From positions 1 to 64,000 of IMG/VR virus record IMGVR_UViG_3300033146_002768: a stretch of 64,000 nucleotides of DNA; one strand, 5' to 3'. Positions 1-64,000 of the stretch are shown one piece after another. Numbering within the stretch: position 1 is the stretch's first letter; every line of letters begins with the position of its first letter. Under the pieces are notes generated by a model that saw only the letters and a program-made list of their open reading frames with translations, ran no database searches and was not told the DNA's origin. The position numbers and the translations under genes are program-made.

Positions 1-408
1 TTTGATGGAGACTGCTGCCTTTTATCTATTATATATAAAAAAGAAGAACAAAATATAAAATGTCATATAAGTAAATTATTAGATAATGAAGAATTTGAAT
101 TTATATCTAAACAAGAAAAAAATAATGGAATTATTGTAACTAAATATAAACCAAAAAATAATATATGTATAGAATCTATAGATCCTAAAACTGGTAATAT
201 TGATAACAAAAAAATATCACAATACAGTAGACATGAAAATATAGAAATGTATAAAATAAAAGATAAGAAAAAACGTTTTGAAACATTTTGGTCTTCTTAT
301 GATCATTCATTAATTATATATGATTCTAATAAAGAACAAATAAGGAAAATGAGTCCCAAAGAAGTATTAGAAAATCCAGATGGTAAATTTTTAATTAGGA
401 AAAAATAA
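1..408 (+). CDS. rpoC: RNA polymerase beta' (set 1) N-terminal part, 5'-truncated, ending in the N-half of a split intein
   Basis: Frame +1 is open from base 1 to TAA 406-408 and reads FDGD|CCLLSII...SIDPKTGNIDNKKISQYSRH...WSSYDHSLIIYD...FLIRKK*. FDGD is the end of the catalytic NADFDGD motif. Not in the ORF track. Confidence 0.85.
   Translation, partial: FDGDCCLLSIIYKKEEQNIKCHISKLLDNEEFEFISKQEKNNGIIVTKYKPKNNICIESIDPKTGNIDNKKISQYSRHENIEMYKIKDKKKRFETFWSSYDHSLIIYDSNKEQIRKMSPKEVLENPDGKFLIRKK
13..405 (+). mobile_element. Split intein N-fragment (IntN, 131 aa)
   Basis: Starts with Cys directly after FDGD and contains a block-B-like SYDHSLII (xxDH) motif; ends at a stop codon with no C-terminal splice motif. 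Confidence 0.8.
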
Positions 409-1500
409 ATGAAAAAGTTTGATGTGGAAATTGAAAAAATAAAAAAAGATATTTTATCTGGATTAGAATTTAAAAATATAGTAAAATCTTTTGTTAGAAC
501 TAATAATTTAAACATAGAATTGAAAAAGAGAACAACTTTTTTAGACAACATTTTTTCAAATATTAGAAATATTGATAGATTATGGTTATACATTAATAAT
601 ATTATTAATTATTCACAATTTCCAATATGTGAATATTGTAAAAAAAATAAAGTTAGAATGGAAGTTAATTTTAAAAAAGATATCGGTTTTTCAAAAACTT
701 GTAGTAAAGATTGTGGTATTAAATTAGGTTTATTGAATACAAAATCTCCAGAAGCTATTAAAAAAGCAGAAAAAACTAAAAAGAAAGTTTTAATGGATAA
801 ATATGGCGTTGATCATGTTTCTAAAATATCTGAAGTAAAAATAAAAAAACATAACACAGCTTTAAAAAATTATGGTAGTTTAAAAGCTGCTTATTATGAT
901 ACAGCCAAAAAAACAATTAATGATAAATATAATGTAGATCATGTTTCATTAATTCCTGGAATTAATGAAAAAAAACAAAAAACATCAATAAAACGATATG
1001 GTACTAAATATCCATGGCAATCAGTTAAAGGAAAAGAAAAACAAAAGAACGGGGTTTTAGTAAAATATAACGTTACTAATATTTCAAAATTAGATGAAAT
1101 AAAAGAAAAGAAAAAAGAAACTTATATAAAGCATTATGGAGTTGATAATTACACTAAAACTATAGAATTTATAGAATCAATTAGCGGAGAAAATAATCCT
1201 AATTGGAAAGGTGGTATTTCAAAAAATGAATATTGTGAAATATTTACATTACAAGAGTTTAAAACATTAATTATGGAAAGAGATTTTTGCAAATGTTTGA
1301 ATCCTAGTTGTAATGGGAAATGTAAGAATGATTTAGTTATACATCATATTGATTATAATAAAATGAATTGCAATCTTTTTAATTTAATAACAATTTGTAG
1401 AAGTTGTAATACTATCGCTAATTATGATAGAGAATGGCATAAATCTTGGTATAGTGCTATAATGTTAAAAAGATATAATAAGTGGGGTTTAAATGATTAG
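409..1500 (+). CDS. Free-standing HNH homing endonuclease between the split-intein halves
   Basis: KYG/KYN-type repeats, GENNPNWKGG, and a C-terminal CLNPSC...IHHIDYNK..C...NLITICRSCN HNH motif. Confidence 0.8.
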   Translation: MKKFDVEIEKIKKDILSGLEFKNIVKSFVRTNNLNIELKKRTTFLDNIFSNIRNIDRLWLYINNIINYSQFPICEYCKKNKVRMEVNFKKDIGFSKTCSKDCGIKLGLLNTKSPEAIKKAEKTKKKVLMDKYGVDHVSKISEVKIKKHNTALKNYGSLKAAYYDTAKKTINDKYNVDHVSLIPGINEKKQKTSIKRYGTKYPWQSVKGKEKQKNGVLVKYNVTNISKLDEIKEKKKETYIKHYGVDNYTKTIEFIESISGENNPNWKGGISKNEYCEIFTLQEFKTLIMERDFCKCLNPSCNGKCKNDLVIHHIDYNKMNCNLFNLITICRSCNTIANYDREWHKSWYSAIMLKRYNKWGLND

Positions 1501-1657
1501 TAAAAAAGAACTAATAAAAAATAATATAGAACTAATACCAATTTCTGATTTAAATATTGAATTAGATCCTAATGAAACTATAGCTTATGATTTAACTGTA
1601 GATGATTATTTTACATTTTGTAGTCATGATGGAATTTTTGTACAAGATACTAACTAG
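1493..1657 (+). mobile_element. Split intein C-fragment (IntC, 52 aa, ends ...GIFVQD) followed by +1 Thr of the beta' C-extein
   Basis: ATG 1493 overlaps the HNH stop. Translates MISKKELIKNNIELIPISDLNIELDPNETIAYDLTVDDYFTFCSHDGIFVQD|TN*, with block F (YDLTV) and block G (GIFVQD/T). Not in the ORF track. Confidence 0.8.
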
Positions 1658-2807
1658 CGGCACTTCTTCTGGAGAATTTATTTTTGGTTTATCAAAAGAA
1701 ATGTGGGCTGGTTTATATACAATTTCAAAAGATAAAAAACCTAAAGGGTCTCCAATAGCTGTTTCAAATGAAGATTTATTAACCGCAAAAGATCCTTATA
1801 TAGCTGTTAAATATAGAGGTAATAAAACTACTATGGGGAAAGCTTTAATAAATAGTTGTTTTCCTAAAGATTTAGGTTTTATGGAAGCTCAAGCAACAAA
1901 GAAAACTATTGGAGCAAGAATAGAGCTATCTTATAATAAACATGGTGATGATGTAGTTAAAGCAGTTGTTGATAAATTAAAAGATGTAGGATTTAAATGG
2001 GCTACTATTATGGCTCCTTCTATGAATCTAGATGATTTTGCATTACCTGCATCAGTTATAAAAATTAAAGAAAAATTAAAAACTGCTAATCCAGAAGAAG
2101 CTCAAGATTTGATAGAGCAAGCACAGGTAATATTAGAAAAACATCTAGATAACACTGGGTTTGGAGATTTAGCAAATTCGGGATCAACTAAAGGTTGGGG
2201 TCAGCCAATGCAAATATTAGTTGCAAAGGGTGTTATCGCTGATCCTGATGGTAATGTTTTAGACCCTATATCAGGGTCATTTGCAGATGGTTTATCTAAT
2301 AGAGAATACTTTGACGCATCTCAAGGGGCAAGAAAAGGTATTATTGATAGGGTTATCAATACGGCTGATACTGGTTATATGGCACGTAAATTAGCATATC
2401 TTTTAAACACAGTTGAAGTTGAACGACTTATTAAAGATTGTAGAACTAAAAGAACTGTTGCTATTAAATTAGATGATATTTTAATCAAAAGATTTAAAGG
2501 TAGATATGTAATAAAAAATGGAAAATTAATGTTATTTGATGATGCTAAATTTAAAGTTGGAGATATAGCAAATTTCAGAACTCCTATTTATTGTGAATCA
2601 GAAAAAATATGTCATACTTGTTATGGTAAGTTATTAGAAAGACATCAAACACCTTATGTTGGAATATTAGCAGCACAAATTATTGGGGAACGTGGGACTC
2701 AGTTGATTATGAAAACTTTTCACACGGGTGGTGCCGTATCGCTGATAAAGCGTGATATGCTTGGGGATATCATCAATAATGATCCAATGTCAGGGTTAGA
2801 AAAATAG
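1650..2807 (+). CDS. rpoC: RNA polymerase beta' (set 1) middle part (bridge helix, Zn site, trigger loop); out of frame with IntC
   Basis: GARKGIID..NTADTGYMARKL, CHTCYG, GERGTQLIMKTFHTGG. The track start (1602) overlaps IntC in another frame; homology to the set-2 beta' begins near 1650 (LTSG..GLY). Confidence 0.9.
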   Translation, partial: LTSGTSSGEFIFGLSKEMWAGLYTISKDKKPKGSPIAVSNEDLLTAKDPYIAVKYRGNKTTMGKALINSCFPKDLGFMEAQATKKTIGARIELSYNKHGDDVVKAVVDKLKDVGFKWATIMAPSMNLDDFALPASVIKIKEKLKTANPEEAQDLIEQAQVILEKHLDNTGFGDLANSGSTKGWGQPMQILVAKGVIADPDGNVLDPISGSFADGLSNREYFDASQGARKGIIDRVINTADTGYMARKLAYLLNTVEVERLIKDCRTKRTVAIKLDDILIKRFKGRYVIKNGKLMLFDDAKFKVGDIANFRTPIYCESEKICHTCYGKLLERHQTPYVGILAAQIIGERGTQLIMKTFHTGGAVSLIKRDMLGDIINNDPMSGLEK

Positions 2808-2890
2808 TTTGAGTTACAAACTATATGAAACAGGGGGTTAATAACTTAATTATTTAGAATATATTATAAATCAATATAAGGAGATATAAT

Positions 2891-3174
2891 ATGAAATTAG
2901 TTGAATTGTTAGAAAAAAATTAATTGTTTCTAAAGGTAAAAAGTATTTATGTGGTAGTTGTAATAAATTATTTACTAAAATTGGTATCACAAATCATTAT
3001 TTTTATGCCCATACAGAATCTGGAAGACTTAAAAAAGAAGAAATGAGTCAGAAAGCTAAAATTAAAAATAATACACCAGAAATGAAAAAGAAAATTTCAC
3101 AAGAAACATTAAAAGCATATAATGAAGGAACAGCAAGAGAGAATCATTTAAAAATAGTGCAGTCAAAAAAATAA
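2891..3174 (+). pseudogene. Homing-endonuclease-like remnant with C2H2 zinc finger, frameshifted in an A7 run
   Basis: RBS AAGGAG then ATG 2891 MKLVELLEKN*. The -1 frame continues LIVSKGKKYLCGSCNKLFTKIGITNHYFYAH...PEMKKKIS to TAA 3172-3174. Confidence 0.55.
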
Positions 3175-3186
3175 AGAGGTAATATT

Positions 3187-3462
3187 ATGAATAAACAAAT
3201 AATTTCAATATACATTCAAGAAAATTTTAAAGATAAGCTTCCTACAATTAAAAAAATAAAAACAGAACAACGAAGAATTTATGGAGCTATATATAAATAT
3301 ACAGACTTTTTACCAAAATCAACTTCATTTGCTGAGAGAAGTTATTTATTATCACAAGGTCTTGATAGAAGACCAAAGTGTATGAAATGTGATAAATTAT
3401 TAAAGTTTAAAAGTTATAAAACTGGATATGGTAAAGTATGTTCAAAATCTTGTAAAGGATAA
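3187..3462 (+). CDS. Truncated homing-endonuclease N-terminal Zn-binding domain
   Basis: ERSYLL...PKCMKC...GYGKVCSKSC resembles the N-terminus of the 409 HNH (DRLWL...PICEYC...GFSKTCSKDC). Confidence 0.5.
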   Translation: MNKQIISIYIQENFKDKLPTIKKIKTEQRRIYGAIYKYTDFLPKSTSFAERSYLLSQGLDRRPKCMKCDKLLKFKSYKTGYGKVCSKSCKG

Positions 3463-3466
3463 CTCT

Positions 3467-3760
3467 ATGAAAACCTTAGCTGAAGAATATGTTTTTAAAA
3501 TATTAAAGGAAGCAGTAAAAGTAGGTCAAATAACAAAGACTGGTTTAGTAGCTTCTGCTGTTGGTGGTGGTCTTGTAGGATTAGCTTCTTATTATCTTTA
3601 TAAAAAATATAAACAAGCTCAAGTCAGAGCACAACTGGAAAAAGATCCTTCTAAAAGAAATGAATTAAATGTTAAAGCTAATGATTTAAAACAAAAAGCG
3701 AATAAAACAAAAATGGATGAACAAAAGAAAAAACAATTACAACAACGAATGAAACAATAG
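3467..3760 (+). CDS. Hypothetical protein with one glycine-rich hydrophobic helix and a basic coiled-coil tail
   Basis: AAGGA RBS before ATG 3467; GLVASAVGGGLVGLASYYLY segment. Confidence 0.6.
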   Translation: MKTLAEEYVFKILKEAVKVGQITKTGLVASAVGGGLVGLASYYLYKKYKQAQVRAQLEKDPSKRNELNVKANDLKQKANKTKMDEQKKKQLQQRMKQ

Positions 3761-3770
3761 GCAAGTTAAT

Positions 3771-4484
3771 ATGAAAATTAATAATGTTTTAAAACAAATA
3801 GATCAACAGTTAATATCAATTAAACCGATGACAATAACAATTGATCTTTCAAATTATGATAAGACTAGTTTGAAAGAAACTGAAACTAAGATTTGGGTAA
3901 AATCATTATTAGCATCCGCTGAATATGATAATATTGTTTTTGATATAACATTAGATTATGCTCTTGAATTATTTGTATATGATAGAGAAGATATCGGAAA
4001 AGAATATATTAAATTAAAATATGAAGCTAATGCTCCAGTTTTAGAAGTATCTACAGAAGCTGGTGAATCTGCTGTACAAATTGCTTATGTCGAAAGATTG
4101 ATTGGCGGTAGAGAAATACTAAAAGATGCTGCTCATTTATATAGAAAATTATTTGCTGTATATGGTAAATTATCTAATATGGATTCAGTACATTTAGAAA
4201 TTATGTGTTCACAAGTTTTGAGAGATAAAAAGAATATGCAGATTCCTGCTCGATTAGGAAAGAAGTGGGATCCTATATTAGTTAATTTAAAGAAAGTTAT
4301 TTTTTCAGAAGGGTTTGTTAATGGATTAGCTTTTGAAAATATTAATGATGCTATAAAAACAGGTCTAATAACAGAAGAAAAAGGTGAAGCAAGTATTATA
4401 GAGAAAGTAATGACTGGCAGTTTAGTTGATGAAAAACGAGGAAAAAATTCAAGATTAGGTGATAGAGGTTATAAAAATAGATAG
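3771..4484 (+). CDS. rpoC: RNA polymerase beta' (set 1) C-terminal part
   Basis: VHLEIMCSQVLRD and FVNGLAFEN...TG align with HVHFECVVSQLM and LMGLAFSN...G at the end of the set-2 beta'. Confidence 0.8.
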   Translation: MKINNVLKQIDQQLISIKPMTITIDLSNYDKTSLKETETKIWVKSLLASAEYDNIVFDITLDYALELFVYDREDIGKEYIKLKYEANAPVLEVSTEAGESAVQIAYVERLIGGREILKDAAHLYRKLFAVYGKLSNMDSVHLEIMCSQVLRDKKNMQIPARLGKKWDPILVNLKKVIFSEGFVNGLAFENINDAIKTGLITEEKGEASIIEKVMTGSLVDEKRGKNSRLGDRGYKNR

Positions 4485-4492
4485 GATAAATT

Positions 4493-5353
4493 ATGAGTAA
4501 ATATAAAGGAGATATATTATGTAGTTATGGTTGTGGTCATAAAGCTAAATATTTTTTTACATCAACAAAAAAATATTGTTGCTCATCTCATTTTTCTCAA
4601 TGTCCTATTAGAAGAAAACAATCTAAAAACTATATGACTGGTTTAAGAGTTGGTAATAAAAATCCTAGATATGGTGTAAAAATGAGCAATGAATTAAAAG
4701 AAAAAATACGAAAAGGAAATAAAGAAAATAATTATAATCCAAGTATTAAAACTCGAGAAAAAATGGCTATATCAAGTAAATTATCTATTAAGAATATTAA
4801 TATTAAATATAAATTATTTAGTAAAATAGAGAATTTAAGATATAAACCAGCTCATAAAAAAGAAAAAATAATTCAAGTTAGATGTAAATCTAATAATTGT
4901 AATAAATGGTTTACTCCATCTTATATACAATTATATGAAAGAATAAGAAATATTGAAATCAATGAATTAGATAATTCATATTTTTATTGTTCTGAAAAAT
5001 GTAAAGAAGAGTGTCCTTTATATGGAAAGAGAGTTGAAACTTTAATCAAAGAAGATAAAATAAATGTTGGGCATATAGAGGAATCTTGGTATACTTCTCA
5101 AGAATATCAAACATGGAGAGATCAAGTTTTTAAATTAGATAATAGTAAGTGTGTTTGGTGTAATAAAGAAGCTACGATAGCTCATCATATTTTACCTCAA
5201 AAGATTTATCCAAATCTTAGTTTAGATCCTGAGAATGGATTATCATGTTGTCAAAAATGTCATTATAAATATGGACATCGTGATTCTTTATGTAATACTA
5301 ATCATTTAAGTAAATTAATTTGTGATCGTACTTATAGAATTAAAAATAGATAA
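4493..5353 (+). CDS. HNH endonuclease (CxYGCG N-terminus, NUMOD3-like motifs)
   Basis: CSYGCG, KYCCS, GNKNPRYG, CVWC...AHHILP...NGLSCCQKCH; paralog of 13276. Confidence 0.8.
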   Translation: MSKYKGDILCSYGCGHKAKYFFTSTKKYCCSSHFSQCPIRRKQSKNYMTGLRVGNKNPRYGVKMSNELKEKIRKGNKENNYNPSIKTREKMAISSKLSIKNINIKYKLFSKIENLRYKPAHKKEKIIQVRCKSNNCNKWFTPSYIQLYERIRNIEINELDNSYFYCSEKCKEECPLYGKRVETLIKEDKINVGHIEESWYTSQEYQTWRDQVFKLDNSKCVWCNKEATIAHHILPQKIYPNLSLDPENGLSCCQKCHYKYGHRDSLCNTNHLSKLICDRTYRIKNR

Positions 5354-5367
5354 TAGGAGAAATTTGA

Positions 5368-6738
5368 ATGCTTGACGTGACATATATTTATACAAGCTAT
5401 ACGAATATTACAGATTTAAAAAAAGATAGATTAGATGCTTGGCCATCTACACCAAGAGTAATGACAAATATTTTAAATAATCAAAAAGATTTACGAGTAA
5501 CATATAGTACAATACCTTTACTTATATCATTAGCTTATATTGAATATTGTAAAAATGAACTAAATCCTAATTGGACTAAATTTCATTATGAGTTTTGTAA
5601 AGAGATAGTTAAAACTATTAAAACTGAATACGTATTATTAACTTTAGGTAATCCTTGGGAAATAATATTTTTAGGGATTTTAATAGATGCGGGCAAAAAA
5701 GTAGTTGTTGGCGGACCGTATGTAAAATCATATGATTTAGAAATTTTAAGAGAGATGTTTAAAGTAAATGGTTGTAAGAATCTTGATAATGTTATAATAG
5801 TTCGACCTTTTATTAATAAAGATGTTAATATTTATAATATTATTCAACTTTGGAAAGATATTGATATGGACATAGTATATGATTGCTCTGATATATATCT
5901 AACTGAATCTGATTTTTATTTATCATTTAAACCAACATTTAAAAATCATAAAATTCTTTTTAAACGATTTAGTATAATATCTCAAACAACATGTGGGTGG
6001 GGTAAATGCTCATTTTGTAAATATTCAGTTAAAACACATTCTAAAAAATTTATAAATTCTAAAAATTTTGAAGAAGTTATGAGAAATACTTTTAATTTAA
6101 TGAAACAAGTTGGTGCTACTAAACTTAATATAATGGATCCAGAGTTTTATTTTACTAAAACTAATTGTAAAATATTGAATGAGTTTAGAAAAAAAGGATA
6201 TAAAGTAATCTTTTTTGTTAGTGTAAGACAATTACTTAATGATGATTTCTTTGATAATATATTTATAAAATATTCAGATGTTATACAATCAATATTAATT
6301 GGGTTTGAATGTATTGAAGATTTTAGTTTAAAGTTATTAAATAAAGGTGTAAATGAAAACGATACATTTAAAATAATACAAAAGATTTGTAATTATAAAT
6401 CAGATGTAGGAATATTAGCTCTTTTTATGTCCAATCTTGCTACTAATAATAAAGATGCTGTAACTAAGAATTACAAAAATATTAAGAAATTTAAAGATAT
6501 GTGTAATCAAAATGATATTAAATATAATTTTTCTTTTTCTGAATTTAATGCAAATCCTTTATCTGAGTATACTACAAATAATCCTTATTTAAGATTAAAA
6601 TATCATCCATTATATGTATTGAATGATTATGATCGAGTTGATGAAAACGGAAACATATTTTCAAAACATGATTCAAAAATTATTGATAGTGAATTATATA
6701 ATGAAATAATAGAATTTTTTAGATGGGGTAATATATAA
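5368..6738 (+). CDS. Radical SAM protein with a degenerate B12-binding-like N-domain
   Basis: VVVGGP; CGWGKCSFC Fe-S motif; IGFE...LKLLNKG. Confidence 0.7.
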   Translation: MLDVTYIYTSYTNITDLKKDRLDAWPSTPRVMTNILNNQKDLRVTYSTIPLLISLAYIEYCKNELNPNWTKFHYEFCKEIVKTIKTEYVLLTLGNPWEIIFLGILIDAGKKVVVGGPYVKSYDLEILREMFKVNGCKNLDNVIIVRPFINKDVNIYNIIQLWKDIDMDIVYDCSDIYLTESDFYLSFKPTFKNHKILFKRFSIISQTTCGWGKCSFCKYSVKTHSKKFINSKNFEEVMRNTFNLMKQVGATKLNIMDPEFYFTKTNCKILNEFRKKGYKVIFFVSVRQLLNDDFFDNIFIKYSDVIQSILIGFECIEDFSLKLLNKGVNENDTFKIIQKICNYKSDVGILALFMSNLATNNKDAVTKNYKNIKKFKDMCNQNDIKYNFSFSEFNANPLSEYTTNNPYLRLKYHPLYVLNDYDRVDENGNIFSKHDSKIIDSELYNEIIEFFRWGNI

Positions 6739-8070
6739 ATGTTAGATATTACATATGTATATACTGCATTTTCAAGATATTTACCAAATAAATCTAGTAG
6801 ATCTTATCCTCTTACAACAAGAGTTATGACTAAGATTTTAAATAATCAAAAAAAATTAAATGTTATATATAGTGATATACCTTTATTAGCAATATTAACA
6901 TATTTAAAATATAAATCTACTTATGAAATATTTTATAAAAATTTTAGAAAAGATGCAATAAAAACTATAAATACTAAACATGTTTTATTGACATTAGGAA
7001 CATCTTATGATTTATTATTTGGAGTTGATTTATTAAATTCTGGTTTTAAAGTTATAGTTGGTGGTTCTCTTACAAAAATATATAATATTAAAGAATTAAG
7101 AAAAATATTTAAAACAAATGGTTGTAATAATTTAGATAATTTAATTATTGTTAGACCTTATATAAATAAAGATGTTGATTTATATGAAATAATAATAAAC
7201 AATAAAGATATAGGAATGGAATATAAATATGATATTTCTGATATTTATAATTCTGATGAAGATTTCTATCTAAATTATATTCCTTATTTAAAAAAATATA
7301 ATTATGATTTTACAATAGTATCATCCTTTTTTAATTCAATTTGTACATGGAGTAATTGTAATTTTTGTACTTATAAACAAAAAGATTGTCAAGTTAATTT
7401 TATGAATATGAATAATGTTTATAAAATTGCAGAATCTACAAAAAAAATAATGAATAAATATGATACAAATTGTAATTGTATTTTAGATCCAGATTTTCAG
7501 TTTAATGAAATAAGTGAAACATATTTAAAATTAATGTCTGATGATGGTTATAAAGTTGGAATTATGACTAGTATTAGATCATTAAAAGATAATACATATT
7601 TTGATAGAATATTTAATAATGAAAAAGATTTTTTTGCTATATATATTGGGATTGAAACTTTAGATAATTTTGCTTTAGGATTATTAAATAAAGGTTCAGA
7701 TGTAAATGATTCTATTAAAATTTTTGATAAAATAATCAAAAGAAAAAATAAAAATATTTTAGTTCATTGTTTATTAATGTTAAATTTAGCATCAAAAAAT
7801 AAAGAACATATTATTGAAGGATATAATAAATTAGCTGAAATTAGACTTAAATTTCTAAGAGCTGGGATACAGTTAGAAATATTACCTATTGATTTAGAAT
7901 TATATCCTGAAATTGAATATTCAAATAATAAATTTTTTAAATTATTAACACCTCCTGATAAAATACCTTGTTTATATGAAAGATATGATATAAATGGTAA
8001 AAAAATATTATTTGATAAACAAATAGTAGATAAAAAAATATTTAAATTTGTTAATTATTATAGAAAGTAA
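6739..8070 (+). CDS. Radical SAM protein, tandem paralog of 5368
   Basis: VIVGGS; CTWSNCNFC; IGIE...LGLLNKG; shares MLDxTYxYT and NGCxNLDNxIIVRPxINKDV with 5368. Confidence 0.7.
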   Translation: MLDITYVYTAFSRYLPNKSSRSYPLTTRVMTKILNNQKKLNVIYSDIPLLAILTYLKYKSTYEIFYKNFRKDAIKTINTKHVLLTLGTSYDLLFGVDLLNSGFKVIVGGSLTKIYNIKELRKIFKTNGCNNLDNLIIVRPYINKDVDLYEIIINNKDIGMEYKYDISDIYNSDEDFYLNYIPYLKKYNYDFTIVSSFFNSICTWSNCNFCTYKQKDCQVNFMNMNNVYKIAESTKKIMNKYDTNCNCILDPDFQFNEISETYLKLMSDDGYKVGIMTSIRSLKDNTYFDRIFNNEKDFFAIYIGIETLDNFALGLLNKGSDVNDSIKIFDKIIKRKNKNILVHCLLMLNLASKNKEHIIEGYNKLAEIRLKFLRAGIQLEILPIDLELYPEIEYSNNKFFKLLTPPDKIPCLYERYDINGKKILFDKQIVDKKIFKFVNYYRK

Positions 8071-8083
8071 AAGGAATAATATC

Positions 8084-8773
8084 ATGACTACTTTAGAAAT
8101 GCAATATGATTTAAATAATATTATGAATGAATCTAATTATGATGAATTGTTAGAAATTTATAATTCCATAACTAATAATTCTATTTTAACAGAAGGAATT
8201 GCTTCTATTCCTATGAATAAGGCAAAACAAATGTTGAAGAAAATTTCTTCATTTAAAAATCCAAAACAAATGGAATCATTTATTAAATCTAATAAAAAAT
8301 TTGTTAAATCAGAAAAAGATTTAAACGTTAATGTAAAAAAATTAGCTAAGAAATTAAATTATACAGACGCTGAAGTTCAAGCTTCAAGAGTTAGTATTAT
8401 GAAATCTTTAGCTTTAATTTCTCAATTTGCAGGATTAGCTTCATTATTAGGGATTCCTTTAATTATTATTATTATGTTAATTGCAGCAGCTAAAGGTAAA
8501 TCACTATCAGAAGTAACAGATCAAATTTTAGACGATATTAAAGTATCAATTAGAAAAGATGTTAAAGGTCCATACGAAACAAGTATTCAAAATATTATAT
8601 GGGGATTGATTATTTATATAGGTAGTTTGATTGTTATGTTATTAGGTGGAGCTTTAGCTGTTGATGCTATAGTGGCAATAGGAGCTATTGGATTTCTTGT
8701 TGGTTTAATTTTGTTAATTATTTCTGTTATTTCATTTATGTGGACTTTTGTTACAACTCCACTTCGTGACTAA
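8084..8773 (+). CDS. Membrane protein, unknown function
   Basis: About three hydrophobic segments; AAGGA RBS before ATG 8084. Confidence 0.6.
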   Translation: MTTLEMQYDLNNIMNESNYDELLEIYNSITNNSILTEGIASIPMNKAKQMLKKISSFKNPKQMESFIKSNKKFVKSEKDLNVNVKKLAKKLNYTDAEVQASRVSIMKSLALISQFAGLASLLGIPLIIIIMLIAAAKGKSLSEVTDQILDDIKVSIRKDVKGPYETSIQNIIWGLIIYIGSLIVMLLGGALAVDAIVAIGAIGFLVGLILLIISVISFMWTFVTTPLRD

Positions 8774-8786
8774 AAAGAGGTAAAAA

Positions 8787-9140
8787 ATGTATAATTATAA
8801 AGCAATAATTACAAGAGTTGTTGATGGTGATACTTATGATGCTGAAATAGATTTAGGGTTTAATATAAAAGTTAAACAAAGACTAAGATTAAAAGATGTT
8901 GATACTCCTGAAACATGGAGACCTAAAACTGAATCAGAGAGAGCACATGGAATGAAAGCATCTCAATATGTAATGGAATTAATTGAAGGTCAACAAGTAA
9001 CATTAACTTCAGTTAAATCAGCAGTATATTCAAGATATGAAGCATACATTGAAATTAAAGGATATGATTTAGGAACATTAATTACAGAACATGGATTTAC
9101 TAAATTAGATAAATACGAGGATATAAATGATTCAATTTAA
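8787..9140 (+). CDS. Thermonuclease (SNase-like) family nuclease
   Basis: RVVDGDT, RL..VDTPE motifs. Confidence 0.85.
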   Translation: MYNYKAIITRVVDGDTYDAEIDLGFNIKVKQRLRLKDVDTPETWRPKTESERAHGMKASQYVMELIEGQQVTLTSVKSAVYSRYEAYIEIKGYDLGTLITEHGFTKLDKYEDINDSI

Positions 9141-12100
9141 AGCGTTAAAACCGTATGCACATGTTGTTAATGGAGTACGATTTCCTCAAAGTATGAAGAC
9201 TCCATTTATAATAGTTTACTTTAGTGAAAATTCATCGCTGATGGATGATTATTCAAAGTTGAATATGGTTCGTGTTGATGCTAAAAAAGTTATTATTCCT
9301 AAAACTAAAATTCCATTTAGCTTTATTACTCCAGAAACTAAAAAAGCATATAAAGCTCATGGATTAGTTGCTTCTAGTTCGACACAAGCAATACCTCAAG
9401 GACAGAATTTAATATATGATCTTAGTTTATTCTTACAAACTCTTGAGGATGCGTATAAAAGTAAAAACTATAGAGCAAGAAGTGGATTTATATTAAAAAA
9501 TTTAATAAGTAAGATATTTAATTCATTCCCAAGTAACTATCAAAAAGTATTTATGTATTCAGTTGATGCTACTAAAGAGGTTAATAAATATATAGATAGA
9601 AAGATATTCCCTTTTATATTAGAAATGAAAAAGAATAATATTTATTATGATCATTTTGTAATGAATACTATTAGCGGATCTTCATCAAGATATAGATTAC
9701 TAATGAAAGACAGATCACTTAATTTCAATAAAGCTAATCTATATTTAAAAAATATTAAAATAATTGATACAGATGAAGAAGTTGATAATAAAGTGGAGGT
9801 AGCATCTAATACAGTTGTTAAGAAAATATCAGATGAAATTAGATCTTCTAATAAAAAAGTATTCAAACAATCCATTCAGAAATTTCTTGAAAAGAATCCT
9901 AAAGCGTTGGAAAAAACACATAATGGAGAAATTTCTGATAATGAGGCTAAAGATATTGCTATAGCATCTGTTCTATATAGATCAACTGGTGATATGAATA
10001 AAGCTAAAATAACAGCTAAAAATATTCCTGGTATCAAAAAATCTATTGGGTTAAAAGTTATTGATAAAAGGTTCGCTGATGAATTACTTCAACCTCAAAA
10101 AACAGAATTAACATCTGAAAAGTTAGTTGTTCAAATGCATAATGTTGCTAAAGCTGTAGGTAATAAATCTCCAGAGCATATTTTTGAAAAAAGAAAAATT
10201 GATTTTGAGACTAATTTAAAGAAAGATATTGTTAATTCATTTAAAGTATTAGAAACTAAAGGTGTTCCTTTAAAGTTTAAAAGTGTTAAAGTTATTAAAA
10301 AAGCAGTTAGACATGGTGATTTATCTCCATCAGATATTAGTACTATTCATGTAACTTTAGTTGATAAATTTAATAGAACACATACTGTATTAATTGATGT
10401 ACCAAATGTATCGGATGATGGAACATTTAAAATTAATGGTAAAAAGAAATGTCTTATTAATCAATTAGTACTATGTCCTATAACATTTCCTAAAAAATTA
10501 GATAGTAAATTTGAAAGTTCTTATTCAACATTCCATATTTGGAGTAAGAGAACTAAGAGGGAACAATATTTAGAAGCTTATATTGGATCGTATAAAGTCC
10601 CATTATTAGTATTGTTATCTTTCTCATTTGGGTTTAAAGAGACGTTAAAATTATATGATATTAGGTATAAGTTAACCGATATAAAACCTGATAAAGAGGT
10701 CAAATGGACTGTTAAAGTTGATGATAACAACTGGTTATTATTTGATAATATAAACAATAAATTAAAAGAAGAGATAATTCAATCTCTTATTCATACCGAT
10801 TTATATTCATATAAAGATAAAATAAAAAACGGTGAATTATTTAGCCATGAATATTTTAATAACTTAATTATTAAAATGTCAGGTCGTATTAATTCAACAT
10901 TCTTAATTCAATCAAACCTTGAAAACATTGTTGATCCTGTTGCTAAGCAAGTATTAATTAATAAACAACTACCAAGTGATTTATATTTAATTATGCAATA
11001 TATGTCAACTAAGGTTGTTGAAGGATATACTCAAAAGAGAAATGATATATCTAATCAAAGAATAAGAAACTCTGAGGTTATAGTTCATTTAGCTCAAAAA
11101 CAAATTCTAGCAGCTCATACTGAGTATAAAGAGCAAGTGTTATCTGGTAATAAAAAAGCTATTTTTGATATTTCTCAAACTAAAGTATTAAGTGATTTTA
11201 TTAACTCTGAAATTGTTGCTGATATGGAGTATGCAAATCCTATTGAGGAAATGGCTACCAAAACAAGAGTATCACCAGTAGGTAAAGCAGTAGGTGGGAT
11301 TCCTGATAAACAAGCTATCCAAAATGAGGGTAGAAATGTACATGATTCTATGTTTGGAAATATTGATACCCTTGATACACCAGAAGGTGAAAATGTTGGT
11401 ATTGTACAGCAGTTAACAGTTGATGCTTTTATAACATCAGCAAGGGGTATCATTCAAACTAAAGATAAAAAAGAAGGCGAAAACTCTGGTTTGTTATCTA
11501 CAACAGCTGCTCAAATTCCATTTGTTGAAAATAATGATGGTAACAGAGTTATGTTTGGGTGTAGTCAAATGAGACAGGCAGTCCCTTTAAGAAATCCAGA
11601 GACTCCAATGATTCAATCAGGGTATGAATCTATATTAACAAGCGTTTTATCAAGTGATTTTATTAAAAAAGCACCATGTAATGGAAAAGTAACAAGAGTT
11701 ACAAAAGATGAAATATCTATTAAATGCACCAGTGGCGGTAATAAAGTAATCCCAATCATTCCAGTTCATCTAAGATCAGGTTCTGGTAAAGATACATTGA
11801 GTGTTTTTAAACCAACAGTTAAACCTGGTAGTGTTGTAAAAACTAAACAAATTATAGCAGAAGGGTCTTGTATAACTGGTGGTTCTATTGCAACAGGAAG
11901 AAGTATGTGTGTTGCTTTAATGCCTTATAAAGGATTTAACTTTGAAGATGGTATTGTTATATCTGAAAGAATAGTTCGTGAAGGTGTTTTAAATTCATTA
12001 CATGGTATTGTTGAAGAAATTGAAATAGGTAAAGATGATAGAGTTGTATTTATAAATGAACTTGGTAAAGAAACTATTAAAGGTGAACCGCTTATAAGAA

Positions 12101-13227
12101 AAAGTATCGGTGAAATTGAGCAGCTAATTGGGTTTGAAGAAGAGGAAGAAGGAATTGAAGTTGTTTCTGGACATATGATTAAAAAATCTCCTGGTGGTAA
12201 AATTGTTGATATAGAAGTATTTAATAATTTAAAAGAAGGTAAATTTCCTGAACTTGATGCTTTATCTAAAAAGACTAGAAAAAGATATGGATTACTTCCT
12301 AAAGAAAAGTTTTCACAAAAAGGAGAAGTAATTAAAGGCATATTAATAAAATTCAAACTTGAACAAGAACTTCCTGTTGGTATTGGGGATAAATTAACTA
12401 ATAGACATGGAGCGAAAGGTATTGTTTCCTTAATTGAAAAAGATGAATTAATGCCAAGAACTTCAACTGGAGATCAAGTAGATATTATTTTAAACCCAAT
12501 TGGAGTAGTTGGACGTATGAATGTTGGTCAGTTATATGAATTATATACTGGACTAATCGCTAAAGAACTTGGTAGACAAATAATAAAACTTAATAATAAA
12601 GTTAAGATCGGTACATTATTAAATAAAGTTTTACCTCTTTTAGATATGACAAAAAATAAAGAGTTTAGTAAAACTTTTATTGCTAAATTTAGAGCTATGT
12701 CTGATTCTAAATTTAAATTATTTGTTAAACAAGTTAAAGATTCTGATTCATATACTATTATTATACCACCATTTAAAGCGCCTGCATATAAAGAGATATT
12801 AGCTGCATTGAAGGTTCTTGGTTTAAAAGGTGGATATAATTTAATGTTGCCAGAGTTTAATACAAGAACAAAGAGTAAAGTTCCATTAGGTTATATGTAT
12901 ATATTAAAATTAGAACATATAGCGAAAGACAAGTTGCACGCTCGTTCTACTGGTCCGGTTACTAGTAAAACTTTTCAGCCAACAGCTGGGAAAAAAAGAG
13001 AGGGTGGACAGAGAATGGGAGAACTTGATACTTACTCATTTATAAGCTATAATTGTCCAAACTTACTAGCAGAATTTTTTGGTCCTTTGTCTGATGATCA
13101 TATTACAAAAAATGAAATTTTATCAGATATTATACAAACAGGAGCCGCTAAATATCGTACTCCAAAAGCATCTCCAGTAAGAGATTTACTTAATAGTTAT
13201 TTTATAAGCTTAATGATATGGCGTTAG
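9127..13227 (+). CDS. rpoB: RNA polymerase beta subunit (set 1) with a long N-terminal extension
   Basis: DTPEGENVG, QMRQAVPL, GFNFEDG, GDKLTNRHGAKG, RMNVGQ, KLEH, GGQRMGELD. Confidence 0.95.
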   Translation: MIQFKALKPYAHVVNGVRFPQSMKTPFIIVYFSENSSLMDDYSKLNMVRVDAKKVIIPKTKIPFSFITPETKKAYKAHGLVASSSTQAIPQGQNLIYDLSLFLQTLEDAYKSKNYRARSGFILKNLISKIFNSFPSNYQKVFMYSVDATKEVNKYIDRKIFPFILEMKKNNIYYDHFVMNTISGSSSRYRLLMKDRSLNFNKANLYLKNIKIIDTDEEVDNKVEVASNTVVKKISDEIRSSNKKVFKQSIQKFLEKNPKALEKTHNGEISDNEAKDIAIASVLYRSTGDMNKAKITAKNIPGIKKSIGLKVIDKRFADELLQPQKTELTSEKLVVQMHNVAKAVGNKSPEHIFEKRKIDFETNLKKDIVNSFKVLETKGVPLKFKSVKVIKKAVRHGDLSPSDISTIHVTLVDKFNRTHTVLIDVPNVSDDGTFKINGKKKCLINQLVLCPITFPKKLDSKFESSYSTFHIWSKRTKREQYLEAYIGSYKVPLLVLLSFSFGFKETLKLYDIRYKLTDIKPDKEVKWTVKVDDNNWLLFDNINNKLKEEIIQSLIHTDLYSYKDKIKNGELFSHEYFNNLIIKMSGRINSTFLIQSNLENIVDPVAKQVLINKQLPSDLYLIMQYMSTKVVEGYTQKRNDISNQRIRNSEVIVHLAQKQILAAHTEYKEQVLSGNKKAIFDISQTKVLSDFINSEIVADMEYANPIEEMATKTRVSPVGKAVGGIPDKQAIQNEGRNVHDSMFGNIDTLDTPEGENVGIVQQLTVDAFITSARGIIQTKDKKEGENSGLLSTTAAQIPFVENNDGNRVMFGCSQMRQAVPLRNPETPMIQSGYESILTSVLSSDFIKKAPCNGKVTRVTKDEISIKCTSGGNKVIPIIPVHLRSGSGKDTLSVFKPTVKPGSVVKTKQIIAEGSCITGGSIATGRSMCVALMPYKGFNFEDGIVISERIVREGVLNSLHGIVEEIEIGKDDRVVFINELGKETIKGEPLIRKSIGEIEQLIGFEEEEEGIEVVSGHMIKKSPGGKIVDIEVFNNLKEGKFPELDALSKKTRKRYGLLPKEKFSQKGEVIKGILIKFKLEQELPVGIGDKLTNRHGAKGIVSLIEKDELMPRTSTGDQVDIILNPIGVVGRMNVGQLYELYTGLIAKELGRQIIKLNNKVKIGTLLNKVLPLLDMTKNKEFSKTFIAKFRAMSDSKFKLFVKQVKDSDSYTIIIPPFKAPAYKEILAALKVLGLKGGYNLMLPEFNTRTKSKVPLGYMYILKLEHIAKDKLHARSTGPVTSKTFQPTAGKKREGGQRMGELDTYSFISYNCPNLLAEFFGPLSDDHITKNEILSDIIQTGAAKYRTPKASPVRDLLNSYFISLMIWR

Positions 13228-13275
13228 TAAGAATATTTTTATAATCTAAGTAACAAATTATAAAAGGATATTATT

Positions 13276-14370
13276 ATGGAAATATGTGAATATGGTTGTG
13301 GTAAGGAAGCAATATATCAATTTAAAAATAAAAAATGGTGTTGTTCAAAAAATGTATCTAAATGTTCTGGTACAATTAATAAACTAAAAAATAGAAAAGT
13401 TTCTGATGAAACTCGAAAAAAACAATCAGCTTCATTAAAAGGTAAACTTCCATGGAACAAAGGAAAAGAATTATCTGAATCACATAAACTTAAAATAGGT
13501 TTAGGTAATAAAGGCAAAACTGTTTCTAAAGAAAGTAAAAAGAAAATGTCAGAATCAATGAAAGGTAAACAAAATAGATTAGGATTTGAATTATCTCAAG
13601 CAACTAAAAATAAAATATCTAATTCAAATAAAGGTAAAATTCCATGGAATTTAGGAAAAAGTCATTCATATGAAACTAGAAAAAAGATAGGATCTAAAAG
13701 TAAAAATAGATTTTGTTCTGATGATACTAGAGAAAAAATGAGATTATCAAAACTTGGTGAAAAAAATCATATGTTTGGAAGGAAACTTTCTAATGATCAA
13801 AAGTTAAAATTATTAGAATCTAATCAATATTCTATTAGAGATATTGAAAAAAAGTTTCCATTATTTTCTAAAATAGAAGAAATGAGATATAATCCAAATA
13901 ATCTTTTAGAGAATGAAATACAAGTACATTGTAAAAACCACAAATGCCAAAATTCAAAAGAACAAGGTGGTTGGTTTACTCCAATGAGATGGCAAATAAC
14001 ACATAGAATTCATAATATTGAAAAGGGTTTAGTTAATGATGGTTTATATTTCTATTGTTCTAACGAATGTAAATATGAATGTCCATTATATCATTCAAAA
14101 ATAAATACAAAAAATAATAAACCATATACACAAGAAGAATATCAAACTTTTAGACAACAAGTATTAAAACGAGAAGATGAAATTTGTGAGTATTGTGGAG
14201 AAAAAGCTACTCATGTTCATCATTCACGTCCTCAGAAATTAGAACCAGGTTTTGTTTTAGATCCTGATTTTGGAATAGCATGTTGTCAAAAGTGTCACTA
14301 TAAATATGGTCATAAAACTGGAACAGAATGTTCTACAGGAAATTTAGCAAATATTGTATGCTCTACTTAA
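13276..14370 (+). CDS. HNH endonuclease with NUMOD3 repeats
   Basis: CEYGCG, repeated PWNKGK/ETRKK motifs, CEYC...HVHH...CCQKCH. Confidence 0.8.
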   Translation: MEICEYGCGKEAIYQFKNKKWCCSKNVSKCSGTINKLKNRKVSDETRKKQSASLKGKLPWNKGKELSESHKLKIGLGNKGKTVSKESKKKMSESMKGKQNRLGFELSQATKNKISNSNKGKIPWNLGKSHSYETRKKIGSKSKNRFCSDDTREKMRLSKLGEKNHMFGRKLSNDQKLKLLESNQYSIRDIEKKFPLFSKIEEMRYNPNNLLENEIQVHCKNHKCQNSKEQGGWFTPMRWQITHRIHNIEKGLVNDGLYFYCSNECKYECPLYHSKINTKNNKPYTQEEYQTFRQQVLKREDEICEYCGEKATHVHHSRPQKLEPGFVLDPDFGIACCQKCHYKYGHKTGTECSTGNLANIVCST

Positions 14371-14415
14371 TAAAGCAGAGCTTAATTAATAATATATATA
14401 GAATGGAGAAGAACA

Positions 14416-14757
14416 ATGGAAAAGAAAGATGGCGGGAATATAAGTCACTGGCAATTACATCATTTGAAGTTTCCTGAAGAAGATAGAGTAGCATTTGAGT
14501 CTTATAATTCAGAAGTTGATTTTGATAATATAATGATGGTTACTGGAACAGTTGTTAATGAACCAACAGAGAGATGGAACCCTGGCGACCATTTTAGATC
14601 ATCTATGATAATTGAGGTTGATAGAAAAAATAATACTATTGAAACTTTAAATACTATTTATCATTTTGATCCTAAAACAGAAGGTCAAGATACAATTTTT
14701 GATATTGAAACAGGTAATAAAGATATGGGCAATAAAGTTCTTGGTATATTTTATTAA
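14416..14757 (+). CDS. Hypothetical protein
   Basis: ORF with GGAG RBS. Confidence 0.6.
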   Translation: MEKKDGGNISHWQLHHLKFPEEDRVAFESYNSEVDFDNIMMVTGTVVNEPTERWNPGDHFRSSMIIEVDRKNNTIETLNTIYHFDPKTEGQDTIFDIETGNKDMGNKVLGIFY

Positions 14758-14765
14758 GGAGTATT

Positions 14766-15353
14766 ATGGATAATCTTCAAGTATTAGCAGGATCATCATT
14801 ACCTTTACCAGAAGATGATGATCCCAACCAAAATAATTTAAATTATGAAGCTTCTATTGAATATGATGGAATGGAAGTTGTTTCTGCTATTGGTACGTCA
14901 GAATTTAAAGAAATTTATATGTTATTTATAAATGGATTAAAACAAATGGCAATTGTCGACCAAAGAAGATTATGTTTAGATATTTTAGAAAAAGTTAAAG
15001 AAGTTTATGAATATGAATTTCTTCCTCACCCAGAATTAGAACATCAACTAAATATGAATAATGTATATGATTTGATAAAATTTCTCAATTATGATTATAC
15101 TGATTTCTTTGGAGATGTTTGGATGTATCAAAGAGGTATTAATTTAAAGACCATAAATGTAGAAAGTTATTGCAAACGTAATTCTGATTTAATAATAACA
15201 GAAGTTGAAGACCAGTTAAATTCACGAGATTTATCTGAGATGGTTTCTTTATTCCTTAGAACATATAATAAAGACAATCTTATAGAGTGGTTTATTGAAG
15301 CTACTGAAAAACAGAAAATGTTAATTTATTTAAGAATAATGGAGGAAAGCTAA
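14766..15353 (+). CDS. Hypothetical protein
   Basis: ORF with AAGGAG RBS. Confidence 0.65.
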   Translation: MDNLQVLAGSSLPLPEDDDPNQNNLNYEASIEYDGMEVVSAIGTSEFKEIYMLFINGLKQMAIVDQRRLCLDILEKVKEVYEYEFLPHPELEHQLNMNNVYDLIKFLNYDYTDFFGDVWMYQRGINLKTINVESYCKRNSDLIITEVEDQLNSRDLSEMVSLFLRTYNKDNLIEWFIEATEKQKMLIYLRIMEES

Positions 15354-15613
15354 TGGCAGAAGAAAAATATACTCTCACGGTTAAGAGAGGAAATATAGAA
15401 TTTACAATTGATAGAAAAGATGTTTTGGCGACAGATGAGACACCAGATGGAATAACTTTTAAATTTCAAGGCGGAGTTATTATGTCGATTGAAGATCTTC
15501 ATATGCCTCAGGATGTCAAACAAAGAGTTGCAATGGCTGATACTGGATTTAAGAAAGGAAATTTGTTATTTAATTTAAATGATTATAGGAACCCAGTATC
15601 ATTAACTCAGTAG
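15353..15613 (+). CDS. Hypothetical protein
   Basis: Coupled ORF (TAATG) with GGAGG RBS. Confidence 0.65.
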   Translation: MAEEKYTLTVKRGNIEFTIDRKDVLATDETPDGITFKFQGGVIMSIEDLHMPQDVKQRVAMADTGFKKGNLLFNLNDYRNPVSLTQ

Positions 15614-15851
15614 GAAAAATAATTTTAAAACTCAAGAACTATATATATTAATATACATAATACAACACAAGTATTTGTATTATAATTCACTTAAAAACTC
15701 ACTTAATAACACAAAATTTAACACACAAGGAAACTCCATATTTGACATATTCTAATATTTAGAAAATGATGATATGCTTTTTCCTGTGTCGGAAAGGAGG
15801 AAGTTCGTATTTTCATAATTTATAAACATTCATTTTATTAAGGATGGAAAG

Positions 15852-16040
15852 GTGTCACTTGGTATGTCGAATAATAATACATTAAAGAAAAGTGTAACCA
15901 AAATTAAAAATAAAGTTATTAACTGGTTACATGTTGCTAATTTGAAGCAACTTTTAGAGATAAGTAAGTTTATTGGAATTCGCATTAGTTCTGAAGATTT
16001 AAAAAAGTTGAACGATAAAATTGATAAGGACCAGGGTTAG
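15852..16040 (+). CDS. Possible small basic protein
   Basis: Short ORF inside an otherwise non-coding region; start uncertain. Confidence 0.35.
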   Translation: MSLGMSNNNTLKKSVTKIKNKVINWLHVANLKQLLEISKFIGIRISSEDLKKLNDKIDKDQG

Positions 16041-16070
16041 ATCACCTGAATCTCTATTAATTCACATGCC

Positions 16071-16176
16071 AAATAAAAGTTATAATATGATTGTATCATC
16101 TATTATAATTTTATTTCTAACAACGTTATAATTAGTTTATCAAGCATTTGTCCTTGATCTTCTATTTATAATTACG
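16071..16176 (+). other. Two adjacent imperfect stem-loops
   Basis: AAATAAAA(G)TTATAAT/ATTATAATTTTATTT (16071-16116); a second weaker hairpin centred on ATCAAG/CTTGAT (about 16124-16176). Confidence 0.5.
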
Positions 16177-16202
16177 ACGAATAAATCTTTTGTAATCAAC
16201 TA

Positions 16203-16310
16203 GCATGACTAGTTCGGTGCCTTAAGTTTATTTCATATGATTTGTCTAATACATTAGTTTGTATTGGGTATTTTATATGAAATAAACTTAAGGCACTGGA
16301 TTGGTCATGT
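16203..16310 (+). ncRNA. Long RNA hairpin (candidate structured RNA or regulatory element)
   Basis: Perfect 22-bp inverted repeat 16217-16238/16275-16296. The flanking stem extensions pair through G-U wobbles on the + strand. Confidence 0.55.
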
Positions 16311-16369
16311 ATGTTAATAAGACACTAAAACTTTTTGTCGTTTTTTGTCGCTTGAAAAAAGGATATATT

Positions 16370-16939
16370 ATGAAATTAATTACAACAGAAAAATTTATAG
16401 AAAAATTAGAATGTGATATTTATCCAATCACACTTGTCAAATTTCTATTAAATAAAAGAAAGATATTAGATTATTTTTCAAAAGCAGCGAAAGATGACTT
16501 TTATTTAAAAGGACTAAAATATAAAGTCGATCATACTGATTGTCCTGTATGTTTACAAAAGAAAGATATGTTATGCAGACAACACACATCTATTCAAAGA
16601 GTTTTAAATACAGATACAGTTGCTTTTGATATGGATACTAAAGTTTTCTTTTATAAAAATGAGATTTTCAAAATGGTAGGAAATAGATTAGTTATTATAT
16701 ATTGTCCTCACCCAAAGTTGATTGATGGAGTTATAACTGATAAAAAAGTTAGAAAAATAATTCCTATCACTATTGAAGATCCTGAATTGATTGAATTGCC
16801 AGAGTATACAACTATAGTAAAATTTGTAGCGTCTCAGTTAGAAGATCAACATATGAAATGTTGGTTTAATAATGAATTTTATTTAGCAACTATGCCTGGC
16901 GAAAAAATAATAAACTTTTGTTTAATACCAAATAACTAA
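16370..16939 (+). CDS. Hypothetical protein with a CxxC...CxxH possible Zn site
   Basis: AAGGA RBS before ATG 16370; CPVC...LCRQH. Confidence 0.6.
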   Translation: MKLITTEKFIEKLECDIYPITLVKFLLNKRKILDYFSKAAKDDFYLKGLKYKVDHTDCPVCLQKKDMLCRQHTSIQRVLNTDTVAFDMDTKVFFYKNEIFKMVGNRLVIIYCPHPKLIDGVITDKKVRKIIPITIEDPELIELPEYTTIVKFVASQLEDQHMKCWFNNEFYLATMPGEKIINFCLIPNN

Positions 16940-16958
16940 AATAATAGGAGAACACGTT

Positions 16959-17915
16959 ATGGGACAAGATTTTAATGAGTATGCAGATTTAGGTCAAACA
17001 GGTTACAAGAGTACTGAACCCGTAAAACCCGAAGATGAATTTTTCCATTCACTATATATTTCTGGAGTTTCAAGACAGAATCATATTAATGTAACGGAAG
17101 AAGCTGGCAAAATGCAGATTAGAGGAATTCAATATAATCTAACAGATGTTAATATGATTATAACTCATGTTAAAAAGATTCTTTGTAAAAATGAAACTGG
17201 TGCTGACCAAAAACAAAAAGTTGGTTGTTTCAGTTTTAAGAAAGAACCTCAACCACCTTGGGTTGGTTGGAATAACAGAGTATGTGGTACTAACTCTGCT
17301 GAAAGAGCTGCAAATTCTTTTTGTAAAGACTGTAGAGAACAGATAATTGTGGCTGGTATTTTTGTTGATGATGCAGGAAATCCAATTCTTCATGCAGAAA
17401 CCAAATCACCATTGTTTATATTTTTAAGAGGTAGAGGAATGAAATATAATAATGTTTCACAATTCCTTGCTGATTGTTATAAAGAAGAAGTTGTAAACCC
17501 AATCTTCTTACCTGCAACTCCAGAAAGTACTGAGTTCGAAAAGATTGCTGTAAATAATAAAAGAGCTGTTACAAAAATTGGTATGGGGAAAGCTAAATCT
17601 AACTATGGTGATAAAGATGTATTTACATTCACCAAAGGAACTATATTAGATAATCAATCAATTTTCAATATCCTTGAAATTTCTAAGAAGTCTTTAGCTA
17701 AATTCAATGAGAAATTTGATTGGAGTAAACCTACTACAGAACCTGCTGGAACAACTGGATATGCTGATGCTGGTGGTCCTCTTGGTCAACCTGTAGATCA
17801 ATCAAATGTTATTCCAGAAGCAAAAGTTGAAGAAGGAGCGGCACCTAAAGAAACTGCAGCACCTCAACAACAAACTGCTCAACCTACATTTAATTTTGAA
17901 GATATTAAATTTTAA
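16959..17915 (+). CDS. Probable single-stranded DNA-binding protein
   Basis: Globular domain with Cys cluster, then a P/A/Q-rich flexible tail ending in acidic-aromatic FNFEDIKF, typical of phage SSBs. Confidence 0.5.
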   Translation: MGQDFNEYADLGQTGYKSTEPVKPEDEFFHSLYISGVSRQNHINVTEEAGKMQIRGIQYNLTDVNMIITHVKKILCKNETGADQKQKVGCFSFKKEPQPPWVGWNNRVCGTNSAERAANSFCKDCREQIIVAGIFVDDAGNPILHAETKSPLFIFLRGRGMKYNNVSQFLADCYKEEVVNPIFLPATPESTEFEKIAVNNKRAVTKIGMGKAKSNYGDKDVFTFTKGTILDNQSIFNILEISKKSLAKFNEKFDWSKPTTEPAGTTGYADAGGPLGQPVDQSNVIPEAKVEEGAAPKETAAPQQQTAQPTFNFEDIKF

Positions 17916-17923
17916 TCGAAAAA

Positions 17924-17964
17924 TAATATGATCTTTCTCTAATAGAATGAGGGAGATCATATTA
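17924..17964 (+). terminator. Stem-loop after the SSB-like gene
   Basis: TAATATGATCTTTCTC / GAGGGAGATCATATTA with G-U pairs. Confidence 0.55.
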
Positions 17965-18006
17965 ATCCAATGAAGGTTTTATTAATTAAAATCGGAGGAT
18001 GCTACT

Positions 18007-18363
18007 ATGAAAGATCCATGTGAAGATTGTTTAGTTAAAATTGTTTGTATTAGAATGTGTCCAAAAGTTATTAAATTCTATAAAGATCGAGTTAGGTTAA
18101 GACCTAAACATGAAGTTGAATTGGCTACTGGTTATCATTGGGAAGATGATTATACTGATAAAGATGGCAAAGTTCATATTTCAGGTACAATGAATAGAAT
18201 AGAAATAACTAAAAAAGAAGAAGAAGTTGATGAAAAAGAGAAAAGATTATTCGACTTAGAATCAGCAAGAATTAAGAAAAAATCAAAAAAGAAAGAATCA
18301 ACTGGATTCATAAAAATAACACCCAGGTTTATTGCAGCATTTTCACAATGGTTAAAAACATGA
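18007..18363 (+). CDS. Small Cys-motif protein (PCxxCLVxxxCxxxC family)
   Basis: DPCEDCLVKIVCIRMC. Confidence 0.6.
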   Translation: MKDPCEDCLVKIVCIRMCPKVIKFYKDRVRLRPKHEVELATGYHWEDDYTDKDGKVHISGTMNRIEITKKEEEVDEKEKRLFDLESARIKKKSKKKESTGFIKITPRFIAAFSQWLKT

Positions 18364-18569
18364 AGAATCCATGTGAAGAATGTTTAGTAAGAGTTAGGTG
18401 TTGTAAAATGTGTGAAAAAGTTAAACCGATTTGGGGTAAAAGATTAAATAATTATCCCAACGCTTTATCTGCTTTAGCTAAATTGTCAAAAGAATTAAGA
18501 GTTAAGAAAACCATATACTGGTGGTTTGAGAAATTAATTGAAGAGTCAAAAGAAAGGAAAATGTTATGA
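18360..18569 (+). CDS. Small Cys-motif protein (PCxxCLVxxxCxxxC family)
   Basis: NPCEECLVRVRCCKMC; ATGA overlap with the previous gene. Confidence 0.6.
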   Translation: MKNPCEECLVRVRCCKMCEKVKPIWGKRLNNYPNALSALAKLSKELRVKKTIYWWFEKLIEESKERKML

Positions 18570-19792
18570 GTACAACCGAAGAACAAAAATACTTTGAACG
18601 CTTGAATATTCCGGTTTTATCAATTGAAGGAATAAAGAATTTAATTAGAGATGATATAGTGGATACTTTAGCGGCTTGGAAAAGAGGACGTGATGTTGAT
18701 AAACAGTGTTTCCATATTATTGGACCTGCTGGAGTTGGTAAGACAGCCATTTGTGACCAGTTAAGAGCAGAGTTATCAGAAATAACTCAGAAACCATTTG
18801 AAATGATTATGTTGAAATCACCAGTATTATCAAGAGATGATATAATGATTCCATTTCCAGTTGTAGGTAATGGTAATAGAACATTTGAAATGTTATATTC
18901 AGACTTTGTTCCTCAAGGTGAAGATACTTTTGGATTATTTGTTATTGATGAATGTTCACGTGGAGATCATTCTCTACAACAAATGTTTTGGCAAGTACAA
19001 AATGAATACAAAATTCATTTAAAGGATTTTCCAAAAGGTTGGTTTGTTATAACAACTGATAACCCAGATGATTCTGAATATCAAATGGACACAATGGAAG
19101 ATGCTGCAGGGCTTAGAAGACAACTTCATCTTTATACAGAAGTTAGTACAAGAGATTTCCTTGCATTTGCTGATGAAGCAGAATTTCATCCATTAATCAT
19201 TGAATTTATATCAACGAATCCTGAGTATATTTATGATTTTCAAGCTCAGAAAATTGGATCAGTATTTGCAAATCCTGCAAGTTATGAAAAACTTTCAGAA
19301 CATCTTTGGAAAATTGATAAAGATGAGAAACAAAACTTTTCAACAAATGATATGAATAGAATAGAGGCATTAGCATCTGGTCTATTGAATGTAAATAAAG
19401 CAAGATTGTTTATTGAATTTGCAATGGAAGGTAAAGATATTAATCCAAAAGATATATTCTTCAATTATCCAAAAGTTAGGAAAAATATTAAAGAACTTAT
19501 CACTAAGAAAGATAATGCAGGTATTTCAAAAGTAGTTGGTAGTTTTATTAATTATATGACTGCTTCGATGCCTGAATATAAAAAAGATGGAAAAGAAGTA
19601 GGGTATGCAGGTGAATTTCTGACTTCGGTCCCAATTGATGCAGCAGCATTATTTGTTACAACAATTGACGGTTTGGATAGAGAATCTAAGCGATTTCTCT
19701 ACATGACTGATTTACACATTGAGCTTATGAAACAGGGAGCATATAAAAACGGATTCTATGATGATATAATTAAACTTAGTGAGCGAGAATAA
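18566..19792 (+). CDS. MoxR-like AAA+ ATPase
   Basis: Walker A GPAGVGKT, Walker B FVIDE, TTDNP, LRR; adjacent to a vWA gene. Confidence 0.8.
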   Translation: MSTTEEQKYFERLNIPVLSIEGIKNLIRDDIVDTLAAWKRGRDVDKQCFHIIGPAGVGKTAICDQLRAELSEITQKPFEMIMLKSPVLSRDDIMIPFPVVGNGNRTFEMLYSDFVPQGEDTFGLFVIDECSRGDHSLQQMFWQVQNEYKIHLKDFPKGWFVITTDNPDDSEYQMDTMEDAAGLRRQLHLYTEVSTRDFLAFADEAEFHPLIIEFISTNPEYIYDFQAQKIGSVFANPASYEKLSEHLWKIDKDEKQNFSTNDMNRIEALASGLLNVNKARLFIEFAMEGKDINPKDIFFNYPKVRKNIKELITKKDNAGISKVVGSFINYMTASMPEYKKDGKEVGYAGEFLTSVPIDAAALFVTTIDGLDRESKRFLYMTDLHIELMKQGAYKNGFYDDIIKLSERE

Positions 19793-19803
19793 AAGGTGAA
19801 GGT

Positions 19804-21240
19804 TTGAAAATAACTCCAGAAGAAAGATTGAAAGAATTAATTGCTCAAATGACAATCAAACCTGGAAATGAAAACATCTCTTATAATTATTTTGGTTATG
19901 TATTTAATAGAATTAGAAGAGTTCGTGATGACTCATTAAAATCTATAATGGGGGTATCACCACGAAAAGATGGGACTTTAGCATTGTTGTATAATACAAA
20001 TTATTTTGATGGAACTACTGATCAAGTAATGCGAAAAGTAATAGAACATGAAGGTATGCATGTGTTGAATAAACACATTCCAAGATTATTAAGACTTTTA
20101 GCAAACGAAGTTGATGAAAGAAAAAAATATGCTAAATCAAGAATCTTTAATACCGCTGCTGATTGTGCTGTTAATCCCGCTATTAATATGCCAAAGACGA
20201 TTATCATAGCTGATAAACCATGGAATGGTTGTTTTCCAGAATTGTATGAATGTGATGGTAAAGTGTTGGAAGATAATAAACCAACTGAATATTATTATTA
20301 TAAACTTTTAAAACAAGCAAAGAAGAACGCTAAAGAACAACAGAAAAAGTGTGATAAATGTGACGGTAAAGGAAGTAATTCTGATTGTCCATTTAGCGGA
20401 AAAGATGATGATGGTGAAGGCGAATGTAAGATGCCATCATCTGGTGATGGATTACCTATTGATGGTGCAGGCGAAATGTATGATATTGTTGGAGATCACT
20501 CTACATGGGGTGATGTAGCTGGTGAAGTTGCTGATTTAAATTCTCTATCAAGAAAGATTGATAGTCAGATTCAAGAGATTATAAGAGATTCAGTTAAAAA
20601 CTTTAGTCATAGACGAGGGTTTTTACCTTCTCATATTAACTCTTTGATTGATGCAGCCTTACAACCGCCTAAGGTTCCATATTATCAAATTATTAGCAAG
20701 TTGATTAAAGGATCAAGATATAGTAAATTCAAAAGATCTTTGTCCAGAATCAATAGAAAAAGAACATATGCTTTTGCAATAGGTGATGATGGTATACCAG
20801 CTATATCACCATTTCCTGGTAAGACGAGAGACTTTACTTTTAAAATTGTATTATTAATTGATACATCAGGTAGTATGAGTATTGATGATATTAGAGAAGC
20901 TCTTTCAGGTTGTAAGAACATAATTGAGAAAGATAGACATTGTGAAGTTACTGTTCTTGAAAATGATGCTCAACTTCAAAAAGAATATAAAGTTAAAAGA
21001 ATTAGCGATATTCAATTTAACATCGCTGGTCGAGGCGGCACAATGTTACAAGAAGGTCTTGAAAGAGCAAGACAAATTAATCCAGACGTAGTATTAGCAT
21101 TTACTGATGGTTATTGCGAAAATGTAAATGATTATTCAAAAAAAGAATTACCTAAAAAAATTATATGGGTAGTTCAAAAAGGAGGAACTATAGATACTAT
21201 TAATCAAACAGGTTATATTGTGAGGGTTGATAATGGATAA
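19804..21240 (+). CDS. Metallopeptidase-like (HExxH) plus vWA domain protein (DUF2201-type)
   Basis: HEGMH, N.AAD.AVN, MIDAS DTSGS, GRGGT, FTDG. Confidence 0.85.
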   Translation: MKITPEERLKELIAQMTIKPGNENISYNYFGYVFNRIRRVRDDSLKSIMGVSPRKDGTLALLYNTNYFDGTTDQVMRKVIEHEGMHVLNKHIPRLLRLLANEVDERKKYAKSRIFNTAADCAVNPAINMPKTIIIADKPWNGCFPELYECDGKVLEDNKPTEYYYYKLLKQAKKNAKEQQKKCDKCDGKGSNSDCPFSGKDDDGEGECKMPSSGDGLPIDGAGEMYDIVGDHSTWGDVAGEVADLNSLSRKIDSQIQEIIRDSVKNFSHRRGFLPSHINSLIDAALQPPKVPYYQIISKLIKGSRYSKFKRSLSRINRKRTYAFAIGDDGIPAISPFPGKTRDFTFKIVLLIDTSGSMSIDDIREALSGCKNIIEKDRHCEVTVLENDAQLQKEYKVKRISDIQFNIAGRGGTMLQEGLERARQINPDVVLAFTDGYCENVNDYSKKELPKKIIWVVQKGGTIDTINQTGYIVRVDNG

Positions 21241-22060
21241 ATGTAAAATATGTGATTTAGAATTTAAATCAAGAAGAGCTTTAGCTATACATGTAACTAA
21301 ATCACATAAAAATATCAAATGGAAATTATATAAAAGAAAGTATGAAAATTCTTGTATAAATAATCCATTTGTATGTGAATTATGTAACTCATGTTATTCT
21401 ACCCCAAGAGGTTTAATAAATCATTTAAAAAGAACTGAAAAATTATGTCTTAGTGATTATTCTATTTTATATCCAGAAATACAGGAAAAAATAAATTCTT
21501 ATTATAAAGTATTTCTAAAAAATAGATATATTATAGATAATGAAACTGATTGTTGGAATTGGAATGGAACTATAGATAGAGATGGATATGGTTCTTATTA
21601 TAATAAACGAGCACATAGACTTTTTTATGAAATGTATATTGGAGATATTTCAGATGGTCTTTTGATTTGTCATAAATGTGATAATCCAAAATGTGTTAAT
21701 CCAAAACATCTCTATATGGGAACTAATCAAGATAATATGAACGATATGGTTAATCGAGGACGTTCTTTAAAAGGTGAATTAAATCCAGCTAAAAGAAAAG
21801 ATGTAAAAGTAAAAATAAGTAAAAATAATTCAATGTTAAAACAAGAACATAGAAACAAACTAAGTAAAAAATTTAAAGGTAGAAAAAAACCTAAATATAA
21901 TTACTTTATTGTTTCTCCAGATAATAAAAAATATCAAACAAATAATTTATTTAAATTTTGTAATGATATGAATTTGAATTATCGTTCTATGTTAGAATTA
22001 TCATCAAATCAAAGGAATACTTATAATAATTGGAATATTGTGAGGGTCGATAATGGCTGA
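21215..22060 (+). repeat. 26-bp direct repeat (21215-21240 and 22035-22060) flanking the HNH gene
   Basis: ATATTGTGAGGGTTGATAATGGATAA vs ATATTGTGAGGGTCGATAATGGCTGA, 23/26 identical; both ORFs end IVRVDNG*. Confidence 0.85.
21233..22060 (+). CDS. HNH endonuclease with two C2H2-like zinc fingers
   Basis: CKIC..H..H, CELC..H; CWNW.G...GYG...AHR...CHKCDNPKCVNPKHL.GT..DN. Confidence 0.9.
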   Translation: MDKCKICDLEFKSRRALAIHVTKSHKNIKWKLYKRKYENSCINNPFVCELCNSCYSTPRGLINHLKRTEKLCLSDYSILYPEIQEKINSYYKVFLKNRYIIDNETDCWNWNGTIDRDGYGSYYNKRAHRLFYEMYIGDISDGLLICHKCDNPKCVNPKHLYMGTNQDNMNDMVNRGRSLKGELNPAKRKDVKVKISKNNSMLKQEHRNKLSKKFKGRKKPKYNYFIVSPDNKKYQTNNLFKFCNDMNLNYRSMLELSSNQRNTYNNWNIVRVDNG

Positions 22061-22274
22061 ATTTTATGATGAATTGTTTGATGTATTGCCTATCAACGAT
22101 ATGGATGTTGATATAATCTATCCAGACGGTAGTAAGAGTGAGATGTATGTTCAAAAACTACCTACTATTGGTGAGATGTTTTGTGGTCATATTGTTGATA
22201 AAGTAATCATAAATAAAAAATATAAAGAGAATGAATGTGAAGCAAGAATTGAACTTATAAGAAAAAAGGATTAG
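22053..22274 (+). CDS. Hypothetical protein
   Basis: ORF starting inside the second repeat copy. Confidence 0.55.
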   Translation: MAEFYDELFDVLPINDMDVDIIYPDGSKSEMYVQKLPTIGEMFCGHIVDKVIINKKYKENECEARIELIRKKD

Positions 22275-22278
22275 AAAA

Positions 22279-22587
22279 ATGAAACAAGTTAATTATTATC
22301 TTAGAGAAGATGGTCAGCCAAAAACAGCTGTAGCAATTCTGCAAAACGAACTTGGTGACACAGCAAGAGGTGTAGCTATCTGCAGTCCAAGAGATCAATT
22401 TATTAAAATCGAAGGTAGAACTCTATCTATAGATAGATGTGCTAAGGCATATAGAATGGAAAAATCTTTCGGTCCGATAAGACGTGAAGGAATGATTGTT
22501 GATGAAAAGTTTAAATTTAAATGTGAATTTATGCCTGAACTAACTGAATTTGAGAAAGGATTACTTGAAGACCCTGAGTCTGTATAA
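22279..22587 (+). CDS. Hypothetical phage protein
   Basis: RGVAICSPRDQF..EGR motif; AAGGA RBS. Confidence 0.6.
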   Translation: MKQVNYYLREDGQPKTAVAILQNELGDTARGVAICSPRDQFIKIEGRTLSIDRCAKAYRMEKSFGPIRREGMIVDEKFKFKCEFMPELTEFEKGLLEDPESV

Positions 22588-22597
22588 TTATTAATAA

Positions 22598-22627
22598 TGT
22601 GAGGGTTATTATAGATTAACCCTCACA
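22598..22627 (+). terminator. Intergenic stem-loop
   Basis: TGTGAGGGTTA / TAACCCTCACA, perfect 11-bp stem. Confidence 0.55.
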
Positions 22628-22646
22628 CAACTTTAAAGGAACATTT

Positions 22647-24461
22647 ATGACTAAATCGTATACTGCTGACGATATCAGAAAATTAGAACCGATGGAGCAG
22701 ATACAAATTTCCCCTGGTATGTGGATTGGTCCTACTGACGACCCACATCATTTAATAGAGGAAGCTCTGGACAATGCTCTTGATGAAGCACAGGGAGGGT
22801 ATGTTAGTATTATTGCAATTACTATTAATACTAAAACTAATGTTTGTTCTGTAATTGATAATGGTAGAGGAATCCCAATATCAAAAGATGTTCCCGTAAC
22901 TATTTCAACAAAATTGTTTTCAGGAGCTAAGTTTCAAGATAATAAATCAGCTTATGAAATAGCAAGTGGATTGCATGGAGTAGGGTTAGTATGTGCAAAT
23001 GCTTTAAGTGATTTTTATACAATTGAAATTTATAGAAATAACAGACATGCAATATTTAACTTTGAAAAAGGTAAATTAAAAAAGAAGTCAATTAAAAAAT
23101 TTGAAGGTAAAACTCCTTTCTCAACAAAAATTGAATTTAAACCTTCAAAAAAAATATTTGAATCAATAATGCCTGATTTGAATAGAATTAGAAAAAGATT
23201 ACAAATAGCTTCTGCAGAAATGTCTAAAGTAACATTTGTAATGATAGTCGACAATGAAAAAGAAATATTTAAAATGACTATCAATGATTATTTTGAACAG
23301 AGATGTTTGCAAGGTAATAATAAATTAGCAAAACCTGTTTTCTTTAAATCATTTATCAAACCAGAATCATTTAATGTAATGCTCACTTATACAAAGAGTG
23401 GGACAATAACTCCACGAGTATTATCATCAGTAAATCTATTGCCAGTTGACAATGGAGGAACTCATGTAAATTATCTTTATGAAATTGTTAAAGATTATTT
23501 TATGTCTAAAGGTAAGAAAATGGGGTATACATTCTTACCTCAAGATTGTTTAGTAGGTTTAAAAGCTTATATTATGTTAAGTTTAAAAGAACCTAAATTT
23601 GCTGGTCAAACCAAAGATAGACTAACCAACAATAAAAATTATCTTGAAAGATTCGCAATTCAAATTAAAACTCAACTAGAAGCTCACTTCAATAAAAACC
23701 ATAAAAACGATAAAGAAACAGAAGGTGAATTAGAAAGAATACTTTCACATTTTCAAATTTATCGTGCCAAACTCGATTCTAAGAAATTTAAAACTCCAAA
23801 TTCAGGAAAAAGAGTATCTACAAAATTTACAAAACTAAGAGATTGTTCAAGTGCTCTTGGGGAATTGTTTGTTGCTGAGGGTGAATCTGCTGCTGGCGGT
23901 CTTGTAACTTGTAGAGATCCAAGAAAGCATGCTATTCTTCCATTAAAGGGTAAGATTCCAAGTGCTGCAACAACTAAAGATATTTTGAAGAATAAAGAAA
24001 TAAGTGAATTGATAGGTTCATTGGGAACAGGAGTTGGTCCTCATTTTGATATTAGTACTTTAAAATATAGTAAAATTATATGCGCAACCGATGCCGATGA
24101 TGATGGCTTGCATATATTTGCTTTACTTACTTTAGCTTTAGCAGTATTAGTACCTGATATTATTAAAAACGGTCATTACTATTATGCAGAAACTCCTTTA
24201 TATGCAATCAATGAAAAGAAAAACTTTATACCATTGTGGACAAATGAAGAGATTACAAAAGCAAAGGAAAGTGGTAGAAGTCTTTTAAGAGTGAAAGGGT
24301 TAGGGGAAATGAATCCAGATCAATTGAAAACTGTATTAATTACTGAAAAAACGAGAAGATTGATACCAGTTACTTATACAAGTGATATGGATAAAATGGT
24401 CAAGTTATTTACTGACCCAATTGAAAAGCGTAAGTTGTTAGAGGGAACATGGATGATATAA
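22647..24461 (+). CDS. Type IIA DNA topoisomerase, GyrB/ParE-like subunit
   Basis: E.LDNA.DE, DNGRGIP, GLHGVG, EGESA, PLKGK, DADDDG, KGLGEM. Confidence 0.95.
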   Translation: MTKSYTADDIRKLEPMEQIQISPGMWIGPTDDPHHLIEEALDNALDEAQGGYVSIIAITINTKTNVCSVIDNGRGIPISKDVPVTISTKLFSGAKFQDNKSAYEIASGLHGVGLVCANALSDFYTIEIYRNNRHAIFNFEKGKLKKKSIKKFEGKTPFSTKIEFKPSKKIFESIMPDLNRIRKRLQIASAEMSKVTFVMIVDNEKEIFKMTINDYFEQRCLQGNNKLAKPVFFKSFIKPESFNVMLTYTKSGTITPRVLSSVNLLPVDNGGTHVNYLYEIVKDYFMSKGKKMGYTFLPQDCLVGLKAYIMLSLKEPKFAGQTKDRLTNNKNYLERFAIQIKTQLEAHFNKNHKNDKETEGELERILSHFQIYRAKLDSKKFKTPNSGKRVSTKFTKLRDCSSALGELFVAEGESAAGGLVTCRDPRKHAILPLKGKIPSAATTKDILKNKEISELIGSLGTGVGPHFDISTLKYSKIICATDADDDGLHIFALLTLALAVLVPDIIKNGHYYYAETPLYAINEKKNFIPLWTNEEITKAKESGRSLLRVKGLGEMNPDQLKTVLITEKTRRLIPVTYTSDMDKMVKLFTDPIEKRKLLEGTWMI

Positions 24462-24967
24462 ATGTACCATTACAAGACTGGATAAGTGCTAATATACCAG
24501 AAGAAAAAATGTATTGGAAACAATCTTGGTCTGATCAAGTATGTTTTGTTCGAGATCAAATTCCAAAGTTTTTATGCTCTGGTAATTCATATGAAGAATA
24601 TAATACAGTGAGAGAAAATATAACTGTTATTGAAACTCATATGTCAAAAAGTATATATTTACCAGTTTATTGTATTAAAGCTCAGGGTGATATTTTTATC
24701 ATGAGAGCAAATTTTCATGATTGGAAATTGTCAGTTGAAACTCATAATCTTCATGACATTGATTTTGCAAAATTAGGAATTTGTGAAACAAAGGATCAAA
24801 TTCACTCAGTGTATTGCGAAGGATTTAAAGAGGAGTGGGTATATAAACCTTACGATGAAGATAAATTTAAGTATACTGTCGAGATAAGAGATAAATTTAA
24901 TTTAAAATTATTCTTTTGGTTAATTCAACAAAAGGACATAAAGGAGAATGTTCAACTGGTAAATTAA
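24449..24967 (+). CDS. Hypothetical protein between the topoisomerase subunits
   Basis: ORF overlapping the GyrB-like stop codon. Confidence 0.65.
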   Translation: MDDINVPLQDWISANIPEEKMYWKQSWSDQVCFVRDQIPKFLCSGNSYEEYNTVRENITVIETHMSKSIYLPVYCIKAQGDIFIMRANFHDWKLSVETHNLHDIDFAKLGICETKDQIHSVYCEGFKEEWVYKPYDEDKFKYTVEIRDKFNLKLFFWLIQQKDIKENVQLVN

Positions 24968-25023
24968 GTACATTAGTATGTGAACGTATAGTTAGAATAA
25001 AAAGAAAGGAGGATTATGGATAA
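24931..25023 (+). pseudogene. C-terminal fossil of a 4493/13276-family HNH endonuclease
   Basis: Reads KGHKGECSTGKLSTLVCERIVRIKRKEDYG*; compare YGHKTGTECSTGNLANIVC (13276) and LSKLICDRTYRIK (4493). Confidence 0.7.
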
Positions 25024-26341
25024 ATTAGTTCCTAAAGCTTATAAAAAATATGGTTTATATGTTAATAATTTTAGATCGTTCCCACTTTGTGACGATGGAT
25101 TGAAACCTGTTGAGCGCAGAATATTATTAACAACATATTTAATAGCTCGTGATAAATTTGTTAAATCAGCCAGAATCGAAGGAACAACAATGGCACGTTT
25201 CCATCCCCATTCCGGGGCGTATGGTACTATAGTTCAAATGGTAAAACAGGGATTTATTGCTGGTCAAGGTAATTGGGGAAATAATCTTGGAGTTGATCCT
25301 TCTCCAGCTGCTGCAAGTAGGTATACAGAAGCCAAATTATCAAAAGAAACACATGATATGGCATTTCAATTAATTAAATATGTACCATGGTCAGAGAGTG
25401 AACTGGATGATGAACCTGAATATCTTCCAACTAAATATCCATTTTGTTTAATGGGGAATGAGTTTACTCAAGGTATTGGATTTGGTTTTAGAACTTTCAT
25501 TCCATGTTATTCAATTAGTGATCTTAAAGCAAGATTGTTATGGTTATTAGGTGGGAAGAAAGGAACCGAACCAGTAATTGCTCCAATAACTGATTGTAAA
25601 ATAACTGCATCAAAAGCTGAATTACAACAACTTTTAACAACAGGAAAAGCAAAAATTCCTATAGTTGGAGTTGCAAGTGTTAGTGCTGTCCAGTGTAAGG
25701 TCATTATTAAATCATGGCCTCCTGGTAAAAAGTTTGAAGCAGCTATTCTTAATAAGAAACCTATTAGGAAACAATTAGAAAATCTAGATGTTGGATTTCT
25801 TGATTCTTCAAATGGTAAAAATGGTACTGCAATTATATTTAGTGTTACCAAACAAAGAAATAGACAAAAAATCTTTACTGACTTAGTTAATAATGTGAAG
25901 GAAGCATTGAAAGGATCTATTTCATTTGAAACAATAATTGTTGATAGACAAAGAAATGTTCAAGTTACTTCTATAGATGATATGTTGGTTAATACATATA
26001 ATATGTTTACCCAAGCAAATCAAAAAATGTTGACTTCAGAGATAGCTAAAACTGGAGATGCTATACTTGAGATGGAATGTCTTGAAAAATTAAAAGATCC
26101 TTTAGTTAAAGTAATGGGACAGAAAGGAGCAACTTTAACTAAAAAAGAATTACCAAATATTATTAAAACTTTAGCAGTAATGAGTAAGCTTGATGAAGTT
26201 ATAGTTAAGGATTTGCTTGCAAAATATAGAATCCAAAGATTATTAACTTTTCATACGGATACTCAAGAATTAAACGATAGACAAACTGAACTTCAAAACT
26301 ATTTGGCTGAATTAGACAGTTATGTTTTAGCTCAGTATTAA
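25016..26341 (+). CDS. Type IIA DNA topoisomerase, GyrA/ParC-like subunit without the C-terminal pinwheel
   Basis: DGLKPVERR, HPH, GQGNWG, AASRYT (catalytic Tyr). Confidence 0.93.
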   Translation: MDKLVPKAYKKYGLYVNNFRSFPLCDDGLKPVERRILLTTYLIARDKFVKSARIEGTTMARFHPHSGAYGTIVQMVKQGFIAGQGNWGNNLGVDPSPAAASRYTEAKLSKETHDMAFQLIKYVPWSESELDDEPEYLPTKYPFCLMGNEFTQGIGFGFRTFIPCYSISDLKARLLWLLGGKKGTEPVIAPITDCKITASKAELQQLLTTGKAKIPIVGVASVSAVQCKVIIKSWPPGKKFEAAILNKKPIRKQLENLDVGFLDSSNGKNGTAIIFSVTKQRNRQKIFTDLVNNVKEALKGSISFETIIVDRQRNVQVTSIDDMLVNTYNMFTQANQKMLTSEIAKTGDAILEMECLEKLKDPLVKVMGQKGATLTKKELPNIIKTLAVMSKLDEVIVKDLLAKYRIQRLLTFHTDTQELNDRQTELQNYLAELDSYVLAQY

Positions 26342-26351
26342 AGGTGAATTT

Positions 26352-26534
26352 ATGGGACTTATTAAAAGGACTGCTAATGATGTTCAGAAATATAGAGAAA
26401 ATAAACCAGTTAAAATTGAAGATGTTACTCCTGGTTGTGTTGATGGTAAAAGAATAATAATTGTCAATGGTGAAACTTATTATGCTGGAACTGTCAATAC
26501 ATGGGGAGATGTTGAAACAATTAAATGTAAATAA
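26352..26534 (+). CDS. Small protein homologous to the C-terminal domain of the downstream pilin-like protein
   Basis: GCVDGKRIIIVNGETYYAGTVNTWGD...C vs SCQDGQKIIELDGVIYHLGTIKNTWGD...C. Confidence 0.6.
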   Translation: MGLIKRTANDVQKYRENKPVKIEDVTPGCVDGKRIIIVNGETYYAGTVNTWGDVETIKCK

Positions 26535-26544
26535 GGAGGATGTT

Positions 26545-26856
26545 ATGAATCAAAAAGGATTTACTATAATAGAATTATTGATAGTTATTCTTATAATCGG
26601 AATATTTACTTCAGTAGCAATTCCAAGCTTCTTTGAATGGGCAAAGGAAGAAAAAATAGCTCAGCAAGCTGGTAATCTTATTAAAGAGTTTAAAGAGGAA
26701 TCTGAACCAAAGGTTATAACTAACAATGTTGTAATTGATAAATTAGGAGTTAGTTGTCAAGATGGTCAAAAGATAATTGAACTTGACGGAGTTATATATC
26801 ATCTTGGTACTATCAAAAATACATGGGGCGATTTAGCTCCAGTAGAATGTCAATAA
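26545..26856 (+). CDS. Type IV pilin-like protein (prepilin N-methylation motif)
   Basis: AGGAGG RBS; MNQKG|FTIIELLIVILIIGIFTSVAIP with Glu at +5; two C-terminal Cys. Confidence 0.85.
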   Translation: MNQKGFTIIELLIVILIIGIFTSVAIPSFFEWAKEEKIAQQAGNLIKEFKEESEPKVITNNVVIDKLGVSCQDGQKIIELDGVIYHLGTIKNTWGDLAPVECQ

Positions 26857-26866
26857 GGAGAAATAT

Positions 26867-27292
26867 ATGTATAGAGTTGAAAGAAGATTTACTGTCCCAT
26901 TTGGACATAGATTAAGTAAACATACTGGACGTTGTAAGAATTTTCATGGACATAATATGGTTATTTTAGTTGGACTTAAAACTAAAAAACTTGATAAAAA
27001 TGATATGGTAATGGATTTTAGTGAATTAAACTCTATGGTAAATGAAACTTTAGATTTTTGGGATCATACTTTATTTATTCATGATGATGACAGAGAGTTT
27101 GTTAAACCTTTAGAACAATTTGGACAAAGAGTTCTTATATTTTCACATGATCCAACAGCAGAAAGATTATGCGAAGTATTATATGATTGTGTTATACATG
27201 GATTAATAGATAGAAAATTAACTGATGTTGAAATTGACTATGTTACTATTTATGAAAATGAAAATTCCAAAGCAACCTTCAGTGAGGAGTAA
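26867..27292 (+). CDS. queD: 6-carboxy-5,6,7,8-tetrahydropterin synthase
   Basis: GHRL...C..HGHN, MVMDF, DH, PTAE, YENE. Confidence 0.9.
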   Translation: MYRVERRFTVPFGHRLSKHTGRCKNFHGHNMVILVGLKTKKLDKNDMVMDFSELNSMVNETLDFWDHTLFIHDDDREFVKPLEQFGQRVLIFSHDPTAERLCEVLYDCVIHGLIDRKLTDVEIDYVTIYENENSKATFSEE

Positions 27293-27297
27293 ATAGT

Positions 27298-28719
27298 ATG
27301 ATTGAATTGATAAGGCGTAGTGGAATAATAATTCCGAGAGAGTATGAAAACGAATCGTGGTATCACATGGTACGTGCCCACCTGTTTAGACGACAGGTAG
27401 ATTATAATTCTCCAACCTATACTACGACGATGTACTATTCAGAATCTGCGAAGTCCTTGACAATTCCTCGATACTTCCCTATACATGACTATGTTGATTG
27501 TAAAATTATTGACATAAGTCATGTTGGGGAAGATATTGTAATTGAGCATAATATCACGCCACGTAATGATGTCCAAATATTAGCTATGGATTATATGCGG
27601 GATAATAACAATGGTATGATAAAATTGGGTCCTGGTATGGGGAAAACAGTTATCAGTATTCATATGATAGCAACGAGAAAAAAGAAAACATTCATTGTAG
27701 TTCATAGAGATAGTCTTGATAAACAATGGAGAAATAGATTATTAGAACATAGTAGTCTATCAGAAAATGATATTGCTTTATTAAATTCTAAAAAGTTTGA
27801 AGAGCAATTTGCAGAATCACCAGTTATAATATCAACATCTCAAACCGTATGTTCTATATTAAAACGATACCCAATGGAATATTTAAAAGCATTACATTTC
27901 TCTAATATTGGGATAGGAATTTTTGATGAATTACATACCACTGTAGGTGCTCCAACATTTTCAAAATGTTCATTACATTTACCAGCTCAATCAATTTGGG
28001 GATTAAGCGCAACTCCATATAGAAGTGATGGTAATACAGATATCATTAAATATCATTTAGGAGATATGTTAGAAAGTGATAGTGATGAAGATACAATGCT
28101 AGCAGATGTAACATTTATATTAGTAGATTTTGATATTGATACTCCAAGAAGATTCACATATTTGAATTGGGAAGGTAACTTTCAACGATCTAGATATTTA
28201 AATATCATGAAAAATTCAAAAGTGTTTATGGATTTAGTTAAAGCATTATTGATGAAGTTAGCTCATGATGATAGACATTTATTATTTATTTCAGAGAGAG
28301 TTGATAAAATGATAAATATTTTATATAAATGGATGCCTTGGGATGATAAATCAAAATTTATTGCTGGATCAGGTTTAGAAGAGCTAGAAAAGAAAATTTC
28401 ATTCTCAACGCCAGGAAAAATTAGAGATGGAATAGATGTGCCTTGGAAAGATGCTTTATTAATTACATCACCAGTTAAAAATATAGAACAGTTAGCTGGA
28501 AGAATAACTCGTATATATCCTGGGCATGATAAATATACTCCTATAATATTAGATATGGTTGACATAGGGTCTAATAATATTAAAAAATCATTTTGGGATA
28601 GACGTGATTATTATATAAGTAAAGGGTGGAATATTAAGTATATATTTATTAATCAATTTACATATGAAAAATTTAACATTCGAGAAGAAGATGCTTTAAA
28701 AATCGTACAAGGAGAATAA
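27298..28719 (+). CDS. Superfamily 2 helicase (UvsW/XPB-like)
   Basis: GPGMGKT, DELH, SAT, GID, Q..GRI.R. Confidence 0.88.
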   Translation: MIELIRRSGIIIPREYENESWYHMVRAHLFRRQVDYNSPTYTTTMYYSESAKSLTIPRYFPIHDYVDCKIIDISHVGEDIVIEHNITPRNDVQILAMDYMRDNNNGMIKLGPGMGKTVISIHMIATRKKKTFIVVHRDSLDKQWRNRLLEHSSLSENDIALLNSKKFEEQFAESPVIISTSQTVCSILKRYPMEYLKALHFSNIGIGIFDELHTTVGAPTFSKCSLHLPAQSIWGLSATPYRSDGNTDIIKYHLGDMLESDSDEDTMLADVTFILVDFDIDTPRRFTYLNWEGNFQRSRYLNIMKNSKVFMDLVKALLMKLAHDDRHLLFISERVDKMINILYKWMPWDDKSKFIAGSGLEELEKKISFSTPGKIRDGIDVPWKDALLITSPVKNIEQLAGRITRIYPGHDKYTPIILDMVDIGSNNIKKSFWDRRDYYISKGWNIKYIFINQFTYEKFNIREEDALKIVQGE

Positions 28720-28721
28720 AA

Positions 28722-29006
28722 ATGAACAGAAGACAATTTGTTACAAAAACAAAAAATGTTGTAGTTAATAACAGAACATTACCATTCTTCAGCATGCTAA
28801 CATTAATTTTAATTACTTTAAAACTAACCGGCACTATAACTATTGGATGGGGTTGGATAGTTGCTTGCTTCTTTGCTCCATTGATAATTCTTTTGAGTTT
28901 TCTTGGAATAATATTTGGAGGGTTTTTAATATTTATAATTGGCGGAGGAATATGTATAGCTATTATGCATGCATATGAACAAATAAAGAAGAAAGCTTGG
29001 AGATGA
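28722..29006 (+). CDS. Small membrane protein
   Basis: LITLKLTG.I..GWGW and two hydrophobic helices. Confidence 0.65.
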   Translation: MNRRQFVTKTKNVVVNNRTLPFFSMLTLILITLKLTGTITIGWGWIVACFFAPLIILLSFLGIIFGGFLIFIIGGGICIAIMHAYEQIKKKAWR

Positions 29007-29179
29007 CAACTTTAAGTCCATATTCTATTGGAGAAATTCCAAACTTTGATCCATGTGATAAGTGTTTAATTAGGGTTGCATGCACACAAGTATGTAAACC
29101 TAAATTAAGATTTGATAAAAATCAACCAAAATCAGAGAAAATTGTGATACGGGCAAGAAGAAGGAGAAAGAAGAAATGA
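29003..29179 (+). CDS. Small Cys-motif protein (PCxxCLIxxxCxxxC family)
   Basis: DPCDKCLIRVACTQVC. Confidence 0.55.
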   Translation: MTTLSPYSIGEIPNFDPCDKCLIRVACTQVCKPKLRFDKNQPKSEKIVIRARRRRKKK

Positions 29180-30168
29180 AAATAATCTTTACAGCAGATT
29201 TACATTTCAGTTTATATTCTCAAGATACTATTATAGAAGGTATACCAAGGAGATTATATTATTTAATAAAAATTCTTACTGATATATGTCAATATGCCAT
29301 TAAAAATAAAATATTCAATATAGGAATTGCTGGAGATACTTTGCATAATAAAAGTATTATTCATGCAGTTGCTTTTGGAATGTTATTAGATTTAATTAGA
29401 AGATTCCCTGAGATTACTTTTTATATAATTGATGGTAATCATGATGTTTCAAGTAAGTCTGGTGATGGAGTATCTGCTTTAAAGGGATTTGATAATGAAC
29501 CAAATGTTATAATGATTCATACCGAAACTCAAATTCAAAATATAGCATTTATTCCATGGAATCCTAAAACAATGAAACAAGAAATTAAAAATTCTAAAGC
29601 AGATTATTTAGTTTCTCATTTTGGTTTGAATGAAGCAATGTTAAATTCTGGTATATCAATTGTATCAGATATAGGGTTAAGAGATCTAAAACATTTTAAA
29701 AGATGTTTTATTGGACATTATCATACTCCTCAAGAGGTTGGCAATGTTATCATTCCAGGATCAATCATTCAACTTGATTGGGGTGAGAAAGGTGAAAATA
29801 AAAGATTTGTAATATTTGATTCCGATACAAATGAAGTTGAGTTTGTTGAAATTGAAGGATATCAAAAACATATAGAAGTTGAAATTAATGAAAATAATCT
29901 TTCTGAAGTTTTAAAAGCAGCAAAGAAATATAGAAAGGAAGGTCATTTTGTAAAACTATTGAAGGTTGAAAATGTTGATACTTCTGAGATTGAAAAAGAT
30001 TTTCATATAGTTGATAAAACCGTTAAAGATATAACTAATCGTGGGATTGATAGTTCAATGTCACTTGAAGACAAGTTAGAAGCTTATTTAAAAATTAAAA
30101 ATATTCCATTAAATAAGCATGGTGAATATATTTTAGAAGCAAAAAAAATAATTGATGCAATAGCATAA
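29176..30168 (+). CDS. Mre11/SbcD-like metallophosphoesterase nuclease
   Basis: DLH, AGD, GNHD, SH, GHYH. Confidence 0.9.
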   Translation: MKIIFTADLHFSLYSQDTIIEGIPRRLYYLIKILTDICQYAIKNKIFNIGIAGDTLHNKSIIHAVAFGMLLDLIRRFPEITFYIIDGNHDVSSKSGDGVSALKGFDNEPNVIMIHTETQIQNIAFIPWNPKTMKQEIKNSKADYLVSHFGLNEAMLNSGISIVSDIGLRDLKHFKRCFIGHYHTPQEVGNVIIPGSIIQLDWGEKGENKRFVIFDSDTNEVEFVEIEGYQKHIEVEINENNLSEVLKAAKKYRKEGHFVKLLKVENVDTSEIEKDFHIVDKTVKDITNRGIDSSMSLEDKLEAYLKIKNIPLNKHGEYILEAKKIIDAIA

Positions 30169-30177
30169 GGAGATGAT

Positions 30178-30477
30178 ATGGCTGAAGTAAGTTTAGGTGG
30201 GAAACCAAAGAATGAAGAACCAGCAAAAGAGAAAATGATTTATTTGAATATCCCAACTGCAGTATTGATGATTATTGAACTAGGTGATTCAAAAAATATT
30301 AAAAAGTTTGCTGATCCAATAGTTAAAACTATTAAAGATTCAATGACTAATAAAGAGTTAAGAAAACTCTTATGTCAAATGTTTGGAGTTAAAACAGCAA
30401 AGAAATTTAAAAAATTCAAACTCCAGGAATTTAATGTTTTAACTAATATATTTGGAGATGTTTGGGGTCTAAGATGA
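30178..30477 (+). CDS. Hypothetical protein
   Basis: ORF with AAGGAG RBS. Confidence 0.6.
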   Translation: MAEVSLGGKPKNEEPAKEKMIYLNIPTAVLMIIELGDSKNIKKFADPIVKTIKDSMTNKELRKLLCQMFGVKTAKKFKKFKLQEFNVLTNIFGDVWGLR

Positions 30478-32660
30478 AAATTGTAGAATTTTTAGAACAA
30501 GGACTTGAGAATTTTTGTAACCATCAAGAACCTGTTATTATAAATTTTTCTAAAGGTTCCATTACAATGATTACTGGTCCAAACGGTATAGGAAAAACAT
30601 CCATCTTTCAAGCAATTCCTTTTACATTATATGGACAATGTGAAAAGGGTAGAGGTGATGATGTTTTAAATAATAAAGCAGGTAAGAATTGTCATACTTG
30701 GACAATATTTACTATTGATGATGTTAGATATAGAGTTGATAGATATGTTAAATATACAAGGTTAGGCAATTTAGTAACTATAACTCGAGGTACAGATACT
30801 AAACCTTATTTAAAAGGACATAAAGAAGTCTTACCTGAGATTGAAAAACTATTGATGCCTTACAAATTATTTATCAATACTCTACTATTCTCTCAAAAAG
30901 TTAAAACATTCTTTACAGATCTTGCAGATTCAGAACAAAAAGAAATCTTTAGAAAGATATTAACTTTAGATGATTTTGTTTTATATATGCAACAATGTGG
31001 TTTTGAATTAAAAGAAATTGAAAAGATTATTCAAGATATAAATCAAAACATTGGGATTAATAAAGGTCTTTTAGAATCAGCACAAACTCGATTAAAAGAA
31101 AGTCTTGAATATGAAAAGATTTTTAATAAAAATCGAGAAGAGAGAATGTATAGTGCACAAACACAAGTTGGTATACATGAAGAAAGAATACTTCTTCATC
31201 TTAGTAAACAAAAAGATTTGCCAAAAGATACCTCAGCAGAACAACAAACCGTTTCAAATAAAATAAGTGTATTAAGGAATAATTTAGATAACTTAGATGA
31301 ATTATATTCAGACAAAACTGAAAAATTATATAATCTAAGTAAGTTAAAGATATCTGAATTAGAGAATCAAAGTCTTGAATTAGCTACTGTATCAACCTCT
31401 GAATTAAATGAAAAAATAACTTTAGTGAAAGAGGAATATGATATCAGAATTAAGAAAAATGATGAACAACTCAACTTAGTTAAAGATAAAAAAAGAATGT
31501 TAGAGATTGAATCAACAAAACTTAATTCTCAAATAGATTTTCTTGAAACTGAAATAGTTAATCTTGATATAGGGGATATTAAAATTTGCCCTACTTGTTT
31601 AAGAACTGTTGATGATTCATGTATTAAACATCTTGAAAATTTAGTGCAAGATAAAGTTGATGAATCTGGATCTTTAAGAACAAGTGTCATAGAGATATCA
31701 AAAGAGTTTCAAGATTTAACAATCAAAGAAACTTCTTGGAATGAGATTAATAAAAAAGATTATAACAAACGCAATGAAATAATCAAAACACTCCAAGAAG
31801 AAAATCAAAGAACAACTGCTCAATTTAGTGAGAGAAAGAACATTGCTATAAATAAAGTTAATGAAATGGTTAAAGTTAATTCTCGAGTAATTGCCAAAGA
31901 AAGAAATCAAGAAAGTGAAGATATGCTATTAGAATCTTCAAGTTTAGATTTTGATTTAAAACAGTTAGTTGAAACTCAAAATGAAATTGATAAATATAAC
32001 AAAAATTTAACTGAATTACAATCACTTCTTGATGGACATAAAACTGAATTACAACAAGCAGAAGAACTTATTTATGATATATCTTCAATTGAAAGTTGTA
32101 AAGAAGAAATCAAGGTAGCTAAAAATGTTATTAAGAAAGCTTTAAAAGAAAGAACTGAACATGATTTAAGGATGGAAATTATAAAGTTCTGGAAAGTTGG
32201 GTTTTCTTCTGCAGGTATTCAGAGTATGTTGATTGATGAAGCAATACCTTTTATGAATAAAAGAATATCTTATTACATGGGACTTATCTCTGGCGGAAGA
32301 TATACAGTTACTTTTGATACATTGAAAGCAACTAAAAATCAAAAAGAGTTTAGAGATAAAATATCTGTATCTGTATTTGATAATATTACACATTCAGATA
32401 AGAGAGTTAAATTCTCTGGTGGGCAAACAAGGTTGGTTGATATTGGGACTATCTTAACATTATCAGACTTAATGGCTAATGTTCAAGATGTAAGTTTTAA
32501 TATAATATTATTTGATGAAATCTTTGATTCTCTCGATGGAGAAAACATAAGATATGCATCAAATTTATTAAGATTAACTGCTAAAGAAAAGTGGGTAGGG
32601 ATAATATCACATACTAAAATTGATGATATTGAAGCGGATGAAGTCTTAGAATTTAGATAG
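30474..32660 (+). CDS. Rad50/SbcC-like SMC ATPase
   Basis: GPNGIGKT, coiled coil, CPTC zinc hook, FSGGQ, FDE.FDSLD, ISH. Confidence 0.92.
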   Translation: MKIVEFLEQGLENFCNHQEPVIINFSKGSITMITGPNGIGKTSIFQAIPFTLYGQCEKGRGDDVLNNKAGKNCHTWTIFTIDDVRYRVDRYVKYTRLGNLVTITRGTDTKPYLKGHKEVLPEIEKLLMPYKLFINTLLFSQKVKTFFTDLADSEQKEIFRKILTLDDFVLYMQQCGFELKEIEKIIQDINQNIGINKGLLESAQTRLKESLEYEKIFNKNREERMYSAQTQVGIHEERILLHLSKQKDLPKDTSAEQQTVSNKISVLRNNLDNLDELYSDKTEKLYNLSKLKISELENQSLELATVSTSELNEKITLVKEEYDIRIKKNDEQLNLVKDKKRMLEIESTKLNSQIDFLETEIVNLDIGDIKICPTCLRTVDDSCIKHLENLVQDKVDESGSLRTSVIEISKEFQDLTIKETSWNEINKKDYNKRNEIIKTLQEENQRTTAQFSERKNIAINKVNEMVKVNSRVIAKERNQESEDMLLESSSLDFDLKQLVETQNEIDKYNKNLTELQSLLDGHKTELQQAEELIYDISSIESCKEEIKVAKNVIKKALKERTEHDLRMEIIKFWKVGFSSAGIQSMLIDEAIPFMNKRISYYMGLISGGRYTVTFDTLKATKNQKEFRDKISVSVFDNITHSDKRVKFSGGQTRLVDIGTILTLSDLMANVQDVSFNIILFDEIFDSLDGENIRYASNLLRLTAKEKWVGIISHTKIDDIEADEVLEFR

Positions 32661-32671
32661 AAAGGAAATAA

Positions 32672-33025
32672 ATGACTAAAGTAGAAATATTGAAAAAACA
32701 TTATCCATCTATATATTTTCTTCTTGAAAATGCAGAATATAATTCAAATCAAGATATAACAAAATATTTTGGTAAAACTATTATTGTTATTTATGGAGGA
32801 CATGGCGGATATGGATGGAATAAAAGGAAATTAATTGGAGAATCTGAATCTGAGCCTGATTCAGATTATTATATTCTTTCTAGATTTGAAGATGAAAAAG
32901 TATATCAATCTCTTATACATAAAGAAGATTGGTTTTGTAGAATAATTCTTCCCGAAAATTTTGATAAAATGGATGAATATTTTTCAAATTCATCAGTACC
33001 TGTATCACCAATAAGAATAGATTAA
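32672..33025 (+). CDS. Hypothetical protein
   Basis: ORF with AAGGA RBS. Confidence 0.55.
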   Translation: MTKVEILKKHYPSIYFLLENAEYNSNQDITKYFGKTIIVIYGGHGGYGWNKRKLIGESESEPDSDYYILSRFEDEKVYQSLIHKEDWFCRIILPENFDKMDEYFSNSSVPVSPIRID

Positions 33026-33125
33026 TAAAAGAAAGGAGAATAAAATGGGATGGTATGGAGATTCTAATAAATGTAGAGAAGAAGTTGAATGTAAAAGAAT
33101 ATTAACTGTGAATAAGGAATAAAAA

Positions 33126-33566
33126 ATGAAAAAGATTATAGCATTAACAATAATATTAGTATTTTGTTTAACATCAATTAGTTTTGCCGGCGGCGGAAGA
33201 AAAATAGCTGAAATCACCCTTAAAGGATTAATGTTTAAAGATAAAATTAATGTTTTGGTTTTCCAAGATCCTGACATGCCCTTTATTTCAATTTATCTAA
33301 CTCATATTAAAGCAGGTGGATTTGCATTAGCTGATCCATCTAACAATAGTATTGCTACTAGATTAACTGGACAGTTAGGAAAAATTGTAACTAAATCAAA
33401 TCCAGCAGTAATAAATCTAAAGAAATCAATAGGTTGGAAAACATTAAAGATTGCAAGATTTTATGATGAACCAAATAATACAATGATTTATGTAACTTAT
33501 TCAACAAAAATTATTGAAGGTTCATTAAAACATTCAATGTCTGTTGTACCTTTGGGGGTCGAGTAA
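33126..33566 (+). CDS. creA: CreA-family exported protein
   Basis: Signal peptide; F.DPD, DPS..SIA.R.TG, WKTLKI.R.YD....+Y..YS.K+.EGS...S.S.VP. Confidence 0.7.
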   Translation: MKKIIALTIILVFCLTSISFAGGGRKIAEITLKGLMFKDKINVLVFQDPDMPFISIYLTHIKAGGFALADPSNNSIATRLTGQLGKIVTKSNPAVINLKKSIGWKTLKIARFYDEPNNTMIYVTYSTKIIEGSLKHSMSVVPLGVE

Positions 33567-33889
33567 TGTCTTTAAATAAACATTGGAATATCAGAACTTC
33601 TTCTGTTGATTGTCAAGCAAGAGATGTTGGATGTTGTAGTGATCATAGAAGAATGAAGGATGCTAAATTTGGCATTCCTCATATAAAATGTAGTCAAGAA
33701 AATTGTCCTACAAAAATTCCTATTGATAAGATGTTAGAATTTTTTAAAGAGCTTGTTTATGATAGATTTTTAAAAGAAGGCAATTGGTCAGAATTAGATA
33801 ATCCTCATTTTATAAATTCTGAAGCAGAAGAACTTTTAACTAAATTTATTGATAAATGTCAGGAGGGTCAGGCAAAATGGGTTATTTAG
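33566..33889 (+). CDS. Hypothetical Cys-containing protein
   Basis: Coupled ORF. Confidence 0.55.
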   Translation: MSLNKHWNIRTSSVDCQARDVGCCSDHRRMKDAKFGIPHIKCSQENCPTKIPIDKMLEFFKELVYDRFLKEGNWSELDNPHFINSEAEELLTKFIDKCQEGQAKWVI

Positions 33890-34140
33890 TTACTACACAA
33901 AACCCTTGTCCAAATTGTAATAATTTAAGTGCATTAAAAAGAGTTTCTGAAAATGGAAATACTTTATTAGTATGTCAAGAATGTGGATTGAAATTGTTTG
34001 CTGAAAAAAGAACAATTGTATTAGATTCATATATTGATAAAAGTATTATTGGAAAACCTTTTAATATATTCGGTAAAGAGTTATTTGACCCAACAAATGA
34101 TACCGAAGTAATAGCAAAGGAGAGTATTCTTTATGGATAA
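33877..34140 (+). CDS. Zinc-ribbon protein
   Basis: CPNC...CQECG; GGAGG RBS before ATG 33877. Confidence 0.6.
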   Translation: MGYLVTTQNPCPNCNNLSALKRVSENGNTLLVCQECGLKLFAEKRTIVLDSYIDKSIIGKPFNIFGKELFDPTNDTEVIAKESILYG

Positions 34141-34300
34141 AGTACCGTGTGATACATGTGGGGGATTAGTTGAATTATCTGGCAAATCAACCTCAGTTAA
34201 TATGTGTAATGTATGTTATTCTAGCATTGTGTCTTATGAATTACAATGTGAAAAAGAAGAGAATGAATTTACAGAACGTATAGAAGAGGGGACTGGATGA
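34133..34300 (+). CDS. Small zinc-ribbon protein (not in track)
   Basis: MDKVPCDTCGG...MCNVC, 55 aa; AAGGAG RBS; stop overlaps the next ATG. Confidence 0.55.
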   Translation: MDKVPCDTCGGLVELSGKSTSVNMCNVCYSSIVSYELQCEKEENEFTERIEEGTG

Positions 34301-34826
34301 AAAATATAATTATAAGTTTAATTGTAATATTTATTATGGTTAGTAATGTACAAGCAGCAGATTGTCTTTCTATAGGTGCTGGAAAAAGTGCTGGTATAAA
34401 AAAGACAGAAGATCATAAGAAAAATTTAAGTAAAGCTCATATGGGTAAAAAATTATCAGATGAACATAAAAAGAGTATAGGCGAATCATGTAAAGGTATA
34501 CTTGTTGGATCAAAGAACCCAATGTTTGGTAAGACTCATTCTCCAGAAGCTATTGAAAAAATGAGAGAAGCAAATCTTGGAGAAAATAATTATGGTTGGA
34601 AAGGTGGTAAAGGTACATATTTACATCAAAAAGCATGGGAAAAATTTGGTGTAGAATATTGTGAACATTGTGTGGTATAACCTTATTAGAATATAAACAA
34701 AATAATAAATGTAGACTTGAAATGCATTGCACATCTAATCCTAAAGATTATACTATATTGGAAAAATCTAACTGGATGTGTTTATGTAAAAAATGCCATA
34801 AAAAGGAGGAAAAAATTGAAAAATAA
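34297..34826 (+). pseudogene. NUMOD3/HNH-like endonuclease with an N-terminal signal peptide, frameshifted near 34670
   Basis: NUMOD3 repeats (GSKNPMFGKTHS). Removing 2 nt from TGTGTGG restores CEHCGITL...LEMHC...NWMCLCKKCH to TAA 34824-34826. Confidence 0.6.
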
Positions 34827-35865
34827 AATACAGATAATTTCATGGCTGCTGACCAGGCGCTGTAACTTATCTTGTGATTATTGTGCAATTGTAAAAGATT
34901 ATAAAAATAAACCTCAAAGTTATCCAGACATGAAACATTATTTTGAAAAGGAGATGAACTCAGAGTATGTAATTAAAACTTTAAGAAGAATTAAAAATCA
35001 TAATCCTGATGCTTTCCATATTTTTTATGGAGGTGAACCCTTACTCAGGAAAGACTTAGCGGATATTATTAACTTTTGTAATATTGCTAAAATTCATTAT
35101 ACAATCATTACAAATAATTCTGATGATATTCAAAAATTAATCGAAGAACTATTAGAAAATGTTGAGTATATTGAAGGTATAACATCATCAGTTGATCCTT
35201 TAATTATGGATAAAACTGCTGATAAGTCGAGTGATAGATATAAAAAATGTGTTGCTGGGCTTGAAAGGTTGCAAGGGTTTAAAGGTAAGATAAAAGATAT
35301 TGTTGCAGAGATAACAGTTGATAATAGCAACTTTCAATATTTATATGATTTAGTTAAAATGCTCACTGATATGGGGATTAACAGTGATATAACTACAGTT
35401 GATATTGCAAAGAATAATTATTATGATTTTTCAAATATTAGAAGTAATAAGAACGCTGACTTAGTTCCGAAGTTGCCAAGCACTATGGCAATGTTTCAAA
35501 AGATTATTAATGATAAATTAAATGTTCATATGGCTGAGACATTATTACCTCAGATATATGATATTCTACCAGCAGAATTAGATTGTGAATTAGAAAAAAA
35601 TATTCATAATATGACTATTGATGCTGATGGAAGCATGCGCATGTGTTTGAGAATTCGTGGAGTATTAACTCCTAACATGAAAGCATATGATTGCATTATG
35701 GATAATGGAGAATTGCACCCAATATTCAAAGAATTAATTAGTATTGACAAAAGAAATTATTGTTTGGGGTGCAATTGGAGTTGTCCAATTATGAGCCGTT
35801 TATTATTAAAAGGAGAAGATAATGTTGAATCTTTAGTCCATTATGAAACAAGAAATAAAAAATAA
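34816..35865 (+). CDS. Radical SAM protein
   Basis: AGGAGG RBS before TTG 34816; CNLSCDYC, GGEP, C-terminal Cys cluster (CLGCNWSC). Confidence 0.88.
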   Translation: MKNKIQIISWLLTRRCNLSCDYCAIVKDYKNKPQSYPDMKHYFEKEMNSEYVIKTLRRIKNHNPDAFHIFYGGEPLLRKDLADIINFCNIAKIHYTIITNNSDDIQKLIEELLENVEYIEGITSSVDPLIMDKTADKSSDRYKKCVAGLERLQGFKGKIKDIVAEITVDNSNFQYLYDLVKMLTDMGINSDITTVDIAKNNYYDFSNIRSNKNADLVPKLPSTMAMFQKIINDKLNVHMAETLLPQIYDILPAELDCELEKNIHNMTIDADGSMRMCLRIRGVLTPNMKAYDCIMDNGELHPIFKELISIDKRNYCLGCNWSCPIMSRLLLKGEDNVESLVHYETRNKK

Positions 35866-36826
35866 ATATTATGTTTATGTTTACTTAAATCCATTTAAAC
35901 CTGGTTCATATGAATATTCTAATTATAAATTTTCATATGAACCATTTTATATTGGGAAAGGGTGTGGGAAAAGATTATATGATCATTTAAAAATTGATAA
36001 ATGCAATATTATAAAAAATGAAATAATAGAAGAATTATTAGAATACAATAATCCTCCTATTATTATAAAATTTAAAAAATATTTAGATGAAGCAGAAGCA
36101 TATTCTATAGAAAAAGATATGATTAATATTATAGGTAGAATTATTAATTCAACTGGTCCATTGTCTAATATTCAACCAGGAGGTAATGGGTTTAAAGGTT
36201 GGTTCATAACTGAAAATTGGTTAAAAAGAAATCGTGAAGGAATAAAAAAACGATGGTTAAAAAAAGAAAATCATATTAATCTTAGTAAATCTTTAAAAAA
36301 AGCTTTTCGTTGTAAAAAAGTTAGAAAAAAAATGAGTGAATTAATGAAACTTGAATGGAAAGATCCTATTAAAAGAGAAAAAAGAATAAAATCCCAAAAT
36401 ACTGAATATGTAAAAAATAAAAAAAGTATAGCTTCCATTAAAAAAAATAGTTTAACTTGGATATTAATTAGTCCTAAAGGTAAAAGATATAAAACAAATA
36501 GATTAAAAATATTTTGTAAAAAATTTAATCTATCAGTTGAACCTTTACAAAGAGTAGCTATGGCTAAACAATTACATCATAAAAAATGGATTTGTTTTAA
36601 ATATGGAAAAGAATATGAAACAATATGGCTATTAACTTTATTAAGATTAAAAAAAATATTAACTGAAATAAACAGAAGGAGAAAATTAGCAATTACTTCC
36701 ACAGGTAGAATTAAAACTATCGAAGAAAAGAATAAAATAGGTTCTTCAACTAAACAAAGATATATTAAATTAAAGAAGGAGACTTCAAATGAAGGAAGAT
36801 CTAAAAAAAGTATGTCAGAATTGTAA
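35843..36826 (+). CDS. GIY-YIG-type homing endonuclease
   Basis: YYVY...PFYIGKG...R...H; E..A..IE...I...G...GPLSN...GG. Confidence 0.8.
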   Translation: MKQEIKNKYYVYVYLNPFKPGSYEYSNYKFSYEPFYIGKGCGKRLYDHLKIDKCNIIKNEIIEELLEYNNPPIIIKFKKYLDEAEAYSIEKDMINIIGRIINSTGPLSNIQPGGNGFKGWFITENWLKRNREGIKKRWLKKENHINLSKSLKKAFRCKKVRKKMSELMKLEWKDPIKREKRIKSQNTEYVKNKKSIASIKKNSLTWILISPKGKRYKTNRLKIFCKKFNLSVEPLQRVAMAKQLHHKKWICFKYGKEYETIWLLTLLRLKKILTEINRRRKLAITSTGRIKTIEEKNKIGSSTKQRYIKLKKETSNEGRSKKSMSEL

Positions 36827-36914
36827 AAGACACAAAAACAATCCCTCAAAATGTAATCTTAAAAATGAATTTGTAGGTAGAAAAAACACCTGCAATGATT
36901 TTAAATCAAAGTAA
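36789..36914 (+). CDS. Small four-Cys protein (not in track)
   Basis: AAGGAG RBS; MKEDLKKVCQNC...C...TCNDF, 41 aa. Confidence 0.5.
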   Translation: MKEDLKKVCQNCKRHKNNPSKCNLKNEFVGRKNTCNDFKSK

Positions 36915-36923
36915 GGAGACATT

Positions 36924-37232
36924 ATGGCAGAAGACAATGTATTATCAAGCGCCATTGACTTTTATCAAAAGATAAAAGCAGAGGATGAGGTTAGGATAAA
37001 ATTTAGAAAGTTAAGTGGTGAAGAAAGAATTATGAGATGCACCTTAGATTTTTCTAAAGTTCCAAATAATAAAAAACCTAAGGATGTAAATATAGGTAAA
37101 ATTCTAAAACTTGTCCAGGATCATAAGATGGTTCATGTATTTGATCTTGATATAGGTGATTGGAGAACTGTACCATTTGATAGAAGTGAATGGTTAGAAA
37201 CCGATACAGCAAGATTTAGAATAAAGAAATAA
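36924..37232 (+). CDS. WYL_2/SH3-like phage protein
   Basis: F.K.SGE.R.M.CTL ... V.VFDLD...WR. Confidence 0.7.
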   Translation: MAEDNVLSSAIDFYQKIKAEDEVRIKFRKLSGEERIMRCTLDFSKVPNNKKPKDVNIGKILKLVQDHKMVHVFDLDIGDWRTVPFDRSEWLETDTARFRIKK

Positions 37233-37242
37233 AGGAGATCTA

Positions 37243-37602
37243 ATGTCAATTTTAAAAGATCTATTAAAGGAAGTTAAATCATTAAAATTAGATGAACAAC
37301 TTAGAGTTATTTGTGATGAAATTTTTAAAGAAGAGGTTCCTGATCCTGATGAATATGAAGGACCACAGGGAGCAAATATCTTTTTGTCAATTCCAGTTGT
37401 TATACCTCAAAATAAAAAACATGCACATTTTATTTGTTTAGAGAGGGAAGCTGCTGGAGCTTATATTGTTTCTTATTGGAGTAATTTAATTACTACAGAA
37501 GCACCTCCAAAAAGACATAAGGCATGGGACATAAAAAATGATGATCCACAAAAAATTTTAAAGGAGTTTGTCGAAAGACTACAATTTTTGAAAGGAGAAT
37601 AA
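37243..37602 (+). CDS. Hypothetical protein
   Basis: ORF with AAGGAG RBS. Confidence 0.6.
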   Translation: MSILKDLLKEVKSLKLDEQLRVICDEIFKEEVPDPDEYEGPQGANIFLSIPVVIPQNKKHAHFICLEREAAGAYIVSYWSNLITTEAPPKRHKAWDIKNDDPQKILKEFVERLQFLKGE

Positions 37603-37606
37603 AACT

Positions 37607-40183
37607 GTGAATACAGATGAAGTTATTATAGGTCCTGATTATACAAGTATTATTGCTGGGAATGATGATGTACAAGGATTCCATAGAGACTTGAAAATCG
37701 GAGAAAAAACTGAAGTTCCATTTAATCCTTTATGTAGAAGAAGGACTATTAGAACAAGTGATTTTTATGCTAATTTGAAAAATAAAATTTCACCAACAAC
37801 TGAGGTTTTACCTGACGGATGTAAGTTTTTTGATATTAGCACAACTGGTAGTAAAATGTTTGTTATTGAGCAACCGCCAAACATTAGAACCATTAGGGTT
37901 GATATTGGGATAGAGCAGTTAATTGAAAAATTAAGATTAACTGGTAAATTAAAAGAATATGGATATGAGAATTATAAAAAAGATTTTAAAAGACATAAAG
38001 ACGGATATTATAATTTTCAACTTGCATTTCCATTTGTTGTTTTAATTATTGTATTAAATTCAAGAAATGAAATGTGCGAAATTCAACCATTCTTTAGAAC
38101 TACACCAGTTACAAGTGTATTAGATCATTTATATATAGCACCATTGTATAATGTTCCTACTGAACAAACGATGTGTATGGGGAGTGGTATTAGATCTTAC
38201 AATAGTATTTCCGAAACGATTGATAACATTGTTGAACATTTCTGGATAAATGTCTATAACCAAGATTATACAAACAACTTGACTAAATATGGAAAAACTG
38301 AAGAATACCGAGTTCATGATTATTTAACTTGGGCATACTTTACAAAACAAGATCCGATGTTTGTATTTGATGTCGACTGGATTCCATATCATTTAAAAAT
38401 AGTTGATATTTTAAACAATATTAATACGAAGAGAGGTAGAACAAATTCATCTCATGATTCATATAATAGTATTTTTGGATCGGCATTTGAAGCTACATCG
38501 ACAAGAAATAATACCAAAGCAATAGTTCATAATACAACATATTCAATGGCAATAAAACAGGGAGTCACAATAACTGTTGGTGATGAAATTTCATACAAAG
38601 ATGAAAAGATGTATTTATATTCAATTTTAGCTGATAAAAATGGTTCATATGCAGGAGTTGAACTTGAAAATGAAAAGGGTGAAATTGAACATATAGAGTT
38701 TAAAACTTTTGAGAAAAACTACAAAAATGCAATTAAAATTGTAAAACTCGATAAAGTTATTATAAACGGTAAGACGCTTAGCGAAGGGGATATTATTTCT
38801 TTTGATGTTCTTGGAAACACAGTTTATAAAACAGTTCAATCAATCAGACAAGCTAAAGATGGTAGATTGGAAGCACTGATGAATAATGATCACTATCTAA
38901 TTGATAATTTAAAATTTGATATATTCGATTCATCAGCAATAAAAATAAATGGCTTACCTATTGATAAGAAAGGCACGTATCATATGCTTGCTATTCAAGA
39001 CAGTAGCTGTCCTCTTTATCAAGTTTATGATTGTAAATTTCATTCACTTAGTGTTGGAAGTGGTAGTAGTATATCAATTAAATTTGAAGCAACAAATGGT
39101 AATATGTATTACTTGAATCATAAAAATCATTTAGCTGGAACATCTGAATATGAGTTTATCAATAATGATTTAATTGAAATTCCTCCAGTTTTAATGTGGT
39201 TTGATAAATTAATGACTAATAGAAAGGTAACTGAGTATAACGAACATTTTAAAATTATAAAGGGTCGTGGTATAAGTGTTGGTATTGGAATGAGAGTTAG
39301 AAGTTATTTTAATGGTGGTCAAGAGATATTAAAAACAATATTAATAGAAGACAATACTAGGTTACATATTCCAACTATTGGAACAGATATTGACTTTAGA
39401 GTTGGTGATCCAATTGTTTATGCTGGATGGAAAAATCCAGAAGATATGTTATTGATTTCTTCTATTACAAGATTTGAATATGATGAAAATCGGAATATGT
39501 TTTATGTTTATAGTATGACTTTGAATAAAAAGAAAGAGTTTAAAATTCCTTTTATTAATTTTGGAAATAATAGAGTTAATGTTGGAATTATTAGGAAAGT
39601 TACATCAAAATTTGGTACCTGGTCATCTGGTGATAAAATTATTGCTGAAACGCCTGGAGTAACTAACTTTCCTAAAAAGGATGTTAATACTATTATTGCT
39701 TTTATTGATGATGGTAATGTTAAATATCCATTAGCACTTTGTTCTAACTTATGTACTTTATGGATGAATGATGATACCATGAGCAAGTTTAAAGTACTTA
39801 AGTTTAAATCAGCACCATGGAAAAAAGTTGAGAGTAATTTATTTAATATAGAAAAAATTAAATATCAACATGGTGATATGTTTAGATCTACTCAATATAA
39901 TTTCTCATCTATTTATGTTGCTACAAAACGAAATGGATCAAGTTATGGAATGGATCTATCATATTGTAGTAATTATGGAACTATCGACAATGGAGGAGAA
40001 GCTAATAAAAGCTATCTAGATCGTTCTTTTATAAGATATGGAATTTTAACACCTCGATATGCAACTACATCTTCTCAAGCTTCCAAGATTTCACAAGGAT
40101 TCCCGAATATGTTAGGTGGATATTATTTTAACAAGTATGCAGGAACTTACTTTAGAAGTGATCAATTTAAGGAGGATTTTTAA
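37607..40183 (+). CDS. Prokaryotic E2 family D-like protein (PRTRC protein B-like) with a ~600-aa C-terminal extension
   Basis: FPF, HLYIAPLYNV...MCMG (Cys190), FW...YN; sits in a JAB/ThiF/Ubl context. Confidence 0.7.
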   Translation: MNTDEVIIGPDYTSIIAGNDDVQGFHRDLKIGEKTEVPFNPLCRRRTIRTSDFYANLKNKISPTTEVLPDGCKFFDISTTGSKMFVIEQPPNIRTIRVDIGIEQLIEKLRLTGKLKEYGYENYKKDFKRHKDGYYNFQLAFPFVVLIIVLNSRNEMCEIQPFFRTTPVTSVLDHLYIAPLYNVPTEQTMCMGSGIRSYNSISETIDNIVEHFWINVYNQDYTNNLTKYGKTEEYRVHDYLTWAYFTKQDPMFVFDVDWIPYHLKIVDILNNINTKRGRTNSSHDSYNSIFGSAFEATSTRNNTKAIVHNTTYSMAIKQGVTITVGDEISYKDEKMYLYSILADKNGSYAGVELENEKGEIEHIEFKTFEKNYKNAIKIVKLDKVIINGKTLSEGDIISFDVLGNTVYKTVQSIRQAKDGRLEALMNNDHYLIDNLKFDIFDSSAIKINGLPIDKKGTYHMLAIQDSSCPLYQVYDCKFHSLSVGSGSSISIKFEATNGNMYYLNHKNHLAGTSEYEFINNDLIEIPPVLMWFDKLMTNRKVTEYNEHFKIIKGRGISVGIGMRVRSYFNGGQEILKTILIEDNTRLHIPTIGTDIDFRVGDPIVYAGWKNPEDMLLISSITRFEYDENRNMFYVYSMTLNKKKEFKIPFINFGNNRVNVGIIRKVTSKFGTWSSGDKIIAETPGVTNFPKKDVNTIIAFIDDGNVKYPLALCSNLCTLWMNDDTMSKFKVLKFKSAPWKKVESNLFNIEKIKYQHGDMFRSTQYNFSSIYVATKRNGSSYGMDLSYCSNYGTIDNGGEANKSYLDRSFIRYGILTPRYATTSSQASKISQGFPNMLGGYYFNKYAGTYFRSDQFKEDF

Positions 40184-40184
40184 T

Positions 40185-41309
40185 ATGTTTCCAATTTGGA
40201 TGAATGATGGAGAAACAGAAATGCCGACAGACGATATATTTTATATCGTAGCGAAAGATGGAATTTATTTGAAGAAGAGTATGGGACATTTTGATACTGT
40301 ATCAAAAGTAGATGAAATCTCAATGCTCGGAGAATGTGAATCGTTTGCATTACTCCATGTATCAAAAATTACAACGAGACAATTTGCTCAGATCCTTACT
40401 TTATTTAGGGAGGTTTATAAAAAATATAAAGCAGAATGTAATGTAATTTTACATTATAACATCAAAAGAAAAAGATATAGAATTGAAGTACCTCGACAGG
40501 ACGTATCAGGAGCAAGTGTTGATTATGCAAATGGTGAAGAATCTTATAAAAATTATATAAGAATCGGAACTATTCATAGTCATGCTAATATGACAGCATT
40601 TCATTCAGGAACAGATCAGAGTGACGAAGAAGGTTGGGATGGATTACATATCACTCTTGGAAAGATGGATGAAGATTATTTTGAAATATCTTGTTCTGTT
40701 ATGTCAAGTGGTGAAAGATTCATGGTTAATCCAGAAGATTACATTGAAGGAGTTGAGCTTATTGAATATGAAGTTCAGCGAAGTTATAAAGTTTATTCGT
40801 GGGAGAAAGGAAAGCAAATTGAGAAACCCCTTGAAAGAAAACTGGGTTATATCACTAATGCCCCTGAGAAAGATTTATGTCATCCAAAGAAATGGATGGA
40901 CAATGTTGATAAACATATACCAAAAGCGGTATCTCGTTATGGTGGTTACAATTATGGACAGTATGGAATGTATGGACATAATTATGTACCTGGTATGTAT
41001 TCCAGTAGAAGATCAATAGAAAATTTCTATGATTATACAAATCCAAAAGGAGATGGTTTAACGGTTGGTCAAAATGCATTATTTTCTGATTTGGAAATCG
41101 GAGACGATGAATGGAATGCTTGTATTCAATGTCCTTATAAAGAACATAAAGTTGGTGCATTAATTGAATCATATTTGAAACAGGCAACAGAAGATGAATT
41201 AGCAGAAATGGGGTTATTTTATCTTGAACTTGCTGATGAAACAGACAATTCTTTTGATGTTAATGAAAATGGTATAGACATAAACAAAGGCACTCAAGCT
41301 AAAAAATAG
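40185..41309 (+). CDS. JAB/MPN metallopeptidase (PRTRC protein A-like deubiquitinase)
   Basis: AGGAGG RBS; N-terminal YIVAKDGIYL; upstream Glu (AEC); HSH...AFHSGTD..DE JAMM motif. Confidence 0.88.
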   Translation: MFPIWMNDGETEMPTDDIFYIVAKDGIYLKKSMGHFDTVSKVDEISMLGECESFALLHVSKITTRQFAQILTLFREVYKKYKAECNVILHYNIKRKRYRIEVPRQDVSGASVDYANGEESYKNYIRIGTIHSHANMTAFHSGTDQSDEEGWDGLHITLGKMDEDYFEISCSVMSSGERFMVNPEDYIEGVELIEYEVQRSYKVYSWEKGKQIEKPLERKLGYITNAPEKDLCHPKKWMDNVDKHIPKAVSRYGGYNYGQYGMYGHNYVPGMYSSRRSIENFYDYTNPKGDGLTVGQNALFSDLEIGDDEWNACIQCPYKEHKVGALIESYLKQATEDELAEMGLFYLELADETDNSFDVNENGIDINKGTQAKK

Positions 41310-41321
41310 GAGATTTAGAAT

Positions 41322-42002
41322 ATGAACATTGTAGTTATAGGATTGGGTGGAGTTGGATCTATACTTTGTGACAATTTAGCCAGATATTTAAATTACTCAG
41401 ATGACTTAAAAGCAACTGTTAATTTAATTGATGGTGATCACTTTGAAGCAAAGAATAGTATTAGACAAACATTTATTAGATTGGGTGACAAAGCTGCAGT
41501 CAAAAAGGCTGAATTAAGTCATAGATTTGATAACGTTAATTTTCTGGATTTCAATGAGTTTATCAATGAAGATAATGTAAGTGCATTGATTCCTGAAGAT
41601 TCAATTGTTTTTATATGTGTTGACAATCATATATCAAGAAAAGTTATTTCTGATCATTGTTCAACACTTCAAAATATTACTGTCGTATCTGGTGGAAATG
41701 AATATACAGATGGTAATGTGCAACTACATAAACGAGAAGGAGGTAAGAATGTCACTGCGTCATTAACGGAGTATCATCCAGAGATTGAGTACCCCGAGGA
41801 TCAATCTCCAGAAGATATGAGTTGTGAAGAGTTATCACACTCTGAGCCACAGCTATTGTTCACGAATTTAACCGTTGCAACAATAATGTGTTGGGTGTTC
41901 TATGCAATTCATAAAGGTGAAGATGTAACAAAATGTGGCGAAATTTATTTTGACATAACGTCAATGGCTACATTAGCGAAAAAGAGAAATTCTAGAATTT
42001 AA
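41322..42002 (+). CDS. ThiF/E1-like ubiquitin-activating enzyme
   Basis: GLGGVG, DGD...N..RQ, K, CVDN..SR, catalytic-type SCEE (Cys168), Q...N. Confidence 0.9.
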   Translation: MNIVVIGLGGVGSILCDNLARYLNYSDDLKATVNLIDGDHFEAKNSIRQTFIRLGDKAAVKKAELSHRFDNVNFLDFNEFINEDNVSALIPEDSIVFICVDNHISRKVISDHCSTLQNITVVSGGNEYTDGNVQLHKREGGKNVTASLTEYHPEIEYPEDQSPEDMSCEELSHSEPQLLFTNLTVATIMCWVFYAIHKGEDVTKCGEIYFDITSMATLAKKRNSRI

Positions 42003-42033
42003 CTTAAGAAAAAATTATTTAGGAGAATTAAAC

Positions 42034-42993
42034 ATGACTACCGAAACTATTGAAACTTTGAATACTAAAACAGTTGCACAGCTTAAAGACATCCTTAGAG
42101 CAAGAAAAATCGTTGGGATGTTCAAGAAACCCAAAGCAGTTATTATTAAAGCAATCGTTGATGCTGCTACTTCTGCATCAGTTGCATCTGCAAAACCTGC
42201 TATTAAATCTAAAGCTGCAGTACCTACAAAGATTACTGCTGCAAAATTTAATATGTCAAGTGTTATGACAAAACCCAATGCAAAACCTGGCGACAAAACT
42301 ACAACTACCATTCAGGTATCTTGTGGTGCTAACTCTGCAGATTTCCCTGTTACTGGAAAACCTGTTGGTGCTGTTCAGGAATTTCTTAAAGAAGTTCTTA
42401 ATATCGACAGACTCGCTGAGGGTCAGGTTGCTGGTAAACCTGTTGGTTCTGATTATATCTTGAAAGAAGGCGATGTACTTGAGTTCATCAAACCTGCTGG
42501 TCGTAAGGGTGCTGATGAAACTGCCACATCTCTTGATAAACTAACTGTTGTTGGACTTAAAGATATTCTAAGAGCCCGTAAAATTGTTGGATATTTTAAA
42601 GCTGGTAAAGCTGGAATCATTGCTGCTATCCTTGCTGATACTGCTGCAAAAGCTGATTTCCCTTCTACTGCACCTGCTGCTGTTAAAGCTAAAAATGCTG
42701 TACCTACAAAGATTACTGCAGCAAAATTTAACATGACAAGTGTTATGACAAAACCTAATGCAAAGGTTGGTGATAAAACCACAACTACCATTCAGGTATC
42801 TTGTGGTGCTAACTCTTCTGACTTCCCTGTTGTTGGTAAACCTGTTGGGGCAGTTCAGGAATTCCTTAAAGAAGTCTTGAATATTGATAGACTTGCTGAG
42901 GGTCAGGTTGCTGGTAAACCTGTAGGTTCTGATTATGTACTTGCAGAAGGTGATGTACTTGAGTTTATTAAACCTGCTGGTCGTAAAGGCTAG
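42034..42993 (+). CDS. Tandem (Rho_N-like domain, linker, ubiquitin-like domain) x2, each ending KPAGRKG
   Basis: Units at 42034-42510 and 42511-42990. L..KTV.QLK.I.R...I.G..K..K..II is a Rho_N/HeH pattern; the beta-grasp-like part ends EGDVLEFIKPAGRKG. Confidence 0.8.
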   Translation: MTTETIETLNTKTVAQLKDILRARKIVGMFKKPKAVIIKAIVDAATSASVASAKPAIKSKAAVPTKITAAKFNMSSVMTKPNAKPGDKTTTTIQVSCGANSADFPVTGKPVGAVQEFLKEVLNIDRLAEGQVAGKPVGSDYILKEGDVLEFIKPAGRKGADETATSLDKLTVVGLKDILRARKIVGYFKAGKAGIIAAILADTAAKADFPSTAPAAVKAKNAVPTKITAAKFNMTSVMTKPNAKVGDKTTTTIQVSCGANSSDFPVVGKPVGAVQEFLKEVLNIDRLAEGQVAGKPVGSDYVLAEGDVLEFIKPAGRKG

Positions 42994-43009
42994 TATTTAA
43001 AGTTGAATA

Positions 43010-43043
43010 AATTAAGGGGTGGGTTAATTCTCACCCCTTAATT
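43010..43043 (+). terminator. Stem-loop after the Ubl gene
   Basis: AATTAAGGGGTGGG-TTAATT-CTCACCCCTTAATT. Confidence 0.6.
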
Positions 43044-43055
43044 AAAAGGAGAATC

Positions 43056-43538
43056 ATGACTGATATAACTTTAATTGAAGAAACAGAAAAGTATTATCTT
43101 GGTGAAATTGATAATAAAGTAGTAAAGTTATTTAAAATTAATACAAAAGATATGGAGACTAAACGCCAAGAAGAATTGAATATACTTGCTGGATTTTTAG
43201 ATGATGAAAACATAATCAATTTATTAATTCAATGTGATCAAATTATAACTATGCCTCCAACAGTTGATGTTTATATGGAAGTATGCAATGTATTAATTAC
43301 AAGACTTAAAAATATTGAAGAAGAAATTTTAAATAAAGGAAATGCGAGAAACATTTGTTTTCAATATATAAAACAACTTGATCCTTCTTACTATGGAAAA
43401 GCTCAAACTTTTATGAAGAATATAAAATTCTTATATTCAGATTTAATTCAAATAATGAAGTTAATGGAACATAGAGGTTTAACTGATTATAAATTAAAAG
43501 ATACAGAACTTCTAAGTTTTGATAAAATTAAGTCTTGA
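43056..43538 (+). CDS. Hypothetical helical protein
   Basis: ORF with AAGGAG RBS. Confidence 0.6.
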   Translation: MTDITLIEETEKYYLGEIDNKVVKLFKINTKDMETKRQEELNILAGFLDDENIINLLIQCDQIITMPPTVDVYMEVCNVLITRLKNIEEEILNKGNARNICFQYIKQLDPSYYGKAQTFMKNIKFLYSDLIQIMKLMEHRGLTDYKLKDTELLSFDKIKS

Positions 43539-43587
43539 TTTATGAAATTGTATCATATATAATATGAAACAAATTGGAGTGAATGAA

Positions 43588-44463
43588 ATGTATAAACGAA
43601 TAGCAGTTATTGGAGTGGGGTCATTGGGAGGTTTCTTTGCTGAAAGCATTTCTAAGATTAAAGATTTACAAACATTAATATTAATAGATCCAGATTTCGT
43701 TGAGGAAAAGAATCTGAATAAATCTATTTATCGAAAAAGAGATATAGGAGTTTATAAAGTTTATGCTTTAAGATCAATTATTCGAGAAAAAAATGAGAAT
43801 TTGATTATCGAATCATCTCCTATTGAATATATTGAAAGAAAGATACAAATGCCTGAGGTTGATCTTGTTGTTGATTGCAGAGATGAAATTGTTAGTAGAT
43901 GTGGCGAAATAGATATTAGATTATATATTGCATATAGAACTCTAATTCTTGATTGTAAAAAGATTCATAAAGTTGAGAAATCGTTAGCGGGAAAATATAT
44001 TCATAATTTGAATATGTTTGAAATTTCATCAGTAGCAAATGCAGTTGCTCAATTAATATATTCAGGTAGAATAAAAGAATTTATTAATAAAGAAATTATT
44101 TATCAAATACCAGTAGATACATCTTTAAAAGATGCTAATGAATGTCTTGATGATTTTAATAATTGTCCTGATATAGTAGTAGATCATTATGCAGGGTCAG
44201 AAATTATTAGAAACCTTCATATAACTCTTCCAAAAATAGTTGAACTTAATAAAACAAAAGCGTTATCAATTATTGTTGGAGAAGCTGAATGTTTAAGTGT
44301 TGATGTTTTAACTGTTAAAAGAAATGAGATTTCTAAATATGGAGAAGCAGTTAAATACTTAACAGATTTAACTCAAAGTTTAGTGCCTCATAAAGAGTAT
44401 TACACAGTTAAAGTAAATAAGAAAGGATACATTGAGCTCTTACCTGAAACAGGAGCAGCATAA
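43588..44463 (+). CDS. Second, divergent ThiF/E1-like protein
   Basis: IAVIGVGSLGG, IDPDFVEEKNLNK, DIG.YKV, DLVVDCRD; the C-terminal half is unrecognised. Confidence 0.75.
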   Translation: MYKRIAVIGVGSLGGFFAESISKIKDLQTLILIDPDFVEEKNLNKSIYRKRDIGVYKVYALRSIIREKNENLIIESSPIEYIERKIQMPEVDLVVDCRDEIVSRCGEIDIRLYIAYRTLILDCKKIHKVEKSLAGKYIHNLNMFEISSVANAVAQLIYSGRIKEFINKEIIYQIPVDTSLKDANECLDDFNNCPDIVVDHYAGSEIIRNLHITLPKIVELNKTKALSIIVGEAECLSVDVLTVKRNEISKYGEAVKYLTDLTQSLVPHKEYYTVKVNKKGYIELLPETGAA

Positions 44464-44471
44464 GGAGGGCA

Positions 44472-44954
44472 ATGATAGAAGGAAAAGAGTATTTTAGATC
44501 TATTGATGTAATTAAACCAAGAATGGCTATATTTAAATATAAACATTATGATATCAAAAAATTACATCCAAACTATATTATTCGTGAATGGTATATTATA
44601 GTGAATAATAAAATAGATAAGATAATTGAAAATGTTATACTTGCTGATTGTTGGCATCCAAATGCTTGGAGTGAAGGTCCTGAAAATTATGGTATTAATA
44701 AACCTCCACAATTTTCTAGATATTGTTTGCCTAATGATGTGATTGGAGCAAAATTAGTAAGCAATGAATTGATGGAAAAGTATAGATGGAATAAAGAGAA
44801 AAGACCTTCATATGTAACTTATTCAAAAAGAATTATTGAGGAACATTTTTTAAAAATTTGGTCAATGGATGACCCACATCATTATCCATCAACAAAACAT
44901 ATAAATACTGAACCATCATTACCAAAGGAGATTGTGTATGAGCGATATATTTAG
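44472..44954 (+). CDS. Hypothetical protein, possibly E2/UBC-like
   Basis: WHPNA...YCLP...WSMDDP; HPN-to-Cys spacing is longer than canonical. Confidence 0.4.
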   Translation: MIEGKEYFRSIDVIKPRMAIFKYKHYDIKKLHPNYIIREWYIIVNNKIDKIIENVILADCWHPNAWSEGPENYGINKPPQFSRYCLPNDVIGAKLVSNELMEKYRWNKEKRPSYVTYSKRIIEEHFLKIWSMDDPHHYPSTKHINTEPSLPKEIVYERYI

Positions 44955-45288
44955 TGAAGAAATGGAGAAGGCGATAATTGATTTATTCAATAAAAGATTT
45001 AAACAATTAAAGATAGCCGAAATATTTGATACTCACGAAGATGTTTTAAAGGGTATTGAAAAAACTATTAAAAATGTAAAATCTGATGTTGAAGAAAATC
45101 ATGATGAAATTAGAGATTTACAAGATGAAATAGAGAATTATGTTAAACAAACCGACTTGGAAGAATTAGTTGGAAGATCGATGTTAAAATTAGTTCCAAG
45201 TTTTAATTTAAGAATAGCAAAGGAGGTAAAGTTTCATTTAGTGGCAATTGCCGGACTTATGCAAGAAACTTTTAAAGAAAAGGATTAA
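44938..45288 (+). CDS. Coiled-coil hypothetical protein
   Basis: AAGGAG RBS; heptad-rich. Confidence 0.6.
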   Translation: MSDIFSEEMEKAIIDLFNKRFKQLKIAEIFDTHEDVLKGIEKTIKNVKSDVEENHDEIRDLQDEIENYVKQTDLEELVGRSMLKLVPSFNLRIAKEVKFHLVAIAGLMQETFKEKD

Positions 45289-45290
45289 TA

Positions 45291-48011
45291 ATGCCAACAT
45301 TATTAAATTTTGAAGAATTTTGTGAAGATTTGAAAGAGATAACTACAACCAAGTATCTTAATAAAAAACAATTTCATCCAGAAGGATTGTTTTCAGAACA
45401 GATATTTGGTCCATCTAAAAACTATACATGCCAGTGTGGAACATATTGGGGAATTTCTGGATCAGGTGGTACTTGTGCAACATGTGAAGTTGATGTTGTA
45501 AATAGCAATGTTAGACGTAAAAGATTTGCTAAGATAATTCTACCAGTTCCAGTTGTTAATCCATTATTCTATGATCTTGTTTGTGATCTTGGCGGACGTC
45601 AGGTCAAAGCTGCTTTAGATCAACTCATGAAAGATGAGAATAGTATAATGATTTTTGATGAAGAAGAGCAAGAATGGCTTGTAGAAAAACAAGATCCAGA
45701 GAATATTGATAGAAATGCTTTAGTTGGAACAAATGCAATTCAAGTTTTGATTGAAGATTTGACTGATGCAGTATTAGCAGCAGGTGATACAACTTGGGAA
45801 GTTATTAAAGATAATATTGATCAATTGATTATAAGTCATGTTGTTGTTCTTCCTCCTGATTTAAGACCAGCTTCTAAAAAGGTTAGTCGAAAAGGTCAGG
45901 TATCATCTGATAAAATCAATAGATTTTATACTCAGATATTAACAAAGAAAGAAGCATTTGCTGAAACTAATTGTGATGTTAGAGTTGATAGAAATTTATA
46001 TTATAATTACTATCGACAATTACAAAAAGATGTTAATGAACTTTATGCATTTATACTTGAGAAAATGTCAAAAAAAGAAGGATTGATTCGTGGTAATATT
46101 CTTGGTAAGCGAATTGATTTCTCTGGTAGAGCAGTAATTGTTCCTGATCCAACTTTAAATATGGATCAATGTTCATTACCATACTTGATGTTTCTTGAAT
46201 TATTTAAGTTGAAAATTGCAAAGAAAATTATTGATCTTGGTAGATTTAAAAAGATTAATAATGCAATTGATTTTATTGATGATTGTATTGAGATTAATAA
46301 TCCTGTATTATTTAATACTTGTGAAGAGATTGCTGTAGATGAAGTATGTATTTTAAATCGTCAACCTTCTTTGCATAGATTAAGTTTATTGGGATACAGA
46401 ACCAAAGTTTCTTTAGATAAAGTTATTAAGATTCACCCTCTTTCATGTCCTCCATTTAATGCGGATTTTGATGGTGATCAAATGGCTGTATATATTCCAA
46501 TCAGTGAAGAAAGTAAACAAGAAGTATTAGATAGATTACTAGTTATTAGAAATCTAACTAACCCTTCAAATGGTAGTTTGTCAACCACACCAAGTCAAGA
46601 TGTTATACTTGGACTATATGCTGTGTCTCATGAAGTATTTGAAGATTTACAGTATGATGTTGAATGTAAAGGTAAAACGATTAAAGCTGATAGAGCTTTA
46701 TTGAATGATTGTTTTCCAGAAGATTATCCAGTTATTGATGAACATGTTGGCGGAAAAAGAATTAAAGAAATTTTAAGTGATATAAATTTCAGATATTCAA
46801 ATGAAATAACAGCAGATGTGTTGGATAAGATTAAGTTCCTTGGTTTTAAATACTCCACATTATTTGGAGCAACACTTTCATTAGATGAAATGTTCATAGA
46901 AGGTTGTTATGAAAAACGTGATTCATTATATGCGGGTGAAACAATAATGGAACAGTTAGAGATGGTATCTAATGATGAAACAACTCAATATCTTAGAGAT
47001 AATTTTAATTATGCTTATATGGTAGAGTCTGGTGCCAGAGGTAGTTGGGATCAGGTAAGACAGATAGTATTAACTCGAGGTTTCATCTCAAATTTTAGAG
47101 GTGAAATTATTGAAAGACCGATTAAACATAGTTTCATAAATGGTCTTACTCCTCAAGAGTTCTTTGATTCAACTAATGGTAGCCGTAAAGGATTACTTGA
47201 TGTTGCATTGAATACTGGTACATCTGGATATCTATCAAGAAAGTTAATCTTTACCTGCGCTAATCTTCAAATTGATAGAACATTTGATGATTGCGGAACA
47301 ACTGATCTTCTTCAAGTATTTGTTGATAATGAGAAGAAAGCTAAAATGTTAATCGGTAAACATTTTATGGAAAGTGGTAATCTTATTAAAATGACTGAGT
47401 ATAACTATCTTGGTTATGTTGGTAAGACAATTGAAATTAGAAGTCCTATATTTTGTAAAAATGATAAGGTTTGTAAAACTTGTTATGGTGAATTACATGA
47501 AGTAATTGATACTGATTTTATTGGGGTAATTGCAGCTCAGAGTCTTGGGGAATGTAATACTCAGTTGGTATTGAGAACTTTTCATACATCAGGTGTTGCA
47601 GTTGTTGGTAAGAATAATGAAGATGGTTCTAATGATATGAAACAACAGGATATTGTTGCTGATTTATCTACAGTATCAAAACTTCTTCATAAATTTCCAA
47701 AAGATACAACTCCAGCAGCTTTGGTTGCCAAATTATATACTTGTTATAACAGTAGTAGAACTATTCATCATGTTCATTTTGAATGTGTTGTGTCTCAGTT
47801 GATGTGGTTTGGTACTTCTAAATGGAGATTAGTTGACAATAGAGAGAATGTTGTACCTAAGTACCTTTCTGTTCAAACTGTCCCATCAAATGAAAGTTGG
47901 CTAATGGGATTAGCATTCTCTAATCCAAAGAAGCATATAATCAAGGGTATTTTAGAATCTGGTTTATATCATGGAGTTATGGATAAAATACTCTGTGGAG
48001 AAGAAGTTTAA
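45291..48011 (+). CDS. rpoC: RNA polymerase beta' subunit (set 2), intact
   Basis: GLFSEQIFG, CQCG..CATC, PP.LRP, GKRIDFSGR, NRQPSLH, NADFDGDQM, TSGYLSRKL, RTFH. Confidence 0.97.
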   Translation: MPTLLNFEEFCEDLKEITTTKYLNKKQFHPEGLFSEQIFGPSKNYTCQCGTYWGISGSGGTCATCEVDVVNSNVRRKRFAKIILPVPVVNPLFYDLVCDLGGRQVKAALDQLMKDENSIMIFDEEEQEWLVEKQDPENIDRNALVGTNAIQVLIEDLTDAVLAAGDTTWEVIKDNIDQLIISHVVVLPPDLRPASKKVSRKGQVSSDKINRFYTQILTKKEAFAETNCDVRVDRNLYYNYYRQLQKDVNELYAFILEKMSKKEGLIRGNILGKRIDFSGRAVIVPDPTLNMDQCSLPYLMFLELFKLKIAKKIIDLGRFKKINNAIDFIDDCIEINNPVLFNTCEEIAVDEVCILNRQPSLHRLSLLGYRTKVSLDKVIKIHPLSCPPFNADFDGDQMAVYIPISEESKQEVLDRLLVIRNLTNPSNGSLSTTPSQDVILGLYAVSHEVFEDLQYDVECKGKTIKADRALLNDCFPEDYPVIDEHVGGKRIKEILSDINFRYSNEITADVLDKIKFLGFKYSTLFGATLSLDEMFIEGCYEKRDSLYAGETIMEQLEMVSNDETTQYLRDNFNYAYMVESGARGSWDQVRQIVLTRGFISNFRGEIIERPIKHSFINGLTPQEFFDSTNGSRKGLLDVALNTGTSGYLSRKLIFTCANLQIDRTFDDCGTTDLLQVFVDNEKKAKMLIGKHFMESGNLIKMTEYNYLGYVGKTIEIRSPIFCKNDKVCKTCYGELHEVIDTDFIGVIAAQSLGECNTQLVLRTFHTSGVAVVGKNNEDGSNDMKQQDIVADLSTVSKLLHKFPKDTTPAALVAKLYTCYNSSRTIHHVHFECVVSQLMWFGTSKWRLVDNRENVVPKYLSVQTVPSNESWLMGLAFSNPKKHIIKGILESGLYHGVMDKILCGEEV

Positions 48012-48035
48012 ACGTAAATAATAGGAGAAAGAATT

Positions 48036-51000
48036 TTGACTATAGAAAATCCGATATATAAAGTTGGCGATGAAAGAAATCATATCTTTAGTATTCGACA
48101 GCAAGAGTATGCAGCTCTTTTGGAGAATGTACGACAGATACTGATCCCAGCAGAAGAATTAGGATTTGATCTAGTAGAATATAGATTGAAAGAGCCTAGA
48201 TTTTCAAACGGTGAAATTTGTAAAACAATTAAAAAGAACCTTATTATAAGGTTTCAGAAAGGTACCTCAAAGATTGATTTATCAATGCAAGTTCCTACAT
48301 TGATAAATGATAACTATATTGTTATTAACGGAAGACAGAAAATACCATTATTTCAGTTGTTCGATATTCCTATTGTTACAAGAGGGAAGAGTATTAAGAT
48401 AAGAACAAATGTTGCAACATTAATGATATTTCCACAAAAAGAAGCGCCATATATCTATATCAGCATTTTGGGTAGAAAAGTTCCTTTACACCTTATAATG
48501 TTTGGTTATTATGGAATTGAAGAAATGAATGAACGTTTTGGTCTATCTGATATGGCTGATGCGCCAATGGTTGATAATTTGGATCCAAAAGATCCAAGGT
48601 TACTTTATACAAAATTAATCTATGATTTAAAAATGTTTTATGATGATTCAAGAGGAATAACTCAAGATGATATCATAAAAGAGATTGGGAGAAATTATTC
48701 TCAATACAATGCTAAATCTAAAGGTGAAGATATAATTTATGCTATAGATTTAATTTTGAAAGTAGATCCTATTTCAGCCGAGTTCTTTGAAACTGGAAAT
48801 CTCCTTGATGAAATTGTTAAAACATTAGATGATGGTTATCTTGATGATACTCTTTTGACGAATAAAAGAATTAGATGTTTTGAATATGTTGTATTAGCAA
48901 AAATATCCAAAGCAGTATTTGATATGTGTATGTCAAATAGAACAGCAAGACAACCTAAATTCAATGTTAACTCAACTATGATATTATCTGAGTGTAATGT
49001 ATCTGACATTGTCCAATTTGATTTTGCTATAAATCCAATTGATGAATTAACTAAGTTAAGCAGGACTAGTTTAGTTGGTCCTGGAGGTTTTAATCGACAG
49101 AATGTCCCAGAACATTTAAGGGATATTATGCCAAGTATGTTTGGTAGGTTGTGTCCTGTAGATACTCCTGATAGAGATAATTGTGGTGTTCTACAAAATT
49201 TGATTCCAAATGTTCCTCTTGATGATAATGGTAGATTTAATGAATATTATCTTGAGAAACAACCTATATCAATTCCAGTATCTTTAGTACCATTTCTGGA
49301 ACATGATGACCAGACAAGATTACAAATGGCATCTTCACAAATGAGACAAGCAATTATGTTACAAAACTTTGACCAACCAATGATTAAATCTGGTTGTGAA
49401 AGTTTATATACTAAATATACTCAGTTTGTTAAGATTGCAAAGAAATCCGGAAAAGTTATACATCTGGATAGTAATTACATTATCGCTTTATACGATGATA
49501 AAACAATTGATATATTTGATGTTACATATAGAAAAATCTATATATCAAATTTAGATGTATTTAATGTATATGTTAAACATGGTGACAAATTTAATGCTGG
49601 AGATATTTTAGCAGAAAGTAATTTTTGTAAAGATGGTAGCATTAATATTGGAAAAAATCTTCTAACTGCAGTTATGGTTTATTATGGCTACAATTATGAG
49701 GATGGAATTATCATATCAGAGAGACTTCAGAAAGAAGGGGTTTTCACATCTGTTCATTTTGAGGATATGTCGTTTGATATTCCAATGAGTAAAGTTCTTC
49801 TAACTTTAGATGATAAAGGAAGTTATATGCCGATTCCTAAAGTTGGAGATAGAATTGCTAAAGGACAACCTTATGCAATTATGAAAGAATTTCCAAATCA
49901 ACAAATGGACTTCTTTGATATATTTAAAGAAGAACAGAAGAAACTATCCAAACAAAATGTTATTATTACTGAGGTTAATTTATATGTGAATCAATGGTGC
50001 ACAGATATACCTCAGTACAATGATTGGGTTGAAAAAATCATTAAGGAACAACAAGATGAAGAGTTAAAAATTAAGATTATAATTGAAGAAAATCTTGAAA
50101 AAGATAAGGTCAAGAATTTCATCAAACAAAATAATCTTGACTTGTTTGATAACGTAGGAAAATTTAAAATGAAGGGTGAAGAAATCCCTGGTATTAGAGT
50201 TGAAATGTTTGGAATCTTTTTTAGACCTATTCAGATTGGGGATAAAATAGGCAACAGACATGGTAATAAAGGTGTAATTTCAAATATTATACCTCATGAG
50301 AAAATGCCAATGTTACCCGATGGAAGACATGCTGACATAATTGTAAATCCTTTAGGTACTATTTCAAGGATGAATGTTGGGCAATTGTTTGAATATCATA
50401 TGGGGATGTCTTTATATGATCTTAAAGTTCATATGAAAAAGATTATTAAAAAAGAAGATGAATCAGTTAAAGCTCATAGCTTATCTGAAAATCAAATTCA
50501 ATTACTTGTTAAAGAATATGTTATTGGTTATATAAATATTATTGATAACTCAGATGATAAATGGTATCTTGAACAATTTGAGGAACAATTGCCAGATGTA
50601 ATTGATGAAAAATGGATAGAAGAATTGTCTATTATTCAACCTCCATTTGAGTCAGTAAATATGATTAAAATAAGAGAAGCATTGTCTTATACAGGTACTC
50701 AATTTAAGTATGATATTTTTGATCCTCAATCTGATAAAATGATTCAACAACAAATAGCTTGTGGTTATGGTTATTTCTTTAAGATGGTTCATATTTCCGA
50801 AACACGATTAGCTGCAAGAGGTATTGGGTCATATGCAAGAAAGACTCTGCAACCATTAGCTGGTCGTAAGAATAAAGGTGGTCAAAGATGTGGTGAAATG
50901 GAAACTGCTGCATTAATTGGACATGGAGCTGTTGTTAATTTAAGAGAATTTTTAACAACTAAATCTGATTGTATTGATCTTAAAAATAGATATATTAGAG

Positions 51001-51122
51001 ATCAATTAGATTCTAATTTGGGTAAGGTTGATGATGAAGCTGAAGAAGATTCTATTGTTCCAGAATCAGTTAAACTATTACATGCAAATTTAATTGCATT
51101 AGGATTAAAAAGAGAGGATTAA
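48036..51122 (+). CDS. rpoB: RNA polymerase beta subunit (set 2)
   Basis: CPVDTPD, QMRQA, GYNYEDG, GDKIGNRHGNKG, SRMNVGQ, GGQRCGEME. Confidence 0.96.
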   Translation: MTIENPIYKVGDERNHIFSIRQQEYAALLENVRQILIPAEELGFDLVEYRLKEPRFSNGEICKTIKKNLIIRFQKGTSKIDLSMQVPTLINDNYIVINGRQKIPLFQLFDIPIVTRGKSIKIRTNVATLMIFPQKEAPYIYISILGRKVPLHLIMFGYYGIEEMNERFGLSDMADAPMVDNLDPKDPRLLYTKLIYDLKMFYDDSRGITQDDIIKEIGRNYSQYNAKSKGEDIIYAIDLILKVDPISAEFFETGNLLDEIVKTLDDGYLDDTLLTNKRIRCFEYVVLAKISKAVFDMCMSNRTARQPKFNVNSTMILSECNVSDIVQFDFAINPIDELTKLSRTSLVGPGGFNRQNVPEHLRDIMPSMFGRLCPVDTPDRDNCGVLQNLIPNVPLDDNGRFNEYYLEKQPISIPVSLVPFLEHDDQTRLQMASSQMRQAIMLQNFDQPMIKSGCESLYTKYTQFVKIAKKSGKVIHLDSNYIIALYDDKTIDIFDVTYRKIYISNLDVFNVYVKHGDKFNAGDILAESNFCKDGSINIGKNLLTAVMVYYGYNYEDGIIISERLQKEGVFTSVHFEDMSFDIPMSKVLLTLDDKGSYMPIPKVGDRIAKGQPYAIMKEFPNQQMDFFDIFKEEQKKLSKQNVIITEVNLYVNQWCTDIPQYNDWVEKIIKEQQDEELKIKIIIEENLEKDKVKNFIKQNNLDLFDNVGKFKMKGEEIPGIRVEMFGIFFRPIQIGDKIGNRHGNKGVISNIIPHEKMPMLPDGRHADIIVNPLGTISRMNVGQLFEYHMGMSLYDLKVHMKKIIKKEDESVKAHSLSENQIQLLVKEYVIGYINIIDNSDDKWYLEQFEEQLPDVIDEKWIEELSIIQPPFESVNMIKIREALSYTGTQFKYDIFDPQSDKMIQQQIACGYGYFFKMVHISETRLAARGIGSYARKTLQPLAGRKNKGGQRCGEMETAALIGHGAVVNLREFLTTKSDCIDLKNRYIRDQLDSNLGKVDDEAEEDSIVPESVKLLHANLIALGLKRED

Positions 51123-51584
51123 ATGAAACGGCTAGCCTTAATGATAGGTATAGCTGGTTGTGGAAAAAGCACTTTTGTTAATGATAAGTTGACAAAAAAA
51201 TACCAAGTGTTATGTCTTGATGATATGAGACTAGCACTTGGTAGTGCTTATGATCCAAAAACAGAACCAGTTGTATATATGGTAGTTGATGTTCAAGCAA
51301 GAGCATTAATGGAAAGAGGTCTTCCAATAGTTGTTGACTCAACATGTTGTCAAATAAATATTGTGAAGAAATGGAAAAAATTGGCTGAGGAGTATGGATA
51401 TGATTTAGTTGGAGTTCATATCAATACTAAATTTGATATTTGTAGTAAACGACGAGTTGATCAAATTCCTTCTTATGTTTTAATAAGAATGTATAATGAT
51501 CTTACTGAATTATTAGAAGTTAAAGATGAATTATTTGATAAATTCATAACTATCAATGATAAAGGAAATAAAATCAATGGCTGA
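51123..51584 (+). CDS. P-loop kinase (AAA_33/polynucleotide kinase-like)
   Basis: GIAGCGKS, DD.R, VVDST, R...IP..V+.RM. Confidence 0.8.
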   Translation: MKRLALMIGIAGCGKSTFVNDKLTKKYQVLCLDDMRLALGSAYDPKTEPVVYMVVDVQARALMERGLPIVVDSTCCQINIVKKWKKLAEEYGYDLVGVHINTKFDICSKRRVDQIPSYVLIRMYNDLTELLEVKDELFDKFITINDKGNKING

Positions 51585-51822
51585 ATTATCAACTGATGAA
51601 AAAAATAAAATACATCAGAAAGAAATTTTAGAATTTTTAAAATATCTTATTGAAAATCCTGATCATGAGATTAGGATTTCTGATATGTATGGTGAAGGTG
51701 AAGCTTTAATTAAAAAGGATGATATACTTCCATGGTTTAAAATATGGAATGATCCTGATAGTGAAAGCATTTTCTTTGATTTTGATGATATTCTTAAAGC
51801 TTTAGGTTTAAGAGAGGATTAA
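51577..51822 (+). CDS. Hypothetical protein
   Basis: ORF ends ALGLRED*, like RpoB set 2 (ALGLKRED*). Confidence 0.55.
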   Translation: MAELSTDEKNKIHQKEILEFLKYLIENPDHEIRISDMYGEGEALIKKDDILPWFKIWNDPDSESIFFDFDDILKALGLRED

Positions 51823-51823
51823 T

Positions 51824-52669
51824 ATGAGTAATGATTTACCAGATATACAAGGAACACAACCAGCTATTCAAATCCCTATAAGAGAGGTTGGGGTTGGTAA
51901 TGTTCAAGTTCCATTTATTATGGAACCTATGTATGGAGATAAAGCAATCTCAATGGTTGCTAATGTTTCTATGAGAACTAATTTAGAAGCTGATGTTAAG
52001 GGAATTTCAATGTCAAGATTGATTAGAACATTGAAAAAATATTTAGATCTTCCTTTAAAAAAGGTTTTGATAAAACGAATTCTTGTGGACTTAATGAAAA
52101 ATGTTGGATCAACAGAAAGTTATATGAGATTTGATTTTCTTTATCCAATAATTAGAAAGTCAGTGTTGTCGGATAATGAATTTCCAATATTTCATCAATG
52201 TAGATTTGAAGGACAAATGAGAGGAGATAACTTTAAATTCTTTCAGGGAGCAAATGTTCAATATGCTTCTTATTGTCCTTGTAGTGCTGAATTGTCAGGG
52301 CATCTTGAACAGAATGGACTCAAGGGATTTCCTCATGCCCAAAGATCATTTGCTAATATAATGATTGAAGGTGAGAAAGACTCTTATATCTGGCTTGAGG
52401 ACATTATAGAGTCCGTTGAGAGAGCAATAAAAACAATTCCATATCCTATTATCAAACGGGTAGATGAACAAGAGATCGCTCGTATTGCGGCAGAAAATCC
52501 TATATTTGTTGAAGATGCAATTAGACAAATAAGTGTTGAATTAGATAATATGCCAGTTTATGATTGGATTGTTAAATGTTCTCATGAAGAAAGTATTCAT
52601 ACATCAGAAGCTATTGCTGTTAACTGGAAAGGTTTGACTGGCGGATTTGATTATAAATTCTTTCTATAA
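51824..52669 (+). CDS. folE2: GTP cyclohydrolase FolE2/MptA family
   Basis: LPDIQ, KGISMSR, CPCS, HAQRS, KRVDE, NPIFVED, EESIH...A. Confidence 0.92.
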   Translation: MSNDLPDIQGTQPAIQIPIREVGVGNVQVPFIMEPMYGDKAISMVANVSMRTNLEADVKGISMSRLIRTLKKYLDLPLKKVLIKRILVDLMKNVGSTESYMRFDFLYPIIRKSVLSDNEFPIFHQCRFEGQMRGDNFKFFQGANVQYASYCPCSAELSGHLEQNGLKGFPHAQRSFANIMIEGEKDSYIWLEDIIESVERAIKTIPYPIIKRVDEQEIARIAAENPIFVEDAIRQISVELDNMPVYDWIVKCSHEESIHTSEAIAVNWKGLTGGFDYKFFL

Positions 52670-52671
52670 GA

Positions 52672-52914
52672 GTGTCAGGAGAAACACTCAGAATTAAAGT
52701 TGGCGATATTGTTAAACTTCAAACTCATGATTTTAGAAAAGAAGTTCAAGGTCAATTTGGTGTAACATTAGAAAGATATAAAATTATAAAAGAAAAGGTA
52801 AATGGTACCTTTACAGATTATAATGCAGTAGTTTTAATAACAACTGGTAAATTAAAAGGGCAATTGTATCATGTTGGTCCTTATAGATTATCAGGGTTAA
52901 GTCATCATATATAA
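52672..52914 (+). CDS. Small KOW/SH3-like hypothetical protein
   Basis: IKVGDIV motif. Confidence 0.5.
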   Translation: MSGETLRIKVGDIVKLQTHDFRKEVQGQFGVTLERYKIIKEKVNGTFTDYNAVVLITTGKLKGQLYHVGPYRLSGLSHHI

Positions 52915-52927
52915 AGGAGAATTAAAA

Positions 52928-54079
52928 ATGGCAAAAGAAAGAAAACATGTAGCGGCAACATTAAAAACTATCCTCGATAACCCGACTATGCAATTCATTA
53001 TGGACAGAACACTTCCATTAGATGATGTTGTTGATTTGGTTCAGAAATACTGGACAGTTGATATGTATACCAGAAAACCTGGTCCTGCTTTAGTAAATGG
53101 CATATTTGAAGGAACTGATTTGGATTTAGCAGTATTTCTTACAGGTCTTGCAGATAGAGGCGCAGTATTGAATCTTCCAAGATATAAAGCAATGAGACCA
53201 TCAACAATTCGAGAAGGTGAAAGACTTTCATCTAAAGAAAATCGACATGGAAAGATTCTTGGATTAGTCTCAAACAAGGAAGTTTTCAGTTTCTCTCTTA
53301 GGATTCAAGATATGAATGTAATGACATCTGAATCTGTTGGTGAACCAAGAACATTTTCTGTAACGACTCCAGATGGAAACTGGTACGATGGTTGGGATAG
53401 AATTGAGTGGGATCCTTCTGCAGATGAAAATAAGTTTCTAACTGAGAATGACATTTGGACAGGAAACAAGGTAATTTTCAAACATTTCGTTCATCCAAAC
53501 AGATGGATCAGTATGTATGGACAACATTACTTTATGACCAAAGCTTTAATCGAAAGATTAACTGAGCAAGCTGCTGATAACTTCAAACAAATGAAGAAGA
53601 TGCAAGCTGATGGCATTGAGTATCCTGTTGAGGGAGAAAAAGGTGCACGAAAAGTATGGCCAAAGTCAACCAAAGAAGAAGGCAAATCAGTTAAATTTGA
53701 AACTCTTGAAGTTGAAATTGATTTTCCAATGTCTAATAAATATCCTCAGCTTGATAGTACTCAAGGAAATCTTGTATATCTGACTAATCAAAGAAAGTTC
53801 TGGAATAGCACAGTAATTCCAAATCTTAGATTTCAGACAAGAATCACTGAATACGCTTTCTATGACAATGGAATTAAAAATGCCGGTGGAGAAAAGATGC
53901 CAGCATGGTTATCAGGAGGAACTGTTTGGGAAAGAGATTTCAAACTTCCAAGAAAACAAATTAAATGGGACAGACTAAAACTTGTACAACCTGGAGTTGG
54001 TGAATTCTCAGTTGCAATCCGAAAAAGAATAAAAACAAAAGCTGAGATGATGGCAAAAAGTTTTGTAGGAGGACTTTAA
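52928..54079 (+). CDS. Hypothetical protein
   Basis: Long ORF with AAGGAG RBS. Confidence 0.75.
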   Translation: MAKERKHVAATLKTILDNPTMQFIMDRTLPLDDVVDLVQKYWTVDMYTRKPGPALVNGIFEGTDLDLAVFLTGLADRGAVLNLPRYKAMRPSTIREGERLSSKENRHGKILGLVSNKEVFSFSLRIQDMNVMTSESVGEPRTFSVTTPDGNWYDGWDRIEWDPSADENKFLTENDIWTGNKVIFKHFVHPNRWISMYGQHYFMTKALIERLTEQAADNFKQMKKMQADGIEYPVEGEKGARKVWPKSTKEEGKSVKFETLEVEIDFPMSNKYPQLDSTQGNLVYLTNQRKFWNSTVIPNLRFQTRITEYAFYDNGIKNAGGEKMPAWLSGGTVWERDFKLPRKQIKWDRLKLVQPGVGEFSVAIRKRIKTKAEMMAKSFVGGL

Positions 54080-54086
54080 TTCTAAT

Positions 54087-54242
54087 ATGAAAACCTTTAC
54101 TATTATGTTTTCTGATTTGAATGATGAAGCAAAGACTCAATTTCTTCAATTTGAAGGGGTTGAGTCTGTTTCTGAATTAAATACTGACTTGATTCCATTA
54201 GCAACAGTAACTCGAGAGGAGGAAATTAATGAAAGTGTTTGA
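54087..54242 (+). CDS. Small acidic protein (not in track)
   Basis: MKTFTIMFSDLNDEAKTQFLQFEG..., 51 aa. Confidence 0.55.
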   Translation: MKTFTIMFSDLNDEAKTQFLQFEGVESVSELNTDLIPLATVTREEEINESV

Positions 54243-54402
54243 AATACATTATGGTGATCTGTGTAGTGATGCAATGACAGCATTTATGGAATTTCATAAT
54301 ACTGAGTGTGCATCTGATCTTCCACTTGGACCAATAGTACATCTTGAAAAGGAGGAAGGAGAGGATGACAACGAGCAGAGAAACAATCCTGGAACTTTAT
54401 AA
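54229..54402 (+). CDS. Small acidic protein, paralog of 54087 (not in track)
   Basis: GAGGAGG RBS; MKVFEIHYGDLCSDAMTAFMEF..., 57 aa. Confidence 0.55.
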   Translation: MKVFEIHYGDLCSDAMTAFMEFHNTECASDLPLGPIVHLEKEEGEDDNEQRNNPGTL

Positions 54403-54766
54403 AAAAGAACGAACATATGAAGAACAGATTTTTGGAAATTATAAAAATGTTGAACATATGAACGTAGCCAGTTTGATTCTCATTATTGAAGAGTATTTAG
54501 ATAAAGCTAAAAAGGCTTATGTTGGCGATAAAGACAAATGGCAACATGAATTACCTGACTGGTTAATAGGTACTGATGAAAATGATGATGGACTCGAAGT
54601 AAGAAAAGTTCCAGTGAAAACTTATGAAGAATTAATTAAAGTTTTTGCATTATCTGGAGCAACTTTAGAAGCATTCGCAACCATTGATCCTGTACATTGG
54701 AGAGAAAATGGTATTAAAGAAAAATGGAATATGAACATAGAAGGAGTTAATCTTGGAAGAAAATAA
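54365..54766 (+). CDS. Hypothetical protein, possibly an all-alpha MazG-like fold
   Basis: ER.Y....FG; EELIKV.AL.GA.LE. Confidence 0.5.
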   Translation: MTTSRETILELYKKERTYEEQIFGNYKNVEHMNVASLILIIEEYLDKAKKAYVGDKDKWQHELPDWLIGTDENDDGLEVRKVPVKTYEELIKVFALSGATLEAFATIDPVHWRENGIKEKWNMNIEGVNLGRK

Positions 54767-55100
54767 AGAAAATGGAATTGTAATTGCTGAGCAGGATGAT
54801 AAAGTTGATCATTTAAAACCGATTAAAGATACAGTTGAATCTGTGGGTATTGAGATGCCTGATATGGTGGCTGTGGGCGATTTAACTGTTGATAAATCTG
54901 ATACTATGGTTATAAAAAACAGAGAAGAGATAGCCATGGTTGATGATATAGATAATAAACCAAAAGAAGTAACTAAAAAAGACATTCCTTTACCTGAAAT
55001 CGGAGAAAAGTTTATGTTAAAAGGTCATGAGTATAAAGTTATTTATATTAACTCAGGACAACATAGATTTTCTTGCGAACCTTGTAAAGGAGTATATTAA
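54753..55100 (+). CDS. Hypothetical protein
   Basis: AAGGAG RBS before TTG. Confidence 0.55.
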   Translation: MEENKENGIVIAEQDDKVDHLKPIKDTVESVGIEMPDMVAVGDLTVDKSDTMVIKNREEIAMVDDIDNKPKEVTKKDIPLPEIGEKFMLKGHEYKVIYINSGQHRFSCEPCKGVY

Positions 55101-55117
55101 AAGGAGGCAAGATTTTT

Positions 55118-55882
55118 ATGAATGACAATCTAGCTCAATTAATTCAAAATGAGCAAGTAGGACAACCAGTTCCTGCGACTGATTTTGAATCTCATGAAAA
55201 TGAACAACCTGTTGAACCTGATTCTCAAATTGAACAATCTTTGGTAGTTGAGTCAACATCTATTGAAGAAATTGGGGTTGTAATGTTATCTGAATGGTTT
55301 GAAGACAATAATGCAAATCTTGAAAGAGTTAATAGACTTAAGATTCAAGTTGTTGGTGTTGAACCTATGGAACGGTTAGTGTGTTCTGTATTAGACCCAA
55401 AGGGAGAAATTGATGATCATGGTCATCCTGTTAGACATCTTGAATTAATTAAGGATGCTAATGTATTTCCTGTTCTTGATCTTCCTGGTTGTGATATGGA
55501 TGTATATGGCAATGGTTTTCAAATTATGTATGATCTTCCAGACAATATAGTTCTTAAATGTTATGGAATCAAAACTGGACTGATTATTATATTTTGTTTA
55601 GCTGTTAATAATCAATTGATTCCATATGATAGAATTAAGTTGAAGAAAAAAGATCTGAATATAGCAGTATCTCAACCTAATAGAGAATATATCATTGCGA
55701 ATATTAATTCTGAATTAGATCTTGAAGGATTACAAATTCAATATAAACAAGTTCAAAAAGAACTGGATCAAATAAGTAATAAGCAATCAGCTATAGATTG
55801 GCTGCTTGGTAAACAATCTTTAGTTAGAGATATAAATCATCTACTTCAAATAGATGATATCTTGATATGGCTTATTAGTTAA
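55118..55882 (+). CDS. Hypothetical protein
   Basis: AGGAGG RBS. Confidence 0.7.
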   Translation: MNDNLAQLIQNEQVGQPVPATDFESHENEQPVEPDSQIEQSLVVESTSIEEIGVVMLSEWFEDNNANLERVNRLKIQVVGVEPMERLVCSVLDPKGEIDDHGHPVRHLELIKDANVFPVLDLPGCDMDVYGNGFQIMYDLPDNIVLKCYGIKTGLIIIFCLAVNNQLIPYDRIKLKKKDLNIAVSQPNREYIIANINSELDLEGLQIQYKQVQKELDQISNKQSAIDWLLGKQSLVRDINHLLQIDDILIWLIS

Positions 55883-55886
55883 TCTA

Positions 55887-55922
55887 AAAATGGCTGAGGT
55901 ATTAATTTATCTCAGCCATTTT
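55887..55922 (+). terminator. Intergenic stem-loop
   Basis: AAAATGGCTGAGGTA-TTAATT-TATCTCAGCCATTTT. Confidence 0.6.
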
Positions 55923-55931
55923 GGAGGAATA

Positions 55932-56186
55932 ATGACAAATATTAATGTTAGTTGTAAACATTGTGACGGAACTGGTATAACTAAGAACCCACAAAAAATG
56001 TTTGATGAAAAAGGAGCATTTAGATTAACTACTCAATTATGTCTTAAATGTCATGGAGAGGGTGAACTTGATTGGGTTGAAAATGTAGTAGGTAAAAAGA
56101 GTCGTAGTGATTTATTCTTAAAAGCAATGGAACATCCAACAACTCATATAAAGGAAAAAATTTATGGAGGAACTAAAGAAACATGA
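55932..56186 (+). CDS. DnaJ-type zinc-finger small protein (LDWxENVVGK family)
   Basis: CKHCDGTG...CLKCHGEGELDWVENVVGK. Confidence 0.65.
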   Translation: MTNINVSCKHCDGTGITKNPQKMFDEKGAFRLTTQLCLKCHGEGELDWVENVVGKKSRSDLFLKAMEHPTTHIKEKIYGGTKET

Positions 56187-56424
56187 AGTTATATGTGAAA
56201 AATGTAAAGGTAGAGGTAAAATATCAACTCCAATAAATCCAAATCATTTATATGGATATAACTATTCAATAGATGAGGAATGTACTAAATGTTGTGGAGA
56301 CGGAAAACTTGATTGGATTGAAAATGTTGTTGGAAAAAGAAAAATAAATAAATTTCATATGAATACGATGTATGGTTCATTTATTAAAAAGAATCATAGT
56401 TTAATAACTGTGACATCAGCATGA
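56164..56424 (+). CDS. DnaJ-type zinc-finger small protein (LDWxENVVGK family)
   Basis: CEKCKGRG...CTKCCGDGKLDWIENVVGK. Confidence 0.65.
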   Translation: MEELKKHEVICEKCKGRGKISTPINPNHLYGYNYSIDEECTKCCGDGKLDWIENVVGKRKINKFHMNTMYGSFIKKNHSLITVTSA

Positions 56425-56686
56425 AGAAAGGTATTGTCAAGTGTAGTCGGTGTAAGGGCACAGGAAAAATTAAAAAAAAGATAAATACACCATGGTCAAT
56501 TTTAAGCATATTAAATTTCAAATGGATGCTGAATGTCCTAAATGTTATGGAGAGGGTGAACTTGATTGGGTTGAAAATGTAGTAGGTAAAAGAAAATCAA
56601 TTAGGAGAATATATTTTGCTGGTGGTTCAACTATAAAATTTCCAGCAAATGTTATATTAAAATTGTCTGGAGGAAAGAAAAAATAA
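56421..56686 (+). CDS. Third LDWxENVVGK zinc-finger paralog, interrupted by a -1 frameshift at an A8 run
   Basis: ATG 56421 gives CSRCKGTG; CPKCYGEGELDWVENVVGK is in the -1 frame after AAA AAA AAG (56472-56480). Confidence 0.6.
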
Positions 56687-57411
56687 TGGACATCAACAAA
56701 ACATGTAAACTATTTTTAAAAGATGTATATCTTTATGATATATCAGCTTGTCATTACACGATTTTAGATCAACTTGGGTTTGATTTGTCATTGATTGACA
56801 AGGATGATAAACTTAAAAGAAATACTCAAATAGGTTTGTTGATGCGTGAAAATCCAAGACTAACAACAGTTTTAAGAACTACAACTATTTCAATCATTAA
56901 TGAATATATCAAACGTAATAATATTAAACCAGAAGAGCTTATATTAAATGCTTATGATGGTATTATTACAACAAGAAGATTAACAGAGACAACTGATGCT
57001 TATATTCCGATAGATATGCAGAAGTATTATGAGTATATGTTAATTGGGTTTGATAGACAAAAGTATTTAGCAAAGACTTATGACAAGGTTGATATTAAAG
57101 GAGTTTCACATAGATATTCTGAGATGGATACAATGTTTAAAAAACTTTTAAATCTAAATTTTGCTAATAAAAAATCAATATTTGTTGGTTTACAAAACAT
57201 TAAAGATGAAATAATGACAAGTGATAAAGTTAGATTATATTGTATTCCTATCGGGAATAATAAATATAGTGTATTCTTTAAAGGCTATGGTGAAACTCAA
57301 ATTTCAAGAACTATGATAAAGGTTTTAGATGCTAATGATATTGATAGAGAAAAATATTTTGAATTGTATCTTAGAACTTTTTGTGAATCAATTGTATTGG
57401 AGCATGCATAA
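56686..57411 (+). CDS. Small divergent family-B-like DNA polymerase catalytic (palm) domain
   Basis: Motif-A-like YDISACHY, motif-C-like AYDGII, and IKGV. Confidence 0.55.
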   Translation: MDINKTCKLFLKDVYLYDISACHYTILDQLGFDLSLIDKDDKLKRNTQIGLLMRENPRLTTVLRTTTISIINEYIKRNNIKPEELILNAYDGIITTRRLTETTDAYIPIDMQKYYEYMLIGFDRQKYLAKTYDKVDIKGVSHRYSEMDTMFKKLLNLNFANKKSIFVGLQNIKDEIMTSDKVRLYCIPIGNNKYSVFFKGYGETQISRTMIKVLDANDIDREKYFELYLRTFCESIVLEHA

Positions 57412-57725
57412 TGGCGATTACTATAGGAAAATTAAAATGTTTCTTCTGTGATAAAAAGGGTGGATTTTTTCATTCAGTTCATAAATATGGAGAATATGGT
57501 GTAGTAGGTGGCAGATATCATTATCATCCAGAATGTCTTTTAAGAATCCAAGAAAATCCAACAGGATTTACTCACATGGATGCTGACAAGGCAATTCATA
57601 TTCAAGAATTGAAAGTAAAAAATATAAAAGATAATGAAGATATTAACAACAAATATAATAATAAAATTAAGTCTTTGAAACGAGGACATTTTGAATCAAT
57701 GTTACCAGGAAATGGAGGAAAATAA
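57411..57725 (+). CDS. Zn-binding hypothetical protein
   Basis: CFFC...YHPEC. Confidence 0.6.
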   Translation: MAITIGKLKCFFCDKKGGFFHSVHKYGEYGVVGGRYHYHPECLLRIQENPTGFTHMDADKAIHIQELKVKNIKDNEDINNKYNNKIKSLKRGHFESMLPGNGGK

Positions 57726-57727
57726 AA

Positions 57728-57948
57728 ATGAGTTGTTGTGAAAAACAAGAAATAATAAGAGTTATGGGCAAGTGTAGTGATATGTGTCATGTAATGTATC
57801 CTGATGGAACTGAATCAGAAGGTATGGGGGTTCCAAGAGATATTAATATTGGCAGCGGGGATTATTTAGATTTTGATTACTGCAGAAACTGTGGGGTACT
57901 ATTGTAGGAGAATTTCCAGTAGAGATTCCAGGGAGTATTGAAGAATGA
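57728..57948 (+). CDS. Small Cys-rich protein (not in track), probable frameshift at a G4 run
   Basis: MSCCEK...GKCSDMC...GDY..F.YCRNCG. In-frame stop at 57905-57907; the shifted frame continues TIVGEFP... to a TGA overlapping the next ATG. Confidence 0.5.
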
Positions 57949-58166
57949 AACATACAATAGAAAGAATTAATCCTGATCTTTATATATTAGATGATTCTAT
58001 TCATATAAAATGGGTTGAACAATTTGGAAATGATAATGGTTGGTGTATATTTAATGAAGAATCTTCTTATCAAAAAACATTTAGAACATTTGAAAATGCT
58101 TTATTACAAGCAATGGATAAAACACCAAGAAAACCAGAAGTATTAACACCACCAGTGGGGGAATAG
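57945..58166 (+). CDS. Hypothetical protein
   Basis: Coupled ORF. Confidence 0.55.
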   Translation: MKHTIERINPDLYILDDSIHIKWVEQFGNDNGWCIFNEESSYQKTFRTFENALLQAMDKTPRKPEVLTPPVGE

Positions 58167-58167
58167 A

Positions 58168-59301
58168 ATGGCGAATTTAGAAAAGTTAAAAACATTAATA
58201 CCATTACAAGATTTAGAGCAATCAGCTCAACAGCAAATTTATGATGCTTTAGAATTAGATTTCTTAAAGACATTAGCAATTATGCCTGATTGTCATACAG
58301 GATATACTTTACCTATCGGTGGAGTAGCATTGCTTGATAATGTTATATCTCCTGAATATGTCGGATATGACATTGGATGTGGTATGTGTTGTATTACAAC
58401 TGAAAAGAAAGTTAAGAAACTTAAACCAAGACGACTACATGAAATATTTGATTCAATATATGAGTTGATTCCTGTTGGTGTAGGTGTACCAAGAAAGACT
58501 CCATATGACGATATTGAACATTTTATATCTGCATCTGGTAATAAAGACTTGAATAAAAAAGTTAATCAAAGACAATACATTCAAGTTGGAACCCTTGGAG
58601 CAGGTAATCATTTTATTGAATTAGGTGCTAATCAAGAAGGTTTCCTTACAGTTACTATACATTCAGGATCAAGAAACCCAGGTCATTCGATTGCTGGACA
58701 TTATATGCAATTATCTAAAAATGAAGATAAAGATTTACCAAATGGTTTTCTTCATTTTGATAGTGACTTAGGTCAAGCATATGCTCAAGATTTAAGTTGG
58801 GCATTACAATTTGCTCTTGATAATAGAAAATTAATGATGACTGAAGTTTTAGAAATTCTTAATTTTCAACCTTTTGAAATTCGTAATTATATTAGATCAT
58901 CTAATACTTTTATAAATGAAAATCATAACAATGCAACTATAAGAAAAGATGGTATTCTTCATAGAAAAGGCGCAACTCCTGCTGAGAAAGATGTTCTTGG
59001 AGTTATTCCTGGTACTATGAAATCTGGGGTTTATATTACTAAAGGTCTTGGTAATGAAGAATTTTTATCATCAGCATCTCATGGAGCTGGTCGAAAGATG
59101 AGTAGAAACCAAGCAAAGAAAACCTTTGTTTTAGATCAACATAAGTCGTGGATGAAAGGAATCATTGCTAAAGTTGAAAAGTCTACTTTAGACGAATGTC
59201 ATGGAGCATATAAAGATGTTACTAAGGTAATAAAAGCTCAGGAGGGAATTGTAATTGAAGTAGTTGACTATATTAAACCATTAATTAATATAAAGGGATA
59301 A
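58168..59301 (+). CDS. rtcB: RtcB RNA ligase
   Basis: MPDCH.G, VGYDIGCG, GTLGAGNHF.E, HSGSR, HN, HRKGA, PG.M, HGAGR, IKG. Confidence 0.95.
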   Translation: MANLEKLKTLIPLQDLEQSAQQQIYDALELDFLKTLAIMPDCHTGYTLPIGGVALLDNVISPEYVGYDIGCGMCCITTEKKVKKLKPRRLHEIFDSIYELIPVGVGVPRKTPYDDIEHFISASGNKDLNKKVNQRQYIQVGTLGAGNHFIELGANQEGFLTVTIHSGSRNPGHSIAGHYMQLSKNEDKDLPNGFLHFDSDLGQAYAQDLSWALQFALDNRKLMMTEVLEILNFQPFEIRNYIRSSNTFINENHNNATIRKDGILHRKGATPAEKDVLGVIPGTMKSGVYITKGLGNEEFLSSASHGAGRKMSRNQAKKTFVLDQHKSWMKGIIAKVEKSTLDECHGAYKDVTKVIKAQEGIVIEVVDYIKPLINIKG

Positions 59302-59304
59302 ATC

Positions 59305-59625
59305 ATGGAATTATATTACGAAAACATTAAAGACAAAAATTTTGTTGAGAAACTTGATGGCAAAGTGGTTATGGATTTTATCACAGTTAATACTGGATCT
59401 GTAAAAGATTGGACTATTTTTATGAATTGGGCATCTCATTTTCATAAATTAAAATCTCCATTTGTTATTACCGAGGATATTAGAACAAGATCTAATAAAC
59501 TAGATGATATATACAGAACTTTGTGGGTAGAAGAGAAAGCTCCACCGATGCTTAATGGAGCTAAAGAAAGAATTGAAATAGTGTTTGATATTTCAAAAAA
59601 TAATATAGGGGAATTAAAAAAATGA
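59305..59625 (+). CDS. Hypothetical protein
   Basis: ORF. Confidence 0.55.
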   Translation: MELYYENIKDKNFVEKLDGKVVMDFITVNTGSVKDWTIFMNWASHFHKLKSPFVITEDIRTRSNKLDDIYRTLWVEEKAPPMLNGAKERIEIVFDISKNNIGELKK

Positions 59626-60356
59626 TTAAAGATATGTTTCATATGATCATAGTGTTTCTTTTAACTATATCATTTATGACAATAATTGGTTGTGTCGATA
59701 CTTATGATGAAACAGATGAAATAGCAAATCAAAGATTTGAAAAGTTCACATCTCAGGAAAAGACTATTTATAAAGCAGTTCAAGATGTATGGGGGCAAAG
59801 ACCATTAAAATATGTTAGAGAAGCAGCAGGTAGAAGAGAAACAAGACCTGCTGAAAACATTTTACCATTTAAAGATATTGCTAATGTTATTAAATCTAAT
59901 AATTCAGCATCATTAAAATTAGATGCTGGATGGCAAGCAAGTACCAAGAATAAATATATTAAAGCTCGCTGGGATAGAGTTGATGAAAAATGGTATAGAG
60001 AATTAATGTTGACAATGGGGGTAACTGAAATTGTTAAACAAGATTTGATACCAGAATCTGTAGAAGAAGTTATATCTGATACACCCGAAGTTGAAAAAGA
60101 ATATATTCCTGCAGTTGTTGAAGAATATAATGATAATCAAGATGAAACAATTAAAATTAATTTAGAGGGAATTATTCCAGAATCTAAATATGATGATCTT
60201 TATTATGAAATACGACATTGTGATGAAGCAGTATTTACATATAAACAAATAATTGATGATCGTATATTAACTTGGGATGATTATGAATTATTAATTAGAA
60301 TTTCAATTAAATGTAAAGCAGTTAATATTTTAAATAAAATGGAGACCAGCAAATGA
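59622..60356 (+). CDS. Putative lipoprotein
   Basis: Hydrophobic N-terminus ending in a lipobox-like IIGC. Confidence 0.55.
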   Translation: MIKDMFHMIIVFLLTISFMTIIGCVDTYDETDEIANQRFEKFTSQEKTIYKAVQDVWGQRPLKYVREAAGRRETRPAENILPFKDIANVIKSNNSASLKLDAGWQASTKNKYIKARWDRVDEKWYRELMLTMGVTEIVKQDLIPESVEEVISDTPEVEKEYIPAVVEEYNDNQDETIKINLEGIIPESKYDDLYYEIRHCDEAVFTYKQIIDDRILTWDDYELLIRISIKCKAVNILNKMETSK

Positions 60357-61396
60357 TAAAAATTATTAAAACATCTGACAGCCACACTATTCGTTTTCGC
60401 CCTGAACATGTTAAATTTGTTGAAACAGATGAATATGCAATCATATTCAATCCTAAAACTGGTGAAGAAATTTTAACTGGTATCAATGGTCATCCCGATC
60501 CATTTGTATTACAATACCCAAGTATGCTTGATATCGGTATCATGGGGCATTGTGACAACGCTTGTACCTTTTGTTACCAAGGGGATAAACATGAACCAAA
60601 TATGTCCTTAGATGGATTTAAACTCATTATAGATCAATCTAAAGACTTTGTTAATCAAGTTGCTCTTGGTGGTAGAGGTGATCCAAATCAACATGAATAT
60701 TTTGAAGAAATATTAGAATATTGTCAAGCAAATAAGATAGTGCCCAACTATACTACTAGTGGAATTAATCTTACTGATGAACAAGTTTCTATATCAAAAG
60801 TTTATTGTGGAGCAGTAGCAGTTAGTATGTACAGCAATGCTTATACATGGTCTGCATTAAAAAGATTGATGGATAAAAATATTAAGACAAATATTCATTA
60901 CGTTGTTACTAATGATAGCATAGAAGATGCATGTCAGTTGATTCAAGGTAATGATATGTTTGATAGTAAAGTTGATCTTGATAAATTGAATGCAATTGTA
61001 TTTCTTTTATTTAAACCTGCTGGTAGAGGTAAAGATTTAGACTGGTCACCAACAACTGACCAGATAAAAGTATTTGCTGAATTAATTAAGAAACCTGATT
61101 GTAATTTTAAAATCGGAATGGATAGCTGTTTAGTAAATAAAGTTGCTCAAGTTAGAGAGTTAACTAAAATGGAAGAAATGTATGCAGACACTTGCGAAGG
61201 AGCAAGAATGTCGTGTTATATAACTCCTGATGAAAGATTAGTTCCATGTTCGTTTGGCAATCATGATACATATGGACTTGATATTTCAAAGGGTAATCTT
61301 AAAGAAATGTGGGATAATGGCAAACCTTTCAAGGATTTTAGAGAAGTATTAAATAATAAGAAAGCATGTTGCCCGTTCACAGTTATAGGATTTTAA
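60353..61396 (+). CDS. Radical SAM protein with a SPASM/twitch-like C-terminus
   Basis: CDNACTFC, GGRGDP, TTSG, CEGAR..CYITPD..LVPCSF, CCP. Confidence 0.9.
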   Translation: MIKIIKTSDSHTIRFRPEHVKFVETDEYAIIFNPKTGEEILTGINGHPDPFVLQYPSMLDIGIMGHCDNACTFCYQGDKHEPNMSLDGFKLIIDQSKDFVNQVALGGRGDPNQHEYFEEILEYCQANKIVPNYTTSGINLTDEQVSISKVYCGAVAVSMYSNAYTWSALKRLMDKNIKTNIHYVVTNDSIEDACQLIQGNDMFDSKVDLDKLNAIVFLLFKPAGRGKDLDWSPTTDQIKVFAELIKKPDCNFKIGMDSCLVNKVAQVRELTKMEEMYADTCEGARMSCYITPDERLVPCSFGNHDTYGLDISKGNLKEMWDNGKPFKDFREVLNNKKACCPFTVIGF

Positions 61397-61397
61397 T

Positions 61398-61595
61398 ATG
61401 ACTAATGATAATGAAACATGTCCTAAATGTGGTTCTAAAGATATAAGTTATGAATATGTTTCTTGTATGTGTTGTAGAACATATGAAGGTAATGGTACCA
61501 CTTGTTGGACAGTTCCAAAATGTAACAAATGTGGAAAAACAGGAACATACGGAAGTTCTCAAGGAGGATTTTGGGAAAAACCAAAAGGATGGTAA
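61398..61595 (+). CDS. Small zinc-ribbon protein
   Basis: CPKCGS...CMCC...CNKCG. Confidence 0.6.
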   Translation: MTNDNETCPKCGSKDISYEYVSCMCCRTYEGNGTTCWTVPKCNKCGKTGTYGSSQGGFWEKPKGW

Positions 61596-61596
61596 T

Positions 61597-62028
61597 ATGA
61601 AACTTAAACAAGATTTTATTACAAATAGTTCATCGTCAAATTATCTTGTTTTTATTCCTGAGAATTTTAATTTTTCAAAATTCAAACGTTTAATTGAAAA
61701 ATATGATATAACATATGCTCTTGAAAATAAAGAATGGTTTGATGAAGAAATAGAAACCAAGGAAGATTTTTTAAATGAGTTTGATGATAAATTTGGTGAA
61801 TTAATAAAAGAAGGAGAGATCTGGCAACATAGTATAGCATATGAATCAATAGCAATAGTCTTAGATAAACTTGATTTAGTTATTGGAACATATGAAGGGT
61901 CAGGATCTAATGATGGAGGATCAATGATTAATATCAACCAAGAAAGCATTAGAAAAAAAATGAAAACTGTAATCTCTGGAGGTTGGGGATTAAAATATGG
62001 AGGGTGGGGTCATGAAACTAAAATCTGA
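61597..62028 (+). CDS. TNSSS-motif protein 1
   Basis: Begins MKLKQDFITNSSSSNY at ATG 61597 (the track start 61450 overlaps the previous gene). Confidence 0.75.
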   Translation: MKLKQDFITNSSSSNYLVFIPENFNFSKFKRLIEKYDITYALENKEWFDEEIETKEDFLNEFDDKFGELIKEGEIWQHSIAYESIAIVLDKLDLVIGTYEGSGSNDGGSMININQESIRKKMKTVISGGWGLKYGGWGHETKI

Positions 62029-62365
62029 TTTTATTACTAATAGTTCATCAGCATCTTTTATTATGTCATTTAAAACTAAAGACAATATAAATCATGACGA
62101 GTTTAGAACTTTGTTTAATAAATATTTGGAAAGTTATAAAAGACAACATCCAAATAAATTAAGATTTTGGGATGCATCCATAATTTCAAAAGGTACTGAT
62201 GACAAAGGTGATCTGATTTATACAGTAGAAGATGGAACTACCATGTATAATGATATGCATGATATACCTGAATACATGAGACTATTAATGATTGAATCTT
62301 ATGTTAATGAATATGATTGGGGATTTCAAGTTGTTGGGTTTAAAGTAGAAGATGAACACTATTAA
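62012..62365 (+). CDS. TNSSS-motif protein 2
   Basis: MKLKSDFITNSSSASF. Confidence 0.75.
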   Translation: MKLKSDFITNSSSASFIMSFKTKDNINHDEFRTLFNKYLESYKRQHPNKLRFWDASIISKGTDDKGDLIYTVEDGTTMYNDMHDIPEYMRLLMIESYVNEYDWGFQVVGFKVEDEHY

Positions 62366-62377
62366 AGGAAAATTAAT

Positions 62378-62761
62378 ATGAAACAAAAAACAGATTTTGT
62401 AACTAATTCAAGCTCATGCTCTTTTATCTTTGTTGGTTGGATTTTCAATAAAGAAGAAGGAAAAGTTAAAGAGTTAATGGAAATGTTTGGTTCTAAATAT
62501 GATCCAGAATTTAGTGATTCTGAAAATATTTATGAAGTTTATGAAATTGATAATAATAACGGTCCTGATATTGTAATTGGAGATTATGATAATGGACTTA
62601 ATGAAGATAAAATATACGTAGGTAATCATAACAGAGTCAGTGAAGATGATACTATGGAATTATCAATTCAAGATATTATTGATTCTAATAAAGAAGTCAA
62701 AGATAAAGAAGGGTTTGATCCCAAAGATATTAAAATAGTCTCGAGGATTATGATGTGTTGA
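62378..62761 (+). CDS. TNSSS-motif protein 3
   Basis: MKQKTDFVTNSSSCSF. Confidence 0.75.
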   Translation: MKQKTDFVTNSSSCSFIFVGWIFNKEEGKVKELMEMFGSKYDPEFSDSENIYEVYEIDNNNGPDIVIGDYDNGLNEDKIYVGNHNRVSEDDTMELSIQDIIDSNKEVKDKEGFDPKDIKIVSRIMMC

Positions 62762-62762
62762 T

Positions 62763-63308
62763 ATGAAAATTAAACAAGACTTTGTTACAAATAGCTCAAG
62801 TACTTCTTTTACCTTTGTATTTAAAGGTACTACGAGAAATGATCTATTTGAACAACTTTATAAAAATAAAGAAGAATTTAATCTGGAGTATGATACCTGG
62901 GATGATAGATTATTTAAAATGGAAGTTTGGGATATAATATCAACTATATTAGGTTTTATTAAAAAAGATAAATATGACAGATATTATAAACCAGATATTT
63001 ATCCAGTTGCATCATTAGTAGAATATATTGAAAAAGAAATTCAAGATATGAAAAAGTATATTCAGGATACAGATGATGGCAATAAGTCTATGATTAGTTA
63101 TTATGATTCTGATATAAATAAAAGAGAAAAAGATCTCAAAGAAATAAATAGATTAATTGATACAGGTGAAATATTTTCAACATTTGAATTATCGTTTGGT
63201 AATGATGGTGTTGTTAGTGGTGATTTAGGAACTGTTATGGAGATGGAATGTGTTTGGGATGATTATGAGAATAAGGAATTTTTTATAGTCCGTGATAGTC
63301 AACATTAA
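62763..63308 (+). CDS. TNSSS-motif protein 4
   Basis: MKIKQDFVTNSSSTSF. Confidence 0.75.
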   Translation: MKIKQDFVTNSSSTSFTFVFKGTTRNDLFEQLYKNKEEFNLEYDTWDDRLFKMEVWDIISTILGFIKKDKYDRYYKPDIYPVASLVEYIEKEIQDMKKYIQDTDDGNKSMISYYDSDINKREKDLKEINRLIDTGEIFSTFELSFGNDGVVSGDLGTVMEMECVWDDYENKEFFIVRDSQH

Positions 63309-63343
63309 AAGAAATTATTTTCATATAAAGGAACATATTAAAA

Positions 63344-63721
63344 ATGAAAGACTTTAAATATTATACATTGTTTGGAGTTCGTCTTAGAAGAGGTGACAAC
63401 ATGATTCCTAAATATGATAGGGATTTTCTATTAAGATGGACTTCACATGAAAGAACTAATGCCGATAGAGCTAAAGCTATGGTTGATAATAAGATGTTTA
63501 AAACAACTGATGGTCAAGCTATTGCTGCTGTTGGTATTGGAAATGAAGCTCATTCTATTCATGGTATAAAATTGAGAGTAATTTATAATCCAGAAATATC
63601 TAGTCATCTATATGAAACAGATTTTGTTTTGACAGATGAATGGTTAGATTTATTAATTGACTCGGCTAACTATTCCGATCATGGTAAAAAAATGTTAGCT
63701 GAGTCTAAAATCCGTTTATAG
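63344..63721 (+). CDS. Hypothetical protein
   Basis: ORF with AAGGA RBS. Confidence 0.55.
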   Translation: MKDFKYYTLFGVRLRRGDNMIPKYDRDFLLRWTSHERTNADRAKAMVDNKMFKTTDGQAIAAVGIGNEAHSIHGIKLRVIYNPEISSHLYETDFVLTDEWLDLLIDSANYSDHGKKMLAESKIRL

Positions 63722-63730
63722 GAGAATGAT

Positions 63731-64000
63731 ATGAAACAGAAGCAAGATTTTATTACAAATTCAAGTAGTTGTAGTTTTGTTGCTTGGGGAATTTCAATGA
63801 ATGCTGAAGCTCTAAAAGAAACATGCGGGAAGAGATTATTTGAATTAAAACAAAGAAAAGATGACTTAGAAAAAGCTAAAAAAGCAACTGAGAGTGGAGC
63901 TTTTATGGTAATTAAAAGTGATTTAAAAGAAGACCCAAAAGAATTAGAAGAATTTCTTGAAGATGTTGACTTTGTTTGGGAAATTGAAAGTTTAATTCCA
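63731..64000 (+). CDS. TNSSS-motif protein 5, 3'-truncated by the window end (not in track)
   Basis: GGAG RBS; MKQKQDFITNSSSCSFVAWG..., open to the end of the window. Confidence 0.75.
   Translation, partial: MKQKQDFITNSSSCSFVAWGISMNAEALKETCGKRLFELKQRKDDLEKAKKATESGAFMVIKSDLKEDPKELEEFLEDVDFVWEIESLIP

What the first reader, a model, noticed from the sequence alone, without database searches (positions are those of the whole stretch)
42034..42993. Polyubiquitin-like precursor: two head-to-tail Rho_N-Ubl units
Seen: the 319-aa ORF is a duplication (aa 1-159 and 160-319). Each unit is a Rho_N/HeH-like helical domain, an Ala/Lys/Pro linker and a nearly identical ~70-aa Ubl ending EFIKPAGRKG. The internal junction is G159|A160. 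The Ubl parts are almost identical while the Rho_N parts have diverged. Codons are strongly biased (GCT/GGT/AAA/CCT) and a strong hairpin follows, suggesting high expression. Inference: as with eukaryotic polyubiquitin, the adjacent JAB could cleave after the internal RKG and release two modifiers, each delivering a different nucleic-acid- or protein-binding Rho_N domain to its target.
Basis: partly seen in the sequence, partly recalled or inferred. Interest (0 to 1): 0.82.

Follow-up and report, generated by a model that had tools for sequence, protein, structure and literature searches.

The report
Phage two-unit ubiquitin-like modifier precursor
A jumbo phage gene fuses two complete copies of a DNA/RNA-binding-domain-plus-ubiquitin-like modifier head to tail, next to its own E2-like, JAB protease and E1 genes, and comparison with hundreds of relatives suggests, without proving it, that the protease cuts it into two modifiers, much as polyubiquitin is cut in eukaryotes.

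Summary
ORF 42034-42993 (+) encodes 319 aa made of two units, aa 1-159 and 160-319. Each unit has a SAP/Rho_N-type helical domain, an Ala/Lys/Pro linker and a ThiS/TGS-type beta-grasp Ubl ending in the same ten residues, EFIKPAGRKG.

The gene lies in a module conserved in six related phage contigs: E2-like 858-aa protein (invariant Cys190), JAB (intact JAMM motif), ThiF-type E1, Ubl, second ThiF. The JAB, E1 and E2-like proteins match the PRTRC / "6d" type operon below curated cut-offs. All five complete orthologues have one unit, and no second two-unit protein was found among 5.8 billion protein clusters.

The family-wide evidence favours the precursor reading:
- 91% of 147 family representatives have a Ubl ending in KG.
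- 44% carry extra residues after that Gly, so they need trimming before activation.
- Relatives with 2-4 head-to-tail Ubl units keep KG at 16 of 17 internal junctions. Tails are identical or nearly so within a protein, although unit bodies share only 24-79% identity.
- One 4-unit gene sits beside homologues of this JAB and E1.

Cleavage at G159|A160 is inferred, not shown, and the target is unknown. I call it a new variant of a known kind, of moderate to high interest.

The parts
42034..42993 (+). ORF for the 319-aa two-unit SAP-Ubl protein, stop codon included. RBS AGGAG at 42021-42025.
42034..42510 (+). Unit 1 (aa 1-159): SAP/Rho_N-like domain about aa 5-51 (42046-42186), Ala/Lys/Pro linker, conserved pre-Ubl segment aa 61-89 (42214-42300), beta-grasp Ubl aa 90-159 (42301-42510) ending EFIKPAGRKG.
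42508..42513 (+). Junction codons GGT|GCT = G159|A160, the proposed JAB cleavage site. A160 aligns with T2 of unit 1.
   Evidence: cleavage is inferred, not shown
42511..42990 (+). Unit 2 (aa 160-319): diverged SAP/Rho_N-like domain about aa 163-211 (42520-42666), linker, pre-Ubl segment aa 221-249 (42694-42780), Ubl aa 250-319 (42781-42990) ending EFIKPAGRKG then stop.
43010..43043 (+). Perfect 12-bp inverted repeat (14-bp stem when folded) just after the stop codon and just before the next gene's RBS. No T-run follows.
40185..41309 (+). JAB/JAMM metallopeptidase, 374 aa. Motif HSHANMTAFHSGTD at aa 131-144 and Glu84 are invariant in 7 homologues. N-terminal part matches PRTRC system protein A.
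41322..42002 (+). ThiF-type E1-like adenylating enzyme, 226 aa. GLGGVGS nucleotide loop; Cys168 invariant in 7 homologues. Matches PRTRC ThiF below its cut-off.
37607..40183 (+). 858-aa protein. The N-terminal E2-like domain has a sub-threshold Prok-E2_D match at aa 174-235 and an invariant Cys190 in a PLYNV-x5-(M/I)C motif. The C-terminal ~600 aa have no assigned function.
43056..43538 (+). 160-aa protein of unknown function, conserved at this position in L002, L003 and L004.
43564..44463 (+). Second ThiF-like protein, 299 aa, conserved in all related modules. C-terminus ELLPETGAA.
36924..37602 (+). Two small genes that open the conserved module: a WYL_2/Sm-like SH3 protein (36924-37232) and a 119-aa protein (37243-37602).

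Best explanation
The gene encodes a precursor of two paralogous ubiquitin-like modifiers. It belongs to a phage-borne E1/E2/JAB conjugation system of the PRTRC ('6d') type.

Shown by the sequence:
- Two complete SAP/Rho_N-linker-Ubl units are joined head to tail with no spacer.
- Each unit keeps the family's activation tail, which ends in KG.
- The neighbouring genes encode an E2-like protein with an invariant Cys, a JAB with an intact metal site, and a ThiF-type E1 with an invariant Cys.

Inferred mechanism:
1. The JAB cuts the peptide bond after G159. This frees unit 1 with a C-terminal Gly and unit 2 starting at A160.
2. The E1 adenylates the terminal Gly of each unit.
3. The unit passes to Cys190 of the 858-aa E2-like protein.
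4. It is then attached to a target, probably through the large C-terminal part of that protein.

The Ubl and the pre-Ubl segment are under purifying selection. The two SAP domains have diverged, so the two modifiers would share enzymes but could carry different nucleic-acid- or partner-binding heads. The target and the biological role are unknown.
For: 1. Family-wide C-terminus. Among 147 cluster representatives, the Ubl ends in KG in 134. Eighty-two stop exactly there, and 65 (44%) carry extra residues after the Gly: 46 have 1-3 residues (18 begin with Cys), 9 have 4-15 and 10 have more than 15. A Gly that is not C-terminal cannot be adenylated by an E1 (established E1 chemistry), so the family needs a trimming peptidase.

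2. Poly-Ubl relatives. Eleven relatives have 2-4 Ubl units joined head to tail. Sixteen of 17 internal units end in KG. Tails are identical or nearly identical within each protein but differ between proteins, while unit bodies are only 24-79% identical. In P0111, for example, bodies share 24% and tails 10/10. This pattern points to selection on the internal tails, not homogenisation of the whole unit.

3. Shared enzymes. The 4-unit gene P0015 is a complete ORF next to homologues of this window's JAB (9.5e-37) and E1 (1.2e-42).

4. Exact junction. G159|A160 with A160 equivalent to T2, no in-frame start nearby, and no intergenic remnant.

5. Competent enzymes. The JAMM motif HxHx7Sx2D and Glu84 are invariant in the JAB. 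E1 Cys168 and E2-like Cys190 are invariant.

6. Both copies are kept. dN/dS is about 0.11 over aa 61-159 at dS about 0.5, while the SAP part has dN 0.43.

7. Precedent. The bacterial JAB BilC cleaves a BilA-GFP fusion exactly after the reactive Gly (PMC10557695).
Against: - No experiment or read-level data supports cleavage. Only one contig carries the two-unit gene, and no sequencing run could be listed.
- The internal tail is identical to the terminal one, but the two Ubls are 93% identical anyway, so this gene alone gives no signal of selection on the junction.
- Multi-beta-grasp bacterial Ubls are described as working uncleaved (PMC11601603).
- The E2, JAB and E1 matches to PRTRC/6d models are all below the curated cut-offs.
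- Whether this JAB tolerates a folded SAP domain on the C-terminal side of the cut is unknown.
Confidence: 0.58

Rival explanations
1. Uncleaved double modifier. The 319-aa protein is used whole, like ISG15, FAT10, type I BilA or bacterial Ubl2/Ubl3 proteins. Only G319 is activated, and the first unit adds a second SAP head and a second beta-grasp surface.
For: Multi-beta-grasp Ubls that are described as acting as one unit occur in bacteria (PMC11601603). SAP-SAP-Ubl relatives (16 of the 150 representatives) show that two SAP heads on one modifier are tolerated. The internal tail could simply not have had time to decay, given 93% Ubl identity.
Against: The two Ubls are separated by a SAP domain and a roughly 45-aa low-complexity linker, not packed together. 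The junction preserves the complete tail with no spacer. Poly-Ubl relatives keep matching tails on internal units despite 24-50% body identity. At dS about 0.5 there has been time for some change.
Confidence: 0.27
2. Sulfur carrier. The Ubl is a ThiS/MoaD-type carrier that a ThiF enzyme converts to a thiocarboxylate for a nucleic-acid or cofactor thiolation. The JAB would only trim it, as JAB/JAMM peptidases are said to do for some bacterial sulfur-carrier proteins (my own knowledge, not checked here).
For: Pfam ThiS and TGS matches, and ThiS, MoaD and TtuB among the best structural matches. Two ThiF-type genes lie in the module. A SAP/Rho_N head could bring the carrier to nucleic acid.
Against: The tail is KG with an invariant Lys at position -2, not the Gly-Gly of sulfur carriers. 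An E2-like protein with an invariant Cys is part of every module. No Pfam match to a sulfurtransferase or to a ThiG/MoaE/TtuA-like partner was found among the nine neighbouring proteins searched.
Confidence: 0.06
3. Accidental fusion of no special function. A tandem gene duplication lost its stop codon and start region in this one lineage, or in this one assembly, and the product is neutral or on its way to decay.
For: The two-unit form is seen in a single contig among 5.8 billion protein clusters. All five complete orthologues have one unit.
Against: The copies differ at 14% of nucleotides yet the frame is intact over 960 nt. dN/dS is about 0.11 in the Ubl part of both copies. The fusion point is exact. 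The strong codon bias is kept in both halves.
Confidence: 0.07

Closest known systems
PRTRC / '6d' operons of Iyer, Burroughs and Aravind 2006 (small Ubl, JAB with JAB-N domain, E1-like, E2-like Prok-E2_D, alpha-helical protein)
   Same: The same set of enzymes lies side by side. The JAB matches TIGR03735 PRTRC_A (3.6e-7), the E1 matches TIGR03736 (1.1e-12), and the E2-like domain matches Pfam Prok-E2_D. That domain has a conserved Cys and lacks the classical His. The Ubl has a conserved terminal Gly.
   Different: All matches are below curated cut-offs. The Ubl is a different family (no Prok_Ub or PRTRC_C match), is fused to a SAP/Rho_N domain and is duplicated here. The E2-like domain heads an 858-aa protein. 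A second ThiF is present. No alpha-hel2 match was found. The carrier is a jumbo phage and the module sits next to RNA polymerase genes.
Eukaryotic polyubiquitin precursors
   Same: Head-to-tail modifier units with no spacer, each ending in the activation tail. Relatives carry a short C-terminal cap (often one Cys) after the last unit. A dedicated peptidase gene is linked (polyubiquitin organisation from my own knowledge).
   Different: Not homologous at family level: the Pfam matches are ThiS/TGS, not ubiquitin. The tail is KG, not GG. The units here are whole two-domain modifiers whose heads have diverged (64% identity). Cleavage is not demonstrated.
Bil systems (BilA Ubl, BilB E2, BilC JAB, BilD E1)
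   Same: Separate E1, E2, JAB and Ubl genes. The JAB pre-processes the Ubl after the reactive Gly and can remove a large C-terminal fusion (PMC10557695).
   Different: Bil is a bacterial anti-phage defence, whereas this module is encoded by a phage. PADLOC gave only a weak BilD match for the E1 (0.0095) and nothing for the Ubl, the JAB or the 858-aa E2-like protein.
Bacterial multi-beta-grasp Ubls (polyUbl of '6e'/Bub operons, Ubl2/Ubl3)
   Same: More than one beta-grasp domain in one modifier gene. These were noted in 2006 as reminiscent of polyubiquitin.
   Different: Ubl3 proteins were studied as intact three-domain units that form homodimers and Ca2+-dependent filaments, and the paper describes no cleavage into units (PMC11601603). 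I did not check whether their inner domains keep an activation tail. Here each unit is complete, and the units are separated by a SAP domain and a long linker.

Membership tests
PRTRC / 6d-type Ubl conjugation operon | Small Ubl with a conserved C-terminal Gly | tested here: met
   K158 invariant and G159 in at least 90% of 84 aligned units. KG ends the Ubl in 134 of 147 representatives.
PRTRC / 6d-type Ubl conjugation operon | JAB peptidase with the N-terminal JAB-N domain (PRTRC system protein A) | tested here: inconclusive
   TIGR03735 match over profile positions 29-182 of 192, E=3.6e-7, but 29.9 bits against a cut-off of 101.8. The JAMM motif and Glu84 are invariant.
PRTRC / 6d-type Ubl conjugation operon | ThiF-type E1-like enzyme | tested here: met
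   Pfam ThiF 62.9 bits (cut-off 28.1). PRTRC_ThiF 47.9 bits, below its equivalog cut-off of 144.75.
PRTRC / 6d-type Ubl conjugation operon | E2-like protein (Prok-E2_D) with a conserved Cys and without the classical His | tested here: inconclusive
   Prok-E2_D 21.7 bits against a cut-off of 25. Cys190 is invariant in 5 orthologues within PLYNV-x5-(M/I)C. Atlas neighbours carry Prok-E2_D (a lead only).
PRTRC / 6d-type Ubl conjugation operon | Alpha-helical protein (alpha-hel2) and, for PRTRC, a ParB-like protein | tested here: not met
   No alpha-hel2 or ParB match among nine neighbouring proteins at E<=0.1. The rest of the window was not searched for ParB.
Polyubiquitin-type precursor | Head-to-tail units without spacer, each with the activation tail | tested here: met
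   G159|A160, with A160 aligned to T2. Both tails are EFIKPAGRKG.
Polyubiquitin-type precursor | Units released by a peptidase cutting after the terminal Gly of each unit | not testable with these tools
   Only indirect evidence: 44% of relatives need trimming, and poly-Ubl relatives keep internal tails.
Polyubiquitin-type precursor | Units belong to the ubiquitin family proper | tested here: not met
   The Pfam matches are TGS and ThiS, with no ubiquitin-family match. The structural matches are generic beta-grasp.
ThiS/MoaD sulfur carriers | C-terminal Gly-Gly and a linked sulfur-acceptor enzyme | tested here: not met
   The tail is KG with invariant Lys at -2. No Pfam match to a ThiG/MoaE/TtuA/rhodanese-type family among the nine neighbouring proteins.
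ISG15 / Ubl2-Ubl3-type uncleaved multi-domain modifiers | Beta-grasp domains joined directly into one unit that works uncleaved | tested here: not met
   The inner unit keeps the full tail. The Ubls are separated by a SAP domain and a long linker. For ISG15, loss of the inner activation tail is from my own knowledge; it was not checked for the bacterial Ubl2/Ubl3 proteins.
SAP / Rho_N (HeH) domain | Helix-extended loop-helix domain matching the family profile | tested here: met
   Pfam SAP 26.8 bits (cut-off 23.9). The family profile matches the Rho N-terminus, 3l0o, at E=8e-5. The AF2 helices have pLDDT 87-97. Binding to nucleic acid was not tested.

The most novel reading that the evidence does not exclude
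Phages carry a true polyubiquitin-style gene organisation that arose independently of eukaryotes. One transcript yields several activatable modifiers that a linked JAB releases. In this phage the units have become two distinct SAP-headed modifiers sharing one E1/E2. They are conjugated to host or phage proteins on nucleic acid, possibly the transcription machinery encoded next door, to reprogramme the infected cell.
Probability: 0.35. Interest if true: 0.8.

Novelty: new variant of a known kind. Interest (0 to 1): 0.62.

Why it matters
Ubiquitin-like conjugation in bacteria has so far been tied mainly to anti-phage defence (CBASS, Bil), and the PRTRC/6d type has no known function.

This work finds a complete E1/E2/JAB/Ubl set conserved in a lineage of large phages. 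Its modifier family is almost entirely viral and often needs C-terminal processing. Some members are built as head-to-tail repeats.

If the JAB does release the units, this would be a prokaryotic-virus counterpart of the polyubiquitin precursor. The two-unit gene would be a natural example of one precursor giving two specialised modifiers.

It would also give a tractable way to learn what phage-encoded Ubl conjugation does, and to which targets.

Tried and rejected
- GenBank phages: tblastn with the 319-aa protein and megablast with 11 kb around it found nothing. The JAB found only distant modules in Vibrio, Salmonella and Acinetobacter phages, and no Ubl of this family was detected in the two loci examined, Vibrio phage D69 and Acinetobacter phage ME3.
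- A single-sequence AF2 model of the whole protein was unusable (mean pLDDT 40).
- No sequencing run could be listed for the region, so neither read support for the junction nor expression could be examined.
- Gene conversion keeping the Ubl parts alike. The dS estimates differ (1.3 against 0.5). At identical residues, synonymous differences are 15/33 against 25/90, p=0.08. Suggestive but not significant, so no claim is made.
- ThiF2 C-terminal region as a fused Ubl: hhalign against the Ubl profile and a PDB profile search gave nothing.
- Contexts of other poly-Ubl relatives (P0129, P0018, P0084): the contigs were too short or uninformative.
- A genome-contig scan with the full alignment failed for lack of a conserved stretch. 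The repeat with the Ubl-only alignment found one locus, a phage-like contig binned as an archaeal MAG.
- The antisense ORFs inside the gene (42015-42311 and 42453-42791, minus strand) are repeats of each other. I read them as by-products of the codon bias and did not test them further.

Full report
**What is there**

The window is part of a 207-kb viral contig, IMGVR_UViG_3300033146_002768. It is AT-rich (28.8% GC). It carries RNA polymerase beta- and beta'-like genes, topoisomerase II subunits and an SbcC-like gene, so it looks like a jumbo phage.

ORF 42034-42993 (+) encodes 319 aa. The protein is a duplication: aa 1-159 and aa 160-319. The last 100 residues of the two units are 93% identical. 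The N-terminal helical domains are 64% identical (25/39). At DNA level, 42188-42487 and 42668-42967 are 86% identical, so the repeat is not an assembly artefact of identical copies.

G159 is followed directly by A160, and A160 aligns with T2 of unit 1. Unit 2 is therefore a copy of residues 2-159 appended with no spacer, no Met and no in-frame start nearby.

**Domains**

- Pfam gives SAP, TGS and ThiS above their cut-offs.
- A profile of 84 homologous units matches the N-terminal helical domain of Rho (E=8e-5). Some relatives carry precomputed Rho_N hits.
- The AF2 model of unit 1, built with that alignment, shows a confident helix-loop-helix head (pLDDT 87-97) and a moderately confident C-terminal domain.
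- The best PDB matches of that domain are all beta-grasp modifiers or carriers: ThiS, RnfH, MoaD, SUMO, TtuB and NEDD8. The E-values are weak, 0.1-0.3.

The codon bias is real and strong. The hairpin after the stop is real but lacks a T-run.

**Surroundings**

The genes in order are:
- a WYL_2/Sm-like protein and a 119-aa protein;
- an 858-aa protein whose aa 174-235 match Prok-E2_D just below the Pfam cut-off;
- a JAB (40185-41309);
- a ThiF-type E1 (41322-42002);
- the two-unit gene;
- a 160-aa protein;
- a second ThiF (43564-44463);
- two small genes, then RNA polymerase beta'.

NCBIfam places the JAB nearest PRTRC system protein A and the E1 nearest PRTRC ThiF, both below the equivalog cut-offs.

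The catalytic residues look intact. The JAMM motif and Glu84 of the JAB are invariant in seven homologues. So is Cys168 of the E1, and Cys190 of the E2-like domain is invariant in five orthologues. Cys190 sits in a PLYNV-x5-(M/I)C motif that resembles the E2 active-site region without the His.

This matches the '6d' operon type of Iyer et al. 2006: Ubl, JAB with JAB-N, E1-like, and an E2-like protein lacking the classical His (PMC1779556). I found no match to the alpha-helical or ParB components among the neighbouring proteins searched.

**Relatives**

The module from the WYL_2-like gene to RNA polymerase beta' recurs in L002, L003, L005, L006 and L013, and partly in L004. In all five complete cases the Ubl gene has one unit of 147-183 aa.

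A word-indexed search of 5.8 billion protein clusters for proteins of 175-558 aa found no second two-unit protein.

An exhaustive phmmer search of 1.8 billion representatives found 416 relatives. Among the best 150 the architectures are:
- SAP-Ubl, 86
- Ubl alone, 37
- SAP-SAP-Ubl, 16
- two, three or four tandem Ubls, 10 by domain parse; an eleventh, P0083, was parsed as ubl-sap-ubl with overlapping hits

The window's SAP-Ubl-SAP-Ubl is unique in this set. Atlas neighbours are almost all viral. A scan of 185,579 species genomes with one narrow pattern found only a phage-like contig binned as an archaeal MAG.

**Evidence for a precursor**

The Ubl ends in KG in 134 of 147 representatives, and Lys at -2 is invariant in the alignment.

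Eighty-two stop exactly at the Gly. The other 65 (44%) continue: 46 by 1-3 residues (18 begin with Cys), 9 by 4-15 residues and 10 by more than 15. An E1 needs the Gly carboxylate free, so these members must be trimmed. The linked JAB is the obvious candidate. A bacterial JAB, BilC, has been shown to cut a BilA-GFP fusion exactly after the reactive Gly (PMC10557695).

Eleven relatives have 2-4 Ubl units joined head to tail.
- Sixteen of 17 internal units end in KG.
- Tails are identical or nearly so within each protein but differ between proteins.
- Unit bodies share only 24-79% identity.

Homogenisation would also have evened out the bodies, so the tails of the internal units appear to be under their own selection. 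That is what release and activation of every unit predicts.

The 4-unit gene (P0015) is a complete ORF with a 5-residue cap. It lies beside clear homologues of this window's JAB and E1.

**What this gene adds, and what it cannot tell**

Both copies of the Ubl and the pre-Ubl segment are under purifying selection: dN/dS is about 0.11 at dS about 0.5. The SAP heads and linkers have diverged, with dN 0.43.

Unit 1's head is as close to the orthologues' heads as it is to unit 2's. Unit 2's head is the more derived.

The identical internal tail is not informative by itself, given 93% identity across the Ubl. A hint that the 3' parts were homogenised is not significant (p=0.08).

Only one contig carries this form, and no reads could be examined.

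**Verdict**

The most likely reading is a polyubiquitin-like precursor of two paralogous SAP-headed modifiers, served by a phage-borne PRTRC/6d-like E1/E2/JAB system (confidence about 0.58).

The main rival is use of the uncut protein as a double modifier (about 0.27). It is weakened by the exact junction, the wide separation of the two Ubls, and the behaviour of the poly-Ubl relatives. A sulfur-carrier role and an accidental fusion are less likely.

The target and purpose of the conjugation are unknown. The constant position next to RNA polymerase genes and the nucleic-acid-type head are only hints.

In the paper library searched I found no description of this phage module or of the SAP-Ubl family. 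The general ideas are published: tandem Ubls in bacteria, and JAB pre-processing.

Noticed in passing
window 43564-44463; L002 7559-8443; L003 9080-9967; L004 727-1671: The second ThiF-like protein ends in an invariant ELLP(E/D)TG(A/G)A tail after a roughly 80-aa region that looks beta-grasp-like by eye. This could be a fused Ubl-like domain. Profile comparison with the Ubl family and with the PDB gave no support.
   Followed up: partly
family representatives P0008, P0014, P0023, P0030 and others: Eighteen of the 65 family members whose Ubl is followed by extra residues have Cys as the first residue after KG, and 18 of the 150 representatives end in exactly KGC. This single-residue cap is over-represented and unexplained.
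   Followed up: partly
P0139, P0119, P0141: The same Ubl also occurs at the N-terminus of longer proteins. One has what looks by eye like an acetyltransferase-type C-terminal part, one a basic C-terminal region, and one a long, apparently membrane-associated tail. In each the Ubl still ends in a family-type tail before the fusion partner: KG in P0119 and P0139, KA in P0141.
   Followed up: no
L007 7188-8366: A retron-type reverse transcriptase gene (retron St85 family, 240 bits) lies two genes downstream of the E1 in the cluster that holds the 4-unit Ubl gene.
   Followed up: no
L011 (Acinetobacter phage vB_AbaM_ME3), L012 (Vibrio phage D69): Isolated phages carry distant versions of the JAB and E1. 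In D69, a 229-aa protein with an E2-like Cys motif precedes the JAB. In ME3, a 72-aa ORF ending in Gly follows the ThiF gene. These are possible laboratory models for phage Ubl conjugation. The SAP-Ubl family itself was not detected in either locus.
   Followed up: partly
L013 (DAOVGR010000079.1): This contig is labelled as a Thermoplasmatales archaeon MAG. It has 28% GC and the same phage module, including RNA polymerase beta', so it is probably a phage contig that was mis-binned.
   Followed up: partly
window 9127-13227, 45291-48011, 48036-51122: The window holds two RNA polymerase beta-like genes and one beta'-like gene, which suggests more than one phage-encoded multisubunit polymerase.
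   Followed up: no
window 35843-36826: This ORF has a GIY-YIG-like N-terminal motif (seen by eye only) just upstream of the module. L002 has a related ORF at the same relative position.
   Followed up: no
window 42015-42311 and 42453-42791, minus strand: Two antisense ORFs of 98 and 112 aa lie inside the gene and repeat each other. They are most likely by-products of the repeat and of the codon bias, not genes.
   Followed up: no

What the first reader, a model, noticed from the sequence alone, without database searches (positions are those of the whole stretch)
60353..64000. Radical SAM gene followed by five proteins sharing only an N-terminal MKxKxDF(I/V)TNSSS motif
Seen: ORFs at 61597, 62012, 62378, 62763 and 63731 all begin MK(L/Q/I)K(Q/S/T)DF(I/V)TNSSSx(S/N)(F/Y), with the motif at exactly the same distance from Met. 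The rest of each acidic protein is dissimilar. They follow a SPASM/twitch-type radical SAM and a small Zn-ribbon gene. Known: SPASM/twitch enzymes often modify peptides or proteins at short motifs, including Ser/Cys residues. Inference: a maturase plus a diversified substrate array with a shared recognition or modification tag. Alternatively the N-S-S-S is an autoprocessing site exposing an N-terminal Ser. This is a candidate uncharacterised post-translational system.
Basis: partly seen in the sequence, partly recalled or inferred. Interest (0 to 1): 0.72.

Follow-up and report, generated by a model that had tools for sequence, protein, structure and literature searches.

The report
Radical SAM enzyme with tagged-protein array
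A large phage carries a radical SAM enzyme next to a row of fast-evolving acidic proteins that share only an almost invariant 16-residue start, and the same enzyme-plus-tagged-protein pair also sits inside bacterial Avs2-like immune operons, so it is probably an uncharacterised protein-modification module used in phage-bacterium conflict.

Summary
It holds five ORFs starting MKxKxDF[IV]TNSSS, and the 207-kb phage record holds two more. The DNA pattern is expected 0.00 times by chance.

Ser codons in the motif switch between AGY and TCN, so selection acts on the peptide. Outside the first ~20 residues the paralogs are not detectably related.

The gene at 60353-61396 is a radical SAM enzyme. Its nearest solved relatives are peptide-modifying SPASM/twitch enzymes such as SuiB, PqqE and SkfB. 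In this clade the SPASM tail is truncated.

- 21 of 31 viral and 28 of 35 cellular loci found through the tag carry a homolog of this enzyme.
- 57 of 80 viral loci found through the enzyme carry tagged ORFs, mostly starting at its stop codon.
- The enzyme tree splits into a cellular and a viral clade, and both are linked to tagged genes.

In bacteria the pair belongs to a mobile four-gene cassette: Avs2-like STAND NTPase, a ~130-aa protein, the tagged protein, then the enzyme.

Best reading: the enzyme modifies the N-terminal tag, and the phage array has a conflict role, possibly counter-defence. The modification is inferred, not shown. The Zn-ribbon gene is a window-specific insertion.

The parts
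60353..61396 (+). Radical SAM enzyme, 347 aa. It has a CxxxCxxC motif at C67/C71/C74, auxiliary-cluster Cys at C259, C281, C299 and C340/341, and a truncated SPASM (twitch-like) C-terminus. Residues 1-45 form a five-strand beta mini-domain.
   Evidence: Pfam Radical_SAM scores 30.8 bits (cut-off 29.5) and SPASM 20.4 (cut-off 21.5); phrog_7293 matches at 1e-32. Conserved Cys come from alignments A4/A5. The PDB profile search finds SuiB at 1e-13, then PqqE, SkfB and BtrN. The AF2 model has pLDDT 90, and Foldseek gives SuiB at TM 0.70-0.72.
61398..61595 (+). 65-aa Cys-rich Zn-ribbon-like ORF. It is a window-specific insertion between the enzyme and the array, and not part of the conserved module.
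   Evidence: Only weak Zn-ribbon Pfam matches. It is absent in L003, L006 and L008, where the first tagged gene starts 1-2 nt after the enzyme's stop codon.
61597..62028 (+). Tagged protein 1, 143 aa, net charge -8. Its C-terminus (GGWGLKYGGWGHE-type) is conserved in orthologs.
   Evidence: Orthologs in L003/L006/L008 are 44-46% identical over the full length.
62012..62365 (+). Tagged protein 2, 117 aa, net charge -6. It overlaps protein 1 by 17 nt.
   Evidence: Its N-terminus matches phrog_7397.
62378..62761 (+). Tagged protein 3, 127 aa, net charge -14.
62763..63308 (+). Tagged protein 4, 181 aa, net charge -14. It has a second conserved motif, FG(D)NDG, near the C-terminus.
   Evidence: Full-length homologs P0002-P0020. 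A profile search finds 654 representative clusters at E<=1e-3. The AF2 model has pLDDT 83, with residues 1-10 below 50. No PDB fold match.
63344..63721 (+). 125-aa ORF without the tag, conserved at the same place in the array of relatives. Role unknown.
   Evidence: No Pfam, NCBIfam or PHROG match.
63731..64000 (+). Tagged protein 5, cut by the window end. The complete protein is 151 aa, ends at genome 64186 and has net charge -16.

Best explanation
The region is a two-part module. One part is a SuiB/PqqE-like radical SAM enzyme. The other is a set of proteins that each carry, at their very first residue, a near-invariant 16-residue tag (M-K-x-[KR]-x-D-F-[VI]-T-N-S-S-S-x-S-[FY]).

Most likely mechanism:
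- The tag is a flexible N-terminal extension that enters the enzyme like a RiPP precursor.
- The enzyme modifies it post-translationally by radical chemistry on one of the invariant residues (D6, F7, T9, N10 or S11-13).
- The modified tag then acts as a common handle on bodies that differ from one another.

The phage has multiplied the tagged gene: seven copies here and up to ten in related jumbo phages. The bodies evolve much faster than the enzyme.

In bacteria the same pair is the downstream half of a mobile four-gene cassette headed by an Avs2-like STAND NTPase with swappable effector domains. I therefore read the module as part of phage-host conflict. The phage array is plausibly a set of mimics or inhibitors of that host system.

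Shown: tag conservation at peptide level, genomic coupling of tag and enzyme in both directions, the enzyme's fold class, and the STAND context.

Inferred: that the tag is the substrate, the chemistry involved, and the counter-defence role.
For: Tag.
- Over 176 unique family members, positions 6-13 are 97-100% conserved when V/I at position 8 are pooled. The motif starts at residue 1 of the ORF in 156 of the hits aligned from the first profile positions.
- Serine codons vary between AGY and TCN.
- Residues 1-12 are coil, and residues 1-10 have pLDDT below 50, in an otherwise confident model.
- The bodies are unrelated by hhalign once the tag is removed. The exception is the 65219 copy against the bacterial protein (prob 91%).
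- The tag also heads 472-aa and 668-aa (BRCT) proteins.

Coupling.
- 21 of 31 viral loci and 28 of 35 cellular loci found through the tag contain an enzyme homolog.
- Two apparent exceptions carry the enzyme elsewhere on the same contig, with 10 tagged genes each.
- At least 510 viral contigs encode an enzyme relative. Of the best 80 loci, 57 have tagged ORFs, mostly starting at the enzyme's stop codon.
- The enzyme tree has a cellular clade (SH-aLRT 96) and a viral clade, both tied to tagged genes.
- In bacteria the tagged gene and the enzyme gene often overlap.

Enzyme class.
- SuiB 1e-13 by profile and TM 0.70-0.72 by fold, followed by PqqE, SkfB, CteB and anSME.

Evolutionary rates.
- The enzyme is 74-77% identical to L006/L008, while tagged orthologs are 32-55% identical.

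Conflict context.
- The cassette is STAND (PADLOC Avs2 1e-16 to 1e-24, with Trypsin_2, Nuc_deoxyrib_tr, SMEK_N or HamA-like heads), then A, then the tagged protein, then the enzyme. It occurs in Sporomusa, Desulforamulus, Nitrospiraceae, Bacteroidales, Agrobacterium pAt and Vibrio.
- One bacterial subfamily of the tagged protein is 70-98% identical across phyla.
- PMC11564622 reports a KpAvs2 operon with a radical SAM protein (Avap1) and a small accessory protein (Avap2) that are needed for full defence.
Against: No modification has been observed.
- The complex prediction (enzyme, 181-aa protein, SAM and 2 clusters) scored 0.18, below the 0.32 mark, and counts as no answer.
- 23 of 80 enzyme loci show no tagged ORF within 10 kb, mostly in one subclade with other neighbours. 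Those contigs are only ~12% complete.
- Enzyme homologs at 29% identity in T4-like Klebsiella/Enterobacter/RB16 phages have no tagged gene anywhere in the RB16 genome.
- No PqqD-like recognition domain was detected.
- A fixed distance of a substrate motif from Met1 is unusual for RiPP-type recognition.
- The phage record (66% complete) has no STAND gene and no homolog of the bacterial 'A' protein, so the counter-defence role rests on analogy.
- Homology of this pair to Avap1/Avap2 could not be tested. The Pfam family cited for Avap2 (PF19902) matches none of these proteins with HMMER.
Confidence: 0.5

Rival explanations
1. The tagged proteins are partners rather than substrates. The tag docks them onto the enzyme, or onto a common third protein, and the enzyme acts on something else, for example a nucleotide or other small molecule that the tagged proteins then bind, carry or sequester.
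For: Bacterial gene pairs overlap, as is usual for complex subunits. The Ser/Thr/Asn-rich tag and the Gly/Asp-rich FG(D)NDG or GxLSSD loop look like anion-binding loops. Viperins appear among the fold matches at TM 0.5-0.66, and PADLOC pVip models hit the radical SAM core.
Against: The best fold and profile matches are peptide-modifying enzymes, not viperin. The NCBIfam viperin model scores 14 bits against a cut-off of 180. One enzyme gene faces 7-10 tagged genes in phages, which fits enzyme-substrate better than fixed subunits. The authors of PMC11564622 saw no viperin-type nucleotides and no NTP pocket for Avap1, but homology of Avap1 to this enzyme is untested.
Confidence: 0.22
2. The tag is a self-processing site. 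Cleavage at Asn10-Ser11, or between the serines, exposes an N-terminal Ser or creates a pyruvoyl group. The enzyme is either unrelated or acts afterwards.
For: Asn-Ser and Ser-Ser bonds are the kind of site used by asparagine lyases, Ntn hydrolases and pyruvoyl enzymes (my own knowledge, not tested here). N10 and S12 are conserved in 100% of 176 members, S11 in 99% and S13 in 97%.
Against: Self-processing sites sit inside a conserved fold that catalyses the cleavage. Here the bodies are not detectably related, and the tag is an unconfident tail. This reading does not explain the tight link to a radical SAM enzyme.
Confidence: 0.08
3. The tag is an address label, like the capsid-targeting sequence shared by the otherwise unrelated T4 internal proteins. 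It would send diverse proteins into the prohead for injection. The link to the enzyme would be synteny only.
For: The array lies just upstream of SPFH/Band7, structural genes and the large terminase. The proteins are small, acidic, diverse and fast-evolving, as injected anti-restriction proteins are (my own knowledge).
Against: The same tag heads a protein of a chromosomal and plasmid-borne bacterial STAND cassette that has no capsid genes. The link to the enzyme holds across deep clades and varied gene orders. The tag has no Glu where the T4 protease motif, as I recall it, needs one.
Confidence: 0.06
4. The shared start reflects a DNA or RNA signal (a translation-initiation region or recombination site) copied with each gene, not a peptide function.
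For: All copies start with ATGAAA and have purine-rich upstream sequence.
Against: Serine codons switch between AGY and TCN and third positions vary, while the peptide is invariant. The peptide is conserved from 29% GC phages to GC-rich bacteria.
Confidence: 0.02

Closest known systems
KpAvs2 operon accessory proteins Avap1 (radical SAM) and Avap2 (Bechon et al. 2024, PMC11564622)
   Same: An Avs2-type STAND NTPase is encoded with a radical SAM protein and a small accessory protein. According to its authors, the radical SAM protein is not viperin-like in its pocket. Homolog operons are reported from Nitrospirae and Syntrophobacterales, taxa in which I also find the cassette.
   Different: I could not obtain the Avap1/Avap2 sequences, so homology is untested. 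PF19902, the family cited for Avap2, matches neither the tagged protein nor the 'A' protein with HMMER. The cassettes seen here have two small proteins and shorter STANDs (850-1180 aa). The window itself is a phage with no STAND gene.
RiPP radical SAM/SPASM maturases (SuiB, PqqE, SkfB, CteB)
   Same: These are the best sequence-profile and fold matches. Both have a conserved short N-terminal peptide on adjacent, multiplied genes.
   Different: No PqqD-like recognition element was detected. The window clade lacks the distal SPASM cysteines. The substrates would be 117-181-aa (up to 668-aa) proteins whose conserved part is the first 16 residues, not a leader followed by a short core.
Anaerobic sulfatase-maturating enzyme (anSME/AtsB)
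   Same: It is a SPASM-type radical SAM enzyme that oxidises a Ser or Cys within a short motif of a full-size protein. It appears among the fold matches at TM 0.57-0.60.
   Different: The tag has no (C/S)xPxR motif. No NCBIfam match to an anSME model was listed.
T4 internal proteins with a shared N-terminal capsid-targeting sequence (from my own knowledge)
   Same: A hyperplastic locus of unrelated small proteins that share only about 10-16 N-terminal residues.
   Different: The tag also occurs in bacterial non-viral cassettes and is coupled to a radical SAM enzyme.
Radical SAM plus stand-alone peptide effector in FtsH ternary conflict systems (Kaur et al. 2020, PMC7159879)
   Same: A conflict system in which a radical SAM enzyme is predicted to modify a separately encoded peptide.
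   Different: The NTPase core differs (vWA-MoxR/FtsH against STAND). No NCBIfam peptide or maturase model of that system matched.

Membership tests
Radical SAM superfamily | CxxxCxxC cluster motif and a Pfam PF04055 score above the gathering cut-off | tested here: met
   C67/C71/C74; C67 and C74 are invariant and C71 is at least 90% conserved in 24 homologs. PF04055 scores 30.8 bits against a cut-off of 29.5.
SPASM subfamily (two auxiliary clusters) | Full 7-Cys C-terminal motif including the distal CxxCxxxxxCxxxC-type block | tested here: not met
   The window enzyme ends at ...CCPFTVIGF. The block CxxxxxCxGGCP...C, present in the bacterial and some phage homologs, is missing. PF13186 scores 20.4 bits against a cut-off of 21.5.
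Twitch-type radical SAM (one auxiliary cluster) | Shortened SPASM domain with enough conserved Cys for one extra cluster | tested here: inconclusive
   C259, C281, C299 and C340 are invariant. BtrN matches weakly by profile (8e-5). Cluster content cannot be determined from sequence.
RiPP maturase with recognition element | PqqD-like RRE domain (winged helix with a three-strand sheet) | tested here: not met
   No PqqD Pfam match. Residues 1-45 are modelled as five beta strands without helices.
anSME / AtsB | Substrate motif (C/S)xPxR and a match to the family model | tested here: not met
   The tag logo has no Pro or Arg at the needed positions. No anSME model is among the NCBIfam hits.
Prokaryotic viperin (pVip) | Family-model score above the cut-off | tested here: not met
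   NCBIfam viperin_w_prok scores 14.2 bits against a cut-off of 180. PADLOC pVip covers only the N-terminal radical SAM core.
Mycofactocin maturase MftC | Family-model score above the cut-off | tested here: not met
   TIGR03962 scores 41.1 bits against a cut-off of 265.
KpAvs2-Avap1-Avap2 type operon | Radical SAM gene and small accessory gene next to an Avs2-type STAND NTPase | tested here: not met
   Not met for the window: no STAND was found in the phage record. It is met for the bacterial relatives of the pair.
KpAvs2-Avap1-Avap2 type operon | Accessory protein related to DUF6375 (PF19902) | tested here: inconclusive
   The PF19902 HMM finds nothing in the phage or in five genomes that carry the cassette. 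The published link was by HHpred, which I could not reproduce because I had no DUF6375 sequences (one search found none in 401 genomes).
T4-type capsid-targeting sequence | N-terminal tag ending in a prohead-protease site (L/I-x-E, as I recall it), restricted to virion-packaged phage proteins | tested here: not met
   The tag consensus has no Glu. The tag is also present in bacterial chromosomal and plasmid cassettes.

The most novel reading that the evidence does not exclude
A radical-SAM-installed modification of a protein's extreme N-terminus is a shared currency of phage-bacterium conflict. On this reading, Avs2-like STAND receptors use one modified tagged protein as a built-in regulator or bait. 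Large phages carry their own copy of the enzyme plus 7-10 diversified tagged proteins that mimic, jam or exploit that step. That would be a post-translational-modification-based counter-defence with no described precedent.
Probability: 0.2. Interest if true: 0.9.

Novelty: new variant of a known kind. Interest (0 to 1): 0.72.

Why it matters
Radical SAM enzymes that act on peptides are known mainly from natural-product pathways. Here a distinct clade is coupled to an N-terminal tag on full-size proteins.
- At least 510 viral contigs encode a relative of the enzyme.
- The tagged family has 654 representative clusters.
- Cassettes occur in Vibrio, Agrobacterium, Bacteroidales, Clostridia and sulfate reducers.
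- Everything is annotated as hypothetical.

If the tag is modified, this defines a new substrate class and probably new chemistry.

It would also explain the unexplained accessory genes of a published Avs2 defence operon. And it would give a direct handle on how phages with large genomes deal with STAND-type immunity.

The system is easy to test, because it needs only two genes and a 16-residue target.

Tried and rejected
- **Complex prediction.** Enzyme, 181-aa tagged protein, SAM and two clusters scored below the mark, so it is unusable either way. I dropped those rows.
- **Fold searches of the tagged protein.** Foldseek against PDB, VIA wide and AFDB clusters found nothing beyond a generic helical hairpin and two unnamed relatives. 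The Atlas gave only unnamed viral and bacterial clusters.
- **Family libraries.** Pfam, NCBIfam and PADLOC found no family for the tagged proteins or for the bacterial 'A' protein. PHROGs gave only a weak N-terminal match to phrog_7397 for two tagged copies.
- **PF19902/DUF6375.** No hits in the phage, in five cassette genomes, or in 401 genomes of one phylum.
- **Cultured phages.** There is no nucleotide match to the region and no tblastn match to two tagged proteins in 50,697 records.
- **'A' protein and STAND in the phage.** Neither was found.
- **Literature.** The string TNSSS gave only unrelated uses. Avap1/Avap2 appear in one paper only.
- **Other checks.** No sequencing run was listed for the region. 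The promoter and terminator scan was no different from shuffles. No Rfam intron model matched the split enzyme gene of relatives.
- **Photobacterium plasmid hit.** It turned out to be an ordinary RRE-type maturase, unrelated to this clade.
- **Ideas rejected.** HAD-like, PP-loop, RuvC/ASKHA-like or Toprim readings of the motif: the spacing and second motifs do not fit, and no profile supports them.

Full report
**What is in the sequence**

The window is the first 64 kb of a single 207,111-bp, 29% GC virus record (66% complete by CheckV's estimate). Nearly all genes lie on the + strand.

From 60353 the order is as follows:
- a 347-aa radical SAM protein;
- a 65-aa Cys-rich ORF;
- four ORFs of 143, 117, 127 and 181 aa;
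- a 125-aa ORF without the motif;
- a fifth motif ORF that runs past the window end (151 aa in full).

All five motif ORFs begin MKxKxDF[IV]TNSSS. The back-translated pattern occurs five times in the window, against 0.00 in shuffles.

Two more copies lie beyond the window, at genome 65219-65581 and 177736-177915. An HMM made from bacterial relatives picks out exactly these seven ORFs.

The serines use both codon families, so the peptide is what is conserved, not the DNA.

**How far the proteins are alike**

By BLASTP the paralogs match only over the first 20-40 residues. With 22 residues removed, profile-profile comparison of the ortholog groups is insignificant for every pair. The one exception is the 65219 copy against the bacterial form (probability 91%).

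Each paralog has a full-length ortholog in related phage contigs at 32-55% identity, while the enzyme is 74-77% identical in the same contigs. So the array is old, and its bodies evolve much faster than the enzyme.

Over 176 unique family members:
- positions 6-13 are 97-100% conserved, with V and I at position 8 pooled;
- the motif begins at residue 1 of the ORF in 156 of the hits aligned from the first profile positions;
- median length is 137 aa and median net charge is -9.

The tag also heads 472-aa and 668-aa proteins, the latter with a BRCT domain.

The 181-aa paralog gives an AF2 model of pLDDT 83 in which residues 1-12 are coil and residues 1-10 have pLDDT below 50. The fold has no solved relative.

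**The enzyme**

Pfam Radical_SAM is just above its cut-off and SPASM just below it.

Alignment of 27 homologs shows the CxxxCxxC motif at C67/C71/C74 and four further invariant Cys. It also shows that the window's clade has lost the distal Cys block of SPASM, which bacterial and some phage homologs keep.

The nearest solved proteins are peptide-modifying enzymes:
- SuiB at 1e-13 by profile and TM 0.70-0.72 by fold;
- then PqqE, SkfB, CteB, TigE and anSME.

All NCBIfam equivalog models score far below their cut-offs. No RRE domain is detected. Residues 1-45 form a small beta domain.

**Co-occurrence**

Starting from the tag:
- 31 viral loci were retrieved, of which 21 contain an enzyme homolog on the same strand within about 6 kb. 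Most of the rest are cut at a contig end.
- Two apparent exceptions are 245-269-kb contigs that carry the enzyme elsewhere, plus ten tagged genes each.
- Of 35 loci from cellular genome assemblies, 28 contain the enzyme.

Starting from the enzyme:
- At least 510 viral contigs encode a relative.
- Of the best 80 loci, 57 hold one to ten tagged ORFs, mostly beginning at the enzyme's stop codon.
- The 23 loci without any fall mainly in one subclade with other neighbours, on contigs only ~12% complete.

The enzyme tree separates a cellular clade (SH-aLRT 96) from a viral clade, and both are tied to tagged genes. The link is therefore older than that split and is not just synteny among close relatives.

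A more distant enzyme clade occurs in T4-like enterobacterial phages at 29% identity. It has no tagged gene anywhere in the RB16 genome.

**The bacterial context**

In 18 of the cellular loci the pair is the end of a four-gene cassette:
1. a STAND/NACHT NTPase of 850-1180 aa;
2. a helical ~130-aa protein ('A');
3. the tagged protein (~135 aa, ending in W);
4. the enzyme.

The NTPases match PADLOC Avs2 models (1e-16 to 1e-24). They carry different N-terminal heads: trypsin-like, nucleoside deoxyribosyltransferase/TIR-like, SMEK, or HamA/LmuA-like. Sometimes an Avs1a/LmuA-like metallo-beta-lactamase gene lies upstream.

In one genome 'A' is fused to the end of the NTPase.

The cassette occurs in:
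- Sporomusa, Desulforamulus, Nitrospiraceae, Arcobacteraceae and Bacteroidales;
- Agrobacterium tumefaciens pAt;
- Vibrio, where it sits in two different places, one beside other defence genes.

One subfamily of the tagged protein is 70-98% identical across Vibrio, Methylomonas, Prosthecochloris, Cytophagales and Electrothrix, which indicates horizontal spread.

All of these genes are annotated as hypothetical. No Pfam family covers 'A' or the tagged protein. The phage record has neither a STAND gene nor an 'A' homolog.

**Literature**

One paper, PMC11564622, describes a Klebsiella Avs2 operon with two accessory genes: Avap1 (radical SAM) and Avap2 (a small protein with an HHpred link to DUF6375).
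- Avap2 binds Avs2 and is needed for defence.
- Avap1 is needed against some phages.
- The function of both is unknown, and Avap1 did not look like a viperin to its authors.
- Homolog operons are listed there from Nitrospirae and Syntrophobacterales.

I could not obtain those sequences, and PF19902 matches nothing here with HMMER. The identity of the two systems is therefore likely but untested.

Kaur et al. 2020 predicted a radical SAM enzyme that modifies a separately encoded peptide effector, in another NTPase conflict system.

**Interpretation**

The best-supported account is an enzyme-substrate module in which a SuiB-like radical SAM enzyme modifies the first 16 residues of the tagged proteins.

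The arguments for the substrate reading are:
- the extreme, position-fixed conservation of a flexible tail on unrelated bodies;
- the fold class of the enzyme;
- the one-enzyme-to-many-targets ratio in phages;
- the two-way genomic coupling.

The chemistry is unknown. Candidates from known relatives are oxidation of a serine, a carbon-carbon or ether cross-link involving F7, T9 or N10, or epimerisation.

The STAND context, the swappable effector heads, the horizontal mobility and the fast evolution of the phage copies place the module in phage-host conflict. Whether the phage copies mimic or block the host protein is a hypothesis.

The rivals, with my reasons for ranking them lower, are given in their own section:
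- partner rather than substrate;
- self-processing site;
- capsid-targeting label;
- nucleic-acid signal.

**Verdict**

The Zn-ribbon gene is an unrelated insertion. The most interesting new fact is the shared use of this pair by large phages and by Avs2-like bacterial cassettes.

Noticed in passing
L003:6608-8534 (also L009): In two related phage contigs the radical SAM gene is split after the conserved CGAVAVS block by a 238-aa HNH-endonuclease ORF. This leaves 177-aa and 223-aa halves. No Rfam intron model matches the insert.
   Followed up: partly
window 61398-61595: The 65-aa Cys-rich Zn-ribbon-like ORF is present only in this phage. In L003, L006 and L008 the first tagged gene follows the enzyme directly.
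   Followed up: yes
L002:3737-3916 (genome 177736-177915): The seventh tagged ORF is only 59 aa, basic and has 5 Cys, more like a peptide precursor. Its stop overlaps the start of a 276-aa metallophosphoesterase-like ORF (L002:3913-4743).
   Followed up: no
L001:5362-5967 (genome 64361-64966): A 201-aa ORF inside the array, conserved in relatives, looks like a class I methyltransferase by eye. It has only a weak Pfam hit (Methyltransf_12, E 0.066).
   Followed up: partly
window 58168-59301: An RtcB RNA ligase gene (Pfam 3.5e-83) lies 1 kb upstream of the enzyme.
   Followed up: no
window 59622-60356: A 244-aa ORF has a lipoprotein-like start (hydrophobic stretch followed by Cys), and its stop overlaps the enzyme's start codon.
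   Followed up: no
L164 and L165 (Vibrio), L082 (Agrobacterium pAt): The bacterial four-gene cassette (SMEK-STAND, A, tagged protein, enzyme) is inserted at different chromosomal sites in Vibrio and on a conjugative plasmid in Agrobacterium. Its tagged protein is 70-98% identical across phyla.
   Followed up: partly
L116, L126, L129, L144, L150, L159: In one viral subclade the enzyme has no tagged neighbour. Instead it is flanked by a conserved small membrane protein upstream, and by a ~120-aa membrane protein and a ~160-aa secreted protein downstream.
   Followed up: no
L072:11489-12394 and L072:13314-14921: In Sporomusa and Desulforamulus the cassette is followed by an M1E1E6-like protein. 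In Sporomusa a PRTase-CE protein also lies nearby. Both are domains seen in other conflict systems.
   Followed up: no
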